Source: Chthonomonas calidirosea (lineage in GTDB: Bacteria; Armatimonadota; Fimbriimonadia; Fimbriimonadales; Fimbriimonadaceae). From it: a stretch of DNA of 64,000 nucleotides. This document shows positions 1 to 64,000 of the stretch, piece after piece; position 1 is the stretch's first letter; each line of letters starts with the position of its first letter. The stretch spans positions 23,923-87,922 of the forward strand of contig CAMAPH010000006.1 of assembly GCA_945859975.1 (NCBI GenBank). The letters are read 5' to 3'. The position numbers and the translations under genes were made by a program. Below the pieces are notes generated by a model. It did no database searches and was not told the origin of the DNA. It was given only the letters and a program-made list of their open reading frames with translations.

Positions 1-1187
1 TGAACCGCGTGCTCACCTGGGACAAGGAAGCTGGCGTCATCGAGGCCGAAGGCGGGGCCACGCTGGAAGCCATTTGGCAATATGTCTTGCAAGACGGTTG
101 GTGGTTCAACGTCGTTAGCGGCACGATGAAGCCGACCCTAGCCGGAGCCGTCTCGACCAACATTCACGGGAAAAACAACCTGACCCACGGCACCTTTGCC
201 GAACACGTCGAGATGGTCGAAATCATGCTCGCAAGCGGCGAAGTCCGACAGCTCGTACCATCCCAGCCCGAATTTTGGGCCGTCCACGGCGGACTCGGTC
301 TGCTTGGGATCGTGACCAAAGTCCGGTTTCGACTGAAGAAAATCACCAGCGGCAACGTCCGAGTGGTCCAACGGCGCGTGCACAGTTGGGCAGATCACTT
401 TGAACTCTTCGATACTTTCGCCGACGCGGACTATTCCGTGAGCTGGGTAAACGGCTTCACGAGCGGTTCCGGTGTCTTCCAAGCCGCATGGCACGGCGAA
501 TCTTCCGAACCCGAAACTCTGGACCTCCGTCATCAGATAATCGAAGGAAAGCTCGCGGGACTGATACATCGCGACACCGCTTGGAAGCATCTTCGCCGGA
601 TCACAAACCGCCCAGGAATGAAACTCGCGTCGGCGCTAAAGAGCAATGCCGCGCGGATCTCCGAAGGCGCGCCAAAGGTCACGAGCCTGGTTCAGTACAA
701 CTTTCCCCTGGATTACTTACCGAATTGGCAACGGGCTTACGTGCCGAACGGATTGCTCCAGTTCCAAGCCATCGTGCCCACCGCCCATGCTGAGAACGTT
801 TTCAACGAGCTGACTCGCCGCTGGCGAAGCAAAAAAATAGAGCCGTACTTGGTCGTCCTTAAAAAGCACCGCCCCGACGAAACCTGGCTGCGCTACCTCG
901 ACCATGGCTTCTCCCTCGCGCTCGACTTCCGGCAAACCCCGCGCAATGCCGGAGCGCTGAACAATTTGTACGACGAGATGGCCGAAGTCGTCCTCAATGC
1001 CGGTGGCCGCTTCTATTTCGCCAAGGACGGTTTACTATCCCCAGCCCAAGCCCAACGAAGCCTAGGCGAGGCCGCGATTGCGCGATTTACCGCTCTAAGA
1101 GACGACTGGGACCCCAAGCGCAGGTTCAAGACCCAGTTGAGTTGCCGGATTGGGCTGGATGAGTGTGTACAATACGCCAGACCGTAA
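1..1187 (+). CDS. FAD-binding oxidoreductase, DprE1 (decaprenylphosphoryl-ribose oxidase)-like; 5' end lies outside the window
   Basis: Motifs GT..PTLAGAVSTNIHGKN, GGLGLLG, FPLD...W.RAY, GFSLALDF and GGRFYFAKD; the frame is open to the window edge. Confidence 0.8.
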   Translation, partial: NRVLTWDKEAGVIEAEGGATLEAIWQYVLQDGWWFNVVSGTMKPTLAGAVSTNIHGKNNLTHGTFAEHVEMVEIMLASGEVRQLVPSQPEFWAVHGGLGLLGIVTKVRFRLKKITSGNVRVVQRRVHSWADHFELFDTFADADYSVSWVNGFTSGSGVFQAAWHGESSEPETLDLRHQIIEGKLAGLIHRDTAWKHLRRITNRPGMKLASALKSNAARISEGAPKVTSLVQYNFPLDYLPNWQRAYVPNGLLQFQAIVPTAHAENVFNELTRRWRSKKIEPYLVVLKKHRPDETWLRYLDHGFSLALDFRQTPRNAGALNNLYDEMAEVVLNAGGRFYFAKDGLLSPAQAQRSLGEAAIARFTALRDDWDPKRRFKTQLSCRIGLDECVQYARP

Positions 1188-1214
1188 TGGTCCCCAAGGG
1201 AGTGAATTTTTCCG

Positions 1215-2186
1215 GTGATCAAATCAGATGCCGCTGCCTTTAAGTCCGCTCTCGACGGAGTCAAATCTGTCCGGATCGGCACCCACCAAAATCCCGACGG
1301 GGACGCCCTCGGTAGCGCCTTGGCGCTTTCACACTATTTGGACCAGCTTGGTATTGCGAACGAGGTTCTCTGCCATAACTCGGCCCCGCGCAATCTCCAA
1401 TTCTTGCCCAGCGTAAACCGCGTCCGCCAAACGCCGATTGCCGCAGAAGTCGATCTAGCGATCATGATCGACTTGGAATCCATCGATCGACTAGGCACGG
1501 TTGCCCCGTACTTCCAAACCGGCGCGCCGCTGATGGTGATTGATCACCACATGCCGCACGAAATGCCCGGTCAGATCAGGATCATCGATACCAGCGCTCC
1601 CGCGGCAGCGCTCATCCTGGCCCGATTGCTGAAGCAAGTCGACGCCCACTTCACGCCCGAGATTTCCACCCTCTTGCTCGCCGGAATCGTAACCGACACC
1701 GGGTCCTTCCGGTACCGCAACACCACCCCCGAAGCCCTCAGCATGGCCGCGTTCCTGCTGGAGCACGGCGGCAATCTGAACCGCATTAGCGAAGAGGTCT
1801 TCCAACGCAAGCCGCTTAGCGCAACTCGGCTGCTGGGCTACGCCCTGAACGGCATGAAGATGTCGATGAACGGCTCCTTGGCCTGGACCGTTATCCCGAA
1901 CTCGGCCTTCAAGCTTGCCAACGCTTCGGACGAAGACACCGAAGGCTTTGTGAACGAAATGCTCTTCACCGACTGCGTCCGGATCGCGGCCATTTTTCGG
2001 GAACCCAACCCAGGAAAGGTAAGGTGTTCCATTCGCTCTCGCTCCGATCTTGACGTGGCCCTGGTCGCGCGCAAGTTTGGGGGTGGGGGACACAAAAACG
2101 CCGCCGGCTGCACCTTCGAAGGGACCATCGAGTCCGCCGAATCGCAACTAGTCGCCGAACTTGAAAAGTGTTTGGAATCCTCCTAA
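1215..2186 (+). CDS. nrnA: DHH/DHHA1 family phosphoesterase (oligoribonuclease/PAP phosphatase NrnA)
   Basis: Motifs HQNPDGDALGS, IDHH, TDTGSF and GGGGHKNAAG; lies directly upstream of truB. Confidence 0.9.
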   Translation: MIKSDAAAFKSALDGVKSVRIGTHQNPDGDALGSALALSHYLDQLGIANEVLCHNSAPRNLQFLPSVNRVRQTPIAAEVDLAIMIDLESIDRLGTVAPYFQTGAPLMVIDHHMPHEMPGQIRIIDTSAPAAALILARLLKQVDAHFTPEISTLLLAGIVTDTGSFRYRNTTPEALSMAAFLLEHGGNLNRISEEVFQRKPLSATRLLGYALNGMKMSMNGSLAWTVIPNSAFKLANASDEDTEGFVNEMLFTDCVRIAAIFREPNPGKVRCSIRSRSDLDVALVARKFGGGGHKNAAGCTFEGTIESAESQLVAELEKCLESS

Positions 2187-3040
2187 TTAACAAACCGCTT
2201 GGCATGACATCGCACGATGTCGTGAACCAAATGCGGCGACGATTCTCAACCAAACGAGTGGGGCACGCTGGCACGCTAGACCCCATGGCCTCCGGCCTTC
2301 TTGTAGTCGCCATCGGTTCCGCCACCCGATTCCTTCAGTACCTCCCCCTTGAGCCTAAGGAGTACATCGCCAAGATTCGCTTTGGCGTGGAGACTTCGAC
2401 GTACGATCTTGAGGGACAACCGTCGGACCCGAAGCCGCTCCCGGAAAACCTTGGCGCAGAAATCGAGACTCACCTGGCCGCTTTTCGCGGACTGATTCAA
2501 CAATTCCCACCGATGTACAGCGCGGTCAAAGTGAACGGTCAGCCACTCTACCGACTCGCCCGACAAGGCCAAACGATCGAGCGCGAAGCCCGCACCGTGC
2601 ATATCACGGAGTTCTCGATCCTCGATCTGGAAGGCGACGTTGCCACCGCCCGCATCATTTGCTCCGGTGGCACCTACGTTCGGTCCCTGGCTCATGATCT
2701 CGGGCAAGCGATGGGCTGTGGCGCGCACCTTGTCGGCCTCAAGCGGACCCGAGTCGGTCGCTTTTCCGAAGAAATGGCGATCCCGATGACCGAAATCGGC
2801 CCCGAGCACGTGATCGTGCTTGCCGAGGCGCTTCCGCCAATGCAGCTGATGGAACTCACCGACATCGAGGTTGCCGCCATTCGGCAAGGCAAGCAACTCA
2901 GTCTTCCCGTTCCCACCGAACGCAGCATCGTGGGGCTATTGGACCCCCGAGGCAATGTTTTCTCCGTCGCCCGCGTCATGGGTGACATGTTGCAGCCGGA
3001 ATGCGTGATTCCCGCCGAGGTGCCGGATGCCGTTGCTTGA
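2168..3040 (+). CDS. truB: tRNA pseudouridine(55) synthase
   Basis: Motifs NKP.GMTSHD, VGHAGTLDPMASG, PPMYSAVK and CSGGTYVRSL. Confidence 0.97.
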   Translation: MFGILLINKPLGMTSHDVVNQMRRRFSTKRVGHAGTLDPMASGLLVVAIGSATRFLQYLPLEPKEYIAKIRFGVETSTYDLEGQPSDPKPLPENLGAEIETHLAAFRGLIQQFPPMYSAVKVNGQPLYRLARQGQTIEREARTVHITEFSILDLEGDVATARIICSGGTYVRSLAHDLGQAMGCGAHLVGLKRTRVGRFSEEMAIPMTEIGPEHVIVLAEALPPMQLMELTDIEVAAIRQGKQLSLPVPTERSIVGLLDPRGNVFSVARVMGDMLQPECVIPAEVPDAVA

Positions 3041-3518
3041 ACCAACGGACTCGCGCAATCCGATAACTTTCCAGACTTTCTGGTTCGGCTGTTGGCTCGC
3101 GGTCACGGGCATTGCGCTCTATCTAAATCCAAGCGCCGATGGGCACGGCACGCACCAGCAACTTGGCCTCTCGCCTTGCCCCAGTGCTCTTATTCTTAAT
3201 CGCCCATGCCCAGGCTGCGGACTTACGACAAGCTGGACCGCCCTCGTTCACGGTCAATTCGAGCGCTCGTTCGAATCGCACTGGCTGGGTCCGTTCCTCT
3301 ATCTGGTCTTCACGTGGTCTGCGTTCATGGCGCTCGCCGGGATTGTGACGAAGCAGAAGTTCAACACCGATGGTCCGATCATGAACCGTTGCATGATCGC
3401 GCTCGGCGTGGTGTTCTTTGTATACGGCTTCGGACGAATGGCGTTGGTCAACGACTTTCGATCGCCGAAAGAGCGCATGATTATTGAGAACGTTCGGCAT
3501 CAGTTTGGGCAAAAATAG
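3027..3518 (+). CDS. DUF2752-like membrane protein
   Basis: PC...PCPGCGLT motif followed by hydrophobic helices. Confidence 0.75.
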   Translation: MPLLEPTDSRNPITFQTFWFGCWLAVTGIALYLNPSADGHGTHQQLGLSPCPSALILNRPCPGCGLTTSWTALVHGQFERSFESHWLGPFLYLVFTWSAFMALAGIVTKQKFNTDGPIMNRCMIALGVVFFVYGFGRMALVNDFRSPKERMIIENVRHQFGQK

Positions 3519-4461
3519 CCGGCGTTCCGCCCGTGTGCCAGAAGCAAACCTTGCCGCTGATCTCTCCGTTTTTTGCCATGGCTAATAATCCGGCAAAGGC
3601 CTTTGCGCTGTAGATCGGATCAAGAAAGATCCCTTCCCTCTGCGCCAGATACTCGAGGGCAGCTTGTCCGGCATCGCTCGGAATTCCGTAACCCGCCCGG
3701 ACGAAGCGAAAGTCCACCGAGTAATCCGTCGCATCCAGCTCGACCTCCAAAGACGCGAGAGCCGCCAAAGATTTCCCGAGCGCAGCGAACTCTTCCGCGA
3801 TCTCCGGCTCCGGGTCGCATGCAACGCCAAGGACTCGAGTTCCCGTGCCCTGTAGCCCGTACAACAAGCCGGAATGAGTGCTGCCGCTGCTGGAAGCGAA
3901 GATGACCGCATCAAACTGTTCCGCGCGGATTTCCTCGGCGGCCTTCAAAAATCCATACGCCCCGAGGGCCGTGCTGCCGCCTACGGGAATTTCGTAAACG
4001 TTCTTTCCTTCTCCTCTGATTTCTGCGGCTCGGTCGGCAAGCGCCTCAAACAGGGTGTCCCAAGTGCCGTTCGGCAATACGACCCAGTCGATACCAAGGA
4101 TGTCGCCTAACAAACGATTGCCAGATTCCGCCCTAAGCCCGTGCCCTTCCGGCAACTCGTACTCGTACGGTTTATCCATCACCACCGCTACGCATCGAAC
4201 TCCAACCATCGCGCAAGCCGCTCCTAGTTGGCGGATGAAGTTGCTCTGAATGCTGCCGCAAGTGATGACCGTATCTGCCCCTGTGGCCAGAACGTCGGGA
4301 ATGAGATATTCCAGTTTCCGACCTTTGTTGCCGCCAAAGCCAAAACCCGTGAGATCGTCCCGCTTGATCCAAACGTCCATTCCGAGATCGTCCGAAACGC
4401 CGTCAAGGCGATGGAGAGGCGTCGGCAGCAGGCAGAGGGGTTTTCTAACGGGAATACTCAT
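3481..4461 (-). CDS. PLP-dependent D-cysteine desulfhydrase / ACC deaminase family protein
   Basis: Motifs WIKRDDLTG..GGNK.RKLE, QSN, SGSTH.GL, LDPIYSAK and HTGG; start placed at MSIPVRK. Confidence 0.9.
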   Translation of the reverse strand: MSIPVRKPLCLLPTPLHRLDGVSDDLGMDVWIKRDDLTGFGFGGNKGRKLEYLIPDVLATGADTVITCGSIQSNFIRQLGAACAMVGVRCVAVVMDKPYEYELPEGHGLRAESGNRLLGDILGIDWVVLPNGTWDTLFEALADRAAEIRGEGKNVYEIPVGGSTALGAYGFLKAAEEIRAEQFDAVIFASSSGSTHSGLLYGLQGTGTRVLGVACDPEPEIAEEFAALGKSLAALASLEVELDATDYSVDFRFVRAGYGIPSDAGQAALEYLAQREGIFLDPIYSAKAFAGLLAMAKNGEISGKVCFWHTGGTPAIFAQTDAERSQ

Positions 4462-4503
4462 GGCGTCGAGAGGTGTCCAGTATATGGGAGCAGGCAAGAG
4501 CAG

Positions 4504-5007
4504 ATGAAAAATAAGTGGGTTCGAATAGGGTGCGGCTTAGTCCTGTTTGTCTTCTTCGGACTCGTCATTTGGGTCGGACCGGTCGTTCGAGACCTCGTTA
4601 AGAACGGCTTCCTTGACCGCGTGGACCGCGAGGAATACACCGCCGACCGCGTTGGGAATCTCAAAGCCCTGCGAACCGCGCTGATGCTTTACCACGAGTC
4701 GGAAGGAACCTTTCCCGAAGCGAACGGCTGGGTAGAAGCCATCAAACCAAGAATCGCCTCAAACGGAATGTCCGAAGCCGAAGCCCTCCGCAAGTTCGAC
4801 AACCCAGTTACCGCTGCCAAGGGCCAAATCGAATACGCCCTGAACCCAGCCGTGGCCGGAAAGTTCGAAGGCGACCTCCCATCCAAAGCCGTTCCCTTGA
4901 TCACCGAATCCACCGGAACCGCGACCGACCGCTGGGCCATTTACGTCAACGGCGATGTCGTGGATGGCACCAAGAAGAGTCGAAGCTCATCTTTTGAATT
5001 GAAATGA
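4504..5007 (+). CDS. Membrane-anchored hypothetical protein with a pseudopilin-like head
   Basis: N-terminal TM helix and NLKAL.TAL.LY...EG.FP resembling pilin heads; no class III signal (FTLIE). Confidence 0.6.
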   Translation: MKNKWVRIGCGLVLFVFFGLVIWVGPVVRDLVKNGFLDRVDREEYTADRVGNLKALRTALMLYHESEGTFPEANGWVEAIKPRIASNGMSEAEALRKFDNPVTAAKGQIEYALNPAVAGKFEGDLPSKAVPLITESTGTATDRWAIYVNGDVVDGTKKSRSSSFELK

Positions 5008-5037
5008 GAACGGAAAACGCAAGAATGGGGATGGAAA

Positions 5038-5508
5038 TTGGAGCCTGACAAATCGAAAGCGGTAATTATTAATCTCGAAGAATTGGCACTGCCTGTCTTC
5101 CGAATAGGTACTGGGGTTCGGTTCGATGAAACCTTGGACCAACTGAAGTTCATTTGTGAGGATGCATTACCGACGAAAGATGGGAAAATCGAGCCTATGA
5201 AGTACTTCTTTTGGGATGCCTCGAACCGCTGGTTCATGGCGGTCAACATTAAAAAAATCAAGCGAGCTCCATTGTTGAGAAGATTTTTTGGCCCCAGTGA
5301 TCTCATGCTTGCAGACTATCAATTGCAATTACTAGACGAGCGTCCCAGAGAATGGAAGAGAGCATATTCCCATATGCTGGCTGTTATCGAGTATCCCACA
5401 GACAAAAAATTTAAAGCGCGAGCTAGTCTACACAAGTGTGATACTTCTGAAAAGTTGGTTCGTTGGATGCGAACATATTGGACAAACAGTCCAAACAGAG
5501 GCTATTAG
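5038..5508 (+). CDS. Hypothetical protein, paralogue A of a tandem triplet
   Basis: Aligns over its length with 6017-6505 and 6595-7083; TTG start uncertain. Confidence 0.75.
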   Translation: MEPDKSKAVIINLEELALPVFRIGTGVRFDETLDQLKFICEDALPTKDGKIEPMKYFFWDASNRWFMAVNIKKIKRAPLLRRFFGPSDLMLADYQLQLLDERPREWKRAYSHMLAVIEYPTDKKFKARASLHKCDTSEKLVRWMRTYWTNSPNRGY

Positions 5509-5676
5509 ATTGATCGTTAAGCCAGTGGTACACTAAGTTGTTGTGGCCCAGCAAATGAAACGGATCTCATGATTTCGGTAGCTCGACATTTAGGGACTAT
5601 CCAAACGCGATTGTTGAGGTCTCACGCGCTTCCCAGAATTGACGCTTCTACCTGGGTCTCCATAAAATGACGGTCG

Positions 5677-5904
5677 TGGAGTGCTAGTTTTTCAGTCCCC
5701 ACTTTAGGAGACTCGCATGAAGAAAGGAAAACGCTTCACAGAAGAACAGACCATCAAGGTGCTGCAGGAAATCGACGCTGGGGCAACTGTCGCTCCGATC
5801 GAGAGAGCCTTCATTGCCAACGGCCAATTCATTTGCCGATGGAAAAGTAAACTGGCATGGCCAAAGTGAGCTTGCCGAAATCAAGGCTTCAGCATCAGAA
5901 CTAG
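5677..5904 (+). mobile_element. IS3-family insertion sequence remnant (degenerate orfA, no orfB)
   Basis: AGGAG RBS then ATG at 5717 gives MKKGKRFTEEQTIKVLQEIDAGATVA...RWKSK (OrfA HTH), stop at 5867-5869, with out-of-frame GM / SELAEIK remnants; TG-initiated candidate left end at 5677. Confidence 0.75.
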
Positions 5905-6016
5905 GCTGTGTTATGTGCCCTAAAGCTACCAGGTAGCATCGCAGGCGGGAGGCTCTTTAGGGTTGGTTGCAATGACGGGCTTCCATAGTTAAGAAGCCAT
6001 CGTCTGAGGAGCAGAT

Positions 6017-6505
6017 TTGGAGTACAGAAAATTGGAACCAGAAACTAGCGATTCGATACTGTTCGAGATGTCAGAAATCCATCTGCCTGTCTTTCGTATA
6101 GGTGGTTCGATTCGGTTCGATGAAACGATGGACGATCTTCGACTTATGAATGTGGCAGCGTTGCCTGCGACAGATGAAGGACCCGCTCGTTTGAAATACT
6201 ACTACTGGGATGCCTCGGATCGCTGGTTCGAGGCGGTAAATATTGTTAAGATCAAACCAGCACCCCTTTGGATGAGGTTCCTAATCGGAAATAAAATAAT
6301 GATTGCAAACTATCAATTGCAGTTGCTGGATGAACGTCCTCGAGAATGGAGGCGAGCATATAGTGACATGAGAGATTTGCTAGAGTTTTCGCAAGGCAAC
6401 GCTAACGAAGCAAGAGCGAGTCTTCACAAATGCGATACGTCTTTAAAGTTAGTCATGTGGCTGAAGACCTACATCCCTTCAAAGTGGTCCTTCGAGGGAT
6501 TATAA
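6017..6505 (+). CDS. Hypothetical protein, paralogue B
   Basis: GAGGAG RBS before TTG; shares LPVFRIG, WDAS.RWF.AVNI, YQLQLLDERPREW and ARASLHKCDTS with paralogue A. Confidence 0.8.
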   Translation: MEYRKLEPETSDSILFEMSEIHLPVFRIGGSIRFDETMDDLRLMNVAALPATDEGPARLKYYYWDASDRWFEAVNIVKIKPAPLWMRFLIGNKIMIANYQLQLLDERPREWRRAYSDMRDLLEFSQGNANEARASLHKCDTSLKLVMWLKTYIPSKWSFEGL

Positions 6506-6594
6506 ACGACGAAATTCTGGCAGGACTGACCACATTGGATCGGCCGCTTTTTCCCTGATTTGCAATCGGTATCATTGAGTTTCATCGTTACCAA

Positions 6595-7083
6595 ATGGCA
6601 GCTGAGAAACATGTTCAACACGAGAAAATCCCTGAAATGATTCGACCAGAAGATCTCTCGCTCCCCGTAATCCGGATCGGGAACGGTGTTCGCTTGGACC
6701 AGGAGCAAGAAATGCTCAAGGTCATGAGCGACAGCGCTCTCGATGACAACGGTGCCGTTCCGCAGTATTTTTGGGACAGCACGGGCCAGTGGTACCGGGC
6801 GGTCAACATTCGTAAAGTCGGGCGACTCCCGATCTGGAACCGCCTCTTCACCCCGAAGCACTTGATGCTTGCCGAGTATCAGCTCGTCAAACTCGATGGC
6901 CCACCAGCTCGATGGATCGGTGCCTTCAAGCAACTCGCCCGAGACTACATGGGCTGGGCGAGCGAAGACGTTTGGCAGGATTCCTCCGAACGCGCATCGC
7001 TGCGGAAGAGTACACATTCGGCGAAAGAGATGATTGAATGGATGGAGTTACACGCACAGCATTCGAAGTACTCAGACTTCTAG
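6595..7083 (+). CDS. Hypothetical protein, paralogue C (most divergent, more host-like GC)
   Basis: LPVIRIG, YFWDSTGQWYRAVNI, LMLAEYQL and RASLRK align with paralogues A and B. Confidence 0.8.
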   Translation: MAAEKHVQHEKIPEMIRPEDLSLPVIRIGNGVRLDQEQEMLKVMSDSALDDNGAVPQYFWDSTGQWYRAVNIRKVGRLPIWNRLFTPKHLMLAEYQLVKLDGPPARWIGAFKQLARDYMGWASEDVWQDSSERASLRKSTHSAKEMIEWMELHAQHSKYSDF

Positions 7084-7577
7084 CTGACGACTCGAAGCAA
7101 TTTAGGCACATCCAAATCACAATCAACATCTCAAGATTCTGCAGATCTAACGTTCAGGTCTCGGCCAGATTGGTATCTCGTGAATTATATTTCAACATTC
7201 GCAATTAAATACTATTTGATGCGTAAATTCAGGTTTCCCTTTGGCTAGCGCAGTTGAGATTGTCACGGGATTGTTTACTTTTCGCAGGTTTCCGAAGCGG
7301 GCCGGATCCCTCGAACTTGAAGTTGCTTTCCTATAGACTTTTCCTGACGTGTTCCGACTCGATTGAGCGACGATGAGCCGTGCTTGGCCACGAACTGCAA
7401 GCACATCCAATCGTGAGGCGCCTCACACGAAGCCGGTACCGGCGAAAATGGGACAGAGCCGAAAGAAAAAGTCAAAAAACCTGGCAGAAAGTTTTGGGAA
7501 CGTTCTTGTCCCGAGAGAAGTCCGCTATCCTGTTGGAGGTTGTGGGGTTCCTACGTCTGGGCCCTTTAGAGTTAATT

Positions 7578-10520
7578 ATGAAATCGAGCATTCGTTTCAA
7601 ACTCACATTAATGAGCCGAACTGGGGCGCTTGCGCTTGCGGTAGTCGGCACGTTGATCGGAGCAAGCGGTTCGGCGTTCGCCGGCCAAGGTCAAATCATC
7701 ACCGCAGGCAAATATGCCGGAGACGGCCGGGCGGACATCGCTCGCAAGGTCGCCCTGAAGAAGTATCCGAACGCGATCTCGCAAGAAGAGGCCGTTCTTT
7801 TCCTTCCGCAGATTTCTGTAAAGCTGAAAGCTAATGTCAACGTCGATCTGTTTGCGGCGTACTACGGCCTAACCGTCAGCCGCGTTTTTCCCGGAAACCA
7901 GGTTGTCCTCAACGCGCCTCAAAGCGCGATCCCGAGCATCCTGAAAGCGATGGCGAAGGACACCGCCGTCGAATTCGCGGTGCAGGAAACCAAGATTCCA
8001 CGCGCGAAGCACGCGTTCACGCCGAACGATCCTTTCTATGCCTTTAACAACCCAGCTGGGTTCAAGGGCCAGTGGCACCTGATTAACACGAACAACCACG
8101 GCGGCGCGAACATCGACGTCAAGGCTGGATCGGCCTGGAACATCGACATCACCGGACTCGGAGTCGTGATCGGCATCGTTGACGACGGCCTTGAGCGAAC
8201 TCACGAGGATCTCGTGACCAACTACTCCGCTGCCGACTCATTCGACTTCGGCCAGAGCGATGGCGACCCAACCCCGGTCTACTCGGATGACGACCACGGA
8301 ACCGCGGTCTCCGGCGTCATTGGCGCCCGAGGCGGAAACGGCATCGGCGTCACCGGAATCGCACCGTTCGCCACCCTGGCTGGTTTGCGCTGCGACTTTG
8401 TTTCCGGAACGACAACGATGTTCTCGTCGGCAACCAGTCACCGCTCAAGCGGGGCGAACAAGCAGATCAAGATTAAGAACCACTCTTACGGCTACACCGC
8501 AAGTTTCATAAATGCCACGGCTGAAGCGGCTGCACTTGCAACTTCCTCCGCCGACGGCACGATCCACTGCTTCTCCGCAGGCAACTCCCGCGGTTCCACC
8601 ATGCAGGACACCGCCCGGGCACAATTGCAGTCCGATCCGAATGCGATCGTTGTTGCAGCGTTGAACGATGGCGGAACTTTCACAAGCTACAGCAGCTTCG
8701 GTTCCTCGGTCTTCATCACCGCGCCTAGTTCAGACTCTACCGGCATCATGACGGTAGACCGAACCGGTGCTCCGGGCTACAACCCATCATTCGATACGCT
8801 GCCGAACACGAACTACACCAGTGTCTTTGGTGGAACGTCTTCCTCCAGCCCCCTCGTCGCCGGTGTCCTCGGACTCGTCAAGCAAGTTCAGCCAGCGCTG
8901 AACCCTCGATTCGCAAAGCACCTATTGGCTCGCTTTAGCGATCAGGTCAACCCAACTGATAGCAGCTTCAGCAGCGATGGCGGCTGGAAAACCAACGGCG
9001 CCGGCCTTAAGTTCAACCCGAACTACGGCTTTGGCAACATCAACGTCCAGAAACTCATCACCAACGCACCACTCTTTACCGGAGTGACCGCGCTAGCTAC
9101 CACAACCACTGGCGTCACGACGGTTAACGCCGCGATTCCAGATGCTACGGTGGACACCACCTCGCCCGGGATCGTCTCTCGCACTTTCAGCATCAACTCA
9201 ACTGCGAAGCTTGAAGAAGTTCAGGTTTCGCTCAACCTCACGCACACCTTCCGAGGTGACGTTGAGGCGTACATTACGTCTCCAAGCGGTCTCAAGTCCC
9301 GACTCATTTCGCGAGTTGGAAGTGACGGCGCGGACAACCTCAGCTGGACATTTACTACAAACGCGTTCTGGGGAGAGAACCCAGCCGGAACTTGGACCAT
9401 CGAGCTTCGCGACTACTTCGTCGGAGACACCGGTACGTGGACCAACTATAACGTCACGATGCGACAAGGTGAGTTGATTGCTGGCAACCCGGTAAACGAT
9501 GCCCAGTTCATCAGCCAGAGCGTTCCTACCACGATGTACCTTGGACGACCGTACTCGGTCTCCGTGACCGTTCGAAACAGCGGAACGACCACTTGGTCAC
9601 AAGCCGACTTGTTCTCGCTCGTTTCCGAGAATCCTTTCAGCAACTCGAACTTCGGTACCAACCGACGCGACCTGAGCACAGGTGAGACCGTTCCTCCAGG
9701 AGCGTCTCGAACCTTCACCTTCACGGCAACGGCTCCTGCCACCGCCGGAACCTACAACTTCCAATGGCGAATGCGCCGACGATCGGCTCCCGTCGCTAGC
9801 TTCGGCGAATTCACGACTAACGTTCCGGTCAACGTCATCGACGGCAACAATGCCGGATTCTTCGAGCAGTCGATCCCAACCATGATGGGCGCGGGAACGA
9901 AGTACGAAGTTCTGATTCGGTACTTCAACACCGGTTCGCGACCTTGGACATTCGACCTCTATCGATTGATCTCGCAGAACCCGTACAACAACACAACCTG
10001 GGGCATCTCGAACGTTCAGATGGGTCCAACGGAAACGATCAATCCAGGCGGACTCAAGCAGTGGTACTTCAAGGTCCAAGCGCCAAGCACGCCCGGAACC
10101 TACAACATGCAGTGGAGAATGCGACGACTCGGAGTTGAGGACTTTGGTGACCTCACGCCAAACGTAGCCGTCGTTGTCCGAACCCCTAGAAACAGTTCGT
10201 TTGTCTCGCAAACGGCTCCAACCACGATGGTCAAGGGAACAACCCAGTCCGTCACGGTACGGATGCGAAACACCGGTGCGTTCACATGGGGAAGCGGTTA
10301 CTCGCTCATCTCGCAGAACACCCTTGGCAACACGCGATGGGGAATCAAGAGCGTCCCTCTTGGCGCTGGAGAGACCATTGCTCCTGACGCCGAGAAGACC
10401 TTCACCTTCAACATCACCGCACCGAACACGGCTGGAACCTACAACTTCCAGTGGCAGATGTACTCGGGCGGCACGTTCGGCGCAGCAAGCACGAACATTC
10501 CGATCGTCGTAACCAACTAA
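7578..10520 (+). CDS. Secreted S8 serine protease, kexin/furin-like, with a P-domain and three NBR1-type Ig-like repeats
   Basis: Signal peptide; catalytic IVDDG, DHGT.VSG, SAGN and GGTSSSSP; P-domain THTFRGDVEAYITSPSG...FWGENPAGTW; three repeats N(D/N/S)..F..Q..PT.M...N.G...W...GTYN.QW.M; start uncertain (7578 or 7611). Confidence 0.9.
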   Translation: MKSSIRFKLTLMSRTGALALAVVGTLIGASGSAFAGQGQIITAGKYAGDGRADIARKVALKKYPNAISQEEAVLFLPQISVKLKANVNVDLFAAYYGLTVSRVFPGNQVVLNAPQSAIPSILKAMAKDTAVEFAVQETKIPRAKHAFTPNDPFYAFNNPAGFKGQWHLINTNNHGGANIDVKAGSAWNIDITGLGVVIGIVDDGLERTHEDLVTNYSAADSFDFGQSDGDPTPVYSDDDHGTAVSGVIGARGGNGIGVTGIAPFATLAGLRCDFVSGTTTMFSSATSHRSSGANKQIKIKNHSYGYTASFINATAEAAALATSSADGTIHCFSAGNSRGSTMQDTARAQLQSDPNAIVVAALNDGGTFTSYSSFGSSVFITAPSSDSTGIMTVDRTGAPGYNPSFDTLPNTNYTSVFGGTSSSSPLVAGVLGLVKQVQPALNPRFAKHLLARFSDQVNPTDSSFSSDGGWKTNGAGLKFNPNYGFGNINVQKLITNAPLFTGVTALATTTTGVTTVNAAIPDATVDTTSPGIVSRTFSINSTAKLEEVQVSLNLTHTFRGDVEAYITSPSGLKSRLISRVGSDGADNLSWTFTTNAFWGENPAGTWTIELRDYFVGDTGTWTNYNVTMRQGELIAGNPVNDAQFISQSVPTTMYLGRPYSVSVTVRNSGTTTWSQADLFSLVSENPFSNSNFGTNRRDLSTGETVPPGASRTFTFTATAPATAGTYNFQWRMRRRSAPVASFGEFTTNVPVNVIDGNNAGFFEQSIPTMMGAGTKYEVLIRYFNTGSRPWTFDLYRLISQNPYNNTTWGISNVQMGPTETINPGGLKQWYFKVQAPSTPGTYNMQWRMRRLGVEDFGDLTPNVAVVVRTPRNSSFVSQTAPTTMVKGTTQSVTVRMRNTGAFTWGSGYSLISQNTLGNTRWGIKSVPLGAGETIAPDAEKTFTFNITAPNTAGTYNFQWQMYSGGTFGAASTNIPIVVTN

Positions 10521-10533
10521 GGTAACTCTGCTC

Positions 10534-10573
10534 AGACGCCCAAGCCAGTCCTGGCTTGGGCGTCTCTTTTTTT
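10534..10573 (+). terminator. Intrinsic terminator after the S8 protease
   Basis: AGACGCCCAAGCCAG-tc-CTGGCTTGGGCGTCT followed by a T run. Confidence 0.85.
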
Positions 10574-10652
10574 GTGCCGTCGGTATACTTCAGCTTCCGG
10601 GCGGAAGCCTTGAGTTTGGGTTGTCAACGAAGATTGACCCAGGAAAAAACGC

Positions 10653-12614
10653 ATGTCTGAACCATCAGCGAATCGCGCCTACTCGAAGCTAGATTTCCTC
10701 CGTTTAATGCTCCTAAGTCGAGAAGGCGATCGCCGTGAAGGCATTCTTCTCCGCCAAAGTAAGGGCTGGTTCCAGGTCAGCGGCATGGGTCATGAAGCCC
10801 TTGGCTCCGTTGCCTATTTGCTCCGAGAGGATGACTACATCTTCCCGTACTACCGCGACCGCGCCCTCATGCTGGCTCGAGGGCTCTCCAACTATGAGTT
10901 GGCGCTCGCGTACCTAGCAAAGGCCGAAAGTAGCTCTGGCGGACGGCAAATGCCCGGCCACTACTCCAGCCGCGCCCATAACGTTTTTAGCGTCTGTACT
11001 CCCACCGGAGGCAGTTTGCTCCCCGCCTGCGGAACCGCCTGGGCCATGAAAATGGATGGTAAGGACAGCGTCTGCGTGGCCTCCGTTGGAGACGCGGCCG
11101 CCCGCCAGGGAGAGTTCTTCGAAGCCGTCGCCTTCGCGCTCCAAGAAAAGCTCCCCGTGGTTTTCGTCGTCGAGGACAACAAGTACGGCATCTCCACGCC
11201 GACCGCCAAGTTCCTTCCCTTCCACCTAGAAATGCTCAGCGACGAGCATGTGGTCAAGGTCGATGCTCGACATCCTGACCGTGTCTTGGACGCCTTTGGG
11301 CCAGCCATTGATCGTGCACGCCGAGGAGACGGTCCGACCGTTATCTGGGCCGATCTCGACCGACTTTCATCTCACACCTCCTCCGATGATCACCGCATCT
11401 ATCGCGATCTCGCCGAGATCGAAGAGATGGCACTGCGTGACCCGATTCGTCTTCTTGCCGAGGAGCTCATCCAAGCCGGCGACCTCGACCAAGAAACGTG
11501 GCAAGCCATTCAGGATGAAGTGGTCGCAAGCGTCGACCAAGACTATCTTCGGGCCGAGAAGCAACCCGACCCGAGCGCGTCGACTGTGCTCGATCACAGC
11601 TACGGCACCGTGAATCCGAGCCCCGCTCCGCCGATTGAGCCGACCGATCGAACCACGATGGTCCAGGCAATGAACACCACCTTCCGCGCTGCCCTAGAGG
11701 CCAATCGCAAAGTGGTTTTCTTTGGTCAGGACATTGAAGATCCGAAAGGTGGCGTATTCGGCCTGACCAAGGGCCTCAGCGAGTCGTTCCCGCATCAAGT
11801 TTTCAACTCCCCGCTCGCCGAAGCCACGATCATGGGCGTCGCGGTCGGAATGTCCGCCTACGGCTGGCTACCGGTCTTTGAACTCCAGTTTGTCGACTTC
11901 ATGGCCCCTGGCTGGAACCAGATCACCACGAACATGAGCACCCTGCGCTGGCGCTCCAACGGGGACTGGAAGTGCCCGATGGTGATCTACACGCCGTACG
12001 GCGCATACCTGCCTGGCGGCTCGCTCTGGCACAGCCAGGCGAATGAGAGCTACCTCTTGCACACACCGGGCCTAAAGGTCGCCGTTCCAAGCACCCCGCA
12101 GGATGCAGCTGGCCTCATCTGGTCTGCTATCCACGGCGACGATCCACACTTCGTCCTCATTCCGAAACACGTCTTCCGAAAGCCGGTGGCGATTAGCAGC
12201 GTGGAGGCAGTTCCGTTCGGCTCCGCTCGCATCGTGCGTGAAGGCACCGACGTAACGCTGGTCACTTTCGGCAACTGCGTTGAGCTCGCCGAAGAAGCCG
12301 CCGCAAAGTCGTCCGCGAGCATCGAAGTAATCGACCTTCGTAGCCTGCAGCCGATCGACTACGACACCATCACGAAGTCCGTTGAGAAAACCGGTCGCCT
12401 AGTGGTTCTCCACGAGGACAACATCACGTGCGGCGTGGGACAAGCCGTCATCGCGGAAATGACCCGGATTCCAGAGCGATGGACTCTGTTCCTCTCACCA
12501 CCACAGCTCGTGGCCCGACCGGATGTTCACATCGGCTACAACCCGATCTTTGAATACGCTGCCCTGCCGGATCTTGGCAACGTTCTGGAAGCGATCGCGA
12601 CCGTAATGGAATAA
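10653..12614 (+). CDS. 2-oxoacid (branched-chain/pyruvate) dehydrogenase E1, fused alpha/beta subunits
   Basis: TPP motif GDAA..QG.FFE...EDN.YGIS, SHTSSDD, GQDI...GGVFG, PLAEATI.G and ELQFVDF. Confidence 0.92.
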   Translation: MSEPSANRAYSKLDFLRLMLLSREGDRREGILLRQSKGWFQVSGMGHEALGSVAYLLREDDYIFPYYRDRALMLARGLSNYELALAYLAKAESSSGGRQMPGHYSSRAHNVFSVCTPTGGSLLPACGTAWAMKMDGKDSVCVASVGDAAARQGEFFEAVAFALQEKLPVVFVVEDNKYGISTPTAKFLPFHLEMLSDEHVVKVDARHPDRVLDAFGPAIDRARRGDGPTVIWADLDRLSSHTSSDDHRIYRDLAEIEEMALRDPIRLLAEELIQAGDLDQETWQAIQDEVVASVDQDYLRAEKQPDPSASTVLDHSYGTVNPSPAPPIEPTDRTTMVQAMNTTFRAALEANRKVVFFGQDIEDPKGGVFGLTKGLSESFPHQVFNSPLAEATIMGVAVGMSAYGWLPVFELQFVDFMAPGWNQITTNMSTLRWRSNGDWKCPMVIYTPYGAYLPGGSLWHSQANESYLLHTPGLKVAVPSTPQDAAGLIWSAIHGDDPHFVLIPKHVFRKPVAISSVEAVPFGSARIVREGTDVTLVTFGNCVELAEEAAAKSSASIEVIDLRSLQPIDYDTITKSVEKTGRLVVLHEDNITCGVGQAVIAEMTRIPERWTLFLSPPQLVARPDVHIGYNPIFEYAALPDLGNVLEAIATVME

Positions 12615-12643
12615 GGGTGAGGTCCATTAGGACCTCACCCTTA
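12612..12643. terminator. Hairpin between convergent genes, probably a bidirectional terminator
   Basis: Perfect 14-bp stem TAAGGGTGAGGTCC-atta-GGACCTCACCCTTA. Confidence 0.7.
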
Positions 12644-12654
12644 AGAACGCGAGC

Positions 12655-13365
12655 TTAGAAGGACTGCGGGCGAACGATCATCGCCTGAACGGATTCAGCC
12701 TTCTTGGCTTCTGGTTTGTGGATCAAGAAGCCAGCAAGCGCCGACCAGCCCATAAGGGTCAAGAGCACAAACGCGCCGAGCGAAAACTTCTGGACTCGGA
12801 CCTGAGCCTTGTCCGAAATCGTGATGCCCCATCGGACGCAGAAGTTCCAGATTCCGTAAGCCAGGTGGTAGCTGGCCGTCAAGACCAGAACCAGATAGAA
12901 GATCATCCAAACGCCGCCGTAAGAAGTCAGTTTTTCCTGCCAAGCCGCGTACTTGATGATCTCAGGATCACCCGTCGCGTACTTCCGAACCGTCGTCATC
13001 GAGACGTGGATAATCAGCGCGAAGAACAGGTAGATGCCGCTCACCCGCTGTAACCAGTACATACGGTTCTCGGAGAATCCGTACTTGGTGCCGATGAAGT
13101 TGCTCTGCGCGCGACCGGCGATAAACAGACCGTAAACGGCGTGAAAGATCAGCGGCAACCAAATCGCCACAACTTCCAAGGCAAGCAGAATGTGCTTTGG
13201 CATGCCTTCGAAGAAGCCAATCAGACCATCAAAAGCTGCGGGACCGGCCACGGAGAACGTGTTCAGCGTAAGGTGCTGAGCCATGTAGTAGCCAACCGGA
13301 ACAATGCCGGTCAACGAATGTAACCGGTGTAACACGTAATTTTCTTTGTTGAGCGCCAGTGCCAT
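12655..13365 (-). CDS. sdhC: Succinate dehydrogenase cytochrome b558 subunit (Bacillus-type, five TM helices)
   Basis: RLHSLTGIVP, FHA.YG, LQRVSG...IIHV and YHLAYGIW.F..RWGIT with heme-ligand histidines. Confidence 0.88.
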   Translation of the reverse strand: MALALNKENYVLHRLHSLTGIVPVGYYMAQHLTLNTFSVAGPAAFDGLIGFFEGMPKHILLALEVVAIWLPLIFHAVYGLFIAGRAQSNFIGTKYGFSENRMYWLQRVSGIYLFFALIIHVSMTTVRKYATGDPEIIKYAAWQEKLTSYGGVWMIFYLVLVLTASYHLAYGIWNFCVRWGITISDKAQVRVQKFSLGAFVLLTLMGWSALAGFLIHKPEAKKAESVQAMIVRPQSF

Positions 13366-13374
13366 TTCGTATAG

Positions 13375-14745
<1,371 letters not shown>

Positions 14746-14760
14746 CGGCAGGGCGACTAC

Positions 14761-14833
14761 CGTGGCTTTGAGTTTCCTGGCTTTCCAGCTACTCAAAGCC
14801 ACGCAAGGCTACACAAAGCCATGCAAAGCGCCG
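14761..14833. repeat. 13-bp-arm inverted repeat plus four 10-bp tandem units between convergent genes
   Basis: CGTGGCTTTGAGT (14761-14773) / ACTCAAAGCCACG (14791-14803); units caaagccacg, caaggctaca, caaagccatg and caaagcgccg from 14794. Confidence 0.75.
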
Positions 14834-14848
14834 CCCACAGCGCCCGCC

Positions 14849-15319
14849 TCAGGGCACTAACGCATGGAGAACGGTGAAGTACTCGGTCACCTGTTCGATG
14901 TGATACAGATCGTGCCCCAACAGGAACGTTGCCTGATCGCTGACTGTGATCACGCCTCGCTCCGAGTGGACCGCCGACAGGCTCCACTTCTCCGCCGGGA
15001 GTTCTTCGAGGAAGTTGACCGTGTCTCGGCGGCGGTTGGCGAACACTTCCAACTCGTGATGCGGCTCTTTTGTTTCGTACTTCTTCTCGATCGCTCGCGC
15101 GCCTTCGTCGTATGCCGGAAGGGTTGAACCCGGATGCTCGACCGTTTGCCGCAAACGATCCAGGAAGATGTCCTCCCAATCCGCAATGTGCGCGATCACT
15201 TCAACCAGATTGAATCGGTCGGCTTGGAGTGCCTCCGAATACCTTTCTGGCGAGATTTGATCCAGCATTCGAACCAGAATGGCGGGCGTGTGTCGAATCG
15301 AAAGCACGTACGGGTTCAT
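14849..15319 (-). CDS. DinB/YfiT family protein
   Basis: EVIAHIAD.E and GHDLYHIEQ histidine triad pattern. Confidence 0.85.
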   Translation of the reverse strand: MNPYVLSIRHTPAILVRMLDQISPERYSEALQADRFNLVEVIAHIADWEDIFLDRLRQTVEHPGSTLPAYDEGARAIEKKYETKEPHHELEVFANRRRDTVNFLEELPAEKWSLSAVHSERGVITVSDQATFLLGHDLYHIEQVTEYFTVLHALVP

Positions 15320-15386
15320 TTCAAATTTAGCCTACCAATACTTTGTCCATTCGTAAAGGACAGGTAGGCTCGAAGCGTAGGACACG

Positions 15387-16112
15387 ATGGAGATGGAGTT
15401 CACGCGAAAAGGATTTTTAATCACCGCTGGTGCGGCCGGGGTCCAAATGGCCACTGCCGGACTCCCTGTCTCACTCATCCAAAGTCAAGGAACAAAACGC
15501 ATGGAACCCAAGCTCGTTAAAGTACCCACCGAAGCAGATATTGCCAAGGCTCTGAAAACCGACGGTCGCGGCATTAGCGCTGCCACCCACAAAGCGCACC
15601 TCACCCTCTGGCAGGGCTACGCAAACAAGACCAACGAGATCCGAAAGGCACTCGCCGAACTCGACACCGACCCAGCAAAGGGCAACCAGATCTACAGCGT
15701 CACCCGATCGCTCAAGGTCAACTATGCATTCGCCTACGGCGGATACATCAACCACAACGTCTACTTCGACACTCTAGGCGGCGAGGGCAAGATCGGCGGC
15801 GACATCGAAGCCCTGATCAAAGAAGCCTACGGCTCCGTCGAAAAGTGGAAAGCCGATTGGAAGATCACCGGAATCTCCTCCCGCGGTTGGGCCTACCTCG
15901 GCTACGACCAGGATGAGCAGCGCGTCTTCAACTACGCCGGCGACGCCCAAGACACCTTCCCAGCCTGGAACAACACCCTCGTCCTCGCTATGGACGTCTA
16001 CGAGCACGCCTACTTCCTCGACTACCAAATCGCCCGAGCCAAGTACATCGACGCCTACTTCGAGCTGATCGATTGGGACGCCGTCAACGCCCGACTCGCC
16101 AAGGGTCGCTGA
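15387..16112 (+). CDS. Fe/Mn superoxide dismutase family protein with a Tat-like leader
   Basis: AHLTLWQGY, NHNVYF, RGWAYL and MDVYEHAY; N-terminal TRKGFL followed by a hydrophobic stretch. Confidence 0.88.
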   Translation: MEMEFTRKGFLITAGAAGVQMATAGLPVSLIQSQGTKRMEPKLVKVPTEADIAKALKTDGRGISAATHKAHLTLWQGYANKTNEIRKALAELDTDPAKGNQIYSVTRSLKVNYAFAYGGYINHNVYFDTLGGEGKIGGDIEALIKEAYGSVEKWKADWKITGISSRGWAYLGYDQDEQRVFNYAGDAQDTFPAWNNTLVLAMDVYEHAYFLDYQIARAKYIDAYFELIDWDAVNARLAKGR

Positions 16113-16146
16113 TATAGAAGCTCGCTCCTAGGACGAAGAAAGCGTT

Positions 16147-17637
16147 CTAGGAGCCTTCTCTAGCTAGCTCGGCGGAATCTTCATCCGCCGTTTCTGAGAC
16201 CCTTTCGATTCGCAACTGCAATATCCTGCGGCCGTCAGTCTTGATCACCGTAAACCGGTGGCCCGCTTCATCGATCGACTCCCCGAACACCGGTTGCCTT
16301 CCGAACAGCCCGAATACGTAGCCGCCAATCGTGTCGAATTCCTCGCTGTCGAACTCGCTATCGATCTCGTGATTGACGTCATTCCAGTGTGTCTTTCCGT
16401 CCACTAGCCAGCCGTCATCCAGTTTCTGGAACGAGGGCTCCTCGTTGTCGTATTCGTCGACGATGTCACCAACGAGTTCCTCTACGATGTCCTCAATGGT
16501 GACGATCCCCGCGGTTCCGCCGAACTCGTCTTGCACAATCGCGAACTGGCTCCGTGAGTTCCGCATTTCGCCCAGGAGTTCGTGCAAATTTTTGTTCTCT
16601 GGCACGAACAGCGGCTGGCGCATGATGCCGCGAAGAGTTACTTTTTTTCCGGCGGCAATAGCCATCAGCAAGTCTTTCGCATGGACGATGCCGACGATCT
16701 GGTCGTCGGTCTCCTCAAAAAGCGGAATGCGCGAGTGGCCGGTGGTCTCGATCATCTTCACCGCGGTAATCGCATCGGCGGTCACGCTGAGTGCATCGAG
16801 GTCCACGCGCGGCGTCATGATCTCTCGAGCGATGGTGTCAGAGAACTCGAACACGCTGTGGATGAGTTCTTTCTCGTCCCGCTCAATTTCGCCGGTCTCT
16901 TCAGCACTCTCCACCAAGTTTCGGATCTCATCTTCCGCCTGAGTTGGACTGCTAAAGCTCGCCTTTGCCCCAAAGTGGGCCGTAATCAGGTTGGCCAACG
17001 TAGCCAGTAGCCAGGTGAAAAGTCCAAATACAGCTGCCGAAAGTTTAATAAATGGATACAGCGTTTGGGCAACGCGATGCGGGCGAACCGAAGCAAAGCT
17101 CTTGGGCACCAGCTGGCCAACAATTAGATTTACCAGCTCAACCGGAATGACGACGACCAGACTCGCCAGGAGAATGGACCGAAAGTCTGCCGGCCAGCCA
17201 AACCGTTCGACGAACGAACCAGCCAGCCCCTGACCGAGAATAAAACTTCCGAAAATCAATCCAAGGTGGGTCAACTGCCGACCGAAGATGCAAGCCGACA
17301 TGTAGCGCGCCTTATTCTCGTGCAGATCGAGCAAGATTCGGGACAAGCCATCGCCAAACTCCTTGCCATGCCGAGCGTGGATCGGTCGAAGCACATCCAT
17401 CGCGGTCTCCCCGGCAACAAACGCGCCCGCTAAGACGAGGACCAATAGCAACAGGAAGCTCACGGTGGTGCCGCTGACTACCGGCTCACCAATGGAGATC
17501 ACCGCGGCTTGATTCATGCCAAGCTGCGCCTGCTGGCCGAGGGCAAGCAGAGCAATGAGCAACACGGTCATGACGCCAATCACGACGTTGAGGCCGCCTT
17601 TCACTGGATCCACAGGCTTTTGCGACACGCGCTTCAA
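16147..17637 (-). CDS. HlyC/CorC (CNNM) family transporter with CBS domains
   Basis: N-terminal TM region, GQLVPK, AREIMTPR, HSRIP, VQDEFGGTAGIVTIEDIVEELVGDI.DE and DTIGG. Confidence 0.92.
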   Translation of the reverse strand: MKRVSQKPVDPVKGGLNVVIGVMTVLLIALLALGQQAQLGMNQAAVISIGEPVVSGTTVSFLLLLVLVLAGAFVAGETAMDVLRPIHARHGKEFGDGLSRILLDLHENKARYMSACIFGRQLTHLGLIFGSFILGQGLAGSFVERFGWPADFRSILLASLVVVIPVELVNLIVGQLVPKSFASVRPHRVAQTLYPFIKLSAAVFGLFTWLLATLANLITAHFGAKASFSSPTQAEDEIRNLVESAEETGEIERDEKELIHSVFEFSDTIAREIMTPRVDLDALSVTADAITAVKMIETTGHSRIPLFEETDDQIVGIVHAKDLLMAIAAGKKVTLRGIMRQPLFVPENKNLHELLGEMRNSRSQFAIVQDEFGGTAGIVTIEDIVEELVGDIVDEYDNEEPSFQKLDDGWLVDGKTHWNDVNHEIDSEFDSEEFDTIGGYVFGLFGRQPVFGESIDEAGHRFTVIKTDGRRILQLRIERVSETADEDSAELAREGS

Positions 17638-18356
17638 CGCGGCACCAATCCAAAGACAACGAGCGCAAGCACGGTGCCAACTCCTGCGCCAAGCACCAAC
17701 TCAAACATCGAGTGGATCTTCGCTTCATACCGGCTCTGAGCGACAATGCACGCCAAAAGAATCGCTAGGGCCGACGCTAGGGCGTTGTCCGTGACAAACG
17801 GAACGGCGAAGGCAAAGAAGAACGCGTAAGCCGCGTGACCGCTAACCAGACCACCTTTGAAAACGGTCCCTCGTTTGCCAAGTCCTTTCCCGACGATCAC
17901 CGTGATCAGAACAAGAAAGGCCCCGAGAATCAAGCGAGGCACGAGCGCCAAGCCCAAACCTTCGGAAGTCAGGTTGACCTTAATCGCTTCCCAGCGGTCT
18001 TCACCAAAGATGAGCAACGAGCCAACGACAAGCGCGATAAGGGTCGTTATGAGCACTGCGCCGGCGGCGATATCTTTCGCAAACTTCGCTAGCGGGTGAT
18101 AGTTCGGACTCACAAGGTCCACCGTCGCCTCAATGGCCGAGTTGAACATTTCGGCAACCACAACCAGCGAGATCGTGAACAGGAGCACCAACATCTCTCG
18201 AAGTTGAAGGTCCACCAAGATGCCCAGGAGCACCACGATCAAAACCACAAACAGGTGGAAGCGCATGTGGCGCTGGGTTTTGAAGGTGAAAACGATTCCG
18301 TTCAGGGCAACTTTGAACGGCTGAATAAGATTGCTGACCCCGCTCCACTTGCTCAT
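17634..18356 (-). CDS. dgkA: Diacylglycerol/undecaprenol kinase (DgkA) fused to a PAP2-like domain
   Basis: F.VALNGI, EMFNSAIE..VD and AKDIAAGAV; C-terminal SGHAA and QSR...IH; ATGA overlap with ybeY. Confidence 0.85.
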   Translation of the reverse strand: MSKWSGVSNLIQPFKVALNGIVFTFKTQRHMRFHLFVVLIVVLLGILVDLQLREMLVLLFTISLVVVAEMFNSAIEATVDLVSPNYHPLAKFAKDIAAGAVLITTLIALVVGSLLIFGEDRWEAIKVNLTSEGLGLALVPRLILGAFLVLITVIVGKGLGKRGTVFKGGLVSGHAAYAFFFAFAVPFVTDNALASALAILLACIVAQSRYEAKIHSMFELVLGAGVGTVLALVVFGLVPR

Positions 18357-18832
18357 GCCGTCACCTCGTGCAGGAGAGAGCTCCATTCGGGGTCTTGCGG
18401 CAAGCCGAGCGACGCGGCGATCAAGTTCTGTTCACGAAGCATCTCGGCGCGAAGCACTTCCTCGACGTCATCAAATCCGGCTAAGTGCAGACTGCCGTGG
18501 ATCACGAGGTGGGCAATTTCTTCTTCAGGTGCCCAACCGCGCAGGGCGGCTTGCCGAGCTGCGTAATCTGTGGCAACCGCGATCTCACCGAGCGAGCCAA
18601 GAAGCTCAGACCCCGTCGGAAACGTGAGGACGTCGGTGGCTTCATCAATCCCGCGAAAGCGAGAATTCAAATCGCGAATGACTTCATCCGAAGTCAGGAG
18701 AACGGAGACATCGCCCGCCGGAGCCTCGTGCCGTTGAAGGGTTTCACGCACGGCACGTTCTAAAAGGCGAGAATCAATGTTCTCGCCAGAAGAATTTAGG
18801 ATGACTACGTTACGGTAACTGGGGGGTTCCAT
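18353..18832 (-). CDS. ybeY: rRNA maturation endoribonuclease YbeY
   Basis: LN..FRG.D.ATDVLTF, LGEI and HLVIHGSLHLAGFD. Confidence 0.93.
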   Translation of the reverse strand: MEPPSYRNVVILNSSGENIDSRLLERAVRETLQRHEAPAGDVSVLLTSDEVIRDLNSRFRGIDEATDVLTFPTGSELLGSLGEIAVATDYAARQAALRGWAPEEEIAHLVIHGSLHLAGFDDVEEVLRAEMLREQNLIAASLGLPQDPEWSSLLHEVTA

Positions 18833-18892
18833 ATTTGTGGCAAGCGCGTCCTCCCGCTCGGAGCGGGGCTACTTTCTTGCCGCAGGACTCAA

Positions 18893-19063
18893 TTACTGAC
18901 GTGATCGCTGACGTCGAGCTTGTCGTCGTCGCTTTTCACTTGGCTTCTCGTAGTGTGCGTGCTCTTTGAGCGTTCGCAGAACGCCGCTCTGCTGGAGCTT
19001 CATGTTGAAGCGCTTAAGAGCGGAGTCAATGGACTCATTCGGTTGTACGTTTACAAATACCAA
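18893..19063 (-). CDS. rpsU: 30S ribosomal protein S21 (56 aa, absent from the ORF track)
   Basis: Manual translation from TTG: MVFVNVQPNESIDSALKRFNMKLQQSGVLRTLKEHAHYEKPSEKRRRQARRQRSRQ. Confidence 0.93.
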   Translation of the reverse strand: MVFVNVQPNESIDSALKRFNMKLQQSGVLRTLKEHAHYEKPSEKRRRQARRQRSRQ

Positions 19064-19124
19064 CGGTTTTTAACTGCCTCCGGGACCCAAAGAGTATGAC
19101 ACAACTCGCACCGAAAGGCAAGTT

Positions 19125-19994
19125 CTATTGCCCAGGCTGCTCGCTGACGTACACGTAGTCGGCAATTCCCCTCGCACAGGTGACCGGTTTATCCGAGCTG
19201 AGCATGACCACATTAACTCCGCGCTTGCCGGTTCGGCGAGTGATGCGGTAGTTGATTCCTTGCCCATACATAATGTGCCCCGCCCCCGCGACGATGACCG
19301 TAGTCGTCTTTGGATCTCGATCCGCGAGCGCCTTCAGAGCCGAGTCGGCCATGCCTTCGTCCCAAAGAACCTGGGCGGCATAGACGTTCTCGTTCCCGTT
19401 CGGCATGGTGTGTCCGCCCATCAGAGAATCGAAAACCTGGCGGTGCTGCTTGTTGCCCAAAAAGAGTTCGGAAGGCAGTTCCTTTCGCTCCCCGGCGGCA
19501 AGGCCGGCATAGCCAAGCCGCCCAACGGCTCGGACCCAGTTGCGTGGAACGTTCAACGCAACCATCGGGACCTGATTGTCGCGACAGGTTTGGAACAACG
19601 GCCGATAGAACTTATAGTCAAATCCCCAGGTTGTCTTCCAATCCACCGCGGTGAGAAAACTCGCCTCGTCGCCTTTGCCGGCAATAAAGTCGGTGAGCCC
19701 CGGCTGCGTCGGTCTCGTCAGCATTTCGACTCCGACCATTACGGGCTGCTTCGCATCCACCAACGCTTTTACAAGGTCCGCTTGAAGCTGCTGGTGGGGT
19801 GCGGTTGCATGCTGCTCGCCCAGATACAGGAATCCGCGCTTTGCGGCTGCCTGAGCAATCTCTGCGACCGTAGCTTCCTGCCCGGTCTCCGTGCTGTAAA
19901 TCGCACCTGGAGCAAACTTCATCTGGCCCGATCGTCCGATGTTCAAAACGTACGGAGAATCAGCTTGGGCAAGAACAAAAAGGGCAGCGAGCAT
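19125..19994 (-). CDS. ChaN/PhuW family (heme/iron-uptake-type) exported protein
   Basis: YLGEQH...HQ.LQ, GVEM, WGFDY.FY.PL, ALNVP, AQVLWD.GMA and AGAGH. Confidence 0.85.
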   Translation of the reverse strand: MLAALFVLAQADSPYVLNIGRSGQMKFAPGAIYSTETGQEATVAEIAQAAAKRGFLYLGEQHATAPHQQLQADLVKALVDAKQPVMVGVEMLTRPTQPGLTDFIAGKGDEASFLTAVDWKTTWGFDYKFYRPLFQTCRDNQVPMVALNVPRNWVRAVGRLGYAGLAAGERKELPSELFLGNKQHRQVFDSLMGGHTMPNGNENVYAAQVLWDEGMADSALKALADRDPKTTTVIVAGAGHIMYGQGINYRITRRTGKRGVNVVMLSSDKPVTCARGIADYVYVSEQPGQ

Positions 19995-20027
19995 ATTTAC
20001 AGTTATACGCTTTGGTAGCCTAACGGA

Positions 20028-20603
20028 ATGCGACTGCGACTTGCCCCTTTTGCCATCTTGCTCGTCGCAGCCTCGATTGGGTTAAGCATCGCCGGATGCC
20101 AGCCAAAGCCAACCGAATCCAAAGCGACCTCGGAACCAACCGTAGACCCCTCGCAGAAACTTTACGAACAACTCCGCGTTGGCTCGGTTCAAGCCGACAT
20201 CACGATCACCGAACTGGAGCAGGCACGAGACATCCTGAAAGCTCTCAAGGCGAATCCGAAGCCGAACATTCAGGAAGCGGTGATTGATCTGCTCGACATT
20301 ATCGACAGTGTCGCCCGGACCTTGGGTGACTACACCGTTGTTCCCGAGCAATCAGAAATCGCAAAAGACTTCGCGGCGCAAGACGAACATCGGCTCGCAG
20401 GAATCCGGGCGTTCGAAGAAGCCCAACTCGATCTCGGCGATGCGGATGGAGTGATCAACGAGTTGCGCAGCCTCCTGCCCGACGAAACAAGCCCGCAACC
20501 GGGCGAGGTCCAGAACCACTTTACGAATGCGGGTGAGGCGCTCGTGGATGGCATCCGGGGCCTTGGCGGAAACCCGGATGCGCCCTCAGAAGAAGATCAC
20601 TGA
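20028..20603 (+). CDS. Hypothetical helical lipoprotein
   Basis: Lipobox IAGC after a hydrophobic signal. Confidence 0.65.
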   Translation: MRLRLAPFAILLVAASIGLSIAGCQPKPTESKATSEPTVDPSQKLYEQLRVGSVQADITITELEQARDILKALKANPKPNIQEAVIDLLDIIDSVARTLGDYTVVPEQSEIAKDFAAQDEHRLAGIRAFEEAQLDLGDADGVINELRSLLPDETSPQPGEVQNHFTNAGEALVDGIRGLGGNPDAPSEEDH

Positions 20604-21850
20604 ACCAGGAACGGCAAGTTGGCCGTCGCCGCATTCCCCTTCCCGTCTCGAACAAACGCGTAGACCCGGTACTGGCCGGCATAAGGCGGAACGGTAAAGA
20701 TGTACTTACTCGCTTTTTGCTTGACCGTTGAGATCGTCGGCGGTGCGGTCTGCGGGTAGCCGCCGGGCTTCTTGTCCTTCGATTCAAGCATCACCACGAA
20801 CTCGTATTCCAGAGTGTCCCCGTCCAAGTCCATGGTCGGAACACTGAAGGTTAGTTTCTCGCCGATTTTTGCCTTCATCGATGGCAAGAGAGCGGGTGTC
20901 TCGATTCGTGGCGCGAGATTCTTGGGAGCCTTTCCGCTCCACTGCTTCTGCATTTCTTCGGCAGACTGAAGCGCCTCGCCCGTTGGCAGTTGCATACCAA
21001 ACCAAGTCGCCGTTTCCTCCTGCTTGAATCCCCAAATGAAGGCGTACGAACCGAGGCACCAGCTCGGATTTGCCTTGATCTGCTCTTCGTAATTCTTTTT
21101 GTATATTTCCGCTTTCTGGGTGCTCGTAGGTTCCAGCGCGACTTGCCAGTCCGTCTTCGCGACTTCCCATTGGCCGAGCGGACCGAATTCGGTGACCATA
21201 AACGGCTTCTTCCAGCCAAATTCCTTCAGCCGCTTTGTGAGGGTCGATAGTCCGCCGTACGAGTTCACTCCGAGCAACTGAACATCGGGCGCATACTGCG
21301 CGATCATCTTCGCTTTCTCGGCGCTGACTTCTGCGACGACGGTCGTGACCGGATGATTCGGGTCTTCTTCCTTGACCATCTTTGCCAGCCGTCCAATTTC
21401 CTTCCACAACGTTGGATTATCGTTGCCGCCCGATTCCATCTCGTTGCCAAGCGCCCACATCAGGACCGCCGGGTGATTCTTGTACTTCCGAACGGTCTCG
21501 CGGACTTTCTCAAACTGATCATCAAGTTGCTTCTGATCGTTCCACTTGAAACCATGCGCGACGTGCCCGAGCCAATACCCAACGGTGACGGTGAGGCCGT
21601 TTTTGTGGGCGCGGTCCAGCAGTCCCGGAGTATCGTCGCCAGTGCCCCACGTTCGAATCGAGTTTCCACCGGCATCAGCAAGTCGCTTCAAGTTCACGTC
21701 GTCAGACGAGCTACAGCCCGCGCCTTTGATCCAGTAAGGCTGGCCGTTCCGATACAGGGTCATCCCGTTCGCAGATGGTCGGAGCTCAACTTTGCTTCCC
21801 TGAACTACCGGCACGCCAACAACGGAGAGGGCTAACAGCGACGTTAACAT
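20597..21850 (-). CDS. Secreted glycoside hydrolase, GH2-like TIM barrel with a C-terminal beta-sandwich
   Basis: Signal peptide, GGNSIRTW, HPAVLMWALGNE (acid/base) and VTEFGP (nucleophile). Confidence 0.85.
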   Translation of the reverse strand: MLTSLLALSVVGVPVVQGSKVELRPSANGMTLYRNGQPYWIKGAGCSSSDDVNLKRLADAGGNSIRTWGTGDDTPGLLDRAHKNGLTVTVGYWLGHVAHGFKWNDQKQLDDQFEKVRETVRKYKNHPAVLMWALGNEMESGGNDNPTLWKEIGRLAKMVKEEDPNHPVTTVVAEVSAEKAKMIAQYAPDVQLLGVNSYGGLSTLTKRLKEFGWKKPFMVTEFGPLGQWEVAKTDWQVALEPTSTQKAEIYKKNYEEQIKANPSWCLGSYAFIWGFKQEETATWFGMQLPTGEALQSAEEMQKQWSGKAPKNLAPRIETPALLPSMKAKIGEKLTFSVPTMDLDGDTLEYEFVVMLESKDKKPGGYPQTAPPTISTVKQKASKYIFTVPPYAGQYRVYAFVRDGKGNAATANLPFLVQ

Positions 21851-21937
21851 GCCTTCATTCTACGTTGAGAAACGTTTCTCACGACGAAATGGCCTTATCG
21901 AATTGCGCAAATCCGATAAACGTCGCACACTAGTGAT

Positions 21938-22570
21938 ATGTTTCTTCCGGTCCTCGTGGCGGCGCTTTCCATGACTCAAGAAAAATCTACGTTTCTGGTC
22001 CTTCTCGTCCGGCCGGAGAACGCACCGACCTATTCTGCGGAACGTTCGAAAGAGATTCAAGCTGGGCACATGGCCCACCTAACGAAGCTGTTCAACGCTG
22101 GAACGGCAAAGGTCGCAGGGCCGTTCATGGAAGAGCACCGTATCCGAGGGATCGTGCTGATTGAAGCAAAGAATATGGAAATGGCGAAAATGGCCCCAAT
22201 GGCCGACCCAGCCATCAAGGCTGGTCGGCTCGCCGCAGAGGTCTACCCATGGGCGGTCGCTCCCGTAAAGTTCGGCACCGCGGTCGAGCCAATGCAACTT
22301 GTCACGAATACGATGGTGCTCATCGAAAGGGTGAACTTCACGCCGAAAAGCTTCTCTTCTCAGCACGCACTCTACCAGTCCGAGCTTGGTAGCACCTTGA
22401 TCTCTGGTGTGATCCCAGGTGAGTTTAAGTACATCGATGCCTTCATCGTTCCCGGCGAGGACAAAGCCAAAGTAGCTGCCCTCGCCGCAAAGCATCCCGC
22501 CGTTGTTGGCGGATATGGAAAAGCCGTCGTGTTAGCGTGGGGATCCGCAAAAGGCGTCGTCAGTATATAA
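21938..22570 (+). CDS. YciI family protein with two YciI-like repeats
   Basis: GHMAHL...AGPF...RGI...ADPAIKAG, then a degenerate second repeat. Confidence 0.7.
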   Translation: MFLPVLVAALSMTQEKSTFLVLLVRPENAPTYSAERSKEIQAGHMAHLTKLFNAGTAKVAGPFMEEHRIRGIVLIEAKNMEMAKMAPMADPAIKAGRLAAEVYPWAVAPVKFGTAVEPMQLVTNTMVLIERVNFTPKSFSSQHALYQSELGSTLISGVIPGEFKYIDAFIVPGEDKAKVAALAAKHPAVVGGYGKAVVLAWGSAKGVVSI

Positions 22571-22575
22571 CGCCT

Positions 22576-22660
22576 TGGTGCCGGGGGCGGGACTCGAACC
22601 CGCACGATTTGTGGTCAACGGTTTTTGAGACCGCCGCGTCTACCATTCCGCCACCCCGGC
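22576..22660 (-). tRNA. tRNA-Leu(CAA)
   Basis: Reverse complement GCCGGGGTGGCGGAATGGTAGACGCG...CTCAAAA...GGTTCGAGTCCC...CCCCGGCACCA; long variable arm and encoded CCA. Confidence 0.96.
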
Positions 22661-22731
22661 TAGGGACCAAGAGTGTACCGCGATCATTTCGTTAGGCCGA
22701 ACTCACCCCTTGTAACTGCTAACCTTATGCC

Positions 22732-23943
22732 GTGAAAGTTCTTGTTGCAGATCGGTTCGAAGAGATTGGCCTCGATGGTTTGCGTCGTCTTGGCGTCGAG
22801 GTGATCTATGAACCGTCACTCTCTGGGCAGAGCCTTGCCGAACGATTACGCGAGAGCGAAGCTGCCGTTTTGGTCGTTCGCAGCACCGAAGTTCCGGGCG
22901 AAGCCATGCGAGAGACCAAGTTGGGCCTGGTCATTCGCGCCGGTGCGGGATACAACACCATCGACATTGACGCAGCCAGCGAGCTCGGCATTCTCGTCAC
23001 GAACTGTCCCGGGAAGAACTCGCAGGCCGTAGCCGAGCTGGCTTGGGGACTGATTCTGGCTTGCGATCGACGTATCCCCGAGAATGTCGCCGACCTGAAT
23101 CATGGCGTTTGGAACAAGGCCGAATACTCTAAAGCGCGAGGACTTCACGGACGTACATTCGGTGTGATTGGAATCGGAAAGATCGCCCAGGAAATGGTTG
23201 TTCGGGCGAAGGCATTCGGAATGAACGTTGTCGCCTATAGCCGCTGGATGACGCCGGACCTCGCCGCTGGCCTACAAATTGGTCGCGCCAGCAATGCCAC
23301 CGAAGTCGCCCTCATGGCGGATGTGATCTCCGTCCACGTGGCGCTCACCCCAGAGACCAAGGGTTCCCTCGATCACGCCTTCTTCGACAAGCTTCGCCCC
23401 GGCGCCATTTTTATCAACACAAGTCGAGCCGAAGTCGTGGTTCAGGACGCGCTGCTCAAGGCCGTCAACGAGCGCGGAGTTCGCGCTGGTCTAGACGTGT
23501 TCGAAGGTGAACCCACCGGAGGAACCGGAAGCTATTCTGGTGCGCTTCAAAACTTGCCCGGCGTGTATTGCACGCATCACATCGGCGCCAGCACGGAACA
23601 AGCGCAAGAAGCAATTGCCCACGAAGTCGTACAGATTGTCCGCGAGTATCGAAGTAAGGGCGGAGTTCCAAACGTCGTAAACGTAAAGCGGGCCGAGGTG
23701 GCAACCCACGTGGTCGTGGTTCGGCACTTAGACCGCGTCGGCGTTCTCGCGCACGTTCTTTCCGTCCTCAAAGATGAAGGGCTAAACGTGCAAGAGATGG
23801 AGAATATCGTTCTTGGCGGTGCCCGATCAGCGATTGCTCAAATCTCGGTCGATCGCGAGCCCCGACCAGAGGGACTGCTCGCGATCAAGATGAACGAGAA
23901 CGTGTTTGACGTAAGCGTGTTTCAGATCGAAAGAGCCATCTAG
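22732..23943 (+). CDS. serA: D-3-phosphoglycerate dehydrogenase-like D-2-hydroxyacid dehydrogenase with an ACT domain
   Basis: RAGAG, GVIGIGKI, INTSR, LDVFEGEP, HIGASTEQAQ and a C-terminal ACT (H.DRVGVLA). Confidence 0.82.
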   Translation: MKVLVADRFEEIGLDGLRRLGVEVIYEPSLSGQSLAERLRESEAAVLVVRSTEVPGEAMRETKLGLVIRAGAGYNTIDIDAASELGILVTNCPGKNSQAVAELAWGLILACDRRIPENVADLNHGVWNKAEYSKARGLHGRTFGVIGIGKIAQEMVVRAKAFGMNVVAYSRWMTPDLAAGLQIGRASNATEVALMADVISVHVALTPETKGSLDHAFFDKLRPGAIFINTSRAEVVVQDALLKAVNERGVRAGLDVFEGEPTGGTGSYSGALQNLPGVYCTHHIGASTEQAQEAIAHEVVQIVREYRSKGGVPNVVNVKRAEVATHVVVVRHLDRVGVLAHVLSVLKDEGLNVQEMENIVLGGARSAIAQISVDREPRPEGLLAIKMNENVFDVSVFQIERAI

Positions 23944-24569
23944 GACTCTTTCAAGGTTAGCGTTGTGGTGCCGCGGCGGAGAATAACGCTTCGCTCGTTG
24001 ACGGCTTCCATTTCCCAGCCAAGCGGCCCTTTGCTTCCCTTTCGCCCGATCCACTCGGTGCCGTTCAAAAGCACGATTGCGATCGGGTGATAGCCATCGA
24101 TCAAGCCGATCAACTTTGGAGGATCAATCTTCGGTGCTTCTGGCTGGCTAGTGCCATTTTCATCGGGTCGAGTGACCGGCAGTGGGGAGAGCTGTCCAGT
24201 AGGGGCAGGTAAAGGCTCGGGATCCGGCAGTTTTGTGATCCCTGCTGGCGGTGTTGCCTTCACTACCCGCTTTGAAATTTCTCGGAAAGGAGTTGCCGGC
24301 GCAACGGCCGGAGGGTCCATGAGCGCAACCTTTCCGCTCGGAGATAACCCGGTAGCAACTGCACTAACGGTCCCGCCTGGAGTGGTCGCGACATCTGGAG
24401 TTCCTCCAGAAGAAATCACGATGGGCGCCGCTTCGGCTGTCGGTGCAGGAGCGCCGCCCAGAATCCCCATCGAAGTCAGAAGTTGGAATCCTACGAATCC
24501 AAAGACGATGACCACTCCGCCCACAAGGGCATACATTTTCTTCTGATCTTCTTTCGGAGTCGGCTTCAT
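23940..24569 (-). CDS. Type IV pilus accessory protein, PilP/GspC-like
   Basis: N-terminal TM, Pro-rich linker and C-terminal beta domain (KLIGLI.G...AIV); ATGA-coupled to the secretin. Confidence 0.55.
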   Translation of the reverse strand: MKPTPKEDQKKMYALVGGVVIVFGFVGFQLLTSMGILGGAPAPTAEAAPIVISSGGTPDVATTPGGTVSAVATGLSPSGKVALMDPPAVAPATPFREISKRVVKATPPAGITKLPDPEPLPAPTGQLSPLPVTRPDENGTSQPEAPKIDPPKLIGLIDGYHPIAIVLLNGTEWIGRKGSKGPLGWEMEAVNERSVILRRGTTTLTLKES

Positions 24570-26425
24570 TTGGGAGTCCCGGGCTTCGCATCATTCATGA
24601 TGCGAGGCGTTATCGTCACTACAATATCGGTCCTTCTCTTAGATTTCGTACGATTTTTGAACAATTCTCCGATGACCGGCAAGTCGCCCAAAATTGGGAA
24701 CTTCGTTAAAGTTTCAGTCTGCTCGTCTCGGATTAAGCCGCCAAGCACCACCGTCTCTCCATCGTTGACCACCACCGTGGTCTCCGCTTCTCGCGTACTG
24801 GTCTGCGGCAACCCGTTAGCGTCGACGCTTCGAATCGTGCTGACTGCTGGATTGACGTGCATCGTGATCGTGCCGTCTGGGTTAATTCGTGGACGAAGCA
24901 GCAAGATGATGCCGACCGGAAACTCTAGAACTTCGATCGTTTGGGCACCCAACGCGCCCGCCGTAGCGATTCGAACCCGCAACGTGTCGCCGATGAAGAC
25001 GCTAGCGCTGTCGTTGTCCATGACCTGAACCCGTGGGTTCGCCAAAATCTTCGCGTTTCCTTGGGTGATTTGTGCCGAGAGCGTTGCGGTCAACGAACCG
25101 GGCATGCGTGAAATCTGACCGAGTCCCGCTGGTCGGGTGGTGTTCAAGTTGTTGAAAGTCGTAAGATCGGCCGCTGTCCCACCAGGCACTTCCAAGAATT
25201 GGAGTGGCTGCCAGTTGAAGGTGTTGCCAATGTTGGAGGAGAAGTTTGGCGTCGTTTCAACAACGTTCACGTCCACCATGACCTGCGGCGGTCGAACGTC
25301 GATTGCTTCCAGCAACCGAATGGCTTCCATCACCCGGGCTTTCGGACCGCGAACTATGAGCCGACGGCCCTGCTCAGTTGACGTGCGTTGCAGTTGAACG
25401 TCGTCTTGAACGCCGCCCTGCTGCCCGCCGCCAAGAGCGCCTTGAGCGCCTTGCTGTTGCTGCTGTCCGCCACCGGCACCGCCCTGATCTGCCTGTCTAA
25501 TTTGCGAACTGATCGATGCGAACAAGCCTCGTTCGGGCGAATATGCCCTCGGCGCGACGAAAACGTCCACGTCCTTCATAGACTCTTTGAGGAATCGCTG
25601 CAGCGGTCCACTGGTAATGTACTTTGCCTCGTAAACCTCGGTCACGATGCCGGCATCCATCGGGTCGACAGCTTTATCAAGCTTCTCAACGGCAGCCTTT
25701 GCCGCAGTGACGCGCTCGGTCGTACCGGTTAGGGTGACGACGGCACCATTTGCCGTGACGATCACATCAGGGAATAGCGTGCTCATTTGGGCGACGATTT
25801 TGTTGACATCACCCTTGACCGAATAGACCTCGACTGCCCGAAGTGTTGGCGTTTGCGCTTCTCCCGAGAAGTCGTCGATGTACTGCTTAGCTTCCTTTAG
25901 GTCTTCCTGAATGCCGTAGAAAACGATCTTGTCGCCGATCGCCGTGACGCTTGCCTGCGGAAAAGCGGTCTCAAGGGCTTTAGCAATCTCGGTCGCCTTA
26001 GCCGGATCAACCTGGAATCGAGCCCGGAAGGAAAATGGCTCGAGGGCGCGCTTCATCTCGTCGAGTCCAGCGACCACGAACGTGTTCTGAGTGCGGCGGA
26101 AGGTGAGACCAGCAGCAGACACGGCAGCGCGGACAGCTTCGTCAGCGGAATTGGCAATGATGGTAAGCGTAATCGGTGTGCGATCTTTGCCCGCGTAAAC
26201 GATGTTCACGCCAAGTCTGGCGGCCAAAGCGCGGAATACGGACGGCACGGTTGTGTCCGTAAACGACAACCGAACGGGCAACTGACCTACGCCCGTTACG
26301 GCCCCGGTTCGGTTCGATGCCGCCGCAGACGTTACGTCCGCAACCTGTGGCTCGACAGCTGCGGGGGTGGGAACTGGTGTTCCTCCCAGCAGAGAGATTC
26401 CTAACGCAATTGCACTGTGACTCAT
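24566..26425 (-). CDS. Secretin (PilQ/GspD family)
   Basis: IDVRPPQVMVDV.VVE, AKILANPRV, GIIL.LRPRI, VVNDGETVVLGGL and PILGDLPVIGELFK. Confidence 0.93.
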   Translation of the reverse strand: MSHSAIALGISLLGGTPVPTPAAVEPQVADVTSAAASNRTGAVTGVGQLPVRLSFTDTTVPSVFRALAARLGVNIVYAGKDRTPITLTIIANSADEAVRAAVSAAGLTFRRTQNTFVVAGLDEMKRALEPFSFRARFQVDPAKATEIAKALETAFPQASVTAIGDKIVFYGIQEDLKEAKQYIDDFSGEAQTPTLRAVEVYSVKGDVNKIVAQMSTLFPDVIVTANGAVVTLTGTTERVTAAKAAVEKLDKAVDPMDAGIVTEVYEAKYITSGPLQRFLKESMKDVDVFVAPRAYSPERGLFASISSQIRQADQGGAGGGQQQQQGAQGALGGGQQGGVQDDVQLQRTSTEQGRRLIVRGPKARVMEAIRLLEAIDVRPPQVMVDVNVVETTPNFSSNIGNTFNWQPLQFLEVPGGTAADLTTFNNLNTTRPAGLGQISRMPGSLTATLSAQITQGNAKILANPRVQVMDNDSASVFIGDTLRVRIATAGALGAQTIEVLEFPVGIILLLRPRINPDGTITMHVNPAVSTIRSVDANGLPQTSTREAETTVVVNDGETVVLGGLIRDEQTETLTKFPILGDLPVIGELFKNRTKSKRRTDIVVTITPRIMNDAKPGTPK

Positions 26426-26427
26426 GA

Positions 26428-27012
26428 TTACCCTTCCTTGGTTTGTTCCGCTGACTCTTCTGCGAACGGCACGTTCATCAGAACGTATCGCGCCAGAACC
26501 ACGCCAAGTTCGGTAGCCGAATCCGTTCGGCTCCACTTGACATTACTTATTGTGTACATTCTTTGCGAATTTTCAAAGTCTCGCAAAAAGGCACGGATAT
26601 TAGCATAGCTTCCGCCAACGCTAAGTTCCGCATAAATCTTCTTGACGCCGGTTAAAGTCTTATCATCTTCCAGCGTGTAACGGTATCCGCGGCTGTCCAG
26701 AACCCCGGCTCCGAATGCCTGGGCGCGCGAACTCAACTTCAGCAAAGTCACGTTGTGAATCTTCGCAATCGAGTTCAGATCCGAAACAAATCGTGTTTCT
26801 TCGGTCGGACCATCCATCGGCCCAATGCGTCGTTGATACTGCGTAATGTCCTTCGACTTGCTGTTTAGGGCAATCGCCTTCTTGACGTCTTCGTCTGCCT
26901 TAGCAAAGTTGAGCTGAGCACCAATCACCCGGCCAAACTGAATAATCAGGGCGACGGTAGCACCGATGATGCACAGGACCGGAAGCAACCAACCTAAAAT
27001 TCGTGAGCTCAT
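26428..27012 (-). CDS. pilO: PilO-like type IV pilus assembly protein
   Basis: TM and coiled coil, then LSV.GSY..IR.FL.DFE...R; lies between pilMN and the secretin. Confidence 0.7.
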   Translation of the reverse strand: MSSRILGWLLPVLCIIGATVALIIQFGRVIGAQLNFAKADEDVKKAIALNSKSKDITQYQRRIGPMDGPTEETRFVSDLNSIAKIHNVTLLKLSSRAQAFGAGVLDSRGYRYTLEDDKTLTGVKKIYAELSVGGSYANIRAFLRDFENSQRMYTISNVKWSRTDSATELGVVLARYVLMNVPFAEESAEQTKEG

Positions 27013-27013
27013 C

Positions 27014-28687
27014 TTATTGTCCTCCCGTCGGGGTCGGCTGAGGTGCCTTTGGATCTACTGTCGGATCAACCTCTGGAACCACTGGAAGCGGCTTGCCTGC
27101 GTATTCAACCTCGGCAAGGTTGTATGTCCTGGCGCTGAGTTTGAACTCGATGAAGCTGGTGTTCTCTTCCTTCTTTCGCTCAATTCCGGCGATCGTCGGA
27201 GTCGTGAGTGCCTTACCTAGCTGCAGACGGCGCACCATGTCCACGATCAGGCTTTCCTCATTCGTATTGCCCTCGATCGTCACGTTTTGTTCCTGGCTGA
27301 TATCGATGGCCTTAATCCCAACGCCGGTCGGGGTGCTGCGAGAAATCTCATCAATGACGGACACCGCGGGCAATCCGTCCTTGCGGAGCAAATCGGCCTG
27401 CTGCACGAGGCGACGAACGGTACGGTCTGCCAACTCGGCCTGTTTACGAATGTTCTCTGCTCGCGTCTTCGTATCCTCAGTTTGGCGCTGGAGTTCATTG
27501 ACCTGGTAGCTCCCGAAGAGCCAGCCGCCAAGCCCCACCGCGAGGGCACCGATCGAAACAAGCACGCTTCCCAAAAGGTTGCGCTGGGTGTCCTTCTTTT
27601 GCTCAAGAGCAAAGTCTCGCTTATAGATCTCGACCCGCGGCGCGCCGTTCACGAGGTCGGCGCGGTCCATTAGGGCAATGCCGTAAGCCGTGTTATACGC
27701 GAGCGCACCTTGAGGCACGCTTTCCACGGGAGAATTCGGTACGAAAGCCCGGACAACGGTTTCGTCCGGGTCGTAGTTATTCGACTTGTCACCGAGCCAA
27801 GTCGAGAACGCGTCAGTCCAACGTAATTCAATATCAAGCCGAGTTGCAATCGGCTCTAAGAAAGTAGCCATCCGTTCCGTAACGCTTGTTACGAGCATGC
27901 GGCGTGGCAGGGCAGAAACATCAAATTCTCGCTCGAAGTAGTCTACAGAGCGACGGATATCCACCGCGAGTTCGTCAATTCTCGCGTCGTTTAGGTCAAG
28001 GCGGCCATCCTCGGTTTCAGAAACCAGCAAGTTGGCGCCAACGTTGAGAGACCTATAGAACCATAGTTCGCCTTTGACCAAAAGGGTCAAGTCCGCCGAG
28101 GTCTCGTGGAAGTTTAGAATGACAACCGATTCTTCGTGCGCCAGAAATGGGACGAGGGCTCGAAGTCGGGCAAACTGCGCAGGCTCAAGCGAAACCAGGT
28201 ACAGGTTCTGAGATTCACATGCTTCCTGGAGGTGCAAAACCGTACTGCTGTGCGTCGCCGCAATCAGAACCGGGACCTCATCTACTGCCTGGCTGTTTGG
28301 AGAACGCAGCTTGAAGAATCCGTAGGTTCCCTGGTCTTCTACCAAGTGATAGTGCGCGACTTCCCCATCAACAATCGTCTTGAGGTCGGCACCGGCCACG
28401 GCCGGAACGGAGATTCGGTAGGTCGAAACGCGAGCATCCGGCACCGCAATACTTACGCGGGTGTTGTTGTCAACCTTGAGCCGCTCAGCAAGTTTCTTGA
28501 GTGCCTGACCGACGAGCCCGGGATTTTGGATGAAGCCGCCGCTAACAAGACCGGCCTCGATTTGAAGAATAGCGTGAGCCGTGACCTGGGATCGATTGCC
28601 GCTATGCCGGACGTTTACACCACGAATTTCTGTATCCGTGATTTCGATTCCTACGTAATTGCGATTACGTCCGCGGTTGAAGGCCAT
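27014..28687 (-). CDS. pilM: PilM-PilN fusion protein
   Basis: N-terminal actin-like PilM (VGIEI, DIRRSVDYF, AYGIA), then TM, coiled coil and a PilN-like domain (IS..TP.GV.I..I...TIEG). Confidence 0.8.
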   Translation of the reverse strand: MAFNRGRNRNYVGIEITDTEIRGVNVRHSGNRSQVTAHAILQIEAGLVSGGFIQNPGLVGQALKKLAERLKVDNNTRVSIAVPDARVSTYRISVPAVAGADLKTIVDGEVAHYHLVEDQGTYGFFKLRSPNSQAVDEVPVLIAATHSSTVLHLQEACESQNLYLVSLEPAQFARLRALVPFLAHEESVVILNFHETSADLTLLVKGELWFYRSLNVGANLLVSETEDGRLDLNDARIDELAVDIRRSVDYFEREFDVSALPRRMLVTSVTERMATFLEPIATRLDIELRWTDAFSTWLGDKSNNYDPDETVVRAFVPNSPVESVPQGALAYNTAYGIALMDRADLVNGAPRVEIYKRDFALEQKKDTQRNLLGSVLVSIGALAVGLGGWLFGSYQVNELQRQTEDTKTRAENIRKQAELADRTVRRLVQQADLLRKDGLPAVSVIDEISRSTPTGVGIKAIDISQEQNVTIEGNTNEESLIVDMVRRLQLGKALTTPTIAGIERKKEENTSFIEFKLSARTYNLAEVEYAGKPLPVVPEVDPTVDPKAPQPTPTGGQ

Positions 28688-28928
28688 ATTCTAGTTACGT
28701 CCGTGTTTCTGACCTGTCGGCCCGCCTCTCCGAAAACCATCCTTGGCTTCCGGTCGGTCAACTTGCCAAAGCAACGCTCACCAACCGAGGCAGACACGCA
28801 TTGTCTACACAAAGGATATTGGCTGTCATCCGAACTTTCGGTAGGGCCGGACCGCGGATCGAAGTCAAATTATCAGAACTTTCAGCTTGAACAATAAAAC
28901 TTCGATGCATCTTGCTGGCATCAAACAC

Positions 28929-28960
28929 AAAAAGAGGCGGCGAGGCATCGCCTCGCCGCC
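28929..28960 (-). terminator. Intrinsic terminator of pilin copy 1
   Basis: GGCGGCGAGGC/GCCTCGCCGCC stem with an A tract on the + strand. Confidence 0.8.
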
Positions 28961-28988
28961 GGATCGCGGAACATCTTCAGCCTAACAA

Positions 28989-29381
28989 TTACTGCTGAAG
29001 GGTGATGGTTGGAAGATCAGCTGCGGTGCAGTTGCTTCCGGCAGCTGGCTTGATCGTAGCCGAAGCTGCAGTCTGCGTGAAGGTGTAGTCCGTAGCAAGC
29101 GAAGCAGCGCCGGTGCAAGGGTTGACCGGGATGGTGCCACCGAGCTCGGTCGTGATCGCGGAGCCAGGAATGTCGGTCGCGCTGTACGACTTACCGTTGC
29201 TCTTCACGTAAAGAGCCTGAACTGCGGTTGCGATTGCCTTAGCATTTGCGTTGGCCGTCTTGTGTCGCGCATCCTTCACCGAAGAAAGGTAGCTAGGAAG
29301 AGCGACGGCAACCAAGATGCCGAGGATGAGAACGACGACGAGAAGCTCGATGAGCGTAAAGGCTTTGTTAGACTTGTTCAT
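28989..29381 (-). CDS. pilA: Type IV major pilin, copy 1
   Basis: Class III signal MNKSNKA/FTLIELLVV, 130 aa, C-terminal Cys pair. Confidence 0.92.
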   Translation of the reverse strand: MNKSNKAFTLIELLVVVLILGILVAVALPSYLSSVKDARHKTANANAKAIATAVQALYVKSNGKSYSATDIPGSAITTELGGTIPVNPCTGAASLATDYTFTQTAASATIKPAAGSNCTAADLPTITLQQ

Positions 29382-29520
29382 TTTATGTTCCTAAACCAGC
29401 GGACTTAGTTGGAAAGATTTCCCTTTCGAGCCCCTGCTTTCGTTTACTAGTGTTTATCAGAATCTTTTTATTCGCAAGGACACCTTCCGGGTACTCAGTT
29501 TGTGTGACGGCCGGTCTGAC

Positions 29521-29558
29521 AAAGAAAAGCGCCCGTCCAGACGTATCTGGACGGGCGC
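29521..29558 (-). terminator. Intrinsic terminator of pilin copy 2
   Basis: 13-bp stem GCGCCCGTCCAGA/TCTGGACGGGCGC plus A tract. Confidence 0.85.
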
Positions 29559-29577
29559 GATTGACGGGACAATGCTC

Positions 29578-29970
29578 TTACTGAGCGAGGGTGATGACCG
29601 GCAAATCCGCTGCAGTGCAGTTGCTGCCCGCGGCTGGCTGGATCGTGGCCTGCGAAGCCGTCTGGGTCAGCGAGTAGTCAGTGGCGAGCGATGCGCCGCC
29701 GGTGCAAGGGTTGACCGGAATGTTTCCGCCGAGTTCAGCCGTGATGCTTGCGGATGGAATATCCGTCGCGCTGTAAGACTTTCCGTTTGACTTCGTGTAG
29801 AGCGCCTGGACGGCGGTTGCGATGGCCTTTGCGTTTGCGTTGGCGGTCTTGTGTCGGGCGTCCTTCACCGAGGAAAGGTAGCTCGGAAGAGCGACGGCAA
29901 CCAAGATGCCGAGGATGAGAACGACGACGAGAAGTTCGATGAGCGTGAAAGCTCTGTTTGTCTTGTTCAT
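29578..29970 (-). CDS. pilA: Type IV major pilin, copy 2
   Basis: MNKTNRA/FTLIE, 130 aa. Confidence 0.92.
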   Translation of the reverse strand: MNKTNRAFTLIELLVVVLILGILVAVALPSYLSSVKDARHKTANANAKAIATAVQALYTKSNGKSYSATDIPSASITAELGGNIPVNPCTGGASLATDYSLTQTASQATIQPAAGSNCTAADLPVITLAQ

Positions 29971-30119
29971 TTTATGACCCGAATTTTCGGCCCAGGAGTG
30001 GAAGAAATCCCTTACTGAAGACCGGACTACGAGATCTATTTTTTATCAGAATCTCGATACGCGCAATGACACCTTTTGGGTAATCGAATCGTGTCACAAC
30101 ACTTCCGGGGGACAAACGC

Positions 30120-30153
30120 AAAACGGCCCGGATGGCGATTGCCATCCGGGCCG
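30120..30153 (-). terminator. Intrinsic terminator of pilin copy 3
   Basis: 13-bp stem CGGCCCGGATGGC/GCCATCCGGGCCG plus A tract. Confidence 0.85.
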
Positions 30154-30167
30154 AAGCTCAACAAATC

Positions 30168-30560
30168 TTACTGCTGAAGGGTGATCGTTGGGAGGTCAGC
30201 TGCGGTGCAGTTGCTTCCGGCAGCAGGCTTGATCGTCGCCGAAGATGCGCTCTGCGTCAGAGTGTAGTCCGTCGCAAGCGCAGCAGCGCCGGTGCAAGGG
30301 TTGACTGGGATCGTTCCGCCGAGTTCGGTCGTGATCGCCGAAGTCGGAATGTCGGTCGCGCTGTACGACTTACCGTTGCTCTTCACGTAAAGAGCCTGAA
30401 CTGCGGTTGCGATTGCCTTAGCGTTTGCGTTGGCGGTCTTGTGTCGAGCATCCTTCACCGAGGAAAGGTAGCTAGGAAGAGCGACGGCAACCAAGATGCC
30501 GAGGATGAGAACGACGACGAGAAGTTCGATGAGCGTAAAAGCTTTATTAGACTTGTTCAT
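30168..30560 (-). CDS. pilA: Type IV major pilin, copy 3
   Basis: MNKSNKA/FTLIE, 130 aa. Confidence 0.92.
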   Translation of the reverse strand: MNKSNKAFTLIELLVVVLILGILVAVALPSYLSSVKDARHKTANANAKAIATAVQALYVKSNGKSYSATDIPTSAITTELGGTIPVNPCTGAAALATDYTLTQSASSATIKPAAGSNCTAADLPTITLQQ

Positions 30561-30699
30561 GGCTGATTCCAGTTGCTCCCTCAGCCGCTTATATCGCACT
30601 GAAGAACACTAACGTTATTGGTCATTTTCATAGTAATTCCATACCTAAAACTAAATGCCAGTAATACTGCGGGTGAATTGCAATGATCTGAACAAACAG

Positions 30700-30731
30700 A
30701 AAAAGGCCACCCCAGATTGCCTGGGGTGGCC
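30700..30731 (-). terminator. Intrinsic terminator of pilin copy 4
   Basis: GGCCACCCCAG/CTGGGGTGGCC stem plus A tract. Confidence 0.85.
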
Positions 30732-30758
30732 GAAGTACGAGCCTTGAGAATAGAGCTC

Positions 30759-31151
30759 TTACTGAGTTAAAGTGATGGTTGGAAGGTCACCCGCGGTGCA
30801 GTTGGTGCCAGCGGCCGGCTTGACCGAAGCGGAGCTTGCGGACTGCGTCAAAGTGTAGTCGGTGGTAAGCGAAGCCGCTCCCGTACAAGGGTTGTTCGGA
30901 ATCGTTCCACCAAGTTCGGTGGTGATGTCGGTTGCCGAAATGTCGGTCGAGCTGTACGACTTTCCGTTGCTCTTCACGTAGAGAGCCTGAACTGCGGTTG
31001 CGATCGCCTTGGCGTTTGCATTGGCGGTCTTGTGTCGAGCATCCTTCACCGAAGAAAGGTAGCTAGGAAGAGCGACAGCAACCAAGATGCCGAGGATGAG
31101 AACGACGACGAGCAGCTCGATGAGCGTAAAGGCTTTATTTGACTTATTCAT
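30759..31151 (-). CDS. pilA: Type IV major pilin, copy 4
   Basis: MNKSNKA/FTLIE, 130 aa. Confidence 0.92.
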   Translation of the reverse strand: MNKSNKAFTLIELLVVVLILGILVAVALPSYLSSVKDARHKTANANAKAIATAVQALYVKSNGKSYSSTDISATDITTELGGTIPNNPCTGAASLTTDYTLTQSASSASVKPAAGTNCTAGDLPTITLTQ

Positions 31152-31287
31152 GACCGAATTCCTGTTACTACACCAACCGCTTGCGTTGTACTGAAGAACA
31201 CTCTAGTTGTTGGCGGAATTCCTATGTTCTCTAGTGCTGTCTCAGGATAGCGGACAAATGATCTGACGGTCCAGATGCACAAAACGC

Positions 31288-31320
31288 AAAAAAGGCCATC
31301 CCAGTCTTCCTGGGATGGCC
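31288..31320 (-). terminator. Intrinsic terminator of pilin copy 5
   Basis: GGCCATCCCAG/CTGGGATGGCC stem plus A tract; closely related to the copy 4 terminator. Confidence 0.85.
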
Positions 31321-31346
31321 CGAAGCCAACGAGCGAAGCCGTTATC

Positions 31347-31739
31347 CTACTGGGAAAGAGTGATGGCTGGTAGGTCAGCTAAGGTGCAGTTGCTACCAGC
31401 AGCAGGCTGAATAACTGCCGAAGAAGCGGTCTGCACTAGGCCGTAGTCCGTTCCAAGCGCAGCAGCGCCGGTGCAAGGGTTGACTGGGATCGTGCCACCG
31501 AGTTCGGTCGTGATTGCCGAAGTCGGAATGTCGGTCGAGCTGTAAGACTTACCGTTGCTCTTAACATAGAGAGCCTGAACTGCGGTTGCGATTGCCTTAG
31601 CATTTGCGTTGGCCGTCTTGTGTCGCGCATCCTTCACCGAAGAAAGGTAGCTAGGAAGAGCTACGGCAACGAGGATTCCGAGGATGAGAACGACGACGAG
31701 AAGCTCGATGAGCGTAAAAGCTTTGTTGGACTTATTCAT
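31347..31739 (-). CDS. pilA: Type IV major pilin, copy 5
   Basis: MNKSNKA/FTLIE, 130 aa. Confidence 0.92.
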   Translation of the reverse strand: MNKSNKAFTLIELLVVVLILGILVAVALPSYLSSVKDARHKTANANAKAIATAVQALYVKSNGKSYSSTDIPTSAITTELGGTIPVNPCTGAAALGTDYGLVQTASSAVIQPAAGSNCTLADLPAITLSQ

Positions 31740-31906
31740 GACTGATTTCTCGTTGGCCACTGGATTTTAGAGTTCCAATGAAGAACGATGATGTTATTGG
31801 CACCAGCGATGATTTACTTCAGCCCTTTCGTCCGCGGAACTCAAACTTTTGGTCCGAAGTAACGAAGTGGTGTTGAAAGCCAAAAGGTGTACAAGCCTTG
31901 AGACGC

Positions 31907-31942
31907 AAAAACTCCCCTTCCCGAAGTCGGGAAGGGGAGTTT
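31907..31942 (-). terminator. Intrinsic terminator of pilin copy 6
   Basis: AAACTCCCCTTCCCGA/TCGGGAAGGGGAGTTT stem. Confidence 0.85.
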
Positions 31943-31969
31943 GAACTTGCCAATCCGAGCGAAACCGTC

Positions 31970-32362
31970 TTACTGCGAAAGAGTGATCAGCTTGAGCTCA
32001 GAGGTGTCGCAGTTCGATCCAGCCGCTGGCTGAACCGTTGCGCTCGCTGCGGACTGCGTGAGGCCGTAGTCCGTTCCGAGAACGGCTGCACCGGTGCAAG
32101 GGTTGACCGGAATGGTGCCACCGAGTTCGGTGGTGATCGCCGAAGTCGGAATGTCGGTCGCGCTGTAAGACTTACCGTTGCTCTTCACGTAAAGAGCCTG
32201 AACTGCGGTAGCAATCGCCTTGGCGTTTGCGTTTGCGGTCTTGTGTCGCGAGTCCTTAACCGAAGAGAGGTAGCTTGGAAGTGCAACCGCAACCAAGATG
32301 CCGAGGATGAGAACGACGACGAGAAGCTCGATGAGCGTAAATGCCTTGTTGGACTTGTTCAT
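31970..32362 (-). CDS. pilA: Type IV major pilin, copy 6
   Basis: MNKSNKA/FTLIE, 130 aa, divergent C-terminus (CDTSELKLITLSQ). Confidence 0.92.
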   Translation of the reverse strand: MNKSNKAFTLIELLVVVLILGILVAVALPSYLSSVKDSRHKTANANAKAIATAVQALYVKSNGKSYSATDIPTSAITTELGGTIPVNPCTGAAVLGTDYGLTQSAASATVQPAAGSNCDTSELKLITLSQ

Positions 32363-32526
32363 GATCTATTTCCTGTTGCTCCCTCAACCCTTCGTGTTGC
32401 AAAGAAGAACACTTTATTAGTTGGAAACCGGCACAAAAAATCCAAGGATTTCTTCGAAAATGCCAGTATTTTTACTGTCCCGTTCAACACTTAGAAATTC
32501 CAGCGCCAAAGGCGAAACAGGTGTAC

Positions 32527-32922
32527 TTATTTCGAAAGGGTGATCGCCGGCAGTGACGAAGCGTCGCAGGTGGAACCTGCCGCGGGTCGAAGGGTCGCGG
32601 TCGTTGCCGTAAGCGTCAAAGCATAATCGGTGCTCAACGAAGATCCACCGGTGCATGGATTGCGTGGAATGGACCCACCGAGTTCGAACGTGATGTTGAC
32701 ATCACTGATGGCAGCCGCATTGTAGGCCGTTCCTCCGGTCTTCACGAACAATGCCTGAATCGCGGTCGCGACGGCGCGAGCATTCGCATTTGCGGTCTTG
32801 TGGCGAGAGTCCTTCACCGAGGAAAGATACGAAGGCAACGCGACGGCAACCAAGATGCCAAGAATGAGCACCACAACCAGCAGCTCAATCAGGGTAAACG
32901 CGCGCTCAAACTTCCTCACCAT
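32527..32922 (-). CDS. Type IV pilin, copy 7 (divergent paralogue)
   Basis: MVRKFERA/FTLIE; N-terminal helix the same as copies 1-6, divergent head, NPCT...C retained. Confidence 0.9.
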   Translation of the reverse strand: MVRKFERAFTLIELLVVVLILGILVAVALPSYLSSVKDSRHKTANANARAVATAIQALFVKTGGTAYNAAAISDVNITFELGGSIPRNPCTGGSSLSTDYALTLTATTATLRPAAGSTCDASSLPAITLSK

Positions 32923-32979
32923 GACCCTAGTTTCCCTCAGATCAGGAAAACAAGGGTGTCCCATTTTCTTGGCGAACTT

Positions 32980-33381
32980 TTATTGCGTGAGGGTGATCGT
33001 GCGCATTCCCGCGGAGTCGCAAAGCGTTCCGGCCAGCGGAGACATCGTGGCGGTGCTTGGAGTGAGCATCAGCTGATAATCCACCGACAACGAACGTCCC
33101 GTGGTGCAAGGATTGATTGGAACCTGCCCGCCAAGCTCAACCAAGATCGCGGCTTCCGTAATGGAGGAGTGGTTGTACGCCAATCCGCCCGTACGAACAT
33201 AGAGCGCTTGCACGGTGATTGCGATCGTCTGCGCGTTTGAATTTGCCGTTTTCTGTCGAGTGTCGCGGACCGAGGAAAGGTAGGAAGGCAGCGCGAACGC
33301 GAAAAGGATGCCGATGATGAGGACCACCATCAGCACCTCAATCAGAGTAAAAGCCTTCGAACGTTTTTTAAAGCAATTCAT
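32980..33381 (-). CDS. Type IV pilin, copy 8 (most divergent paralogue)
   Basis: MNCFKKRSKA/FTLIEVL; ELGG.VP.NPCT...C retained. Confidence 0.9.
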   Translation of the reverse strand: MNCFKKRSKAFTLIEVLMVVLIIGILFAFALPSYLSSVRDTRQKTANSNAQTIAITVQALYVRTGGLAYNHSSITEAAILVELGGQVPINPCTTGRSLSVDYQLMLTPSTATMSPLAGTLCDSAGMRTITLTQ

Positions 33382-33487
33382 ACCAATCTCGGTCCAAATG
33401 TAAGGCAAAGACGCTTACCGCGCAATTGGAATATTGGTCAAAAGGCGAAGTTTCCTCCGCCTTTTTTGGATTCTTGCCAGATGGCCG

Positions 33488-34717
33488 TTACTTGCCTGAT
33501 TTCTCGAACGCCTTACCAAGGCTAAAGATCGGCATGTACAGCGCGAGCAGAACGAACAAGACGATCGCTCCAACCACGCCGGTCATGATCGGTTCGATCA
33601 TCTTCGTCATCTTCTCGACCGCGTACTCAACGTCGCGCTCGTAGAACTTGTTCACTTCGTCGAGCATGGCGTCAAGATCGCCGCTGGCTTCGCCAGCAGC
33701 AACCATCTTGGTGACCATCGGAGGAAACTCGTTGGTCTTCTCCAGCTCAGGCCCGAGGGCCGCGCCGTCTCGAACCGCGCTGGCCGCCGTCATAACCGCG
33801 TCCTTAATCACTGAGTTGGCGGAAGCGCCTGCAGAAACCGCCAGTGCGCGAAGAACCGGAACACCGGCTCGGGTCGAACCGGCAAGGGTCTGCACGAACC
33901 GCGCAATCGCTACCTTTCGCATGATCGGACCCACCAAAGGCAATTTAAGCGAAATCTCATCCAGGCGTCGCTTTCCGTTTGGCGTTTCCGCGTAGCGCTT
34001 GTAACCGTAAAACGCCAGCCCCATCAGAATCAAGCCGATATACCAATACTTGATCACCGCATTCGAGATGTTGATCAGCGTTTGAGTAACCGTCGGCAAC
34101 TCGGCTCGAAGGTCCTTATAAACCTGAGCAAAGGTCGGAACAACCACGAGGAGCATGATCGCAACCGTAATACAAGCGGCGGCGACAACGATCTTTGGAT
34201 AGACCATTGCTCCGTTCACTTTTCGCTTCAGCTCTTCCATCCGGTCAAGCTGGTCCGCGGCGATGTCGAGACAGAAGTCGAGGTTTCCGGCCGCTTCACC
34301 GGCTTCAAGCATCGAAACGAGCAGTTCCGGGAACACCTTTGGATACCGTCGGAATTGGTTGGAAAGGCTGTCACCCGAAACAATGCCGGCCTGGATCTCC
34401 GAAAGGATCTCCTTCATCACCGCGTTCTGGGTCTGCTCGTAAAGAATTTCGATGCCCTGCGTAAGCGGCATACCGCAACGCACAAGCGTGGCGAGCTGCC
34501 GGGCAATAACCACAACCTCAGACGACTTCGGCATCTTCGGCCCCATAAGTCCGCCGCCTTGTCCGGTTTCCGGCTTACTATCGCGTTGCTCAAACTGGGT
34601 CAGATACAGGCCGTTCTGACGCAACAACGACCGCAACTCATCTGGGTTGTTCGCTTGGAGCAACCCTTTAACAACCGCGCCTGCACGGTCCCGACATTCA
34701 TATTCATAAACGGTCAT
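33488..34717 (-). CDS. pilC: Type IV pilus platform protein PilC (GspF family)
   Basis: YEYE..D..G, RQLATL..CG, AGE..G.L, AM.YP and a duplicated T2SSF domain ending IEP...ALYMPIF. Confidence 0.95.
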   Translation of the reverse strand: MTVYEYECRDRAGAVVKGLLQANNPDELRSLLRQNGLYLTQFEQRDSKPETGQGGGLMGPKMPKSSEVVVIARQLATLVRCGMPLTQGIEILYEQTQNAVMKEILSEIQAGIVSGDSLSNQFRRYPKVFPELLVSMLEAGEAAGNLDFCLDIAADQLDRMEELKRKVNGAMVYPKIVVAAACITVAIMLLVVVPTFAQVYKDLRAELPTVTQTLINISNAVIKYWYIGLILMGLAFYGYKRYAETPNGKRRLDEISLKLPLVGPIMRKVAIARFVQTLAGSTRAGVPVLRALAVSAGASANSVIKDAVMTAASAVRDGAALGPELEKTNEFPPMVTKMVAAGEASGDLDAMLDEVNKFYERDVEYAVEKMTKMIEPIMTGVVGAIVLFVLLALYMPIFSLGKAFEKSGK

Positions 34718-34722
34718 TTGTC

Positions 34723-36417
34723 TTAATCCTCTTCCATCGCAAATACGCGCATGATCTCACTAGCAGGTACCTGACCTGCCAACACTTTTTCAATCGCACT
34801 TTGACGCATCGTCTTCATTCCGGTGGCAAGCGCACATTCGAAGAGCTCCGCACCAGACGCTCCGGAGAGCACCAATTCTCGAAGTTTTTCGTTCATCGTC
34901 ACGATTTCCACCGCTGCCGTTCGCCCGCGGGTGCCTCGTCCGTTGCATCGTTTGCACCCGGTTCCCTTGCCTACCAATGGGGGCTTTCCGTCCACCAGAG
35001 GAATTCCGACCGCCATGCAGTACTCCTTCTCAATCTCAACCATCTGCCGGCAAGACATGCACACGGTCCGCAGAAGGCGCTGCCCGAGAATTCCGGTAAC
35101 CGCCGAAGCGATCAAGAACGGCTCCACGCCCATGTTCTGAAGACGCACCAGAGCACCCGGCGCATCGTTGGTGTGCAAGGTACTGAGAACAAGGTGGCCA
35201 GTAAGGGCTGCCTGAACGGCAATCTCCGCCGTGTCCTTGTCTCGAATTTCACCAACCAGAATCACGTCCGGGTCTTGTCGAACCAAGGTTCGCAGACCAC
35301 TCGTAAACGTCACGCCAATCTTCGGATTGACCTGCATTTGGTTGACGCCGTTCAGCTGATACTCAACGGGGTCCTCAACCGTGTTGATGTTGATCGAAGG
35401 CTCGTTGATGTATTGAAGGCCCGCATAAAGCGTGGTCGACTTCCCGGAACCCGTCGGACCGGTGACCAGCAACAAGCCGTGCGGTCGCTTGATCATTCGC
35501 TCAAAAACAACCTGCTGTTCGGAAAGCAACCCGATTCGGTCGATGCGGGCGAATGTGTTGTTCTTTTCCAACATTCGCATACAAGCCTTTTCGCCGTGAA
35601 CGGTCGGCATGATGCTCAGTCGAACGTCGAACTCCCGGCTGTTATCGTCTCGGATCGTAAAGCGGCCATCCTGCGGACGCCGACGCTCGGCGATGTCGAG
35701 GCCAGACATGACCTTGAGTCGCGACATCATTGCCAGCATGTGCTGACGCGGCACCTGGATGTGGTCATACAAAATGCCGTCGATTCGATACCGAACCCGT
35801 ACCGTGGTTTCTTGCGGTTCGATGTGAATATCTGAAGCACCCGCCGAAACCGCGCCGGTGACCATCTCATTCACCAGCTTTACGATCGGCGCCGTATCGG
35901 CGGCCTGCGGAATCTCTTCTTCCTGGTGCTCGTTGTCGTCCGTGATGATCGCGTCGATGATCGCGCGGGCTTTGCTCCGAACGTCGAACACGCGTCGGAT
36001 ACCTGCTTCAATGTCGCGCTTCAGCGCGTAGCAGGGAACAATTCGCCGCCCGGTAATGGCGCGCAACTCGTCAACGACCTCAAAGTTGAGTGGGTCGTTC
36101 ATCGCTATGAGCAACCGCTCGTCTTCTTCGCGGATCGGCAGCGCCAGGTTTGTAAGCGCAAAATGCTCGCTCACCATCATGGCCACCTCAACGTCGATTT
36201 CCTGGTCACCGACGTCGATGAAAGGGAAACCCGATGCCTGCTCAATGAACGGAGCGAGTTCAGAAACCGAAAGCGTTCCTGCCGTGATTAGGACCTCGGC
36301 CAAAGACTCGCCGCTTTGCAAATGGCGCTGCACGGCCTGCTCCAGCTGATCCGAAGGAAGGACCTCGTTCTTCGCCAGAACCTTTGCGAGTCGATCGATC
36401 GTTCGGCCGTCCATCAT
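34723..36417 (-). CDS. pilB: Type IV pilus assembly ATPase PilB (GspE family)
   Basis: ASDIHIEP, Walker A GPTGSGKSTT, TVEDPVE, RQDPDVILVGEIRD, TGHLVLSTLHTND and two CxxC motifs. Confidence 0.96.
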   Translation of the reverse strand: MMDGRTIDRLAKVLAKNEVLPSDQLEQAVQRHLQSGESLAEVLITAGTLSVSELAPFIEQASGFPFIDVGDQEIDVEVAMMVSEHFALTNLALPIREEDERLLIAMNDPLNFEVVDELRAITGRRIVPCYALKRDIEAGIRRVFDVRSKARAIIDAIITDDNEHQEEEIPQAADTAPIVKLVNEMVTGAVSAGASDIHIEPQETTVRVRYRIDGILYDHIQVPRQHMLAMMSRLKVMSGLDIAERRRPQDGRFTIRDDNSREFDVRLSIMPTVHGEKACMRMLEKNNTFARIDRIGLLSEQQVVFERMIKRPHGLLLVTGPTGSGKSTTLYAGLQYINEPSININTVEDPVEYQLNGVNQMQVNPKIGVTFTSGLRTLVRQDPDVILVGEIRDKDTAEIAVQAALTGHLVLSTLHTNDAPGALVRLQNMGVEPFLIASAVTGILGQRLLRTVCMSCRQMVEIEKEYCMAVGIPLVDGKPPLVGKGTGCKRCNGRGTRGRTAAVEIVTMNEKLRELVLSGASGAELFECALATGMKTMRQSAIEKVLAGQVPASEIMRVFAMEED

Positions 36418-36480
36418 TTACTCTCTTTATGGTAGGCGTTTCTATCGGAAATTACCCCTCAGAAATGGGTTACAGCCCGA

Positions 36481-37581
36481 TCAAAGTTTTGAGTTCCCGG
36501 CCTCTTTTAGCGCTTGCACCACGGAACGTACTTCTTGCGCTTTTTGCTTGTTGCAAATGAGGACGGCATCGTCCGTGACCACCACCAATAAATCATATAC
36601 GCCAGTCATCGCCACGGTGATGTGAGAAGACTCGTTGTAAACCAAACAGTCCGCCGTTTGGGTCATCACATTGTCGCCGTAGGTTGCATTGTCGCGGGAA
36701 TCGGAAGGCAAGAACCGGCTCACCGCATCCCACGAACCGACATCGTCCCACGTAAATTGCGACCCAATAACCGCAATATTGCCACTGCGTTCCATCAGAG
36801 CGTAGTCAATAGAAATATCGGGCACTTCTAAAAAAAGTGCTTTCGCTTCGTCAATTTCATTTGATGCAAGATGAGCAGTGATGCCCTCGAGCAGCTCGAA
36901 TAGTTTTGGCGCACCGTGCTTCAGCTCGGACCGGAAGGTTTCCACCGTCCAGAAAAACATGCCACTGTTCCAGTAGAACCCCGGCGTTTGGGCATAACGG
37001 GCCGCAAGATCGAAGCTCGGCTTCTCGTAGAATCGAACCACGCGGAACCCGCGGTTCACTTGATCCACCACGAGTTCCGCGCCAAGATCTGCCTCTAAGT
37101 AGCCGTATCCGGTCTCGGGACGCGTCGGCAAGATTCCAAGCGTCGTGATCATTCGCTGACGCTCCGCAATGGTGAGAGCCGCGTCAACGTCGCGCTGAAA
37201 CTGCTCCGGGGTATCAATCAGGTGATCGGCGGTAACCACCGCCATGCTCACTTCGCTTGCGTCATCATGTCTGCTCGCCAAGATCGCCGCAACCCAAAGA
37301 AGACAACCCGCGGTGTTTCGTTTGGCTGGCTCGACCAAAATCTGGTCGGGCGGAAAGTCCGGACAACTTTCAAGGATTGCTGGCTTGAGGTGCTCGCTCG
37401 TGATGATCAGCACCCGATTCGGCTCAAAGAGCCCTTTGAGTCGGTTGAGACTCTGGGTCAATAGAGACTCGGTTTGCCCCGGCAATATCACCAGCTGTTT
37501 TGGGCGGTTTCGGCGAGAAAGAGGCCAGAACCTCTCGCCTGATCCACCTGCCATGATAATCGCATACCGATGGTTTGACAT
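36481..37581 (-). CDS. manC: Mannose-1-phosphate guanylyltransferase
   Basis: IMAGGSGERFWPLSR..PKQ, EP..RNTA, ETGYGY, FYEKP, WNSGMF, SIDYALME and WDDVGSW. Confidence 0.93.
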   Translation of the reverse strand: MSNHRYAIIMAGGSGERFWPLSRRNRPKQLVILPGQTESLLTQSLNRLKGLFEPNRVLIITSEHLKPAILESCPDFPPDQILVEPAKRNTAGCLLWVAAILASRHDDASEVSMAVVTADHLIDTPEQFQRDVDAALTIAERQRMITTLGILPTRPETGYGYLEADLGAELVVDQVNRGFRVVRFYEKPSFDLAARYAQTPGFYWNSGMFFWTVETFRSELKHGAPKLFELLEGITAHLASNEIDEAKALFLEVPDISIDYALMERSGNIAVIGSQFTWDDVGSWDAVSRFLPSDSRDNATYGDNVMTQTADCLVYNESSHITVAMTGVYDLLVVVTDDAVLICNKQKAQEVRSVVQALKEAGNSKL

Positions 37582-37673
37582 AATGTGCGGAAACCCGCAA
37601 TATCAAGATACCAGTCGCGGGTCATAGTCCCATGGGCGGGAACTCTGCTCAACCCAAACGTATAGAGAACAGC

Positions 37674-38162
37674 ATGAGCGATTCACCAAGACTCGAAACC
37701 GCAACTTTCGCCGCCGGATGCTTCTGGGGCGTGGAAGAAAGCTTCCGAAACCTACCGGGCGTTCTGCGCACCGAGGTCGGATACGCCGGCGGCACCCTCG
37801 CTAACCCTTCCTACAAAGATGTGTGCAACGGTCGAACCGGGCACGCCGAAGTGGTGCAGCTGGACTTTGATCCGACCGTGATCAGCTACGAAGCACTACT
37901 GGCCCACTTCTTCGAAATGCACGATCCGACGCAAGTCGACCGCCAGGGACCGGACTACGGTGATCAGTACCGAACGGCCGTGTTCTATCACAGCGATAGC
38001 CAGCGACAAGCCGCCGCGGAGAGAATCGCCTTGTTGAACGCGTCCGGCCGATTCCCTCGCCCGATCGCGACAAAGTTGGAGTCACCGGATCAGTATTGGT
38101 CAGCCGAGGAATATCATCAGAAGTACCTTCTGAAGCGCGGCCTCGGCTCGTGTCACATCTAA
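37674..38162 (+). CDS. msrA: Peptide methionine sulfoxide reductase A
   Basis: GCFWGVE, TGHAEVV, HDPTQ..RQG.D.G.QYR and AEEYHQKY. Confidence 0.96.
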   Translation: MSDSPRLETATFAAGCFWGVEESFRNLPGVLRTEVGYAGGTLANPSYKDVCNGRTGHAEVVQLDFDPTVISYEALLAHFFEMHDPTQVDRQGPDYGDQYRTAVFYHSDSQRQAAAERIALLNASGRFPRPIATKLESPDQYWSAEEYHQKYLLKRGLGSCHI

Positions 38163-38168
38163 GTTTCG

Positions 38169-38663
38169 TTAGCGGAAGTTAACGAAATCGATCGGGAAGT
38201 CTAGGTCGAGTCCTTTGAGGAAGGTGATCGTCTTTTGAAGGTCATCCTTGCTCTTGGATGAAACCCGGACTTCCTCTCCCTGAATCTGTGCATTGACCTT
38301 CAGGCCCGCGTCCTTGATCTGCTTAATGAGGGGCTTAGCCTTGTCCTGAGCAATCCCGCTCTTGAACGTAAGCTTGCAGCGAAGGGACAAGCCCGTTGCA
38401 GGCTCAGGTGTTCCCCACTCGATCTGTCGGTGGTCAATCCCTCGCTTTAGGAGTTTGCTGAAGATGATGTCCTTGACTTGATCCAATCGGAATTCATCGT
38501 CGGCAAGAACCGTGATGTCCTCTTTCTCCATCAAAATCTCGCACTTGGACCCCTTGAGGTCATAGCGATTGGAAAGCTCTTTATCCGCCTGACCCATGGC
38601 GTTCTTCACTTCCATCTGGTCAACTCGGCTTACGATGTCAAAACTATAATCTGCTGCTGCCAT
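38169..38663 (-). CDS. yajQ: YajQ family nucleotide/c-di-GMP-binding protein
   Basis: SFDIVS, RYDLKG and KV.AQIQG..VRV..K.KDDLQ...FVNFR. Confidence 0.95.
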   Translation of the reverse strand: MAAADYSFDIVSRVDQMEVKNAMGQADKELSNRYDLKGSKCEILMEKEDITVLADDEFRLDQVKDIIFSKLLKRGIDHRQIEWGTPEPATGLSLRCKLTFKSGIAQDKAKPLIKQIKDAGLKVNAQIQGEEVRVSSKSKDDLQKTITFLKGLDLDFPIDFVNFR

Positions 38664-38995
38664 TACGCTGCCTCCAAATCCTGATTCTGGACTAGCAAAA
38701 CAAAGTTAACCGGAAACTTCATCTGTTCCGAGTTCAGGAGTTTGCGCTGCTCTTCCGTGCTGCTTTCGGCAAACTTGGCTTGGATTCGCGAAGTAGCGGT
38801 GGTGTGAACTTCGGAACTCACCTTGGGCAACGAGTCAAGCTCAACCTTCACGGAAACTTCCGCGGTGTCATAAACGTTGGCTACAACGCCCACCAGGCCA
38901 GCCATATGGCCAAAATAGCGGTGCTTTTCTCGGTCTTCTTTCGTGACCGGACGGGAGACGATGCGAACGCGATCTCCCTCTTTCCATACGGGCAT
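38663..38995 (-). CDS. Hypothetical protein with an SH3/KOW-like N-terminus
   Basis: KEGDRVRIV...GLVGVV; stop overlaps the yajQ start; TACACT lies 7 nt before the ATG. Confidence 0.65.
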   Translation of the reverse strand: MPVWKEGDRVRIVSRPVTKEDREKHRYFGHMAGLVGVVANVYDTAEVSVKVELDSLPKVSSEVHTTATSRIQAKFAESSTEEQRKLLNSEQMKFPVNFVLLVQNQDLEAA

Positions 38996-39046
38996 AGCTG
39001 GAAGTGTACCTATGGGCCATTTCTGGCCCATAGAGATCGTAGCGGG

Positions 39047-39253
39047 TTACTTCATGCCGGAGCCGACGCGGGCTTCCGCGCCTTTTCCGGCTTCCGATAG
39101 CCCGCGAGACTGCATTTCAACGCCACCCTTTGCGGTTTCACCCGGAACGGGTGCCGCATTGGGGTCGCTTGCCACGGCCGGCGGCTCAGAGTTGCAACCA
39201 ACCAAGAGAATGCCAACCGCAACCAAGATTGCGAGCTTTATTCGTTGTCCCAT
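39047..39253 (-). CDS. Small lipoprotein
   Basis: Lipobox LVGC after a hydrophobic signal; overlaps the end of the prepilin gene. Confidence 0.6.
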   Translation of the reverse strand: MGQRIKLAILVAVGILLVGCNSEPPAVASDPNAAPVPGETAKGGVEMQSRGLSEAGKGAEARVGSGMK

Positions 39254-40089
39254 AGATACTGCGACTTGTCGATCAACTGCACGGCACTGGCGTTGATGGT
39301 TCTATTCCAGTTCGTTCCAATGGCGAGAGCGCCTGGGCTCAGCTTTCGAACGCTGCCATCCGCAAAGCCAACGGTCGCCTTCTCCGCCGCTCGGAGGCTT
39401 GTGCCACCGGTGAGCGAGCCAGCCTCGTACGACTTGATTCCCATCAGCGCTGGGTCACCCCAGAAGCTACCAACGCCCCAACCGTCAAAGCACCAATCTG
39501 CTCGGGTTCGGCAGTCTGGCGGGTCCACGATCACGCTCGTGTCGGGCCCGATCGCTCCGTAGCTGTAGTACTGACCGCCGGTCAATCGGCTCTCGGAAGT
39601 CTGCTCAAATCGTCCGGTGAGCATGACCGTATTCGATGGGGCGCCAAGCGAGCTCTGCGAACGCGTCGATGGAACGACCAAAGGCGACGGACCTTCGTAT
39701 GGAGCGAGGGTCGAATAGTTGTAGCCAAACGTTCCCGTTAGGGTGACCTGGTTTACGAAACCAAAGGCCGAACCTCGGGGGACGCGTGGAGCCAGTGGAT
39801 CTTCGAACAAGTCAGCCGACTTAATGTACGGAAGGATGTTCCAGACCCAGCTCGAATAGCCGATGAAGTTGCCGGAGTTGTCCCATCGGTTGGCGGGGAC
39901 GAAAGTGTCCTCGGTGTCGCCCATGTAAAGCAGGTGTCCAAGCACGATCTGCTTGTTGTTGCTAATGCTGGCAGCGGACTTGGCTGCTTGCTTCGCCTGA
40001 GCGAAGACTGGGAATAGGATGGCAGCGAGGATTGCAATGATCGCAATCACGACGAGAAGTTCGATAAGTGTAAATGCTCTTGAGCGCAA
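39238..40089 (-). CDS. Prepilin-type N-terminal cleavage/methylation protein (DUF1559-like)
   Basis: RA/FTLIELLVVIAIIAILAAILFPVFAQAK, SN.KQI.LG..Y and a C-terminal GFADG. Confidence 0.9.
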   Translation of the reverse strand: MRSRAFTLIELLVVIAIIAILAAILFPVFAQAKQAAKSAASISNNKQIVLGHLLYMGDTEDTFVPANRWDNSGNFIGYSSWVWNILPYIKSADLFEDPLAPRVPRGSAFGFVNQVTLTGTFGYNYSTLAPYEGPSPLVVPSTRSQSSLGAPSNTVMLTGRFEQTSESRLTGGQYYSYGAIGPDTSVIVDPPDCRTRADWCFDGWGVGSFWGDPALMGIKSYEAGSLTGGTSLRAAEKATVGFADGSVRKLSPGALAIGTNWNRTINASAVQLIDKSQYLWDNE

Positions 40090-40332
40090 AGGATAATCTC
40101 CACAGGGTCAGGGCAGTCTTAGAAGCATCGACTGCGAACAACCGCGATGTGGCCAGGGAAATTCAGGTTTCAGCCGAGCAATGCCGGTTGAATGTATTAA
40201 TACGAAATTACCTTGGTATTTCGTTCAGCAAAAATGACAGGTGTCGATTTTCCAAAGAAGATTCTGCATTCTCTGCCATTTCACAAACAATCGTTCGGAA
40301 ATGACAAAGAATGCATTCGAAAACCCGAACCG

Positions 40333-42246
40333 CTAGTTGCTATATCTCAGATTTTGCCCTAAAATCCAGCCTGTCACATCATCCACCGACAGGCCTGACT
40401 CGTTGCGGATGACGTTCTGCGGACCATGCTCCACAAAGTCATCTGGCAGATGGAACGCCTTGAAGTTGACCTTCGGTAGATCATTTGCCGAAAGCACTTC
40501 TCGAATCATTTCTCCAACTCCGCCGGAGCCGACATTCTCTTCAATTGAGACTGCCACGGGAATCCTTTCTGCCAGCGACCTTACCAATTCCACATCGAGC
40601 GGCTTCGCAAACCGGAGATTCACGACCAGGGCCTGAACGCCGCGAGCCTTCAGCTCCGCCTTGGCCGACCAAGCCGTACTCACCATGCTTCCCAGCGCGT
40701 AGATGACCAGATCGAAGGTGTCCTCGTGGCCTTCACCTTCGCCCAGCAACACTTCCGCCTTTCCGTGCTGAACTGGCGTCCGTGCCTCCGGCAACCGGTC
40801 GTCGCTCGTGCCGCGTGGATACCGGATGGCGGTCGGGCCGTCGTTGTACTGCATCATCCACCGCGTCATCTCGCCAAGCTCGGTCGTGTCGCGCGGAGCC
40901 AACACCGTCATGTGCGGCATCAGGTTCAAGTACGAGACATCAAATGCCCCGTGGTGCGTCGGACCATCGTCCCCGACCAGACCGGCACGATCCAAGAAGA
41001 ACCGAACCGGGAGGTGCTGTAAGCAGACGTCGTGCAGTATCTGGTCAAAGCCGCGCTGTAAGAACGTGGAGTAGATCGCGCACATCGGCTTCAATCCACC
41101 CGCAGCCATTCCGGCCGCGAACGTGACCGCGTGTGGCTCGGCAATCCCTACGTCGAAGTACCGCTTCGGAAACTTCGCCGCAAACTCGCTGAGTCCGGTT
41201 CCGTCCGGCATCGCCGCCGTAATAGCCACCACCGTCGGATCAGCTTCTGCCGCCTGAACCGCAGCGTTCCCGAACGCCTGCGTAAACGAAATCGGACCGG
41301 CCGACTTCACCATCTCGCCAACTTCGAGATCAAAAGGCACAACGCCATGCCACTTGCGAGAGTCGCCTTCCGCAACGTCATAGCCCTTACCCTTGACCGT
41401 AATGGCGTGTACAAACACCGGAAAATCGAGCTCGCGGATGTTTCGGAATATATCGACGAGGGTGAGCACATCGTGCCCGTCCACCGGCCCGATGTATTCC
41501 CAGCCGATCTCCTCAAAAATCGTTCCCGTCTCATGCGGGGCCAAGTAATGCGTGATGCCGTGCCGCAGACCGGCCGCGACCTTGTGGATTGGGCTAGGCA
41601 TCTGTTCCACCGCCGACTTCGCCTTTCGAGCGAGCGACTGCAGCATTGGCCGGCTGCGTAGCCGACTCAAATAGTTCGTAAGGGCTCCAACATTCGGTGC
41701 AATCGACATCCGATTGTCGTTCAGAACAACCGCCAAATCGGCGCCAAGCTCGCCCGCATGGTTCAGCGCTTCCCAACTCATTCCCGTCGCGATACTGGCA
41801 TCGCCAACGACCGCGACAATCTTCTCTTTGGTGCCCAACGCGTCTCTCGCTGCCGCGAATCCTAACGCCGCAGAAACCGCCGTTCCAGCGTGACCCGCGC
41901 CGAAGAAATCGAGTTCATGCTCATCTCGCTTGAGAAATCCGCTCATGCCACCGTGCTTGCGCAGGGTCGGAAATCGGTCAAGCCGTCCCGTGAGAATCTT
42001 GTGGGCGTAGGCCTGGTGCCCGGTATCCCAGATCACCTTGTCTGGGGGCATGTCGTAGGCGGCGTACATGGCCACCGTGAGCTCGACCGTGCCGAGGTTA
42101 GAGCTAAAGTGTCCGCCGGTCTTCGACACATTGTCGAGGATGGCTTGGCGAACCTCTTTCGCGACTTCGACCAGTTCCTTGTCGGTGAACTTCTTAAGGT
42201 CGGCGGGACAAACGATTTGATGCAAATACTGAGTCGCGGAATCCAT
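40333..42246 (-). CDS. dxs: 1-deoxy-D-xylulose-5-phosphate synthase
   Basis: GGHFSSNLG, WDTGHQAY.HKILTGR, LNDN.MSI, GIAEPHA, DG.THHG and IRYPRG. Confidence 0.97.
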   Translation of the reverse strand: MDSATQYLHQIVCPADLKKFTDKELVEVAKEVRQAILDNVSKTGGHFSSNLGTVELTVAMYAAYDMPPDKVIWDTGHQAYAHKILTGRLDRFPTLRKHGGMSGFLKRDEHELDFFGAGHAGTAVSAALGFAAARDALGTKEKIVAVVGDASIATGMSWEALNHAGELGADLAVVLNDNRMSIAPNVGALTNYLSRLRSRPMLQSLARKAKSAVEQMPSPIHKVAAGLRHGITHYLAPHETGTIFEEIGWEYIGPVDGHDVLTLVDIFRNIRELDFPVFVHAITVKGKGYDVAEGDSRKWHGVVPFDLEVGEMVKSAGPISFTQAFGNAAVQAAEADPTVVAITAAMPDGTGLSEFAAKFPKRYFDVGIAEPHAVTFAAGMAAGGLKPMCAIYSTFLQRGFDQILHDVCLQHLPVRFFLDRAGLVGDDGPTHHGAFDVSYLNLMPHMTVLAPRDTTELGEMTRWMMQYNDGPTAIRYPRGTSDDRLPEARTPVQHGKAEVLLGEGEGHEDTFDLVIYALGSMVSTAWSAKAELKARGVQALVVNLRFAKPLDVELVRSLAERIPVAVSIEENVGSGGVGEMIREVLSANDLPKVNFKAFHLPDDFVEHGPQNVIRNESGLSVDDVTGWILGQNLRYSN

Positions 42247-42287
42247 AGAGGCCCTTGCTTCTATTACGGACCAACGCCGATCAAGGT

Positions 42288-43157
42288 TTACGGGTTCCAA
42301 GACATTAGGGCTTCCGACGACAACATCGTCCGATCCGGCAACATTTCGTAAACCGGAACACCCTGCCAAAGCTGCATATCAAACCCGCCCTCACTCAGTT
42401 GAAACGGGCCATATGCCAACCCTAGTTTCGCCGGACCGGTCACCAAAACCGTCTGGCACAGTGCCATCAAGTAGGTCGCCGACGCGATCTGATCGGTTTC
42501 CAACAACCCCGTTATCTCAAACTCTGGCTGGGCAAACTTCTGCATACCCAACGTATAGGCATGCAAGCCGGAGGACAACAAGCGAAACTGGACGGAGACG
42601 TGCTCACGCGCATCCACCTTCTCGTCCGCTCGCGGGAACAGTCGAACTTGCGGCGGCAGCAGGTATCGGCGGCTAATGGGATCGGCCACAACCCCGTCCG
42701 CTCGGGAACCGAAAGTCGAAACCACGTCCAAAAGAAAATCAAGTGACGGATACACCGCCGGATCGTGAGATTCAAACGTGAACTGGGCAAGGTGCCATGC
42801 CGAGCGCACACGTTCCGAGATATCCACACCGTAATCGAGCGCGACAAGACTCCGAGAAAACGCCTCGGTATCGAACCCCGCATCCTGCGGCGGCATCAGG
42901 AGCATCTTCAAAACCGTCTTCTGGTCTTTGCTTGCCAGAACGTAGGCGCCATGCTTCAGCGGTAGCGCCAAGTCGTCCTTACTCGCCCCGGAAGCCAGCG
43001 GCGCACCAAACCCAACGACCGCGCCAATGTCCCCCTTGGGGTTTAGAATCTGAAGCATGGACGGCAAAGTCGCGCTCGAAGCAAGTACCGAAAGATAGTA
43101 GTCCTTCGCGATGCCAAAGCCAGGGGTGACCGGTTTCTTAAATCGCCAGGCCCTCAC
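42288..43157 (-). CDS. Hypothetical protein with a DUF4261-like C-terminus
   Basis: HAYTLGMQKFAQPEFEI motif; GTG start overlaps the upstream stop (GTGA). Confidence 0.6.
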   Translation of the reverse strand: MRAWRFKKPVTPGFGIAKDYYLSVLASSATLPSMLQILNPKGDIGAVVGFGAPLASGASKDDLALPLKHGAYVLASKDQKTVLKMLLMPPQDAGFDTEAFSRSLVALDYGVDISERVRSAWHLAQFTFESHDPAVYPSLDFLLDVVSTFGSRADGVVADPISRRYLLPPQVRLFPRADEKVDAREHVSVQFRLLSSGLHAYTLGMQKFAQPEFEITGLLETDQIASATYLMALCQTVLVTGPAKLGLAYGPFQLSEGGFDMQLWQGVPVYEMLPDRTMLSSEALMSWNP

Positions 43158-44293
43158 CGGATGCCTCCCCGATTCACTCGTCTCCAAAGCCCAGGTAGCC
43201 AGGCAAAACACCAGGCGCCAACGCTTCTAAGCGCACTCGCTCGTAGCATTCCCTTCGTCGGTTCCTCGTCCGACTCGACATATTCGACGAGATGAAACGG
43301 ATCCATCGCGCCAAGCGCATCAACCGTGGTTTGTGGAACCGCCCGACCGATTGGAACCTTCACGCGCCATTTCGCTAACTTCTCACCGACCTGCTTTGAC
43401 CATTCATCAATTTCCGATCCCTCAAAGAAGCTCAGGTAGCTCAAGATCATGAGAAAAGCGAATATCGGAATGTTCATGCTGTATTCGATAAAGAGGTGCA
43501 TGAGAACCGCCGCCGCTAGGATGTACTTCCGGAATGGCTTGTGATAGACCAAAGTCACCATCGCAAACTCAACGAACAGCGTGCCGTAAGTCGTGAGCTT
43601 GACCATTGGAACCTCAAGCACGAAAGGTGGAAGCGGAAACCGTTCGAACTCTTGCAGCCGGTTTGGATACCAAGTTGCCAATCCGTCTCGCCATAGGTTG
43701 CCACCGGTTTTCAACCATACGGTGGTGAAGTAAACCAGTGACACGTTGTAGCTAATCAACCGCTGACTCCAGAGTGGAGCTACCGCCGGTTCCCTGGAAA
43801 TGCGACCGGCCCAAATTGCCCGTAACCGATCAAGCGAACAAGCTTGACCACAAGGAGACATGGCCAAATAAAGCACTAAACATCGAAGAATCGTGTCGCC
43901 ACCATGCAAAATCACCGGCGATCGGTGGTGCATCGAAACCACGAGCACGGCAAAAGCAATGCTCACCGGCTTCGTCCACAGACCAACCGTCAACAACACC
44001 GCCAGCACGAAGGTCGAGCCGAACAAGATCAGACTCCACGCATCGGAATTGGACAGCCCATACAGATTCGGCCGCGAGAACACGAGATCCCCTGCCTGAT
44101 CGGCATGCCCCAAAAAGGCGTCCGCAAACCATGCCGGATGGAAGCCGGATTCGGTGAACCAGTCTCGCCACTGACCAAACATCATGCCGAGGTTCACAAC
44201 GCAAACGAGGCCCAGCGCAATTCGGATCAAGCCCAGTGCCGTCGGCGAACCGTGACTAAAAAACCACCGGTCAATAGACTTCAGCAAGTTCAT
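43154..44293 (-). CDS. HTTM-domain membrane protein (SdpB / vitamin-K-dependent carboxylase-related)
   Basis: LGL.RI.LG, G..T, HGGD, SLD, VYF...W.K..G..W.DG.A, TL..E and MH.FI. Confidence 0.8.
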   Translation of the reverse strand: MNLLKSIDRWFFSHGSPTALGLIRIALGLVCVVNLGMMFGQWRDWFTESGFHPAWFADAFLGHADQAGDLVFSRPNLYGLSNSDAWSLILFGSTFVLAVLLTVGLWTKPVSIAFAVLVVSMHHRSPVILHGGDTILRCLVLYLAMSPCGQACSLDRLRAIWAGRISREPAVAPLWSQRLISYNVSLVYFTTVWLKTGGNLWRDGLATWYPNRLQEFERFPLPPFVLEVPMVKLTTYGTLFVEFAMVTLVYHKPFRKYILAAAVLMHLFIEYSMNIPIFAFLMILSYLSFFEGSEIDEWSKQVGEKLAKWRVKVPIGRAVPQTTVDALGAMDPFHLVEYVESDEEPTKGMLRASALRSVGAWCFAWLPGLWRRVNRGGIR

Positions 44294-44937
44294 TACTTCG
44301 GCAGCTCCAAGTCTTCCCGTCGAACGTTGTACTGAAAGTACTCGTAGCTCGAATACTCCTTGACCTGCGGCTTGCCGGGTGCCGCAACATCTCGCCAGTT
44401 TCGACGCAACCGAACCAACTTGGGCGGGTTGCCTGGGTACTTATCCATCACTCGCGCAATTCGCTGAGCAAACACCGACCAGATGAATGGATTCTGTTCA
44501 AGGTGGGCGCGCTCGTAGAACTTTCGATAGCGTTCAGCCGGATACTTCTCGACGATCGGCAACAAGTAGATCCTCGGGTACTGATAATGCTCTTTTTTTC
44601 CGTTCGCGTACTCCACCGTGGCATCGCCAAAGTAGTCACGCTGAGATGGGTTGGGCGCAAACATGTCCCAGTACTGCCAAAAACCCGTAGTAAATAAGTA
44701 GGCGCGAACCGGCAACAGAGGCTTTATCCGCCGCTGGTTCTCAACAAGCAGGATGTCCGTACCGGTTGGTCGAGCCGTTGCCCCAAGGGAATCAAGCCGA
44801 TTCGGAAGTGCCCAAGCCGTTATGCAAAGCAGGTGGAACAAGACAAAAATCTTGATCCACCCAGCAGTTTTAGGGGCCTCAGCAGCCGCGCTAGTCTTAG
44901 CGCTCGATTTCGGCAAGGATGGGTTCGAGCTCTTCAT
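44293..44937 (-). CDS. SdpA/DUF5819-like membrane-anchored protein
   Basis: TM helix ending FH and the motif Q.WDMFAPNP; stop overlaps the HTTM start; start uncertain. Confidence 0.65.
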   Translation of the reverse strand: MKSSNPSLPKSSAKTSAAAEAPKTAGWIKIFVLFHLLCITAWALPNRLDSLGATARPTGTDILLVENQRRIKPLLPVRAYLFTTGFWQYWDMFAPNPSQRDYFGDATVEYANGKKEHYQYPRIYLLPIVEKYPAERYRKFYERAHLEQNPFIWSVFAQRIARVMDKYPGNPPKLVRLRRNWRDVAAPGKPQVKEYSSYEYFQYNVRREDLELPK

Positions 44938-46729
44938 TCGGTCCGATGGCGTCACGGATTGATTTCGCGAGGGCTCGTGCTTCATCGTTGTGTCCTGCCG
45001 CTGCGGCCGCCAAACCAAAGTTCAGGTGAATCGGCAGCGACGACGGATTGGCCGCGGCCACCTGTCGCATGATGTTATACGCTTCCTCGCTACGCTCCTG
45101 ACCGTTTAGGGCCTGAACGAGTTCGCCATAAGCTGGCTCACAGCCTGGATACAGTTCAATGAGTCGAACCGCAGAATCTTCTGCATCCGAAAACTGCCCG
45201 ACGCGGTTGTAAGCCGTGCTGAGCAGAGCCCAGAGCTTCCAGTAATCGGCCAACCAGTTTCGAAGCGGCTTCAGGTCGCGAATCGCGCCTTGATAATCCT
45301 CCTGCTCAAGCTTGGCTCGTGCGGCTTCAACGTTCTCTGCTCGCTTCGGCTGTTCGAGTTCGATCAACTTCGCGAGAACTTCAGCTCGAGTATTCGGGTC
45401 TGGATTGCTCGAAAGAATGTCCTTCAGAACGCGAGGAACTTCGAATGCTCGGTCTGCCTTTTCAAGGGTCTGCGCGTATTCAACCAAAGTCGAAACGTCG
45501 TTCGGAGCAACGTCAAGCACGTCCTCGTAAAAGTCCATCGCTCGGTCGAGATCGTCGTTACCGGCAAGGTACGGAGCGTAATACCGCTTGATGACGGTGT
45601 TGTCTTCAACAACTTCGAGGCCGGTTTCAAACGCTCGCTCGCCGTCTTCCTTCTTGCCTGCATTGATCAAGCTGACCGCGTACTTCGCGTGAGCCTGACC
45701 GTTCTGGGCGTCGCCATCGATGATGCCCTTCCAAATCGCCGGAATCTCGTGATCTCGTCCAGACTGCTGAAGCACTGCCGCAAGGTAGTCGGCGGATGGC
45801 TTGTCAGGACCTTCCAGCTCAAGTGCCTTCGCAAAGTTCCGCTCGGCGTTCACCGGCATATTCATTTGCATCTGGGTAACACCCAGTCGGTTGTACAGAC
45901 CAGGATCGGTGTCGTTTCGCTGGATTGCCTTCTCAAACGAATTGGCGGCCTGATCCATCATGCCAACCTGCTGATACAGATCGCCGAGTCCGAAGTAGCC
46001 GAGGAAGTCGGTCGGATTGAGTTCGACCGCTTTCTTAAGCGCTTCTTCCAGCATCTCGAAGTTGCCAATCCGGAAGTTCGCACAAGCGCGGGCAAACTGA
46101 ACCAGAAGCTGGTAGACGCCGAGGAACTCTCGATCTTTGTCGAACGCCTCAACCAAGGCATCGAGCGGAAGCTGTGGGTTGAATTCCTGCACAACTGCAC
46201 CTTCGGACTGCGAAACATAGTTCAGCGCATCAAAGCCCTCAAGGAAAGCGAGGAAGACGTCAGGATCTTCGGTTCCAAACTGCAGCGACTCGGCGGAGAA
46301 TCCTTCCGGCATCGTCGCTTCCGAGTACTCGGCCTGCTTCGAAAGAATCCAGCGCAATCGCTCGAACAACTCAGCTTTCGGGAAGGAAACTTCTTCCTGG
46401 AAAACTGGTTCCAACGTTCCCTTGGCGTGATATCGAAGCACCAGCGCGAACGTGTCATCGGTCAGCGAGAGCGTTCCGTCCTGAACGAAATCAACTTGAG
46501 CCTGCTCGAACAGCTCTTTCAACTGCTCATAAGGCAAAAGGACGTCGCCAAGATTGGCGTAGGCGGTTCTCTGAACACCGTCTTGTTCGATCTGCGTGAG
46601 TAGGTTTACCGAGTTGATTTCGGCCTCAGCAACATTTCGAAGTTGCTCTGCCGTGAATTGGGCAAACTGGCGACCGTACGCAGGCTTAGTCCCTTCGGCG
46701 GTATTGAAGGGCAGAACGGCGATTTTCAT
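44897..46729 (-). CDS. Tetratricopeptide repeat protein
   Basis: N-terminal KIAVLPF alpha/beta domain followed by many TPR-like repeats. Confidence 0.85.
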   Translation of the reverse strand: MKIAVLPFNTAEGTKPAYGRQFAQFTAEQLRNVAEAEINSVNLLTQIEQDGVQRTAYANLGDVLLPYEQLKELFEQAQVDFVQDGTLSLTDDTFALVLRYHAKGTLEPVFQEEVSFPKAELFERLRWILSKQAEYSEATMPEGFSAESLQFGTEDPDVFLAFLEGFDALNYVSQSEGAVVQEFNPQLPLDALVEAFDKDREFLGVYQLLVQFARACANFRIGNFEMLEEALKKAVELNPTDFLGYFGLGDLYQQVGMMDQAANSFEKAIQRNDTDPGLYNRLGVTQMQMNMPVNAERNFAKALELEGPDKPSADYLAAVLQQSGRDHEIPAIWKGIIDGDAQNGQAHAKYAVSLINAGKKEDGERAFETGLEVVEDNTVIKRYYAPYLAGNDDLDRAMDFYEDVLDVAPNDVSTLVEYAQTLEKADRAFEVPRVLKDILSSNPDPNTRAEVLAKLIELEQPKRAENVEAARAKLEQEDYQGAIRDLKPLRNWLADYWKLWALLSTAYNRVGQFSDAEDSAVRLIELYPGCEPAYGELVQALNGQERSEEAYNIMRQVAAANPSSLPIHLNFGLAAAAAGHNDEARALAKSIRDAIGPNEELEPILAEIER

Positions 46730-46754
46730 TGATCACGATTGTACTCGCCGACCG

Positions 46755-47411
46755 CTACGACTTGCGATAAACCCAGCCATGAATCATCGGTCTTCGAAAG
46801 AACACGTGCTCCTGGCGGAAACCAGCCCCGGCAATCACTTCTTCATAAACTGCAGCATCCCGTAGCCGTACATTCTCTGGTAGGGACTCGTAGGTCTCCT
46901 GCGCGCGCTCATGTCGGCCATCGTAATCTGCCGGCTTATTCAACTGAGTCGCGAGATGGTGTATCCAATCTTCCGCCTCCGCGGGCGAAGTCGGCGACGC
47001 CATCACCGTAACAATCAGGCTGCCCCCGGCTGCGGTCAGCTTTCCGAGTTCGGCGAAATAGCCAAATAGAATCTCATCCGCAACAAAATGCCCGACCAAG
47101 ATCGACGTCACGAAGTCAAAACTGCCCGTCGGCTCATCAAGCCAGGTCACGTTTGAGGCCCCAGCCGTTCGCACCTCGCCGAGAGCCCGCATGTCTAGGG
47201 AAGGCTCCCCCGCCTCGATCTCCGCCTGGGGAAGCATGGTTGAAAGGGAACCCACCTCTGCACCCGTTCCTGCTCCGCTGCAGAAAACCCGTCGTGGCCC
47301 AAGCTCCACCGCAAGGTGACAAACCGCCTGATGCAAAGCCTCGTACCCCGGCACTACCCGGTGAATCCGCGTTTCGTAAGCTGCGGCCTCCGCCGCGTCA
47401 AACGACTTCAT
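46755..47411 (-). CDS. Class I SAM-dependent methyltransferase (CmoA-like)
   Basis: R.VPGYE.L, GAGTG.E, EPS.DM and FD.V.S.LV.HF. Confidence 0.8.
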   Translation of the reverse strand: MKSFDAAEAAAYETRIHRVVPGYEALHQAVCHLAVELGPRRVFCSGAGTGAEVGSLSTMLPQAEIEAGEPSLDMRALGEVRTAGASNVTWLDEPTGSFDFVTSILVGHFVADEILFGYFAELGKLTAAGGSLIVTVMASPTSPAEAEDWIHHLATQLNKPADYDGRHERAQETYESLPENVRLRDAAVYEEVIAGAGFRQEHVFFRRPMIHGWVYRKS

Positions 47412-47420
47412 TGCAACATC

Positions 47421-48221
47421 TTAAGGTCGTTGGACTTCGATGCTGAAGTCAGAAATATCAACGTCCGGATCATTTGCTCCAACCGTATCGTTTTGCGGCT
47501 CAACTCCCAGACGATTATCGACAATCACGTTCGAACGGAGATCAACCGTTACAAACGTATTGACCTCGCCCGGGTTCAGTGTGTTGCCGAGGGCGTCCCA
47601 AACCCGCGTACCGGAAGTCGTCGCGAGACGGTTCATCGTGAGAATGTTCACCTGGATTCGCCTCAGGTTCGCGGCTGCAGCATCCGAATCAGCGAGCTGG
47701 TTGGCGAAGATGTCAAACCGCAACTCACGTCGATCCCCATCGGCTGGCAGCGTGTAGTTCACGATTCGTCCTCGGGTCGCGGACGTATCAAACCAAGAAC
47801 CAAGGTTGACTTCATTCGTCGGATCGCCTGCCGTTGGCCCGGGATTGAATTTGTTCAGGATCAGCGGCTGACTCGGTCGAGTTGGGTCGTACAACACGAA
47901 ATGCGTCGGAGAACCCGCAACGAACCCGTTAGGAGAGTTGTCGCCAATTACCGGAATTGGCGCTCCCGTTGGCGGCGTGGTATCCGTGGTCAATACGCGA
48001 AGCGCAATGATATAGATGTACTGGGTCAGCGGCGAGCCATCCACTGCGTCGTTAATGTTTCCGGTCACCCGCAACCGAAAGCTAATGCGCGCAAACTCTC
48101 CGATCCCGTTAGTTGGAAACCGCGCACACCCGGCGATTGGACCAAGACCGATCGCCAAGATGCCCGCAAACGCTAGAGAATTCCTTCGGAAAAGTACAAG
48201 ATTCGATGGCAAGATTCGCAT
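47421..48221 (-). CDS. Hypothetical lipoprotein
   Basis: Lipobox IAGC; beta-rich body. Confidence 0.65.
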   Translation of the reverse strand: MRILPSNLVLFRRNSLAFAGILAIGLGPIAGCARFPTNGIGEFARISFRLRVTGNINDAVDGSPLTQYIYIIALRVLTTDTTPPTGAPIPVIGDNSPNGFVAGSPTHFVLYDPTRPSQPLILNKFNPGPTAGDPTNEVNLGSWFDTSATRGRIVNYTLPADGDRRELRFDIFANQLADSDAAAANLRRIQVNILTMNRLATTSGTRVWDALGNTLNPGEVNTFVTVDLRSNVIVDNRLGVEPQNDTVGANDPDVDISDFSIEVQRP

Positions 48222-48886
48222 ACAACTGTCTTATCGTCTCGGGCGCTCAGGATGATGCGCTCGGATTGGACGGTTCCGCAACCACCACAGTTCTGCCCTT
48301 TTAGAGCGGCCATCGCGGTGCCGTGCTTCGCGCGGATGTTCTCGTATTTGGACATCATCGTGGCCGGAATAATTCGTGCAGCATCTGGGCGAGCCTTATT
48401 GAGTTCGGCATAGCGAGTCTCAAGTTGCGTTTTCAACGCCACCGCTTCTTTTCGGGCCGCTGCATACTGCTTCTTCCGGGTTTCGAGCTCAGCCGTGATC
48501 TTGTCCGCTTCCGTCTTAGCTGGTCCGATCTCGTCCATGATCACCAAAAGCCTCTCCTCAACATCCGAGATCTGCTTCTTGGTCGAGAAAATTTCTTTTT
48601 CAAGGTTCGCGACCTCTTTACTAGAGGTTACGGTTCCTCCGTACATCTCCTTATCCACCTTCTTCAGCTTGTCTTGAAGGGTTTTGACGCTGAGATCGAG
48701 GTCAATCTGCTCGGTGTGAAGGTTTCGGTATTTCGCTCCAACCGTCGCATCGAGGGCTTCAAGTTCCGCAATTCGAGCCTGAATATCTTTGCCCGGATTG
48801 AAGTTAGCGGCCTTTCGCCGGATGTCGAGTAGCTCCGAATCGATTTCGTGGAGCTTCCAAAGACGCATGAGTTCGGCCGAAGCCAT
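48173..48886 (-). CDS. Coiled-coil protein with a C4 zinc ribbon (DUF164/CT398 family)
   Basis: L.KL.EID, long coiled coil, YE.IR and CGGC...CESCHRILY. Confidence 0.9.
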   Translation of the reverse strand: MASAELMRLWKLHEIDSELLDIRRKAANFNPGKDIQARIAELEALDATVGAKYRNLHTEQIDLDLSVKTLQDKLKKVDKEMYGGTVTSSKEVANLEKEIFSTKKQISDVEERLLVIMDEIGPAKTEADKITAELETRKKQYAAARKEAVALKTQLETRYAELNKARPDAARIIPATMMSKYENIRAKHGTAMAALKGQNCGGCGTVQSERIILSARDDKTVVCESCHRILYFSEGIL

Positions 48887-48901
48887 CCCAAGAATGTACC
48901 G

Positions 48902-49087
48902 CTACTTTTGCTCGGGAGGTTTCCTCGAAAGAATTAAGCGCTCACGAAAGTCATTAAACGGGCAGATGCATCGCATTCCCAGCACATTTGCGACTTCGAC
49001 TGCAGAGGACCAAGACGGCGGGTTCACCTTCTGATCAAGGCAACGTTCTTTCTCCAAATCAAATCGGTGGCAATCTCGGCAGTACAC
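48902..49087 (-). CDS. Small Cys-rich hypothetical protein (61 aa)
   Basis: MYCRDC...C...CIC; co-oriented with neighbours and fills the gap. Confidence 0.5.
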   Translation of the reverse strand: MYCRDCHRFDLEKERCLDQKVNPPSWSSAVEVANVLGMRCICPFNDFRERLILSRKPPEQK

Positions 49088-50074
49088 TGTTTTCGGAGGT
49101 TCCTCGTGCCCGGAGTACTGCTTGCCCTTTGCCTAACCGCTTCCCAGAACGCGCCGAAACCAGAACTATCTTACTACCGTGATATGTTCATCGTGCGGAA
49201 CGCCGGCAAGGTGATTCGTCAACCGGTTAAGAACGAGATTGATACTGAACCCCTCAGCATCGCTTTTCGCCGAAATGAAAACTGGGCAGTCTGGGACGAC
49301 CGCGGCCTTACGGTTCGAGCAAACAAACTCGTACGTTCAAGCCGACTCGAGGAAATTTCCGTGTCCCCACGCATCTTCACGAAAGATGAGATTCGTGCCA
49401 ACATCGCCGCCAAACGAGATCGCCAAGCGCGTTTTCTCACTGGCGCAAAACGGCTTGGTACCAAAACCTATTTCGTGCCCCGATGGGTAGACGACGCCGG
49501 AAAGTCTTGGCTAGAGTGCCTCGTGGAAGTTGACCTAACCGCCACGAATCCAAAGCCAAAGCTCCTTGGCCGCCTGCCAGGCAACTCGCCAGCATCGCTT
49601 GGCATCGATTCCATGCTCTTTACCATCGACGGCAAGCTAGCGGTGCCAATTCAAAAGCCAACCGAATGGGGAATCGCCTCCTGGAACCTGGGCGCAAACG
49701 CCTGGGATTTCAAGAAGCTCGGAACGCGTTTGGTGAGCCTAACTGCCGCAGGCAATGCCATCGAACAAAGCGACAGCGGAACCTTCACGGCTTCAAGACT
49801 CAACCTCACCACTGGCGCTCGACAGCTACTGTTCGAATCACGACGACCGATTCGCTTCCTAGACGATCAGTCCCCCGCATTCATTCTTGAGAAAGGCCCC
49901 TCTCCCCGAATCATTAACGCCGAAACGGCAACTGTCGGAACCCTCCGCCAAAGCACCTTTGCCCGTCGAGTCGGTGACTTCATCGTCGGTTATGAGGGTG
50001 AAAAAGAACCAACGGCGGCCACCCTCTACCGTGTAGAGGACTGGTCGCCGTTGGCAAGTTGGAAGAAAGACTAG
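49067..50074 (+). CDS. Exported hypothetical protein, possibly beta-propeller-like
   Basis: Long ORF with a hydrophobic N-terminal signal; start uncertain. Confidence 0.6.
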   Translation: MAISAVHCFRRFLVPGVLLALCLTASQNAPKPELSYYRDMFIVRNAGKVIRQPVKNEIDTEPLSIAFRRNENWAVWDDRGLTVRANKLVRSSRLEEISVSPRIFTKDEIRANIAAKRDRQARFLTGAKRLGTKTYFVPRWVDDAGKSWLECLVEVDLTATNPKPKLLGRLPGNSPASLGIDSMLFTIDGKLAVPIQKPTEWGIASWNLGANAWDFKKLGTRLVSLTAAGNAIEQSDSGTFTASRLNLTTGARQLLFESRRPIRFLDDQSPAFILEKGPSPRIINAETATVGTLRQSTFARRVGDFIVGYEGEKEPTAATLYRVEDWSPLASWKKD

Positions 50075-50649
50075 GCGTAGTAAACGCCGTCAAGCGCCGA
50101 CCACATCGAAGCGCAGACAACGTGGCAAGCCGTCTTAGCTCGAGCAAACTCGGCGTCGCTCAGCGTTTCAACGTGCTTCTTCAGGTCCTCAACTTCGTTT
50201 ACGTCCAGGGCGTGAATGCGGAAGTACTCCTTCGCCTTGTCGGACATCGTGTAGTGCTCTTCCAGACCTTCGAGCTTGCTCTGCGCGGTGAACGGCTGCT
50301 GAGCTTCGAAAGCGTAGAGGGCGCCCATCGCTTCTGGCTTCACCGAGAAGAATCGCTCCGCGGCGGTCACGAGAACATCGGTGTGAGGTCGGGTGCTAAC
50401 GCCGGTTGCGCCGAGCTCGCCCTTAAAGTCGGCCCAAAGAACCTCATGCTCTCGCTCTTCTTCCGCATAGTGCGCCTCGCCCAAGGTTTCCCAGCCCTGT
50501 GCGATCGTGCCAACGAATCGGCCGTACTCAACCGCGTAGTCGGCGAGAACGTCCTTCGAGAGGGTTCCGGCCCGCCAAGCTTGGTAGAAAGGATGCTGAT
50601 TGAGGTCCAAAGAGGAAACGATTGCGTTGAGTTCTTCCACACGCGACAT
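50071..50649 (-). CDS. CADD/PqqC-like heme-oxygenase-like dimetal oxidase
   Basis: HPFY.AW..G.L, EE..H..LW..F, ALYAFEAQ.P, K.EGL, YF..H..D and W.ALD. Confidence 0.82.
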   Translation of the reverse strand: MSRVEELNAIVSSLDLNQHPFYQAWRAGTLSKDVLADYAVEYGRFVGTIAQGWETLGEAHYAEEEREHEVLWADFKGELGATGVSTRPHTDVLVTAAERFFSVKPEAMGALYAFEAQQPFTAQSKLEGLEEHYTMSDKAKEYFRIHALDVNEVEDLKKHVETLSDAEFARAKTACHVVCASMWSALDGVYYA

Positions 50650-50732
50650 GCCCTAGTTGTACCCCCGCGTTCGGCCCATGGTAGCCAGAATTGCAACCTA
50701 ATCCAACCGACTGCGTTACTCTAGTCGAAGCA

Positions 50733-51641
50733 ATGGGAATTACTGTTCTAGGCGTCATTTTGCTCATCGCGGGTCTTGCCCTCGGAGCAGCCAAGGGTGC
50801 CTCACCCGAAGGCAAGAAACTTGGACCACTTCCAGGAATCATGGTCATCATCTCGATCCTCCTCATCGCAGGCGGGTTTGCGGGAACCACAATTGTCCAA
50901 ATCCCCGCCGGCTACCGCGGCGTGCGACTCGAGTTCGGCGCCGTCAAAGGCAACCTCGCGGAGGGAATTCACTTCGTTCGACCGGGCGTCGATGCCGTTG
51001 TGCTGCTTGAAGTCCGAACCCAGAAAGAAGAATCGGAAGCAACTGCGGCTTCGCGAGACCTCCAGACCGTCACGACAAAAGTCGCGCTAAACTTCCGCGT
51101 TGATCCCGACAAGATTGACGAGCTGTACAAACAGGTTGGCGACCAATACAAGAGTCGAATCATCGATCCTGCGGTGCAAGAGTCGATCAAAGTTGTCACC
51201 GCGAAGTACACCGCCGAGGACCTGATCAAGAACCGAGCTCAAGTTAAGGGGCAGGTTGAGCAAGACATCACAACGCGACTTTCGCCGTATAACATTCTCG
51301 TCGAGCCTAGCGGCCTGAGCATCACGAACTTCGCGTTCTCGGAGGAGTTCAACCGCGCGATCGAAGCTAAGCAGGTCGCGCAACAGGAAGCCGAAAAGCA
51401 GAAGTACGTTCTTATGCAGGCTCAGTTGCAGCGTCAGACCGAAGTCGCTCGTGCCCAAGGTCGAGCCGAATCGGCCAAGCTGAACGCCCAAGCCCTAAAG
51501 GTCGCCGGTGGTTCCCTCGTTGTCGCTCAGGCATGGATCGAAAAGTGGGATGGAAAGTTGCCCACCGTCAGCAGCGGAAGCGGAACGATCATCGACATCA
51601 AGAGCCTCCTGGCGGAAGCCAAGCAATCCGAAAAACCGTAA
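50733..51641 (+). CDS. SPFH/prohibitin (Band 7) family membrane protein
   Basis: IPAG.RGV...FG, EGIHF, SRDLQ and F.FS.EF.RAIEAKQVAQQ. Confidence 0.92.
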   Translation: MGITVLGVILLIAGLALGAAKGASPEGKKLGPLPGIMVIISILLIAGGFAGTTIVQIPAGYRGVRLEFGAVKGNLAEGIHFVRPGVDAVVLLEVRTQKEESEATAASRDLQTVTTKVALNFRVDPDKIDELYKQVGDQYKSRIIDPAVQESIKVVTAKYTAEDLIKNRAQVKGQVEQDITTRLSPYNILVEPSGLSITNFAFSEEFNRAIEAKQVAQQEAEKQKYVLMQAQLQRQTEVARAQGRAESAKLNAQALKVAGGSLVVAQAWIEKWDGKLPTVSSGSGTIIDIKSLLAEAKQSEKP

Positions 51642-51705
51642 GGTCATTTGTCGCTGCCGCGCAGAAATGCGCGGCAGTTTTTTGTGCTGGTCCGTCCTGT
51701 CCTCG

Positions 51706-51978
51706 ATGGCAAAGCTCGCAGGTGACTTGTGGGACTACAACTTGGCCCGCGTCGTGGTCGTTGACGTCACGGACGACTATCAATTGATGCAGCCACCCAT
51801 GCCAGGAGACTGCTATCCGGTGCTGTACGAAACGTACATGCCGATCTACGGATTGACAAAAACCCTGGCCAATTCGGTTTCAACCGAGCGCTTCCTTTAC
51901 GATTGGCATGAATCGCCAATGGACGGCCGAAGTGAATGGTACGTGGGCGTGGTCGAAAAGGCACGCGTCACTGCCTAG
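51706..51978 (+). CDS. Small hypothetical protein (90 aa)
   Basis: ATG at 51706 (MAKLAGDLWDY...), host-like codon usage, followed by a terminator. Confidence 0.55.
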   Translation: MAKLAGDLWDYNLARVVVVDVTDDYQLMQPPMPGDCYPVLYETYMPIYGLTKTLANSVSTERFLYDWHESPMDGRSEWYVGVVEKARVTA

Positions 51979-51997
51979 ACTCAAACGTCTGGACGAC

Positions 51998-52042
51998 AAA
52001 AAGCCGGGTGTCAGCTTAAGATGACACCCGGCTTTCGTTTTT
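51998..52042. terminator. Bidirectional intrinsic terminator
   Basis: AAAGCCGGGTGTCA/TGACACCCGGCTTT with A and T flanks between convergent genes. Confidence 0.85.
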
Positions 52043-52053
52043 CCGACTGAACC

Positions 52054-52269
52054 TTAGCTAAGGTCGGCGATGATCGCGTCGGCGATTTGAAGTCCAGAGG
52101 CCGGGTGTACGCCGTTCACGAGCTTCGCCTTTGCGGCTTCAATGAGGTCAGCTCGATCGTCGGTTCGCTTGATCAAATCTCGAACCGAGACTACGAGATC
52201 CACACCGGTCAATGGAGCAACTGTTACTTCTGACTTCGTTGACTCAATGTATCGTTGATTGCTCATCAT
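52054..52269 (-). CDS. FlgM-like (anti-sigma28) small protein
   Basis: C-terminus DRADLIEAAKAKLVNG...QIADAII matches the FlgM pattern R.d.V..lK..I..G......IA..i; AGGAA RBS. Confidence 0.55.
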   Translation of the reverse strand: MMSNQRYIESTKSEVTVAPLTGVDLVVSVRDLIKRTDDRADLIEAAKAKLVNGVHPASGLQIADAIIADLS

Positions 52270-52410
52270 TTCCTGCACCTGCTTCTTAACAGGTACTAAC
52301 GTTTTAGGCGATCCCGAAGATTCTCTCTTGTCCCGGAATTCCGGTACATGGCAATTTTGCCTGGAGAAAACCAACGCTGAATACCCGCGCTCCCCTGTCG
52401 TAAACTATTA

Positions 52411-53583
52411 TTGGAGGCAAAGTTGCCACGCTACATACGTTTAGGAAAAGTCCCGCAAAAACATCACGTGCAGTTTCGACAGCCCGACGGCTCGCTCTAC
52501 ACGGAACAGTTGATTTCCACCCGTGGGTTCAGCGGACCAATGTCCACGACCTACCACATCAACTCCCCGACCGAGGTCATTGCCTGGGAGGATGTAGGTT
52601 CGGTTGCGCCGGTATATCTCGAGGATGAGCCGCTGCGACACCGGCACTTGCTCACCGAGAACATGGTCCCGCTCGGCGATGCCGTCACCGGTCGAATCAC
52701 CCTCATGGGCAACCAAGACCTCTCTTGGTCACAGGCCCTGATTGCCGAACAAATGCCGCACTTCTATAAGAATGCTGACGGCGACGAGTGCCTCTTCATC
52801 CACGACGCCGGCGGAAAGATGGAATCCATGTTCGGAACCATCACGTTTCGACCGGGCGATTACCTCGTCATTCCTCGTGGAACCATTTACAAGCTGACGT
52901 TCGACACCCTGCCCGTCCGCATGATCGCCGTGCTCTCGCACGGTCCAATTGAAATTCCCAAGCGGTATCGAAACGAGTACGGCCAGCTTTTAGAGCACGC
53001 GCCTTTCACCGAGCGAGATCTTCGTCCGCCAGAAGAACTGCCCGTGCATGGCGAACGAGTCGAAACCAAGGTCCTCATCCGTGCCCGAAATCGGCACACG
53101 ATGTACACGCATCCGTACCACCCGCTAGACGTGGTCGGCTGGGATGGCTATGTGTTCCCCTATGCTTTCAGCATCCACGACTTCTCTCCTATCACCGGCA
53201 AACTCCACATGCCGCCGCCGATTCACCAGACCTTTTATGGTCAGGGTTTCGTGATCTGTAGCTTCTGTCCGCGAATGCTGGACTACCATCCCGACGCGAT
53301 CGTGGTGCCCTACAACCACTCCAACGTCGATTCGGATGAGGTCCTGTACTACTGCAACGACAAGTTCGGCTCGCGTAAGGGGATCAAAGAAGGCTCGATT
53401 ACCTTGCACCCGCTAGGCATTCCGCACGGCCCCCAACCGGGAGCAACCGAGGCGGCCATCGGAGTGAACAAGACGGAAGAATTGGCCGTGATGGTAGACA
53501 CCCACCGGCCCCTCAAGCTCACCGCCGACGCGCTGAAGCTAGAAGACCCGAATTACTGGAAGAGCTGGATCACCGGTCGCTAA
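52411..53583 (+). CDS. hmgA: Homogentisate 1,2-dioxygenase
   Basis: NADGDE, DVVGWDG, HMPPPIH, PYNHSNVDSDE, TLHP.GIPHGP and ELAVMVDT. Confidence 0.93.
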   Translation: MEAKLPRYIRLGKVPQKHHVQFRQPDGSLYTEQLISTRGFSGPMSTTYHINSPTEVIAWEDVGSVAPVYLEDEPLRHRHLLTENMVPLGDAVTGRITLMGNQDLSWSQALIAEQMPHFYKNADGDECLFIHDAGGKMESMFGTITFRPGDYLVIPRGTIYKLTFDTLPVRMIAVLSHGPIEIPKRYRNEYGQLLEHAPFTERDLRPPEELPVHGERVETKVLIRARNRHTMYTHPYHPLDVVGWDGYVFPYAFSIHDFSPITGKLHMPPPIHQTFYGQGFVICSFCPRMLDYHPDAIVVPYNHSNVDSDEVLYYCNDKFGSRKGIKEGSITLHPLGIPHGPQPGATEAAIGVNKTEELAVMVDTHRPLKLTADALKLEDPNYWKSWITGR

Positions 53584-53891
53584 GCAGCTTTCGACTTCGT
53601 GCGCTCGGCTTCCTCAAAAGTGAGGCCGATCGCACGAGAAACCCGCTCGACTTCATTTTCACCAACGGCCTGACCGATTGCGCGCAAAATCAAAAATGGT
53701 CGGTCCTCGATCCGAATGCCACGGAATCCGTTAGAAACGACTCGGTAGTGGACATTTCCGTCGGGGATCTCGAATATCGTAATCAGTGGATCGCTACCCT
53801 CTGGATTGGGGTGCTTCAGTTCCGCCATGATCGTTTCCTCGACACTGTTCAGGATGTCGCGATAGTCAGATGTTATTCGTGTTACGGGCAT
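53580..53891 (-). CDS. Small partner of the HEPN gene (BolA-like or degenerate MNT-like)
   Basis: H..VVS..F.G..IEDR..LI..A...LTFEE; TGATG coupling to the upstream gene. Confidence 0.55.
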   Translation of the reverse strand: MPVTRITSDYRDILNSVEETIMAELKHPNPEGSDPLITIFEIPDGNVHYRVVSNGFRGIRIEDRPFLILRAIGQAVGENEVERVSRAIGLTFEEAERTKSKAA

Positions 53892-54379
53892 CAGCTCACC
53901 AACTGCCTATTATTGTTGACGATTCTTTCGGCGGTTCGATACACGCTGTTTAGCTCTTCCTGTAGCACAGGTTCAACGGCATATCTCAATCCGGGCGACC
54001 AAATTACCGTGGCGACGAGACCAGAAACCTCCAACATAAGATCATTCGAAGTATTACGCCCCGACCGAGATCTTGCTTGTTCAAGCAGTGACAGCCATCC
54101 AGGGAGGCAATGACCGTATGGCGCCACGAAATCGGCTCGGGCTCTGGAGAACTCAGGGAGCCTTTCGGGGTGACGGCAGAGTTGAGTCAAATCCTTTCCT
54201 GCTAGCTCGACGTCCGCCGCAGTCGCCAACTCAAAATAGGCCGCCTTCAGCCCGATCTCGATCACGTACCCGCACAGATAAAGGCAGCCCGTTCGGCGAC
54301 CCGACTGGCGGTACAACGCCTTCGCATCCAGCCAACGCTGATCACGAGCTAAATTCATCGAGGCAACCGTCTGCGCCAT
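53891..54379 (-). CDS. HEPN-domain protein
   Basis: R..DA.AL......G..YL.GY.IE..LKA, GH.L..L and W...LRY. Confidence 0.7.
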   Translation of the reverse strand: MAQTVASMNLARDQRWLDAKALYRQSGRRTGCLYLCGYVIEIGLKAAYFELATAADVELAGKDLTQLCRHPERLPEFSRARADFVAPYGHCLPGWLSLLEQARSRSGRNTSNDLMLEVSGLVATVIWSPGLRYAVEPVLQEELNSVYRTAERIVNNNRQLVS

Positions 54380-54420
54380 CGCTGTTGATTCTATTCGCCG
54401 AACGGCGTAAGAATACGGTG

Positions 54421-55182
54421 ATGATTCGACTTGCGCTCCTGGGAACTCTCTTTGCCTTTGCGGCCATATCGGCCGCCGAAATCAAAACCGAACGAGTCGA
54501 GTACAAGGACGGCGATACCGTCCTCGAAGGCTATATCGCGTACGACACCAATATTAAGGGCCCTCGCCCGGGCGTCGTCATCGTCCACGACTGGAACGGC
54601 ACCGATGAGTACGAAGAGCGCCGGGCCCGAATGCTGGCCGAACTTGGCTACGTTGGATTCGCCGCCGACATTTACGGCAAAGGAAACAAGCCAAAAACTC
54701 AAGCCGAAAATGGCCAGATGGCCGGCAAGTATCGAAATGACATGCCGCTATTCATCAGCCGAATGAACGCTGCGGTCTCTACCCTCCGCGCCCGAACCGA
54801 AGTCCAGAAGGATAAGGTTGCTGCGATGGGTTACTGCTTTGGTGGCGGTGGAGTCCTGGAACTCGCCCGCTCCGGCGCCGACATCAGCGGTGTCATCAGC
54901 TTCCACGGCGGCCTCGCTACCAAGACGCCTGCCACCGTCGGATCGGTCAAGGCCAAGGTTCTGGTCTGCCACGCTTCCCAGGACCCAAGCGTGCCGTACG
55001 AGCAGCTAGTCGGATTCCTTGGCGAAATGCGAGACGCGAAGGTCGACTATCAACTCGTCGCTTACAACGTCGACAGCCACCCGTTCACCGCTCCTGGACC
55101 GGGATACCGCCCAGAAGCCGACCGAAGAAGCTGGGATGAGCTCCAAAAGTTCTTCAAAGAAATCTTCGGCGCCGCGAAATAA
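54421..55182 (+). CDS. Dienelactone hydrolase family protein with a signal peptide
   Basis: PGVVIVHDWNG, GYCFGG nucleophile elbow, SFHG, D and H.F. Confidence 0.9.
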   Translation: MIRLALLGTLFAFAAISAAEIKTERVEYKDGDTVLEGYIAYDTNIKGPRPGVVIVHDWNGTDEYEERRARMLAELGYVGFAADIYGKGNKPKTQAENGQMAGKYRNDMPLFISRMNAAVSTLRARTEVQKDKVAAMGYCFGGGGVLELARSGADISGVISFHGGLATKTPATVGSVKAKVLVCHASQDPSVPYEQLVGFLGEMRDAKVDYQLVAYNVDSHPFTAPGPGYRPEADRRSWDELQKFFKEIFGAAK

Positions 55183-55283
55183 TCGCAAGCATTCAAGAGA
55201 TGCGTCAACCTGCGGGGCTCGATTGGTATACTCCCGCAGGTTGCGCTGATGGGTTCGCTCATCGACGCCCAGAGAGGAATTAA

Positions 55284-56747
<1,464 letters not shown>

Positions 56748-56753
56748 CAAATC

Positions 56754-57164
56754 ATGGCGAGAGAGTTCACGTTATCCGTGGTGTCGCCCGACCAGTCCGT
56801 GGTCGAGCAACTCGTAACGTCGGTGGTCGCGCCGGGTACCGAAGGCTACTTCGGTATCCAAGCCGGCCACATCTCCCTCGTCGCGGCCCTCAAGCCGGGC
56901 TTGCTGGAATATAAGGCCAACAACCAGACCGGCTACATCTACATCGGAGGCGGCTTCGCCGAAGTCCGCCCCGACAAAATGACCGTCCTCGCCGATGAAG
57001 CATCCCTGGCCGAGGAACTGAGCGTCGAAAAAGCCGAGCAAATGCTCGAAAAAGCTCGCAAAGAACTCCGAAGCGACTCCGGAACGATGACCCAATCCGA
57101 TGCCGTTCAAGAAGTAGAACGAGCCATCCAACGCCTCCGCGCCGCCCGATTGAACGCGAAGTAA
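56754..57164 (+). CDS. atpC: F0F1 ATP synthase subunit epsilon
   Basis: VVSPD, G.FGI..GH, GGFAEV and a C-terminal helical hairpin. Confidence 0.96.
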   Translation: MAREFTLSVVSPDQSVVEQLVTSVVAPGTEGYFGIQAGHISLVAALKPGLLEYKANNQTGYIYIGGGFAEVRPDKMTVLADEASLAEELSVEKAEQMLEKARKELRSDSGTMTQSDAVQEVERAIQRLRAARLNAK

Positions 57165-57196
57165 CTTCAAAAGGTTCGGCATCGTACAATCAGTGC

Positions 57197-58363
57197 ATGT
57201 CGCCGAGCCTGATCAAAGAAGTCACCGAGATCCGCCGCCATCTGCACCAGCACCCGGAACTTGGATATGAGGAAACCGGAACGGCTCAGCTCATCCACGA
57301 GCGACTCACCCAGCTAGGCATCGAGCACAAAACCGAAGTCGGCAAAACCGGCGTCGTCGCCTTTATTCCCGCTACCGGCGAACCCAATAAGACCATTGCT
57401 CTCCGGGCCGACATGGACGCCCTCCCGATCCACGAGGAAACCCAGCTCCCCTACGCCTCGCAAACGCCCGGCAAGATGCACGCCTGCGGACACGACGGCC
57501 ACACCGCCATCCTCCTCGGCACCGCCAAACTCCTCTCCGAAACCCCGCATCGCAAGAACAACGTTCTGCTCCTCTTCCAACCCGCCGAAGAAGGCGGCGC
57601 GGGTGGCAAGGCCCTCGTGGACGCCGGAGCCCTCCGCGGCGAAGTCGTCGGAACCCCGGCCGACATCATCTTCGGCCTCCACGGCCATCCCGATCACCGC
57701 ATCGGCCACGTCTCCACCCGACCCGGTGCCATCATGGCCTCCGCCGCCCAGTTTCGCGTGATCATCAAAGGCAAAGGCGCCCACGCAGCCTATCCTCACA
57801 ACGGCATCGACCCGATCGTCATCGGCAGCCACATCGTCACCGCTCTCCAAACCGTCGCCAGCCGCAACGTAGACCCGCTAGACTCCGTCGTCGTCACCAT
57901 CGGCCAATTCCTTGCCGGCGTTGCCCATAACGTGATTCCCGAGAAAGCCGAGCTCAACGGCACTCTCCGTACCCTAAACATGGCAACCGAACAAATCGCG
58001 GTGAAGGCCATCGAGTCCATCGTCCAGAACACCGCCCTCGCTTTCGGCGGAGAAGCCACGATCACTTGGACAAGCAACCCCTACCCGGTCACCTTTAACG
58101 ACCCGGACGCCACCGACACCTTCCGCCGCATCGCCACCGAAGCCATCGGCACCGACAACGTTCACCATGAACCACACCCAAGCATGGGCGGCGAAGACTT
58201 CAGCTACTACGGCTACCAAATCCCCGCCTGCTTCTTCTTCCTCGGCCTCCTCCCCCATGGCGCGGACTCCTATCCCAACCTCCACGCCCCAAACTTCGAC
58301 TTCAACGACGACGCCCTAGAAACTGGAATCCAGCTCATGACCGAGCTCGCCCTCACCGCATAA
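57197..58363 (+). CDS. M20D family amidohydrolase
   Basis: RRHLH.HPEL, LRADMDALP, MHACGHDGH, FQPAEEG, MGGEDF and LH. Confidence 0.93.
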   Translation: MSPSLIKEVTEIRRHLHQHPELGYEETGTAQLIHERLTQLGIEHKTEVGKTGVVAFIPATGEPNKTIALRADMDALPIHEETQLPYASQTPGKMHACGHDGHTAILLGTAKLLSETPHRKNNVLLLFQPAEEGGAGGKALVDAGALRGEVVGTPADIIFGLHGHPDHRIGHVSTRPGAIMASAAQFRVIIKGKGAHAAYPHNGIDPIVIGSHIVTALQTVASRNVDPLDSVVVTIGQFLAGVAHNVIPEKAELNGTLRTLNMATEQIAVKAIESIVQNTALAFGGEATITWTSNPYPVTFNDPDATDTFRRIATEAIGTDNVHHEPHPSMGGEDFSYYGYQIPACFFFLGLLPHGADSYPNLHAPNFDFNDDALETGIQLMTELALTA

Positions 58364-58415
58364 CTGCTAGCTAATCCGGGTTGTATACGCAAATATGCGC
58401 GGGGACTTTCGAAGT

Positions 58416-58442
58416 CATGTCGCTTCATAATGAAGCGACATG
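58416..58442. promoter_or_regulatory. 27-bp palindrome overlapping a -10-like box and the start codon of the GH2 gene
   Basis: CATGTCGCTTCAT-A-ATGAAGCGACATG, with CATAAT inside it. Confidence 0.55.
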
Positions 58443-60887
58443 GAAAGGACCGTACTGCACGCTGGCTGGGAATTCATCCAATCATCCACGGAAGGAAAAG
58501 ACATCGGATACTCAAAGGCGGAATGGCTGCCCGCCGTGGTCCCCGGACACGTCCATCTCGACCTCATGTCGAACGGCATCATCCCCGATCCACATGAGAA
58601 AATGCACGAAATCGGCGTGCAATGGGTAGATCAGGAAGACTGGAGCTACCGCACCACCTTCAACTGGTCCCCGTCTGACTTCAAGCACCGCGTCCTGCGC
58701 TTCGAAGGCCTCGACACCATTGCCACCGTTTCCCTCAACGGCACCGAAATCGGCAAGAGCGAGAACATGTTCATCCCGCTCGAAATCGACGTCACCGAAC
58801 AACTCGTCGAAGGCGCAAACGAACTCCGCATCGACTTCAAATCGGCCATCAAAGTGGGCAACGAAATTCGAGATGCCTACTTCGACAAAGAAGGCCTGGC
58901 GGACCCGAAAGAGAGATTTGACGAACGCGCCTTCGTGCGAAAAGCCCAATGCATGTACGGCTGGGATTGGGGCCCGAGGCTCGTCTCCTGCGGAATCTGG
59001 AAGCCCGTCGTCCTCCTAGAGTTCAACGCCCGCATCACCGACGTCTGGTTCCGCTGGGAAGAAGACGGCGACACCATCAAGGTTTGGGCGGAAACCGAAC
59101 AAGATGGCACTGGTGATTTCGCCTTCACCCTTGAAGGTCCCGAGCACGAGATTGGCTGGAAAGGATCAGAAGTCGTTCGGATTCCGAAAGATTCGGTTTC
59201 CTACTGGCATCCTGATGAGCCGACCTGCTACGACCTGACCGCCGTCCTCAGCAACGGCACCACCGCCGAAGACATCCAGCTCCTGACCGTCGGCTTCAGC
59301 AGTCCAAAACTCCTAAGAGAGAAGGACCAGTGGGGCGAGTCGTTTGAATTCGAAATCAACGGCGAAAAGATCTGGGCTCGTGGTGCCAACTGGATCCCGG
59401 ACTACTCCTTCCCCAGCGCCATCAGCGTTCGGCAATACGAAAGTAAGGTCTGGGACGCCAAGGGCCTCAACTGCAACATGCTCCGAATCTGGGGTGGCGG
59501 ACTCTACGAAGCCGACGCCTTCTATGAAGCCTGCTCCGCCGCCGGAATCATGGTCTGGCAAGACTTCCCGTTCGCCTGCGGCTACTACCCAGACGACGAA
59601 GAATGGCAGGCCAAAATCGCCGAAGAAGCGAAGGCGAACATCAAGCGCCTCCGCAACTACCCCTGCCTCGCCCTCTGGTGCGGCAACAACGAAAACCACC
59701 AAATGTGGGAGCAAAAGTGGGGCCCGGCCGAAAACCACCCACCGCGCTACTACGGCGAGAACCTGTACTTCAAAACTCTGCCCGATGCCGTCAACCAGTT
59801 TGATCCCGCTCGCGGCTACATCTCCTCCAGCCCCATCGGCACCAGCCCCGAACCCCAAGCCCAGGGCGGATGGAGCGGAGACAACGCTGGCGGCTACGGC
59901 GACCAGCACAACTGGGACGTCTGGCACGGCAGAGGCGATTGGCGCTTCTATTCCGAATCCGACGGCCGCTTCAGCAGCGAATACGGCTTTGCCAGTTCCT
60001 GCTCCCTTGCAGTTTGGAACAACGTCATCGGAAAATCCGCCGAGAAGGAGAACTACCGCAACCCCGTTTATCGCTGGCACGACAAGACCGGCAAAGGCTA
60101 CGAAACCTACATCGGCTACGTCGAGCTTCACTATCCGGTGAGCAAGAACGTCGGCGACTGGGTCTATTACAGCCAGCTCAACCAGCGAGACGCCCTCCGA
60201 CACGGCGTCGAGCACTATCGACGTGCCGAATTCTGCCGCGGCTCCCTCATCTGGCAAATGAACGACATCTGGCCCGTCCAAAGCTGGGCCTACTTCGACA
60301 GCGCGGCTAATCCAAAGCCCCTCGCCTACGAGCTCGAACGGCTTTACGACGATGTCCTCATCTCCCTCGTCCGCAACAACGACCTCATTGAAGTCTATGT
60401 CTGCAACGACGGCCGTGATGAAATCGCCGATGAAGTCACCGTCTCCGCCCATAACCTGCAAACCGGTGAAGTCCTGGCCAGCACCAAGTTCGAATTCGAA
60501 CTCGGCATAAACCAGCGCATGAAGCTCGGCGAGCTCTCCGTCCACGGACTCAGCGTTCCCGACACCATCGTCTTCGCCGATTCCGGCACCGGCGCAAGCA
60601 CCTTCCGACTCCTTGCCGAGCCGAAGAATGCACAGTTCGCCGATCCAGCCCCGATCACCGTCTCAAGAGCGGATGACGCCGATGTCGTCACGATCCAAAC
60701 GACCCAACCGGTCGTAGACCTCGTGCTCACCATCGACGGAGCCACAAGGCCGTTCGATATGAACGCCCTCACCCTCCCCCACGCTGGCTTCCTTTACACC
60801 ATGTGCGAAGGCGATCTCACCAAGATCGAAGCCCGATCCCTTGCTGGCAATCACCCCGTGATCTTCACCCGATCACCGCTGGGCTAG
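58440..60887 (+). CDS. Beta-mannosidase (GH2)
   Basis: FEGLDT.A, RKAQ..YGWDWGP, GANWIP, NMLRIWGGG.YE, VWQDF, WCGNNE, SEYG and WQMND.WP. Confidence 0.92.
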   Translation: MERTVLHAGWEFIQSSTEGKDIGYSKAEWLPAVVPGHVHLDLMSNGIIPDPHEKMHEIGVQWVDQEDWSYRTTFNWSPSDFKHRVLRFEGLDTIATVSLNGTEIGKSENMFIPLEIDVTEQLVEGANELRIDFKSAIKVGNEIRDAYFDKEGLADPKERFDERAFVRKAQCMYGWDWGPRLVSCGIWKPVVLLEFNARITDVWFRWEEDGDTIKVWAETEQDGTGDFAFTLEGPEHEIGWKGSEVVRIPKDSVSYWHPDEPTCYDLTAVLSNGTTAEDIQLLTVGFSSPKLLREKDQWGESFEFEINGEKIWARGANWIPDYSFPSAISVRQYESKVWDAKGLNCNMLRIWGGGLYEADAFYEACSAAGIMVWQDFPFACGYYPDDEEWQAKIAEEAKANIKRLRNYPCLALWCGNNENHQMWEQKWGPAENHPPRYYGENLYFKTLPDAVNQFDPARGYISSSPIGTSPEPQAQGGWSGDNAGGYGDQHNWDVWHGRGDWRFYSESDGRFSSEYGFASSCSLAVWNNVIGKSAEKENYRNPVYRWHDKTGKGYETYIGYVELHYPVSKNVGDWVYYSQLNQRDALRHGVEHYRRAEFCRGSLIWQMNDIWPVQSWAYFDSAANPKPLAYELERLYDDVLISLVRNNDLIEVYVCNDGRDEIADEVTVSAHNLQTGEVLASTKFEFELGINQRMKLGELSVHGLSVPDTIVFADSGTGASTFRLLAEPKNAQFADPAPITVSRADDADVVTIQTTQPVVDLVLTIDGATRPFDMNALTLPHAGFLYTMCEGDLTKIEARSLAGNHPVIFTRSPLG

Positions 60888-61859
60888 CCACTCATTCCGC
60901 ACCCGGACGCTCAGTCCGGGTGCGTCAGAAAAGAACCCATCAATTCCCGCGTTCAAAAACGCTCGGTGCTCTTCCTCTGGCTTACCCACCAAACTCTTGG
61001 GCAAAAACAGATTCTCGGGACGAAGCGTCCAAATGTGCACCAGCAGCTGAGCGCCGTGAGCGCGCGCAACCAAATCAGTAGCTGAAGCTAATGCGCCATC
61101 CTTCACCGGAATCACCAGCGACTTCTCCACCCCAATCCCGGCCGCATAAGTCGAAATCGCGCTCAGCCCATCGTTGCTCAGCATCTGCGCGTAGCTCACG
61201 GAACCATCCTCTGGCTTACCGCCGTTCGTAACCAGCTGAATCAACCGAACCTTCGTTTTCTCCTTCAGCCATTTCAAATTCCCAACTTCAAACGACTGAA
61301 TAAATGCCGGCGACTTCTCGTCATAAGCAAACTCCGCCAGCAACTTCACCAGCGGCTCCTCCAGAGACAAATTGATCTTGCGGAAATACGATGGATGCTT
61401 CGTCTCGGGATAAATCCCGACTGGGCTGCGGCGCTTTTCGTTCTTCTGCCGAACCAGCTCCAACACTTCCTTCAGCGTCGGAATCTCAAACTTCCCGTCC
61501 GACTTCGCGCTCTCCGGCCGAACCTGCGGCAACCGCTCGCGGCTCTTCAAAGTCTTCAACTCCGCCAGCGTAAAGTCCTCGGTAAACCACCCGGTCACCT
61601 TCGCGCCGTCAATCTCTTTAGTCGCCTTTCGGTCGGCAAATTCCGGGTGCGCCGCAACATCGGTCGTGCCAGAAATCTCGTTCTCGTGCCGAGCAACCAA
61701 CACGCCGTCCTTCGTAATCACAACGTCCGGCTCAATGAAGTCCGCGCCAAGGTCAATCGCCCGCGTATAAGCCGCCAAAGTGTGCTCGGGCAGTTCGGAA
61801 GACGCGCCGCGGTGGGCAATCACGATCGGACCAGAAGCGAGTAGCGCCGCAAGAAACAT
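60873..61859 (-). CDS. glpQ: Glycerophosphodiester phosphodiesterase
   Basis: IAHRGAS..PEHT, IEPDV..TKDG..VARHE, YPETK, IQSFE and DGFFSD. Confidence 0.92.
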   Translation of the reverse strand: MFLAALLASGPIVIAHRGASSELPEHTLAAYTRAIDLGADFIEPDVVITKDGVLVARHENEISGTTDVAAHPEFADRKATKEIDGAKVTGWFTEDFTLAELKTLKSRERLPQVRPESAKSDGKFEIPTLKEVLELVRQKNEKRRSPVGIYPETKHPSYFRKINLSLEEPLVKLLAEFAYDEKSPAFIQSFEVGNLKWLKEKTKVRLIQLVTNGGKPEDGSVSYAQMLSNDGLSAISTYAAGIGVEKSLVIPVKDGALASATDLVARAHGAQLLVHIWTLRPENLFLPKSLVGKPEEEHRAFLNAGIDGFFSDAPGLSVRVRNEWLAQR

Positions 61860-61888
61860 CCTACAACGCTACCAGCGAAATCGCGGTC

Positions 61889-63967
61889 TTAACCTAACGC
61901 TAACGTGAATCCTTCGCCGTGCGCCGATTCTTCGGAAGCACCCGCAAAGGCCGGAATCTTGGTTCCGATCTCGTTCAAAATTTCGCCCGCGTTAAAGAAT
62001 GGCGTGCGCGCCTTCAGCCGCATCGAAACGTCGCTGAACGTTCGCCAAGCCGACTTCGCGTCCCCACGAAGCGGAATAACCGCCTTCATAAACTGAACGC
62101 GTCGCTCCAGGTTCGTGTAGCTTCCGTCCGCTTCCAAAGTCGCCGTCATCGGCAACACCACCGAAGCATAAGCCGTCGTCTCGCTCTCGATCCAATCCTG
62201 AACCACCAAGAACTCAACGTTCTCGAGCGCCGTCTGAACCACTTCCGAATCGAGCCCAACGCTGAACAAGTCAACCCCGGAAAGCCAAAGCGCGGAAATC
62301 TCTCCCGCCGCCGCTGCAGCCAAAATCTCGTGCGTGTTTTGTCCGTCCGGACCAGGCACCACGCCCGCCAGAGTCGCGCCCTCTTCGTTCGACTTTCGTG
62401 CATAGCAGTTGAAAGTGCCGCCCGTGGCCTGCGCAATCTTCGCCAGCGTCTCCACAATCTGCGAGCCTTCGGGCAAGTCATAAAGCCCTCGGGTCGTAAC
62501 AATCGCCGCGCCCGAAATCGCTTGAACCAGCCCGTCAAACTCCGCTTCCGAAAGTCCCGTCGCCGCAAACTCTCCACCACCGCCGCCGCTGACCGCGTTC
62601 AACAGCGCCGTCGCCAGAATCGCCTCGGACCCTGGATGATAAATCGCCGATGCAGTCGCAAGCTGCGTCACTTCGGTCAACTCCGAGTGCGCAACTCCAA
62701 CCTTCGTGCCGTTGTTCGTCGCGCCCTTTCGAACCCGCAGGTAAAGAATCGGCTCCTCATCCGCCAGCGACGTGCCAAAGACAAAAACCTTGCCGACCGT
62801 GGCGAAGTCCGCAATCCGGTTCTGCACCGCCGAAACGCCGAGCTTCGCCTCAATCGAGTTGCTCGCGACCGGCAGGTACTTTTCAAACCGGTGATCCACG
62901 TTCGGCGTCCCCAGCTGATCTTTGAACAGCCAAACCAGCGAAGCGTAATCCTCGTTGCTCAAGTCTGGCCCCGCAATCACGGCCGCCTTCGAACCCGCAT
63001 TTCGGAAGACTTCCAGAACCGCCGCCGTTGCCGAAGACCACTCCACCGGCGCCAACTGGTCACCGCGCCGAAGCAGCGGCCGCTCAATTCGCTTATCGGT
63101 GTTGAACGCGTAATGGCCAAACTTGCCCTTGTCGCAAGTCCATTCCTCGTTCACTTCCTCGTTCGTGCGACCGTTGATGCGCACAATCTCGGACTTTCGG
63201 TAGTCCACGTGGATGTTGCAACCGTTGCTGCAAAGCGTACAAATCCCCGGCTTCGTCTGCAAGTCCCAAGGCCGCGCGCGGAACCGGTACTTCGTGCTCG
63301 TGAGCGCGCCGACCGGACAAATTTCAATCACGTTCCCGGAGAACTTGCTCTCAAAGTCCGTCATCTGGAACGTCGAAGGCTGCATCGAAGCGCCTCGGAA
63401 CCGGAACCCAAGCTGCGCGTCGCCGCTAATCTCTTCCGTAAACCGAACGCAACGGCCGCACTGAATGCAGCGCTCCAGGTCCAGCGTCACGTACTTGCTC
63501 AGGGGAAAAGCCTTCGGCGCGTGCCGCTTCATCTCCACAAAGCGGCTGGTCGATGGGCCATAGAAAAGCGTGTTGTTCTGAAGCGGACACTCGCCACCCC
63601 GGTCACAGATCGGGCAATCCAGCGGGTGGTTGATCAGCAGAAACTCAAGCACGCCGCGTCGGTCGGTGTGCAGCCGCTCGGTATCGGTAAGAATCACGAG
63701 CCCCTCGCTGGCCGGCAAAGAACAAGCCGCCTGCGGCTTCGGCATCATGCGCACGCTGCCATCTGGCCCCTTCGTGCCAATCTCCACCAAGCACATCCGG
63801 CACATCCCCACCGGCTTCATTCGGGGGTGATAGCAAAAGATCGGGATTTCCAAACCCAAGCGTTTCACCGCTTCAACGATCAGCTCCCCTTTCGGAACCT
63901 GAATCGCCACGTCATTGACGGTGATGTTGACCATTGGAATCTCGGAGATCGCAGCCATAAGAGACAT
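61889..63967 (-). CDS. nuoG: NADH-quinone oxidoreductase subunit G
   Basis: IP.FCYHP, CRMCLVE, INHPLDCPICD.GGECPLQ, CIQC.RCVRF, CPVGAL and CxxCxxGC...C.KG. Confidence 0.95.
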   Translation of the reverse strand: MSLMAAISEIPMVNITVNDVAIQVPKGELIVEAVKRLGLEIPIFCYHPRMKPVGMCRMCLVEIGTKGPDGSVRMMPKPQAACSLPASEGLVILTDTERLHTDRRGVLEFLLINHPLDCPICDRGGECPLQNNTLFYGPSTSRFVEMKRHAPKAFPLSKYVTLDLERCIQCGRCVRFTEEISGDAQLGFRFRGASMQPSTFQMTDFESKFSGNVIEICPVGALTSTKYRFRARPWDLQTKPGICTLCSNGCNIHVDYRKSEIVRINGRTNEEVNEEWTCDKGKFGHYAFNTDKRIERPLLRRGDQLAPVEWSSATAAVLEVFRNAGSKAAVIAGPDLSNEDYASLVWLFKDQLGTPNVDHRFEKYLPVASNSIEAKLGVSAVQNRIADFATVGKVFVFGTSLADEEPILYLRVRKGATNNGTKVGVAHSELTEVTQLATASAIYHPGSEAILATALLNAVSGGGGGEFAATGLSEAEFDGLVQAISGAAIVTTRGLYDLPEGSQIVETLAKIAQATGGTFNCYARKSNEEGATLAGVVPGPDGQNTHEILAAAAAGEISALWLSGVDLFSVGLDSEVVQTALENVEFLVVQDWIESETTAYASVVLPMTATLEADGSYTNLERRVQFMKAVIPLRGDAKSAWRTFSDVSMRLKARTPFFNAGEILNEIGTKIPAFAGASEESAHGEGFTLALG

Positions 63968-64000
63968 TCCTATTCTAGCTTCTATCGCCTCCCGCCGACG

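Follow-up and report, generated by a model that had tools for sequence, protein, structure and literature searches.

Organization of the pilin locus

The window analyzed in this work is a 64,000-nucleotide stretch of the genome of a freshwater Fimbriimonas-like bacterium (Fimbriimonadaceae; genome G000, an assembly of 101 contigs). ORF listing and alignment place eight complete pilin ORFs on its minus strand, flanked by pilC on one side and by a pilM-pilN fusion gene on the other, as proposed by an earlier sequence-only reading of the same DNA. Six of them are of major-pilin type and encode exactly 130 aa each: c1 (28989..29381), c2 (29578..29970), c3 (30168..30560, read from the ATG at 30560), c4 (30759..31151), c5 (31347..31739, read from the ATG at 31739) and c6 (31970..32362), the tail of which is divergent. 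The two others are c7 (131 aa, 32527..32922) and c8 (133 aa, 32980..33381), the latter beginning 106 nt after pilC. Copies c1-c6 form one clade and the expansions of other species form separate clades; c7 and c8 branch outside the c1-c6 clade, which agrees with their description as older paralogues, c8 being the oldest. The span first assigned to the array, 28929-33381, indeed has the terminator of c1 at one end and the start codon of c8 at the other, and the head motifs and tails then quoted for the individual copies are correct in the alignment.

The alignment of the eight copies requires no internal gaps, their leaders alone differing in length. Direct repeats are spaced by 589, 590, 591, 588, 623, 557 and 453 nt along the array, giving c1-c6 a period of 588-623 nt, and the spacers between copies are unique according to repeat analysis. 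Mature residues 1-59 are identical in c1, c3, c4 and c5; c6 differs at one position, as does c2 in addition to its leader.

The surrounding genes, all on the minus strand, belong to the T4aP machinery. Upstream lie pilB (34723..36417), coding for the assembly ATPase with PF00437 and an MshEN domain, and pilC (33488..34717), coding for the platform protein (PF00482). Downstream are the pilM-pilN fusion (27014..28687; PF11104 and PF05137), a pilO-like gene (26428..27012) and a PilQ-like secretin gene (24566..26536; PF00263 and PF03958). The match of the pilO-like gene to PF04350 is weak (E = 0.0058, below the curated cut-off) and its position is conserved in relatives. The genome also encodes a prepilin peptidase (Peptidase_A24, contig C13) and four short PilT-like ATPase frames.

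A total of 58 window ORFs, in sets of 11 and 47, were scanned for protein families, 16 of which (1 and 15, respectively) matched none. Recombinase, integrase and transposase families were found in 0 of the 58, in line with the earlier statement that no recombinase is encoded nearby, and the same Pfam scan revealed no regulator gene in the pilin locus.

Identity and fold of the pilins

The N_methyl family PF07963 was matched by all five copies submitted to Pfam, c1 among them. A class III signal peptide, defined by a short basic leader, cleavage at [G/A]↓F, Glu at mature position 5 and a hydrophobic alpha-1 helix, is present in all eight copies as (K/R)A↓FTLIE. Position -1 is occupied by Ala here and by Gly in the orthologues of genome G008; prepilin peptidases tolerate Ala at this position. 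The conservation of NPCT...C noted earlier was borne out, N87-P88-C89 being invariant in an alignment of 17 sequences and C89 and C118 in one of 60, and these two cysteines are predicted to close a C-terminal disulfide-bonded loop.

The AF2 model (pLDDT 88.3) displays a helix at residues 10-60 followed by a small head. The best ten Foldseek matches in the PDB are all type IV pilins, headed by Thermus PilA4 (6xxd_A; TM 0.57, probability 0.99), with weak E-values of 0.037 at best. The model thus supports a pilin fold, in which a long N-terminal helix packs against a small head of beta-sheet. In profile searches the N-terminal helix of solved T4a major pilins was matched at E = 1e-12 to 1e-8; GspG, the major pseudopilin of type II secretion, was matched far more weakly (E = 7.4e-4) and was rejected. 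A type II secretion cluster was likewise discarded, as the cluster contains PilM/PilN/PilO domains and Gsp-specific families are absent from it.

Terminators and upstream regions

The copies had been described as promoter-gene-terminator cassettes, each with its own strong terminator and an upstream motif. The terminators are present in six of six cases, on the minus strand after c1 (28936..28960, 11 pairs followed by a T-run), c2 (29529..29558, 13 pairs), c3 (30124..30153, 13 pairs), c4 (30705..30731, 12 pairs), c5 (31293..31321, 12 pairs) and c6 (31907..31942, 15 pairs followed by TTTTT). All are perfect GC-rich hairpins of 11-15 bp with a T-run, and their folds reach z = -3.0 to -6.1 against 200 mononucleotide shuffles. 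The c6 terminator is missing from the list of the terminator scan and was found in the sequence and by folding. No terminator was found after c7 (z = -0.3), and the hairpin of c8 lacks a T-run.

The promoter part of the description is retained as a candidate function only. Conserved blocks do precede c1-c6, but they fall into two families rather than one. The class A block, on the minus strand like all the others, is shared by c1 (29447..29508, including GATTCTGATAA) and c2 (30036..30100) and may act as a promoter or operator; a half-motif of it also occurs upstream of pilMN. The class B block, CCAAYAAY-N5-7-GTTCTTC, was located by pattern matching before c3 (30596..30622), c4 (31193..31213), c5 (31780..31800) and c6 (32404..32424), and these are four of the five matches in the entire genome. 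The upstream blocks are nearly invariant between G000 and the more distant relative G164, including the class A block of c1, after which the 5'UTR diverges. A sigma-70 scan detected no promoter before any pilin copy, its one minus-strand match (28829-28800) lying between c1 and pilMN. An extended -10 element can be offered as a guess for the pilin genes, and the conserved blocks are regarded as putative promoters.

Conservation and copy number in relatives

The same eight copies occur in the same order in G014, a single-contig genome of 3.29 Mb with 95.5% nucleotide identity to G000 over 17.4 kb. The eight-copy array is therefore not an assembly artefact, and the copy number given by the sequence-only reading is confirmed, the array not being collapsed. 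Seven copies are found in G164, inside a 485-kb contig. In related genomes the same slot contains one (G003, G021), three (G015), five (G008), seven (G164) or eight pilins, and an additional cassette, X, is present in L131 and L132; pilin cassettes are gained and lost between strains. The c4 protein and the c5 protein each have an identical orthologue in G014. In the intergenic spacers, 41 of 1180 positions differ between G000 and G014, as compared with 12.9% at synonymous sites, and G164 keeps the head and tail residues peculiar to c1, c2 and c4 at a synonymous divergence of 0.4-0.6.

Selection and recombination

Orthologue dN/dS between G000 and G014 ranges from 0 to 0.26 per copy (pooled, 0.075), and from 0.01 to 0.05 for pilB, pilC, pilMN, pilO and the neighbouring GMP (nucleotidyl-transferase) gene. 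Values of 0.05-0.14 were obtained for the pilins against G164. Among the paralogues c1-c6, dS is 0.16-0.77 and dN 0-0.05 in the N-terminal half, and dN/dS is 0.09-0.33 in the C-terminal half. Purifying selection acts on all eight copies, and the c1-c6 duplicates are old but conserved. At such dS values, the likeness of their 5' parts is owed mostly to this selection rather than to any recent homogenisation. Neutral decay of the extra copies was rejected, since no stops were found and every copy has a dN/dS well under 1.

In the head regions, pN/pS nowhere exceeds 0.46. For the disulfide loop and the tail it amounts to 0.28 and 0.46 between paralogues, versus 0.15 and 0.10 between orthologues. 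The four-gamete test fails for 58% of the informative site pairs of c1-c6, and c1 and c5 share a long tract (p = 0.0025); taken as a whole, the gene-conversion tests on c1-c6 give weak results (global p = 0.14; PHI-like p = 0.42). The array contains no truncated pilin copy, all eight having a start codon and a signal peptide, and no inverted repeats besides the terminator hairpins; each of the seven long-range inverted-repeat pairs listed has one arm outside the array. The head pN/pS values, together with the lack of invertible or truncated elements in the array, speak against the earlier suggestion of switching to evade phages or predators.

Expression evidence

The codon adaptation index (CAI) was computed against 13 ribosomal-protein genes for 2635 ORFs. 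Copies c1-c6 rank between the 92.8th and 99.6th percentiles (99.0, 98.7, 98.6, 94.8, 92.8 and 99.6, from c1 to c6) and their codon usage resembles that of highly expressed genes. CAI is noisy for genes of 130 codons; c7 and c8, which match c1-c6 in length and composition, provide an internal control, with percentiles of 48.2 and 48.4. The pil machinery genes are found between the 36th and 85th percentiles. This codon usage and the selection acting on every copy sustain the earlier view of multiple intact, expressible pilins as opposed to silent cassettes of the pilS type.

RNA-library contigs of 95-99% identity can be assigned to c1 (three runs) and c7 (one run), and c5 is probably represented as well. 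The unique leader of c2 is covered by one fragment, and the 5' end of c3 with 28-30 nt of its unique leader by contigs of two runs. One metatranscriptome, X1, which samples a population and not a single cell, contains pieces attributable to c1 and probably to c5 alongside pieces that cover the unique leaders of c2 and c3. All of these contigs were assembled from mixed populations of relatives and carry no information on strand, level or co-expression in a single cell, and libraries of this kind can contain DNA. An adapter-flanked fragment of 135 nt (29933-30067) spans the predicted c2 promoter, pointing to read-through, to carry-over of DNA or to a start located further upstream. Considered with the single-copy state of the slot in G003 and G021 and with the high CAI, the RNA-library contigs make c1-c6 candidates for the main filament subunit.

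Comparison with known systems

The array had been put forward as a candidate for an undescribed system. This is too strong in view of the multi-pilin precedents in Streptococcus sanguinis, Stigmatella and Haloferax volcanii: the array represents no new kind of system but a large case of a habit already known, the use of several main pilins with a single pilus machine. The comparisons below are limited to the available parts of the papers cited.

The type IV filament of S. sanguinis is a heteropolymer. Two or three major pilins (pilE1/pilE2, or pilA1-3) are encoded in one cluster of this species; the paralogues vary in number by strain, are highly similar within a strain, and a single one still builds pili (PMC11121087). 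Full-length major-pilin paralogues are likewise adjacent within the pil cluster here, where they comprise six high-expression copies and two others, as against two or three. The present cluster, known from its genes alone, differs further in being of diderm type with a secretin and in the individual terminator and upstream block of c1-c6.

H. volcanii possesses six pilins, PilA1-PilA6, with an almost completely conserved hydrophobic domain and variable heads. Each can be the major pilin, their adhesive properties differ, and pili are lost only when all six are deleted; according to the review describing them, no gene among the six shares its regulation with those for pilus biosynthesis (PMC4371748). 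The resemblance lies in six pilins with a shared hydrophobic helix and variable heads; the host is an archaeon there, whereas here a tandem array resides within the machinery cluster of a bacterium.

Two tandem pilA genes in one T4aP cluster were termed "unusual" by the authors describing them in Stigmatella aurantiaca, and myxobacterial genomes have one to seven pilA homologues each (PMC6060248). All four homologues of S. aurantiaca are transcribed (PMC3776727). The myxobacterial paralogues are mostly dispersed and divergent, unlike the six close copies sharing a helix in one array. In a further difference from myxobacteria, G000, G014 and G008 yielded no sigma-54 gene.

With Neisseria pilE/pilS the array shares many pilin-related sequences with conserved 5' and variable 3' parts. 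Neisseria pilS copies are devoid of promoters and 5' ends. The eight genes described here, in contrast, are complete and under purifying selection, without clear recent conversion tracts; they all encode leader peptides, and c1-c6 have upstream blocks and terminators, so that antigenic variation from silent donors was rejected. In Moraxella tfpQ/tfpI switching, a site-specific recombinase lies beside the pilins and inverted repeats flank the switched segment. The family scan and the repeat content of the array, detailed above, led to the rejection of this type of invertase switching too.

Interpretation of the array

The array may be best explained as six co-used major pilins sharing one assembly helix, accompanied by two low-abundance paralogues, a reading to which we grant an even chance of being correct. 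A single-gene unit (upstream control region, pilA and terminator) would have been amplified in tandem, in a lineage-specific manner, in the pilA slot of the T4aP cluster, and unequal recombination between the conserved 5' halves would shift the copy number. Copies c1-c6 would all be working, separately terminated and highly expressed major pilins, in which mature residues 1-59 may constitute the helix by which the subunit docks into the machine and from which the core of the filament is built. These residues being nearly identical in c1-c6, a single PilB/PilC/PilMN/PilO/secretin machine would be unable to distinguish the subunits. With the six genes presumably co-expressed in one cell and their products co-assembled, pili would be mixtures whose composition is set by the relative output of the genes in the two upstream-region classes. 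Copies c7 and c8, located just after pilC without terminators of their own, would be older pilins of low abundance.

Purifying selection and codon bias fit two other explanations equally well. The first, unlikely in our estimate, is pure dosage: the copies would serve to increase the amount of pilin made for dense fimbriae, and the head differences would be tolerated, functionless drift. The high CAI and separate terminators of all six copies are compatible with it, as are the head pN/pS values and the fimbriate, non-motile character of Fimbriimonas ginsengisoli given in the available part of PMC4072686. However, the heads are not homogenised by gene conversion, residues specific to c1, c2 and c4 are kept in G164, paralogues show a somewhat higher loop and tail pN/pS than orthologues do, and two distinct upstream-region classes are maintained.

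The second explanation, which we consider improbable, assumes that regulators turn on different copies according to state (planktonic or attached), producing mostly homopolymeric pili with different surfaces. The conserved upstream classes of c1-c2 and c3-c6 and the class A half-motif before pilMN would suit such control, for which a precedent has been proposed in H. volcanii PilA1-6 (PMC4371748, as far as available), but the locus has no regulator gene and X1, though a population, holds several copies together.

Antigenic or phase variation, whereby one copy would be expressed and the others serve as recombination donors or be switched by DNA rearrangement in order to escape pilus-binding phages or grazers, appears very improbable. 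Close strains do differ in array content (cassette X; seven copies in G164), and the four-gamete failures and the c1-c5 tract could reflect exchange; against this stand the full length of every copy, the lack of a recombinase among the 58 window ORFs scanned, the absence of inverted repeats inside the array apart from the terminator hairpins, the weak conversion tests, the strict order of all eight copies in G000 and G014, and pN/pS below 0.5 in every region. A collapse or expansion of repeats by the assembler, or the death of most copies, might be suspected from the fragmentation of G000 and from short-read metagenome contigs that break within the array, but it was rejected with a negligible residual probability given the arrays of G014 and G164, the unique spacers and the intact, constrained reading frames.

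If the co-use of c1-c6 as major pilins is true, the six-gene array would provide this bacterium with a large supply of pilin together with a chemically mixed filament surface.

Organization of the pilin locus

The eight pilin genes, named c8 to c1 in their order along the locus, run from position 33381 down to 28989 on the minus strand, between pilC and a pilM-pilN fusion. On the same strand they are preceded by pilB (34723-36417) and pilC (33488-34717) and followed by the fusion (27014-28687), a weak match to pilO (26428-27012) and the secretin gene (24566-26536). The fusion protein of 557 aa carries PF11104 at residues 13-223 and PF05137 at residues 444-520; end-to-end matches to it are found in relatives too. 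The secretin stop is overlapped by 4 nt by a Pro/Ala/Thr-rich ORF of 209 aa (23940-24569, minus). The Pfam scan placed this ORF in no family, a counterpart with 74.5% amino acid identity occupies the same place in database locus L130, and it may be an unrecognised part of the pilus machine.

All eight genes are intact and six of them are followed by terminators. The products of c1-c6 are 130 aa each, those of c7 and c8 131 and 133 aa; the alignment of the eight copies has no internal gaps, and leader length is the sole length difference. Identity to c1 amounts to 88, 96, 88, 90 and 88% for c2 to c6, respectively, 68% for c7 and 56% for c8. PF07963 (N_methyl) is the only Pfam match in each of the five copies scanned. 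The N87-P88-C89 motif is invariant in an alignment of 17 sequences, as are C89 and C118 in one of 60. Start-to-start distances along the array are 589, 590, 591, 588, 623, 557 and 453 nt. The sequence-only reading had described six self-contained cassettes, each with a terminator and an upstream motif, and two older paralogues; it was accurate in every checked detail, save that the single upstream motif is actually two families.

Pilin identity and other filament genes of the genome

The profile of the family (60 members) matches type IVa major pilins of solved structure along their N-terminal helix, with E = 1e-12 to 3e-8. The chains matched include those of Geobacter, Shewanella, S. sanguinis PilE1, PAK, Thermus PilA5, the gonococcal pilin and 8tj2, a chain of 208 residues deposited as 'Type IV major pilin protein PilA'; GspG scores only 7.4e-4 in the same search. 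The AlphaFold model (pLDDT 88.3) combines a helix spanning residues 10-60 with a small head. Its ten best Foldseek matches are all type IV pilins, headed by Thermus PilA4 (TM 0.57), with weak E-values (best 0.037).

In G000, the genome holding the window, a single gene matches Peptidase_A24, and the ATPase frames comprise four of PilB/GspE size and four shorter, PilT-like ones. A second type IV filament cluster, at 33176-38519 of contig C13, contains a PilB-like ATPase, a PilT-like ATPase and the sole Peptidase_A24 match; contig C38 carries three further PilT-like frames. The N-methylation motif region has 60 matches in G000. These approximately 60 ORFs, many of about 300 aa, agree with the 65 genes bearing the motif in Fimbriimonas ginsengisoli, an organism with fimbriae and without motility according to the available text of PMC4072686. 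One such ORF of the window (39238-40089, minus) additionally matches DUF1559.

Terminators and upstream regions

A perfect GC-rich hairpin of 11-15 bp with a T-run is located approximately 15-45 nt downstream of each of c1-c6. The 75 nt past the stop codons of these genes fold with energies of -30.8 to -36.0 kcal/mol, corresponding to z = -3.0 to -6.1 relative to 200 mononucleotide shuffles; the same test gives z = -0.3 for the 3' region of c7, and c8 has a hairpin devoid of T-run that overlaps the c7 start. The hairpin stems of c1-c6 differ in sequence and it is therefore the structure that is conserved. On the 3' side of pilC (33400-33470, minus), an 11-bp hairpin preceded by an A-run and containing a T-run is followed, just upstream of c8, by TTGCGC-17 nt-TACATT. 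Read by eye only, this region may be a partial terminator with a weak promoter for c8-c7.

The upstream regions of c1-c2 (class A) and c3-c6 (class B) form two families. The block common to c1 and c2 includes AAGGTGTCMTTGCG and GATTCTGATAA, and a class A half-motif, AGTTCTGATAAT, sits between c1 and pilMN. The block common to c3-c6 consists of CCAAYAAY-N5-7-GTTCTTC and, nearer the ATG, a GAGGGAGCAAC-like stretch. Genome-wide, four of the five class B matches and two of the six class A matches fall in the array; a regulon was thus discarded for both motifs, which are essentially confined to the array and uninformative on a general promoter consensus. The sigma-70 consensus scan returned two matches, one per strand, where 2.3 were expected. 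None lies in front of any pilin copy, the sole minus-strand match (28829-28800) being between c1 and pilMN. Sigma-54 promoters drive pilA in Pseudomonas or Myxococcus. This type of promoter was rejected here: G000 (95.8% complete) and the related genomes G014 and G008 gave no Sigma54_DBD match, and the upstream GG/GC spacing misfits by eye. A sigma-28-like reading of the class B block was rejected as well, its spacing also misfitting by eye. As a guess, the TG-N-TAAACA or TG-N-TAAAAA of class A could be an extended -10 element. The predicted c2 promoter is disfavoured since an adapter-flanked RNA-library fragment of 135 nt (29933-30067) crosses it. An Rfam scan of the spacers (E up to 1) detected no known RNA or riboswitch above threshold; four matches below threshold were obtained, three on the hairpins that follow c2 or pilC and one adjacent to the pilC hairpin.

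Expression proxies

The codon adaptation index (CAI) was weighted on 13 ribosomal-protein genes of G000 and ranked among 2635 ORFs. The six copies c1-c6 are codon-adapted, with values of 0.69-0.78 (92.8-99.6th percentile) similar to those of enolase and the ATP synthase beta subunit. The values of c7 and c8, 0.58 each (48th percentile), act as a control because both genes match c1-c6 in length and composition; the machinery genes range from the 36th to the 85th percentile. Between G000 and G164, a more distant genome with about 84% nucleotide identity in the flanks, the orthologues of c1, c2 and c4 have synonymous divergences of 0.42-0.56 and those of c7 and c8 of 1.66-1.81. The lower values fit a stronger codon constraint, although exchange between lineages may also account for them.

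Short RNA-library contigs with 95-99% identity to the array were present in four freshwater or lake metatranscriptome assemblies and were assigned by difference counts against the paralogous intervals. Three runs contain pieces that belong safely to c1 (1-6 differences, at least 11 to other copies); one piece was assigned to c7 (7 differences, at least 41 to others) and one, probably, to c5 (7 differences, at least 14). Further pieces span the leaders unique to c2 and c3, and those on c6 and mid-c3 are indistinguishable from other copies. None of these contigs falls on c4 or c8, which does not imply silence. At most, these data hint at transcription of several copies in nature, the contigs originating from relatives in mixed communities and RNA libraries being liable to carry DNA.

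Conservation and selection

The array copy number is real and old. In G014, a member of the same genus whose 3.29-Mb genome is a single contig and aligns to the window over 17.4 kb at 95.5% identity, the eight copies counted in the sequence-only reading are found again, in the same order. Feature by feature, the two genomes are 93.4-98.2% identical in the pilins and 93.3-98.2% in the array spacers. The secretin gene is the most diverged feature of the locus (89.0% nucleotide identity and a length difference of 6 nt, its neighbours being at 94-98%). Over the six spacers from c1 to c7, 41 of 1180 positions differ (3.5%), compared to 105.5 of 817.5 synonymous pilin sites (12.9%), and the spacers are therefore constrained. 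In the comparison with G164, c1, c2, c3 and c6 retain almost unchanged upstream blocks and the 5'UTR beyond them has diverged, in c2 even at the ribosome-binding region; only the proximal class B block survives in c4.

Every copy is constrained too, as the comparison of dN/dS across related genomes proposed in the sequence-only reading made apparent. From c1 to c8, the G000-G014 ratios are 0.02, 0.26, 0.26, 0, 0.03, 0.09, 0.06 and 0.05 (pooled 0.075), those of pilO, pilMN, pilC, pilB and the GMP (nucleotidyl-transferase) neighbour being 0.01-0.05. Against G164 they are 0.08 for c1, 0.14 for c2, 0.05 for c4, 0.04 for c7 and 0.08 for c8. Pairwise counts pooled over disjoint pairs give a pN/pS of 0.02-0.06 for the helix and of at most 0.37, 0.33 and 0.46 for the post-helix loop, the inter-Cys loop and the tail; these region-level counts display no excess of amino acid change in any region and no decay in any copy.

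Among c1-c6, codons 1-66 have pairwise dS values of 0.16-0.77 and dN values of 0-0.05, which argues that the first 65 residues owe their near-identity chiefly to purifying selection on old duplicates and not to recent copying. Codons 67-130 show a dS of 0.37-2.1 and a dN/dS of 0.09-0.33. Gene-conversion tests within G000 were weak and produced a few pairwise signals, the best being c1-c5 (p = 0.0025 among 15 pairs), and no global significance (p = 0.14; PHI-like p = 0.42); 58% of the informative site pairs of c1-c6 fail the four-gamete test.

Evolution of the array

The array is retained in the long term and single cassettes are turning over within it. The arrangement pilB-pilC-[pilins]-pilMN-pilO-secretin is conserved across the genus, with one pilin in G003 and G021, three in G015, five in G008, seven in G164 and eight in G000 and G014. 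A tree of 34 sequences groups c1-c6 with their G014 partners in a single clade (support 83/60), sister to a pair from G008 (87/84), and places c7 and c8 outside it; the four copies of G007 make up a separate clade. Expansions therefore occurred more than once. Of the 151 genomes sampled in the family, 49 are matched with E = 1e-15 or lower. Based on 27 candidates scored per genome, and thus as lower bounds, the longest runs of closely spaced matches number at least eight in G000 and G014, seven in G164, five in G151, four in G171 and three in several others. The closed 5.2-Mb genome G024 has at least six copies, dispersed.

Recognisable orthologues of c1, c2, c4, c7 and c8 are retained in G164, whose copies share genome-specific residues. 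One pair of this genome (contig C4, locus L141, 6543-6911 and 8396-8764) reaches 93% nucleotide identity, the other pairs being at 80-88%, and some conversion or re-duplication therefore occurs. The sequence of this pair points to a putative recent re-duplication or conversion of a c2-type cassette into the first major-type position. In L131, a metagenome contig from a close relative, c7 and a c6-like copy are separated by an additional cassette, X, which shares 76% identity with c2 and with c6; the order in L132 is c7, X and a differing third copy. The c7-c6 spacer of the window matches the c7-X spacer of L131 (equal length of 164 nt, 61% identity; 33% for the X-c6 spacer) and is its counterpart, so that one cassette was gained or lost. 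Cassette X (L131 1258-1626, L132 937-1305) has two added Cys (KCYC) in the post-helix loop, absent from all copies of the window.

Comparison with known systems

According to the available parts of the respective papers, S. sanguinis has two or three adjacent major pilins, their number varying among strains (PMC11121087); the number of pilA homologues in a myxobacterial genome ranges from one to seven, the tandem pilA of S. aurantiaca being termed unusual (PMC6060248); and all four pilA genes of S. aurantiaca are transcribed (PMC3776727). The six pilins of H. volcanii, as described in the accessible text of PMC4371748, have a conserved hydrophobic domain, and each can build pili, with different adhesive behaviour. 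A contig scan with a generic pilin N-terminus pattern supplied 73 loci from other phyla as background, a biased sample without close relatives. Three or more adjacent pilin-like ORFs occur in 7 of these 73 loci and near-identical heads in one, L071. This locus of a Solirubrobacterales MAG has four adjacent pilin ORFs of 136-137 aa with a mean head identity of 78% (up to 100%), which is the tandem-paralogue design of the array in an actinobacterial genome. Among the papers listed by the literature searches, none was found that describes pilin arrays in the present phylum; the supplementary tables of PMC4072686 and PMC6060248 may list copies.

Proposed function and significance

Each of c1-c6 would constitute a separate transcription unit, and all six would feed a single pilus machine. 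The machine would be blind to the differences among them because the assembly helix is identical; with six indistinguishable subunits feeding one machine, the pili would therefore be mixed, in a composition presumably set by the two predicted promoter classes. The pilins c7 and c8 would be of low abundance and made with or just after pilBC. We give about even weight to this whole reading, six co-used major pilins in mixed pili along with low-abundance c7-c8, being right or wrong. That the copies serve dosage alone is rather unlikely, and that they are alternative pilins, each specific to a condition, is quite unlikely. Switching at the DNA level is highly improbable, every element expected of it being absent.

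A wider proposal extends the reading of co-used pilins to mosaic pili that Fimbriimonadaceae would build from at least six co-expressed major pilins with one common assembly helix, the cassette content varying among co-occurring strains. Surface diversity would then arise within the filament and within the population without dedicated recombination machinery, and would serve either as permanent protection from pilus-specific phages or grazers or as a broad-spectrum adhesin. We regard this proposal as decidedly doubtful.

The tandem set of major pilins is real, well kept and unusually large, and adds to a known kind. The reasons for keeping several main pilus subunits are poorly understood, and the cases studied so far involve two or three. 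The present array has six high-expression copies, equally well kept and with an identical assembly helix; it is conserved across species-level divergence with a copy number that varies among strains, and the pilA unit has been expanded in tandem repeatedly across the Fimbriimonadaceae. Its practical value is limited while no cultured strain bearing the array is at hand. It provides a natural test bed for how one machine handles a mixed pool of subunits, and for whether mixed pili widen adhesion or blunt phage attachment.
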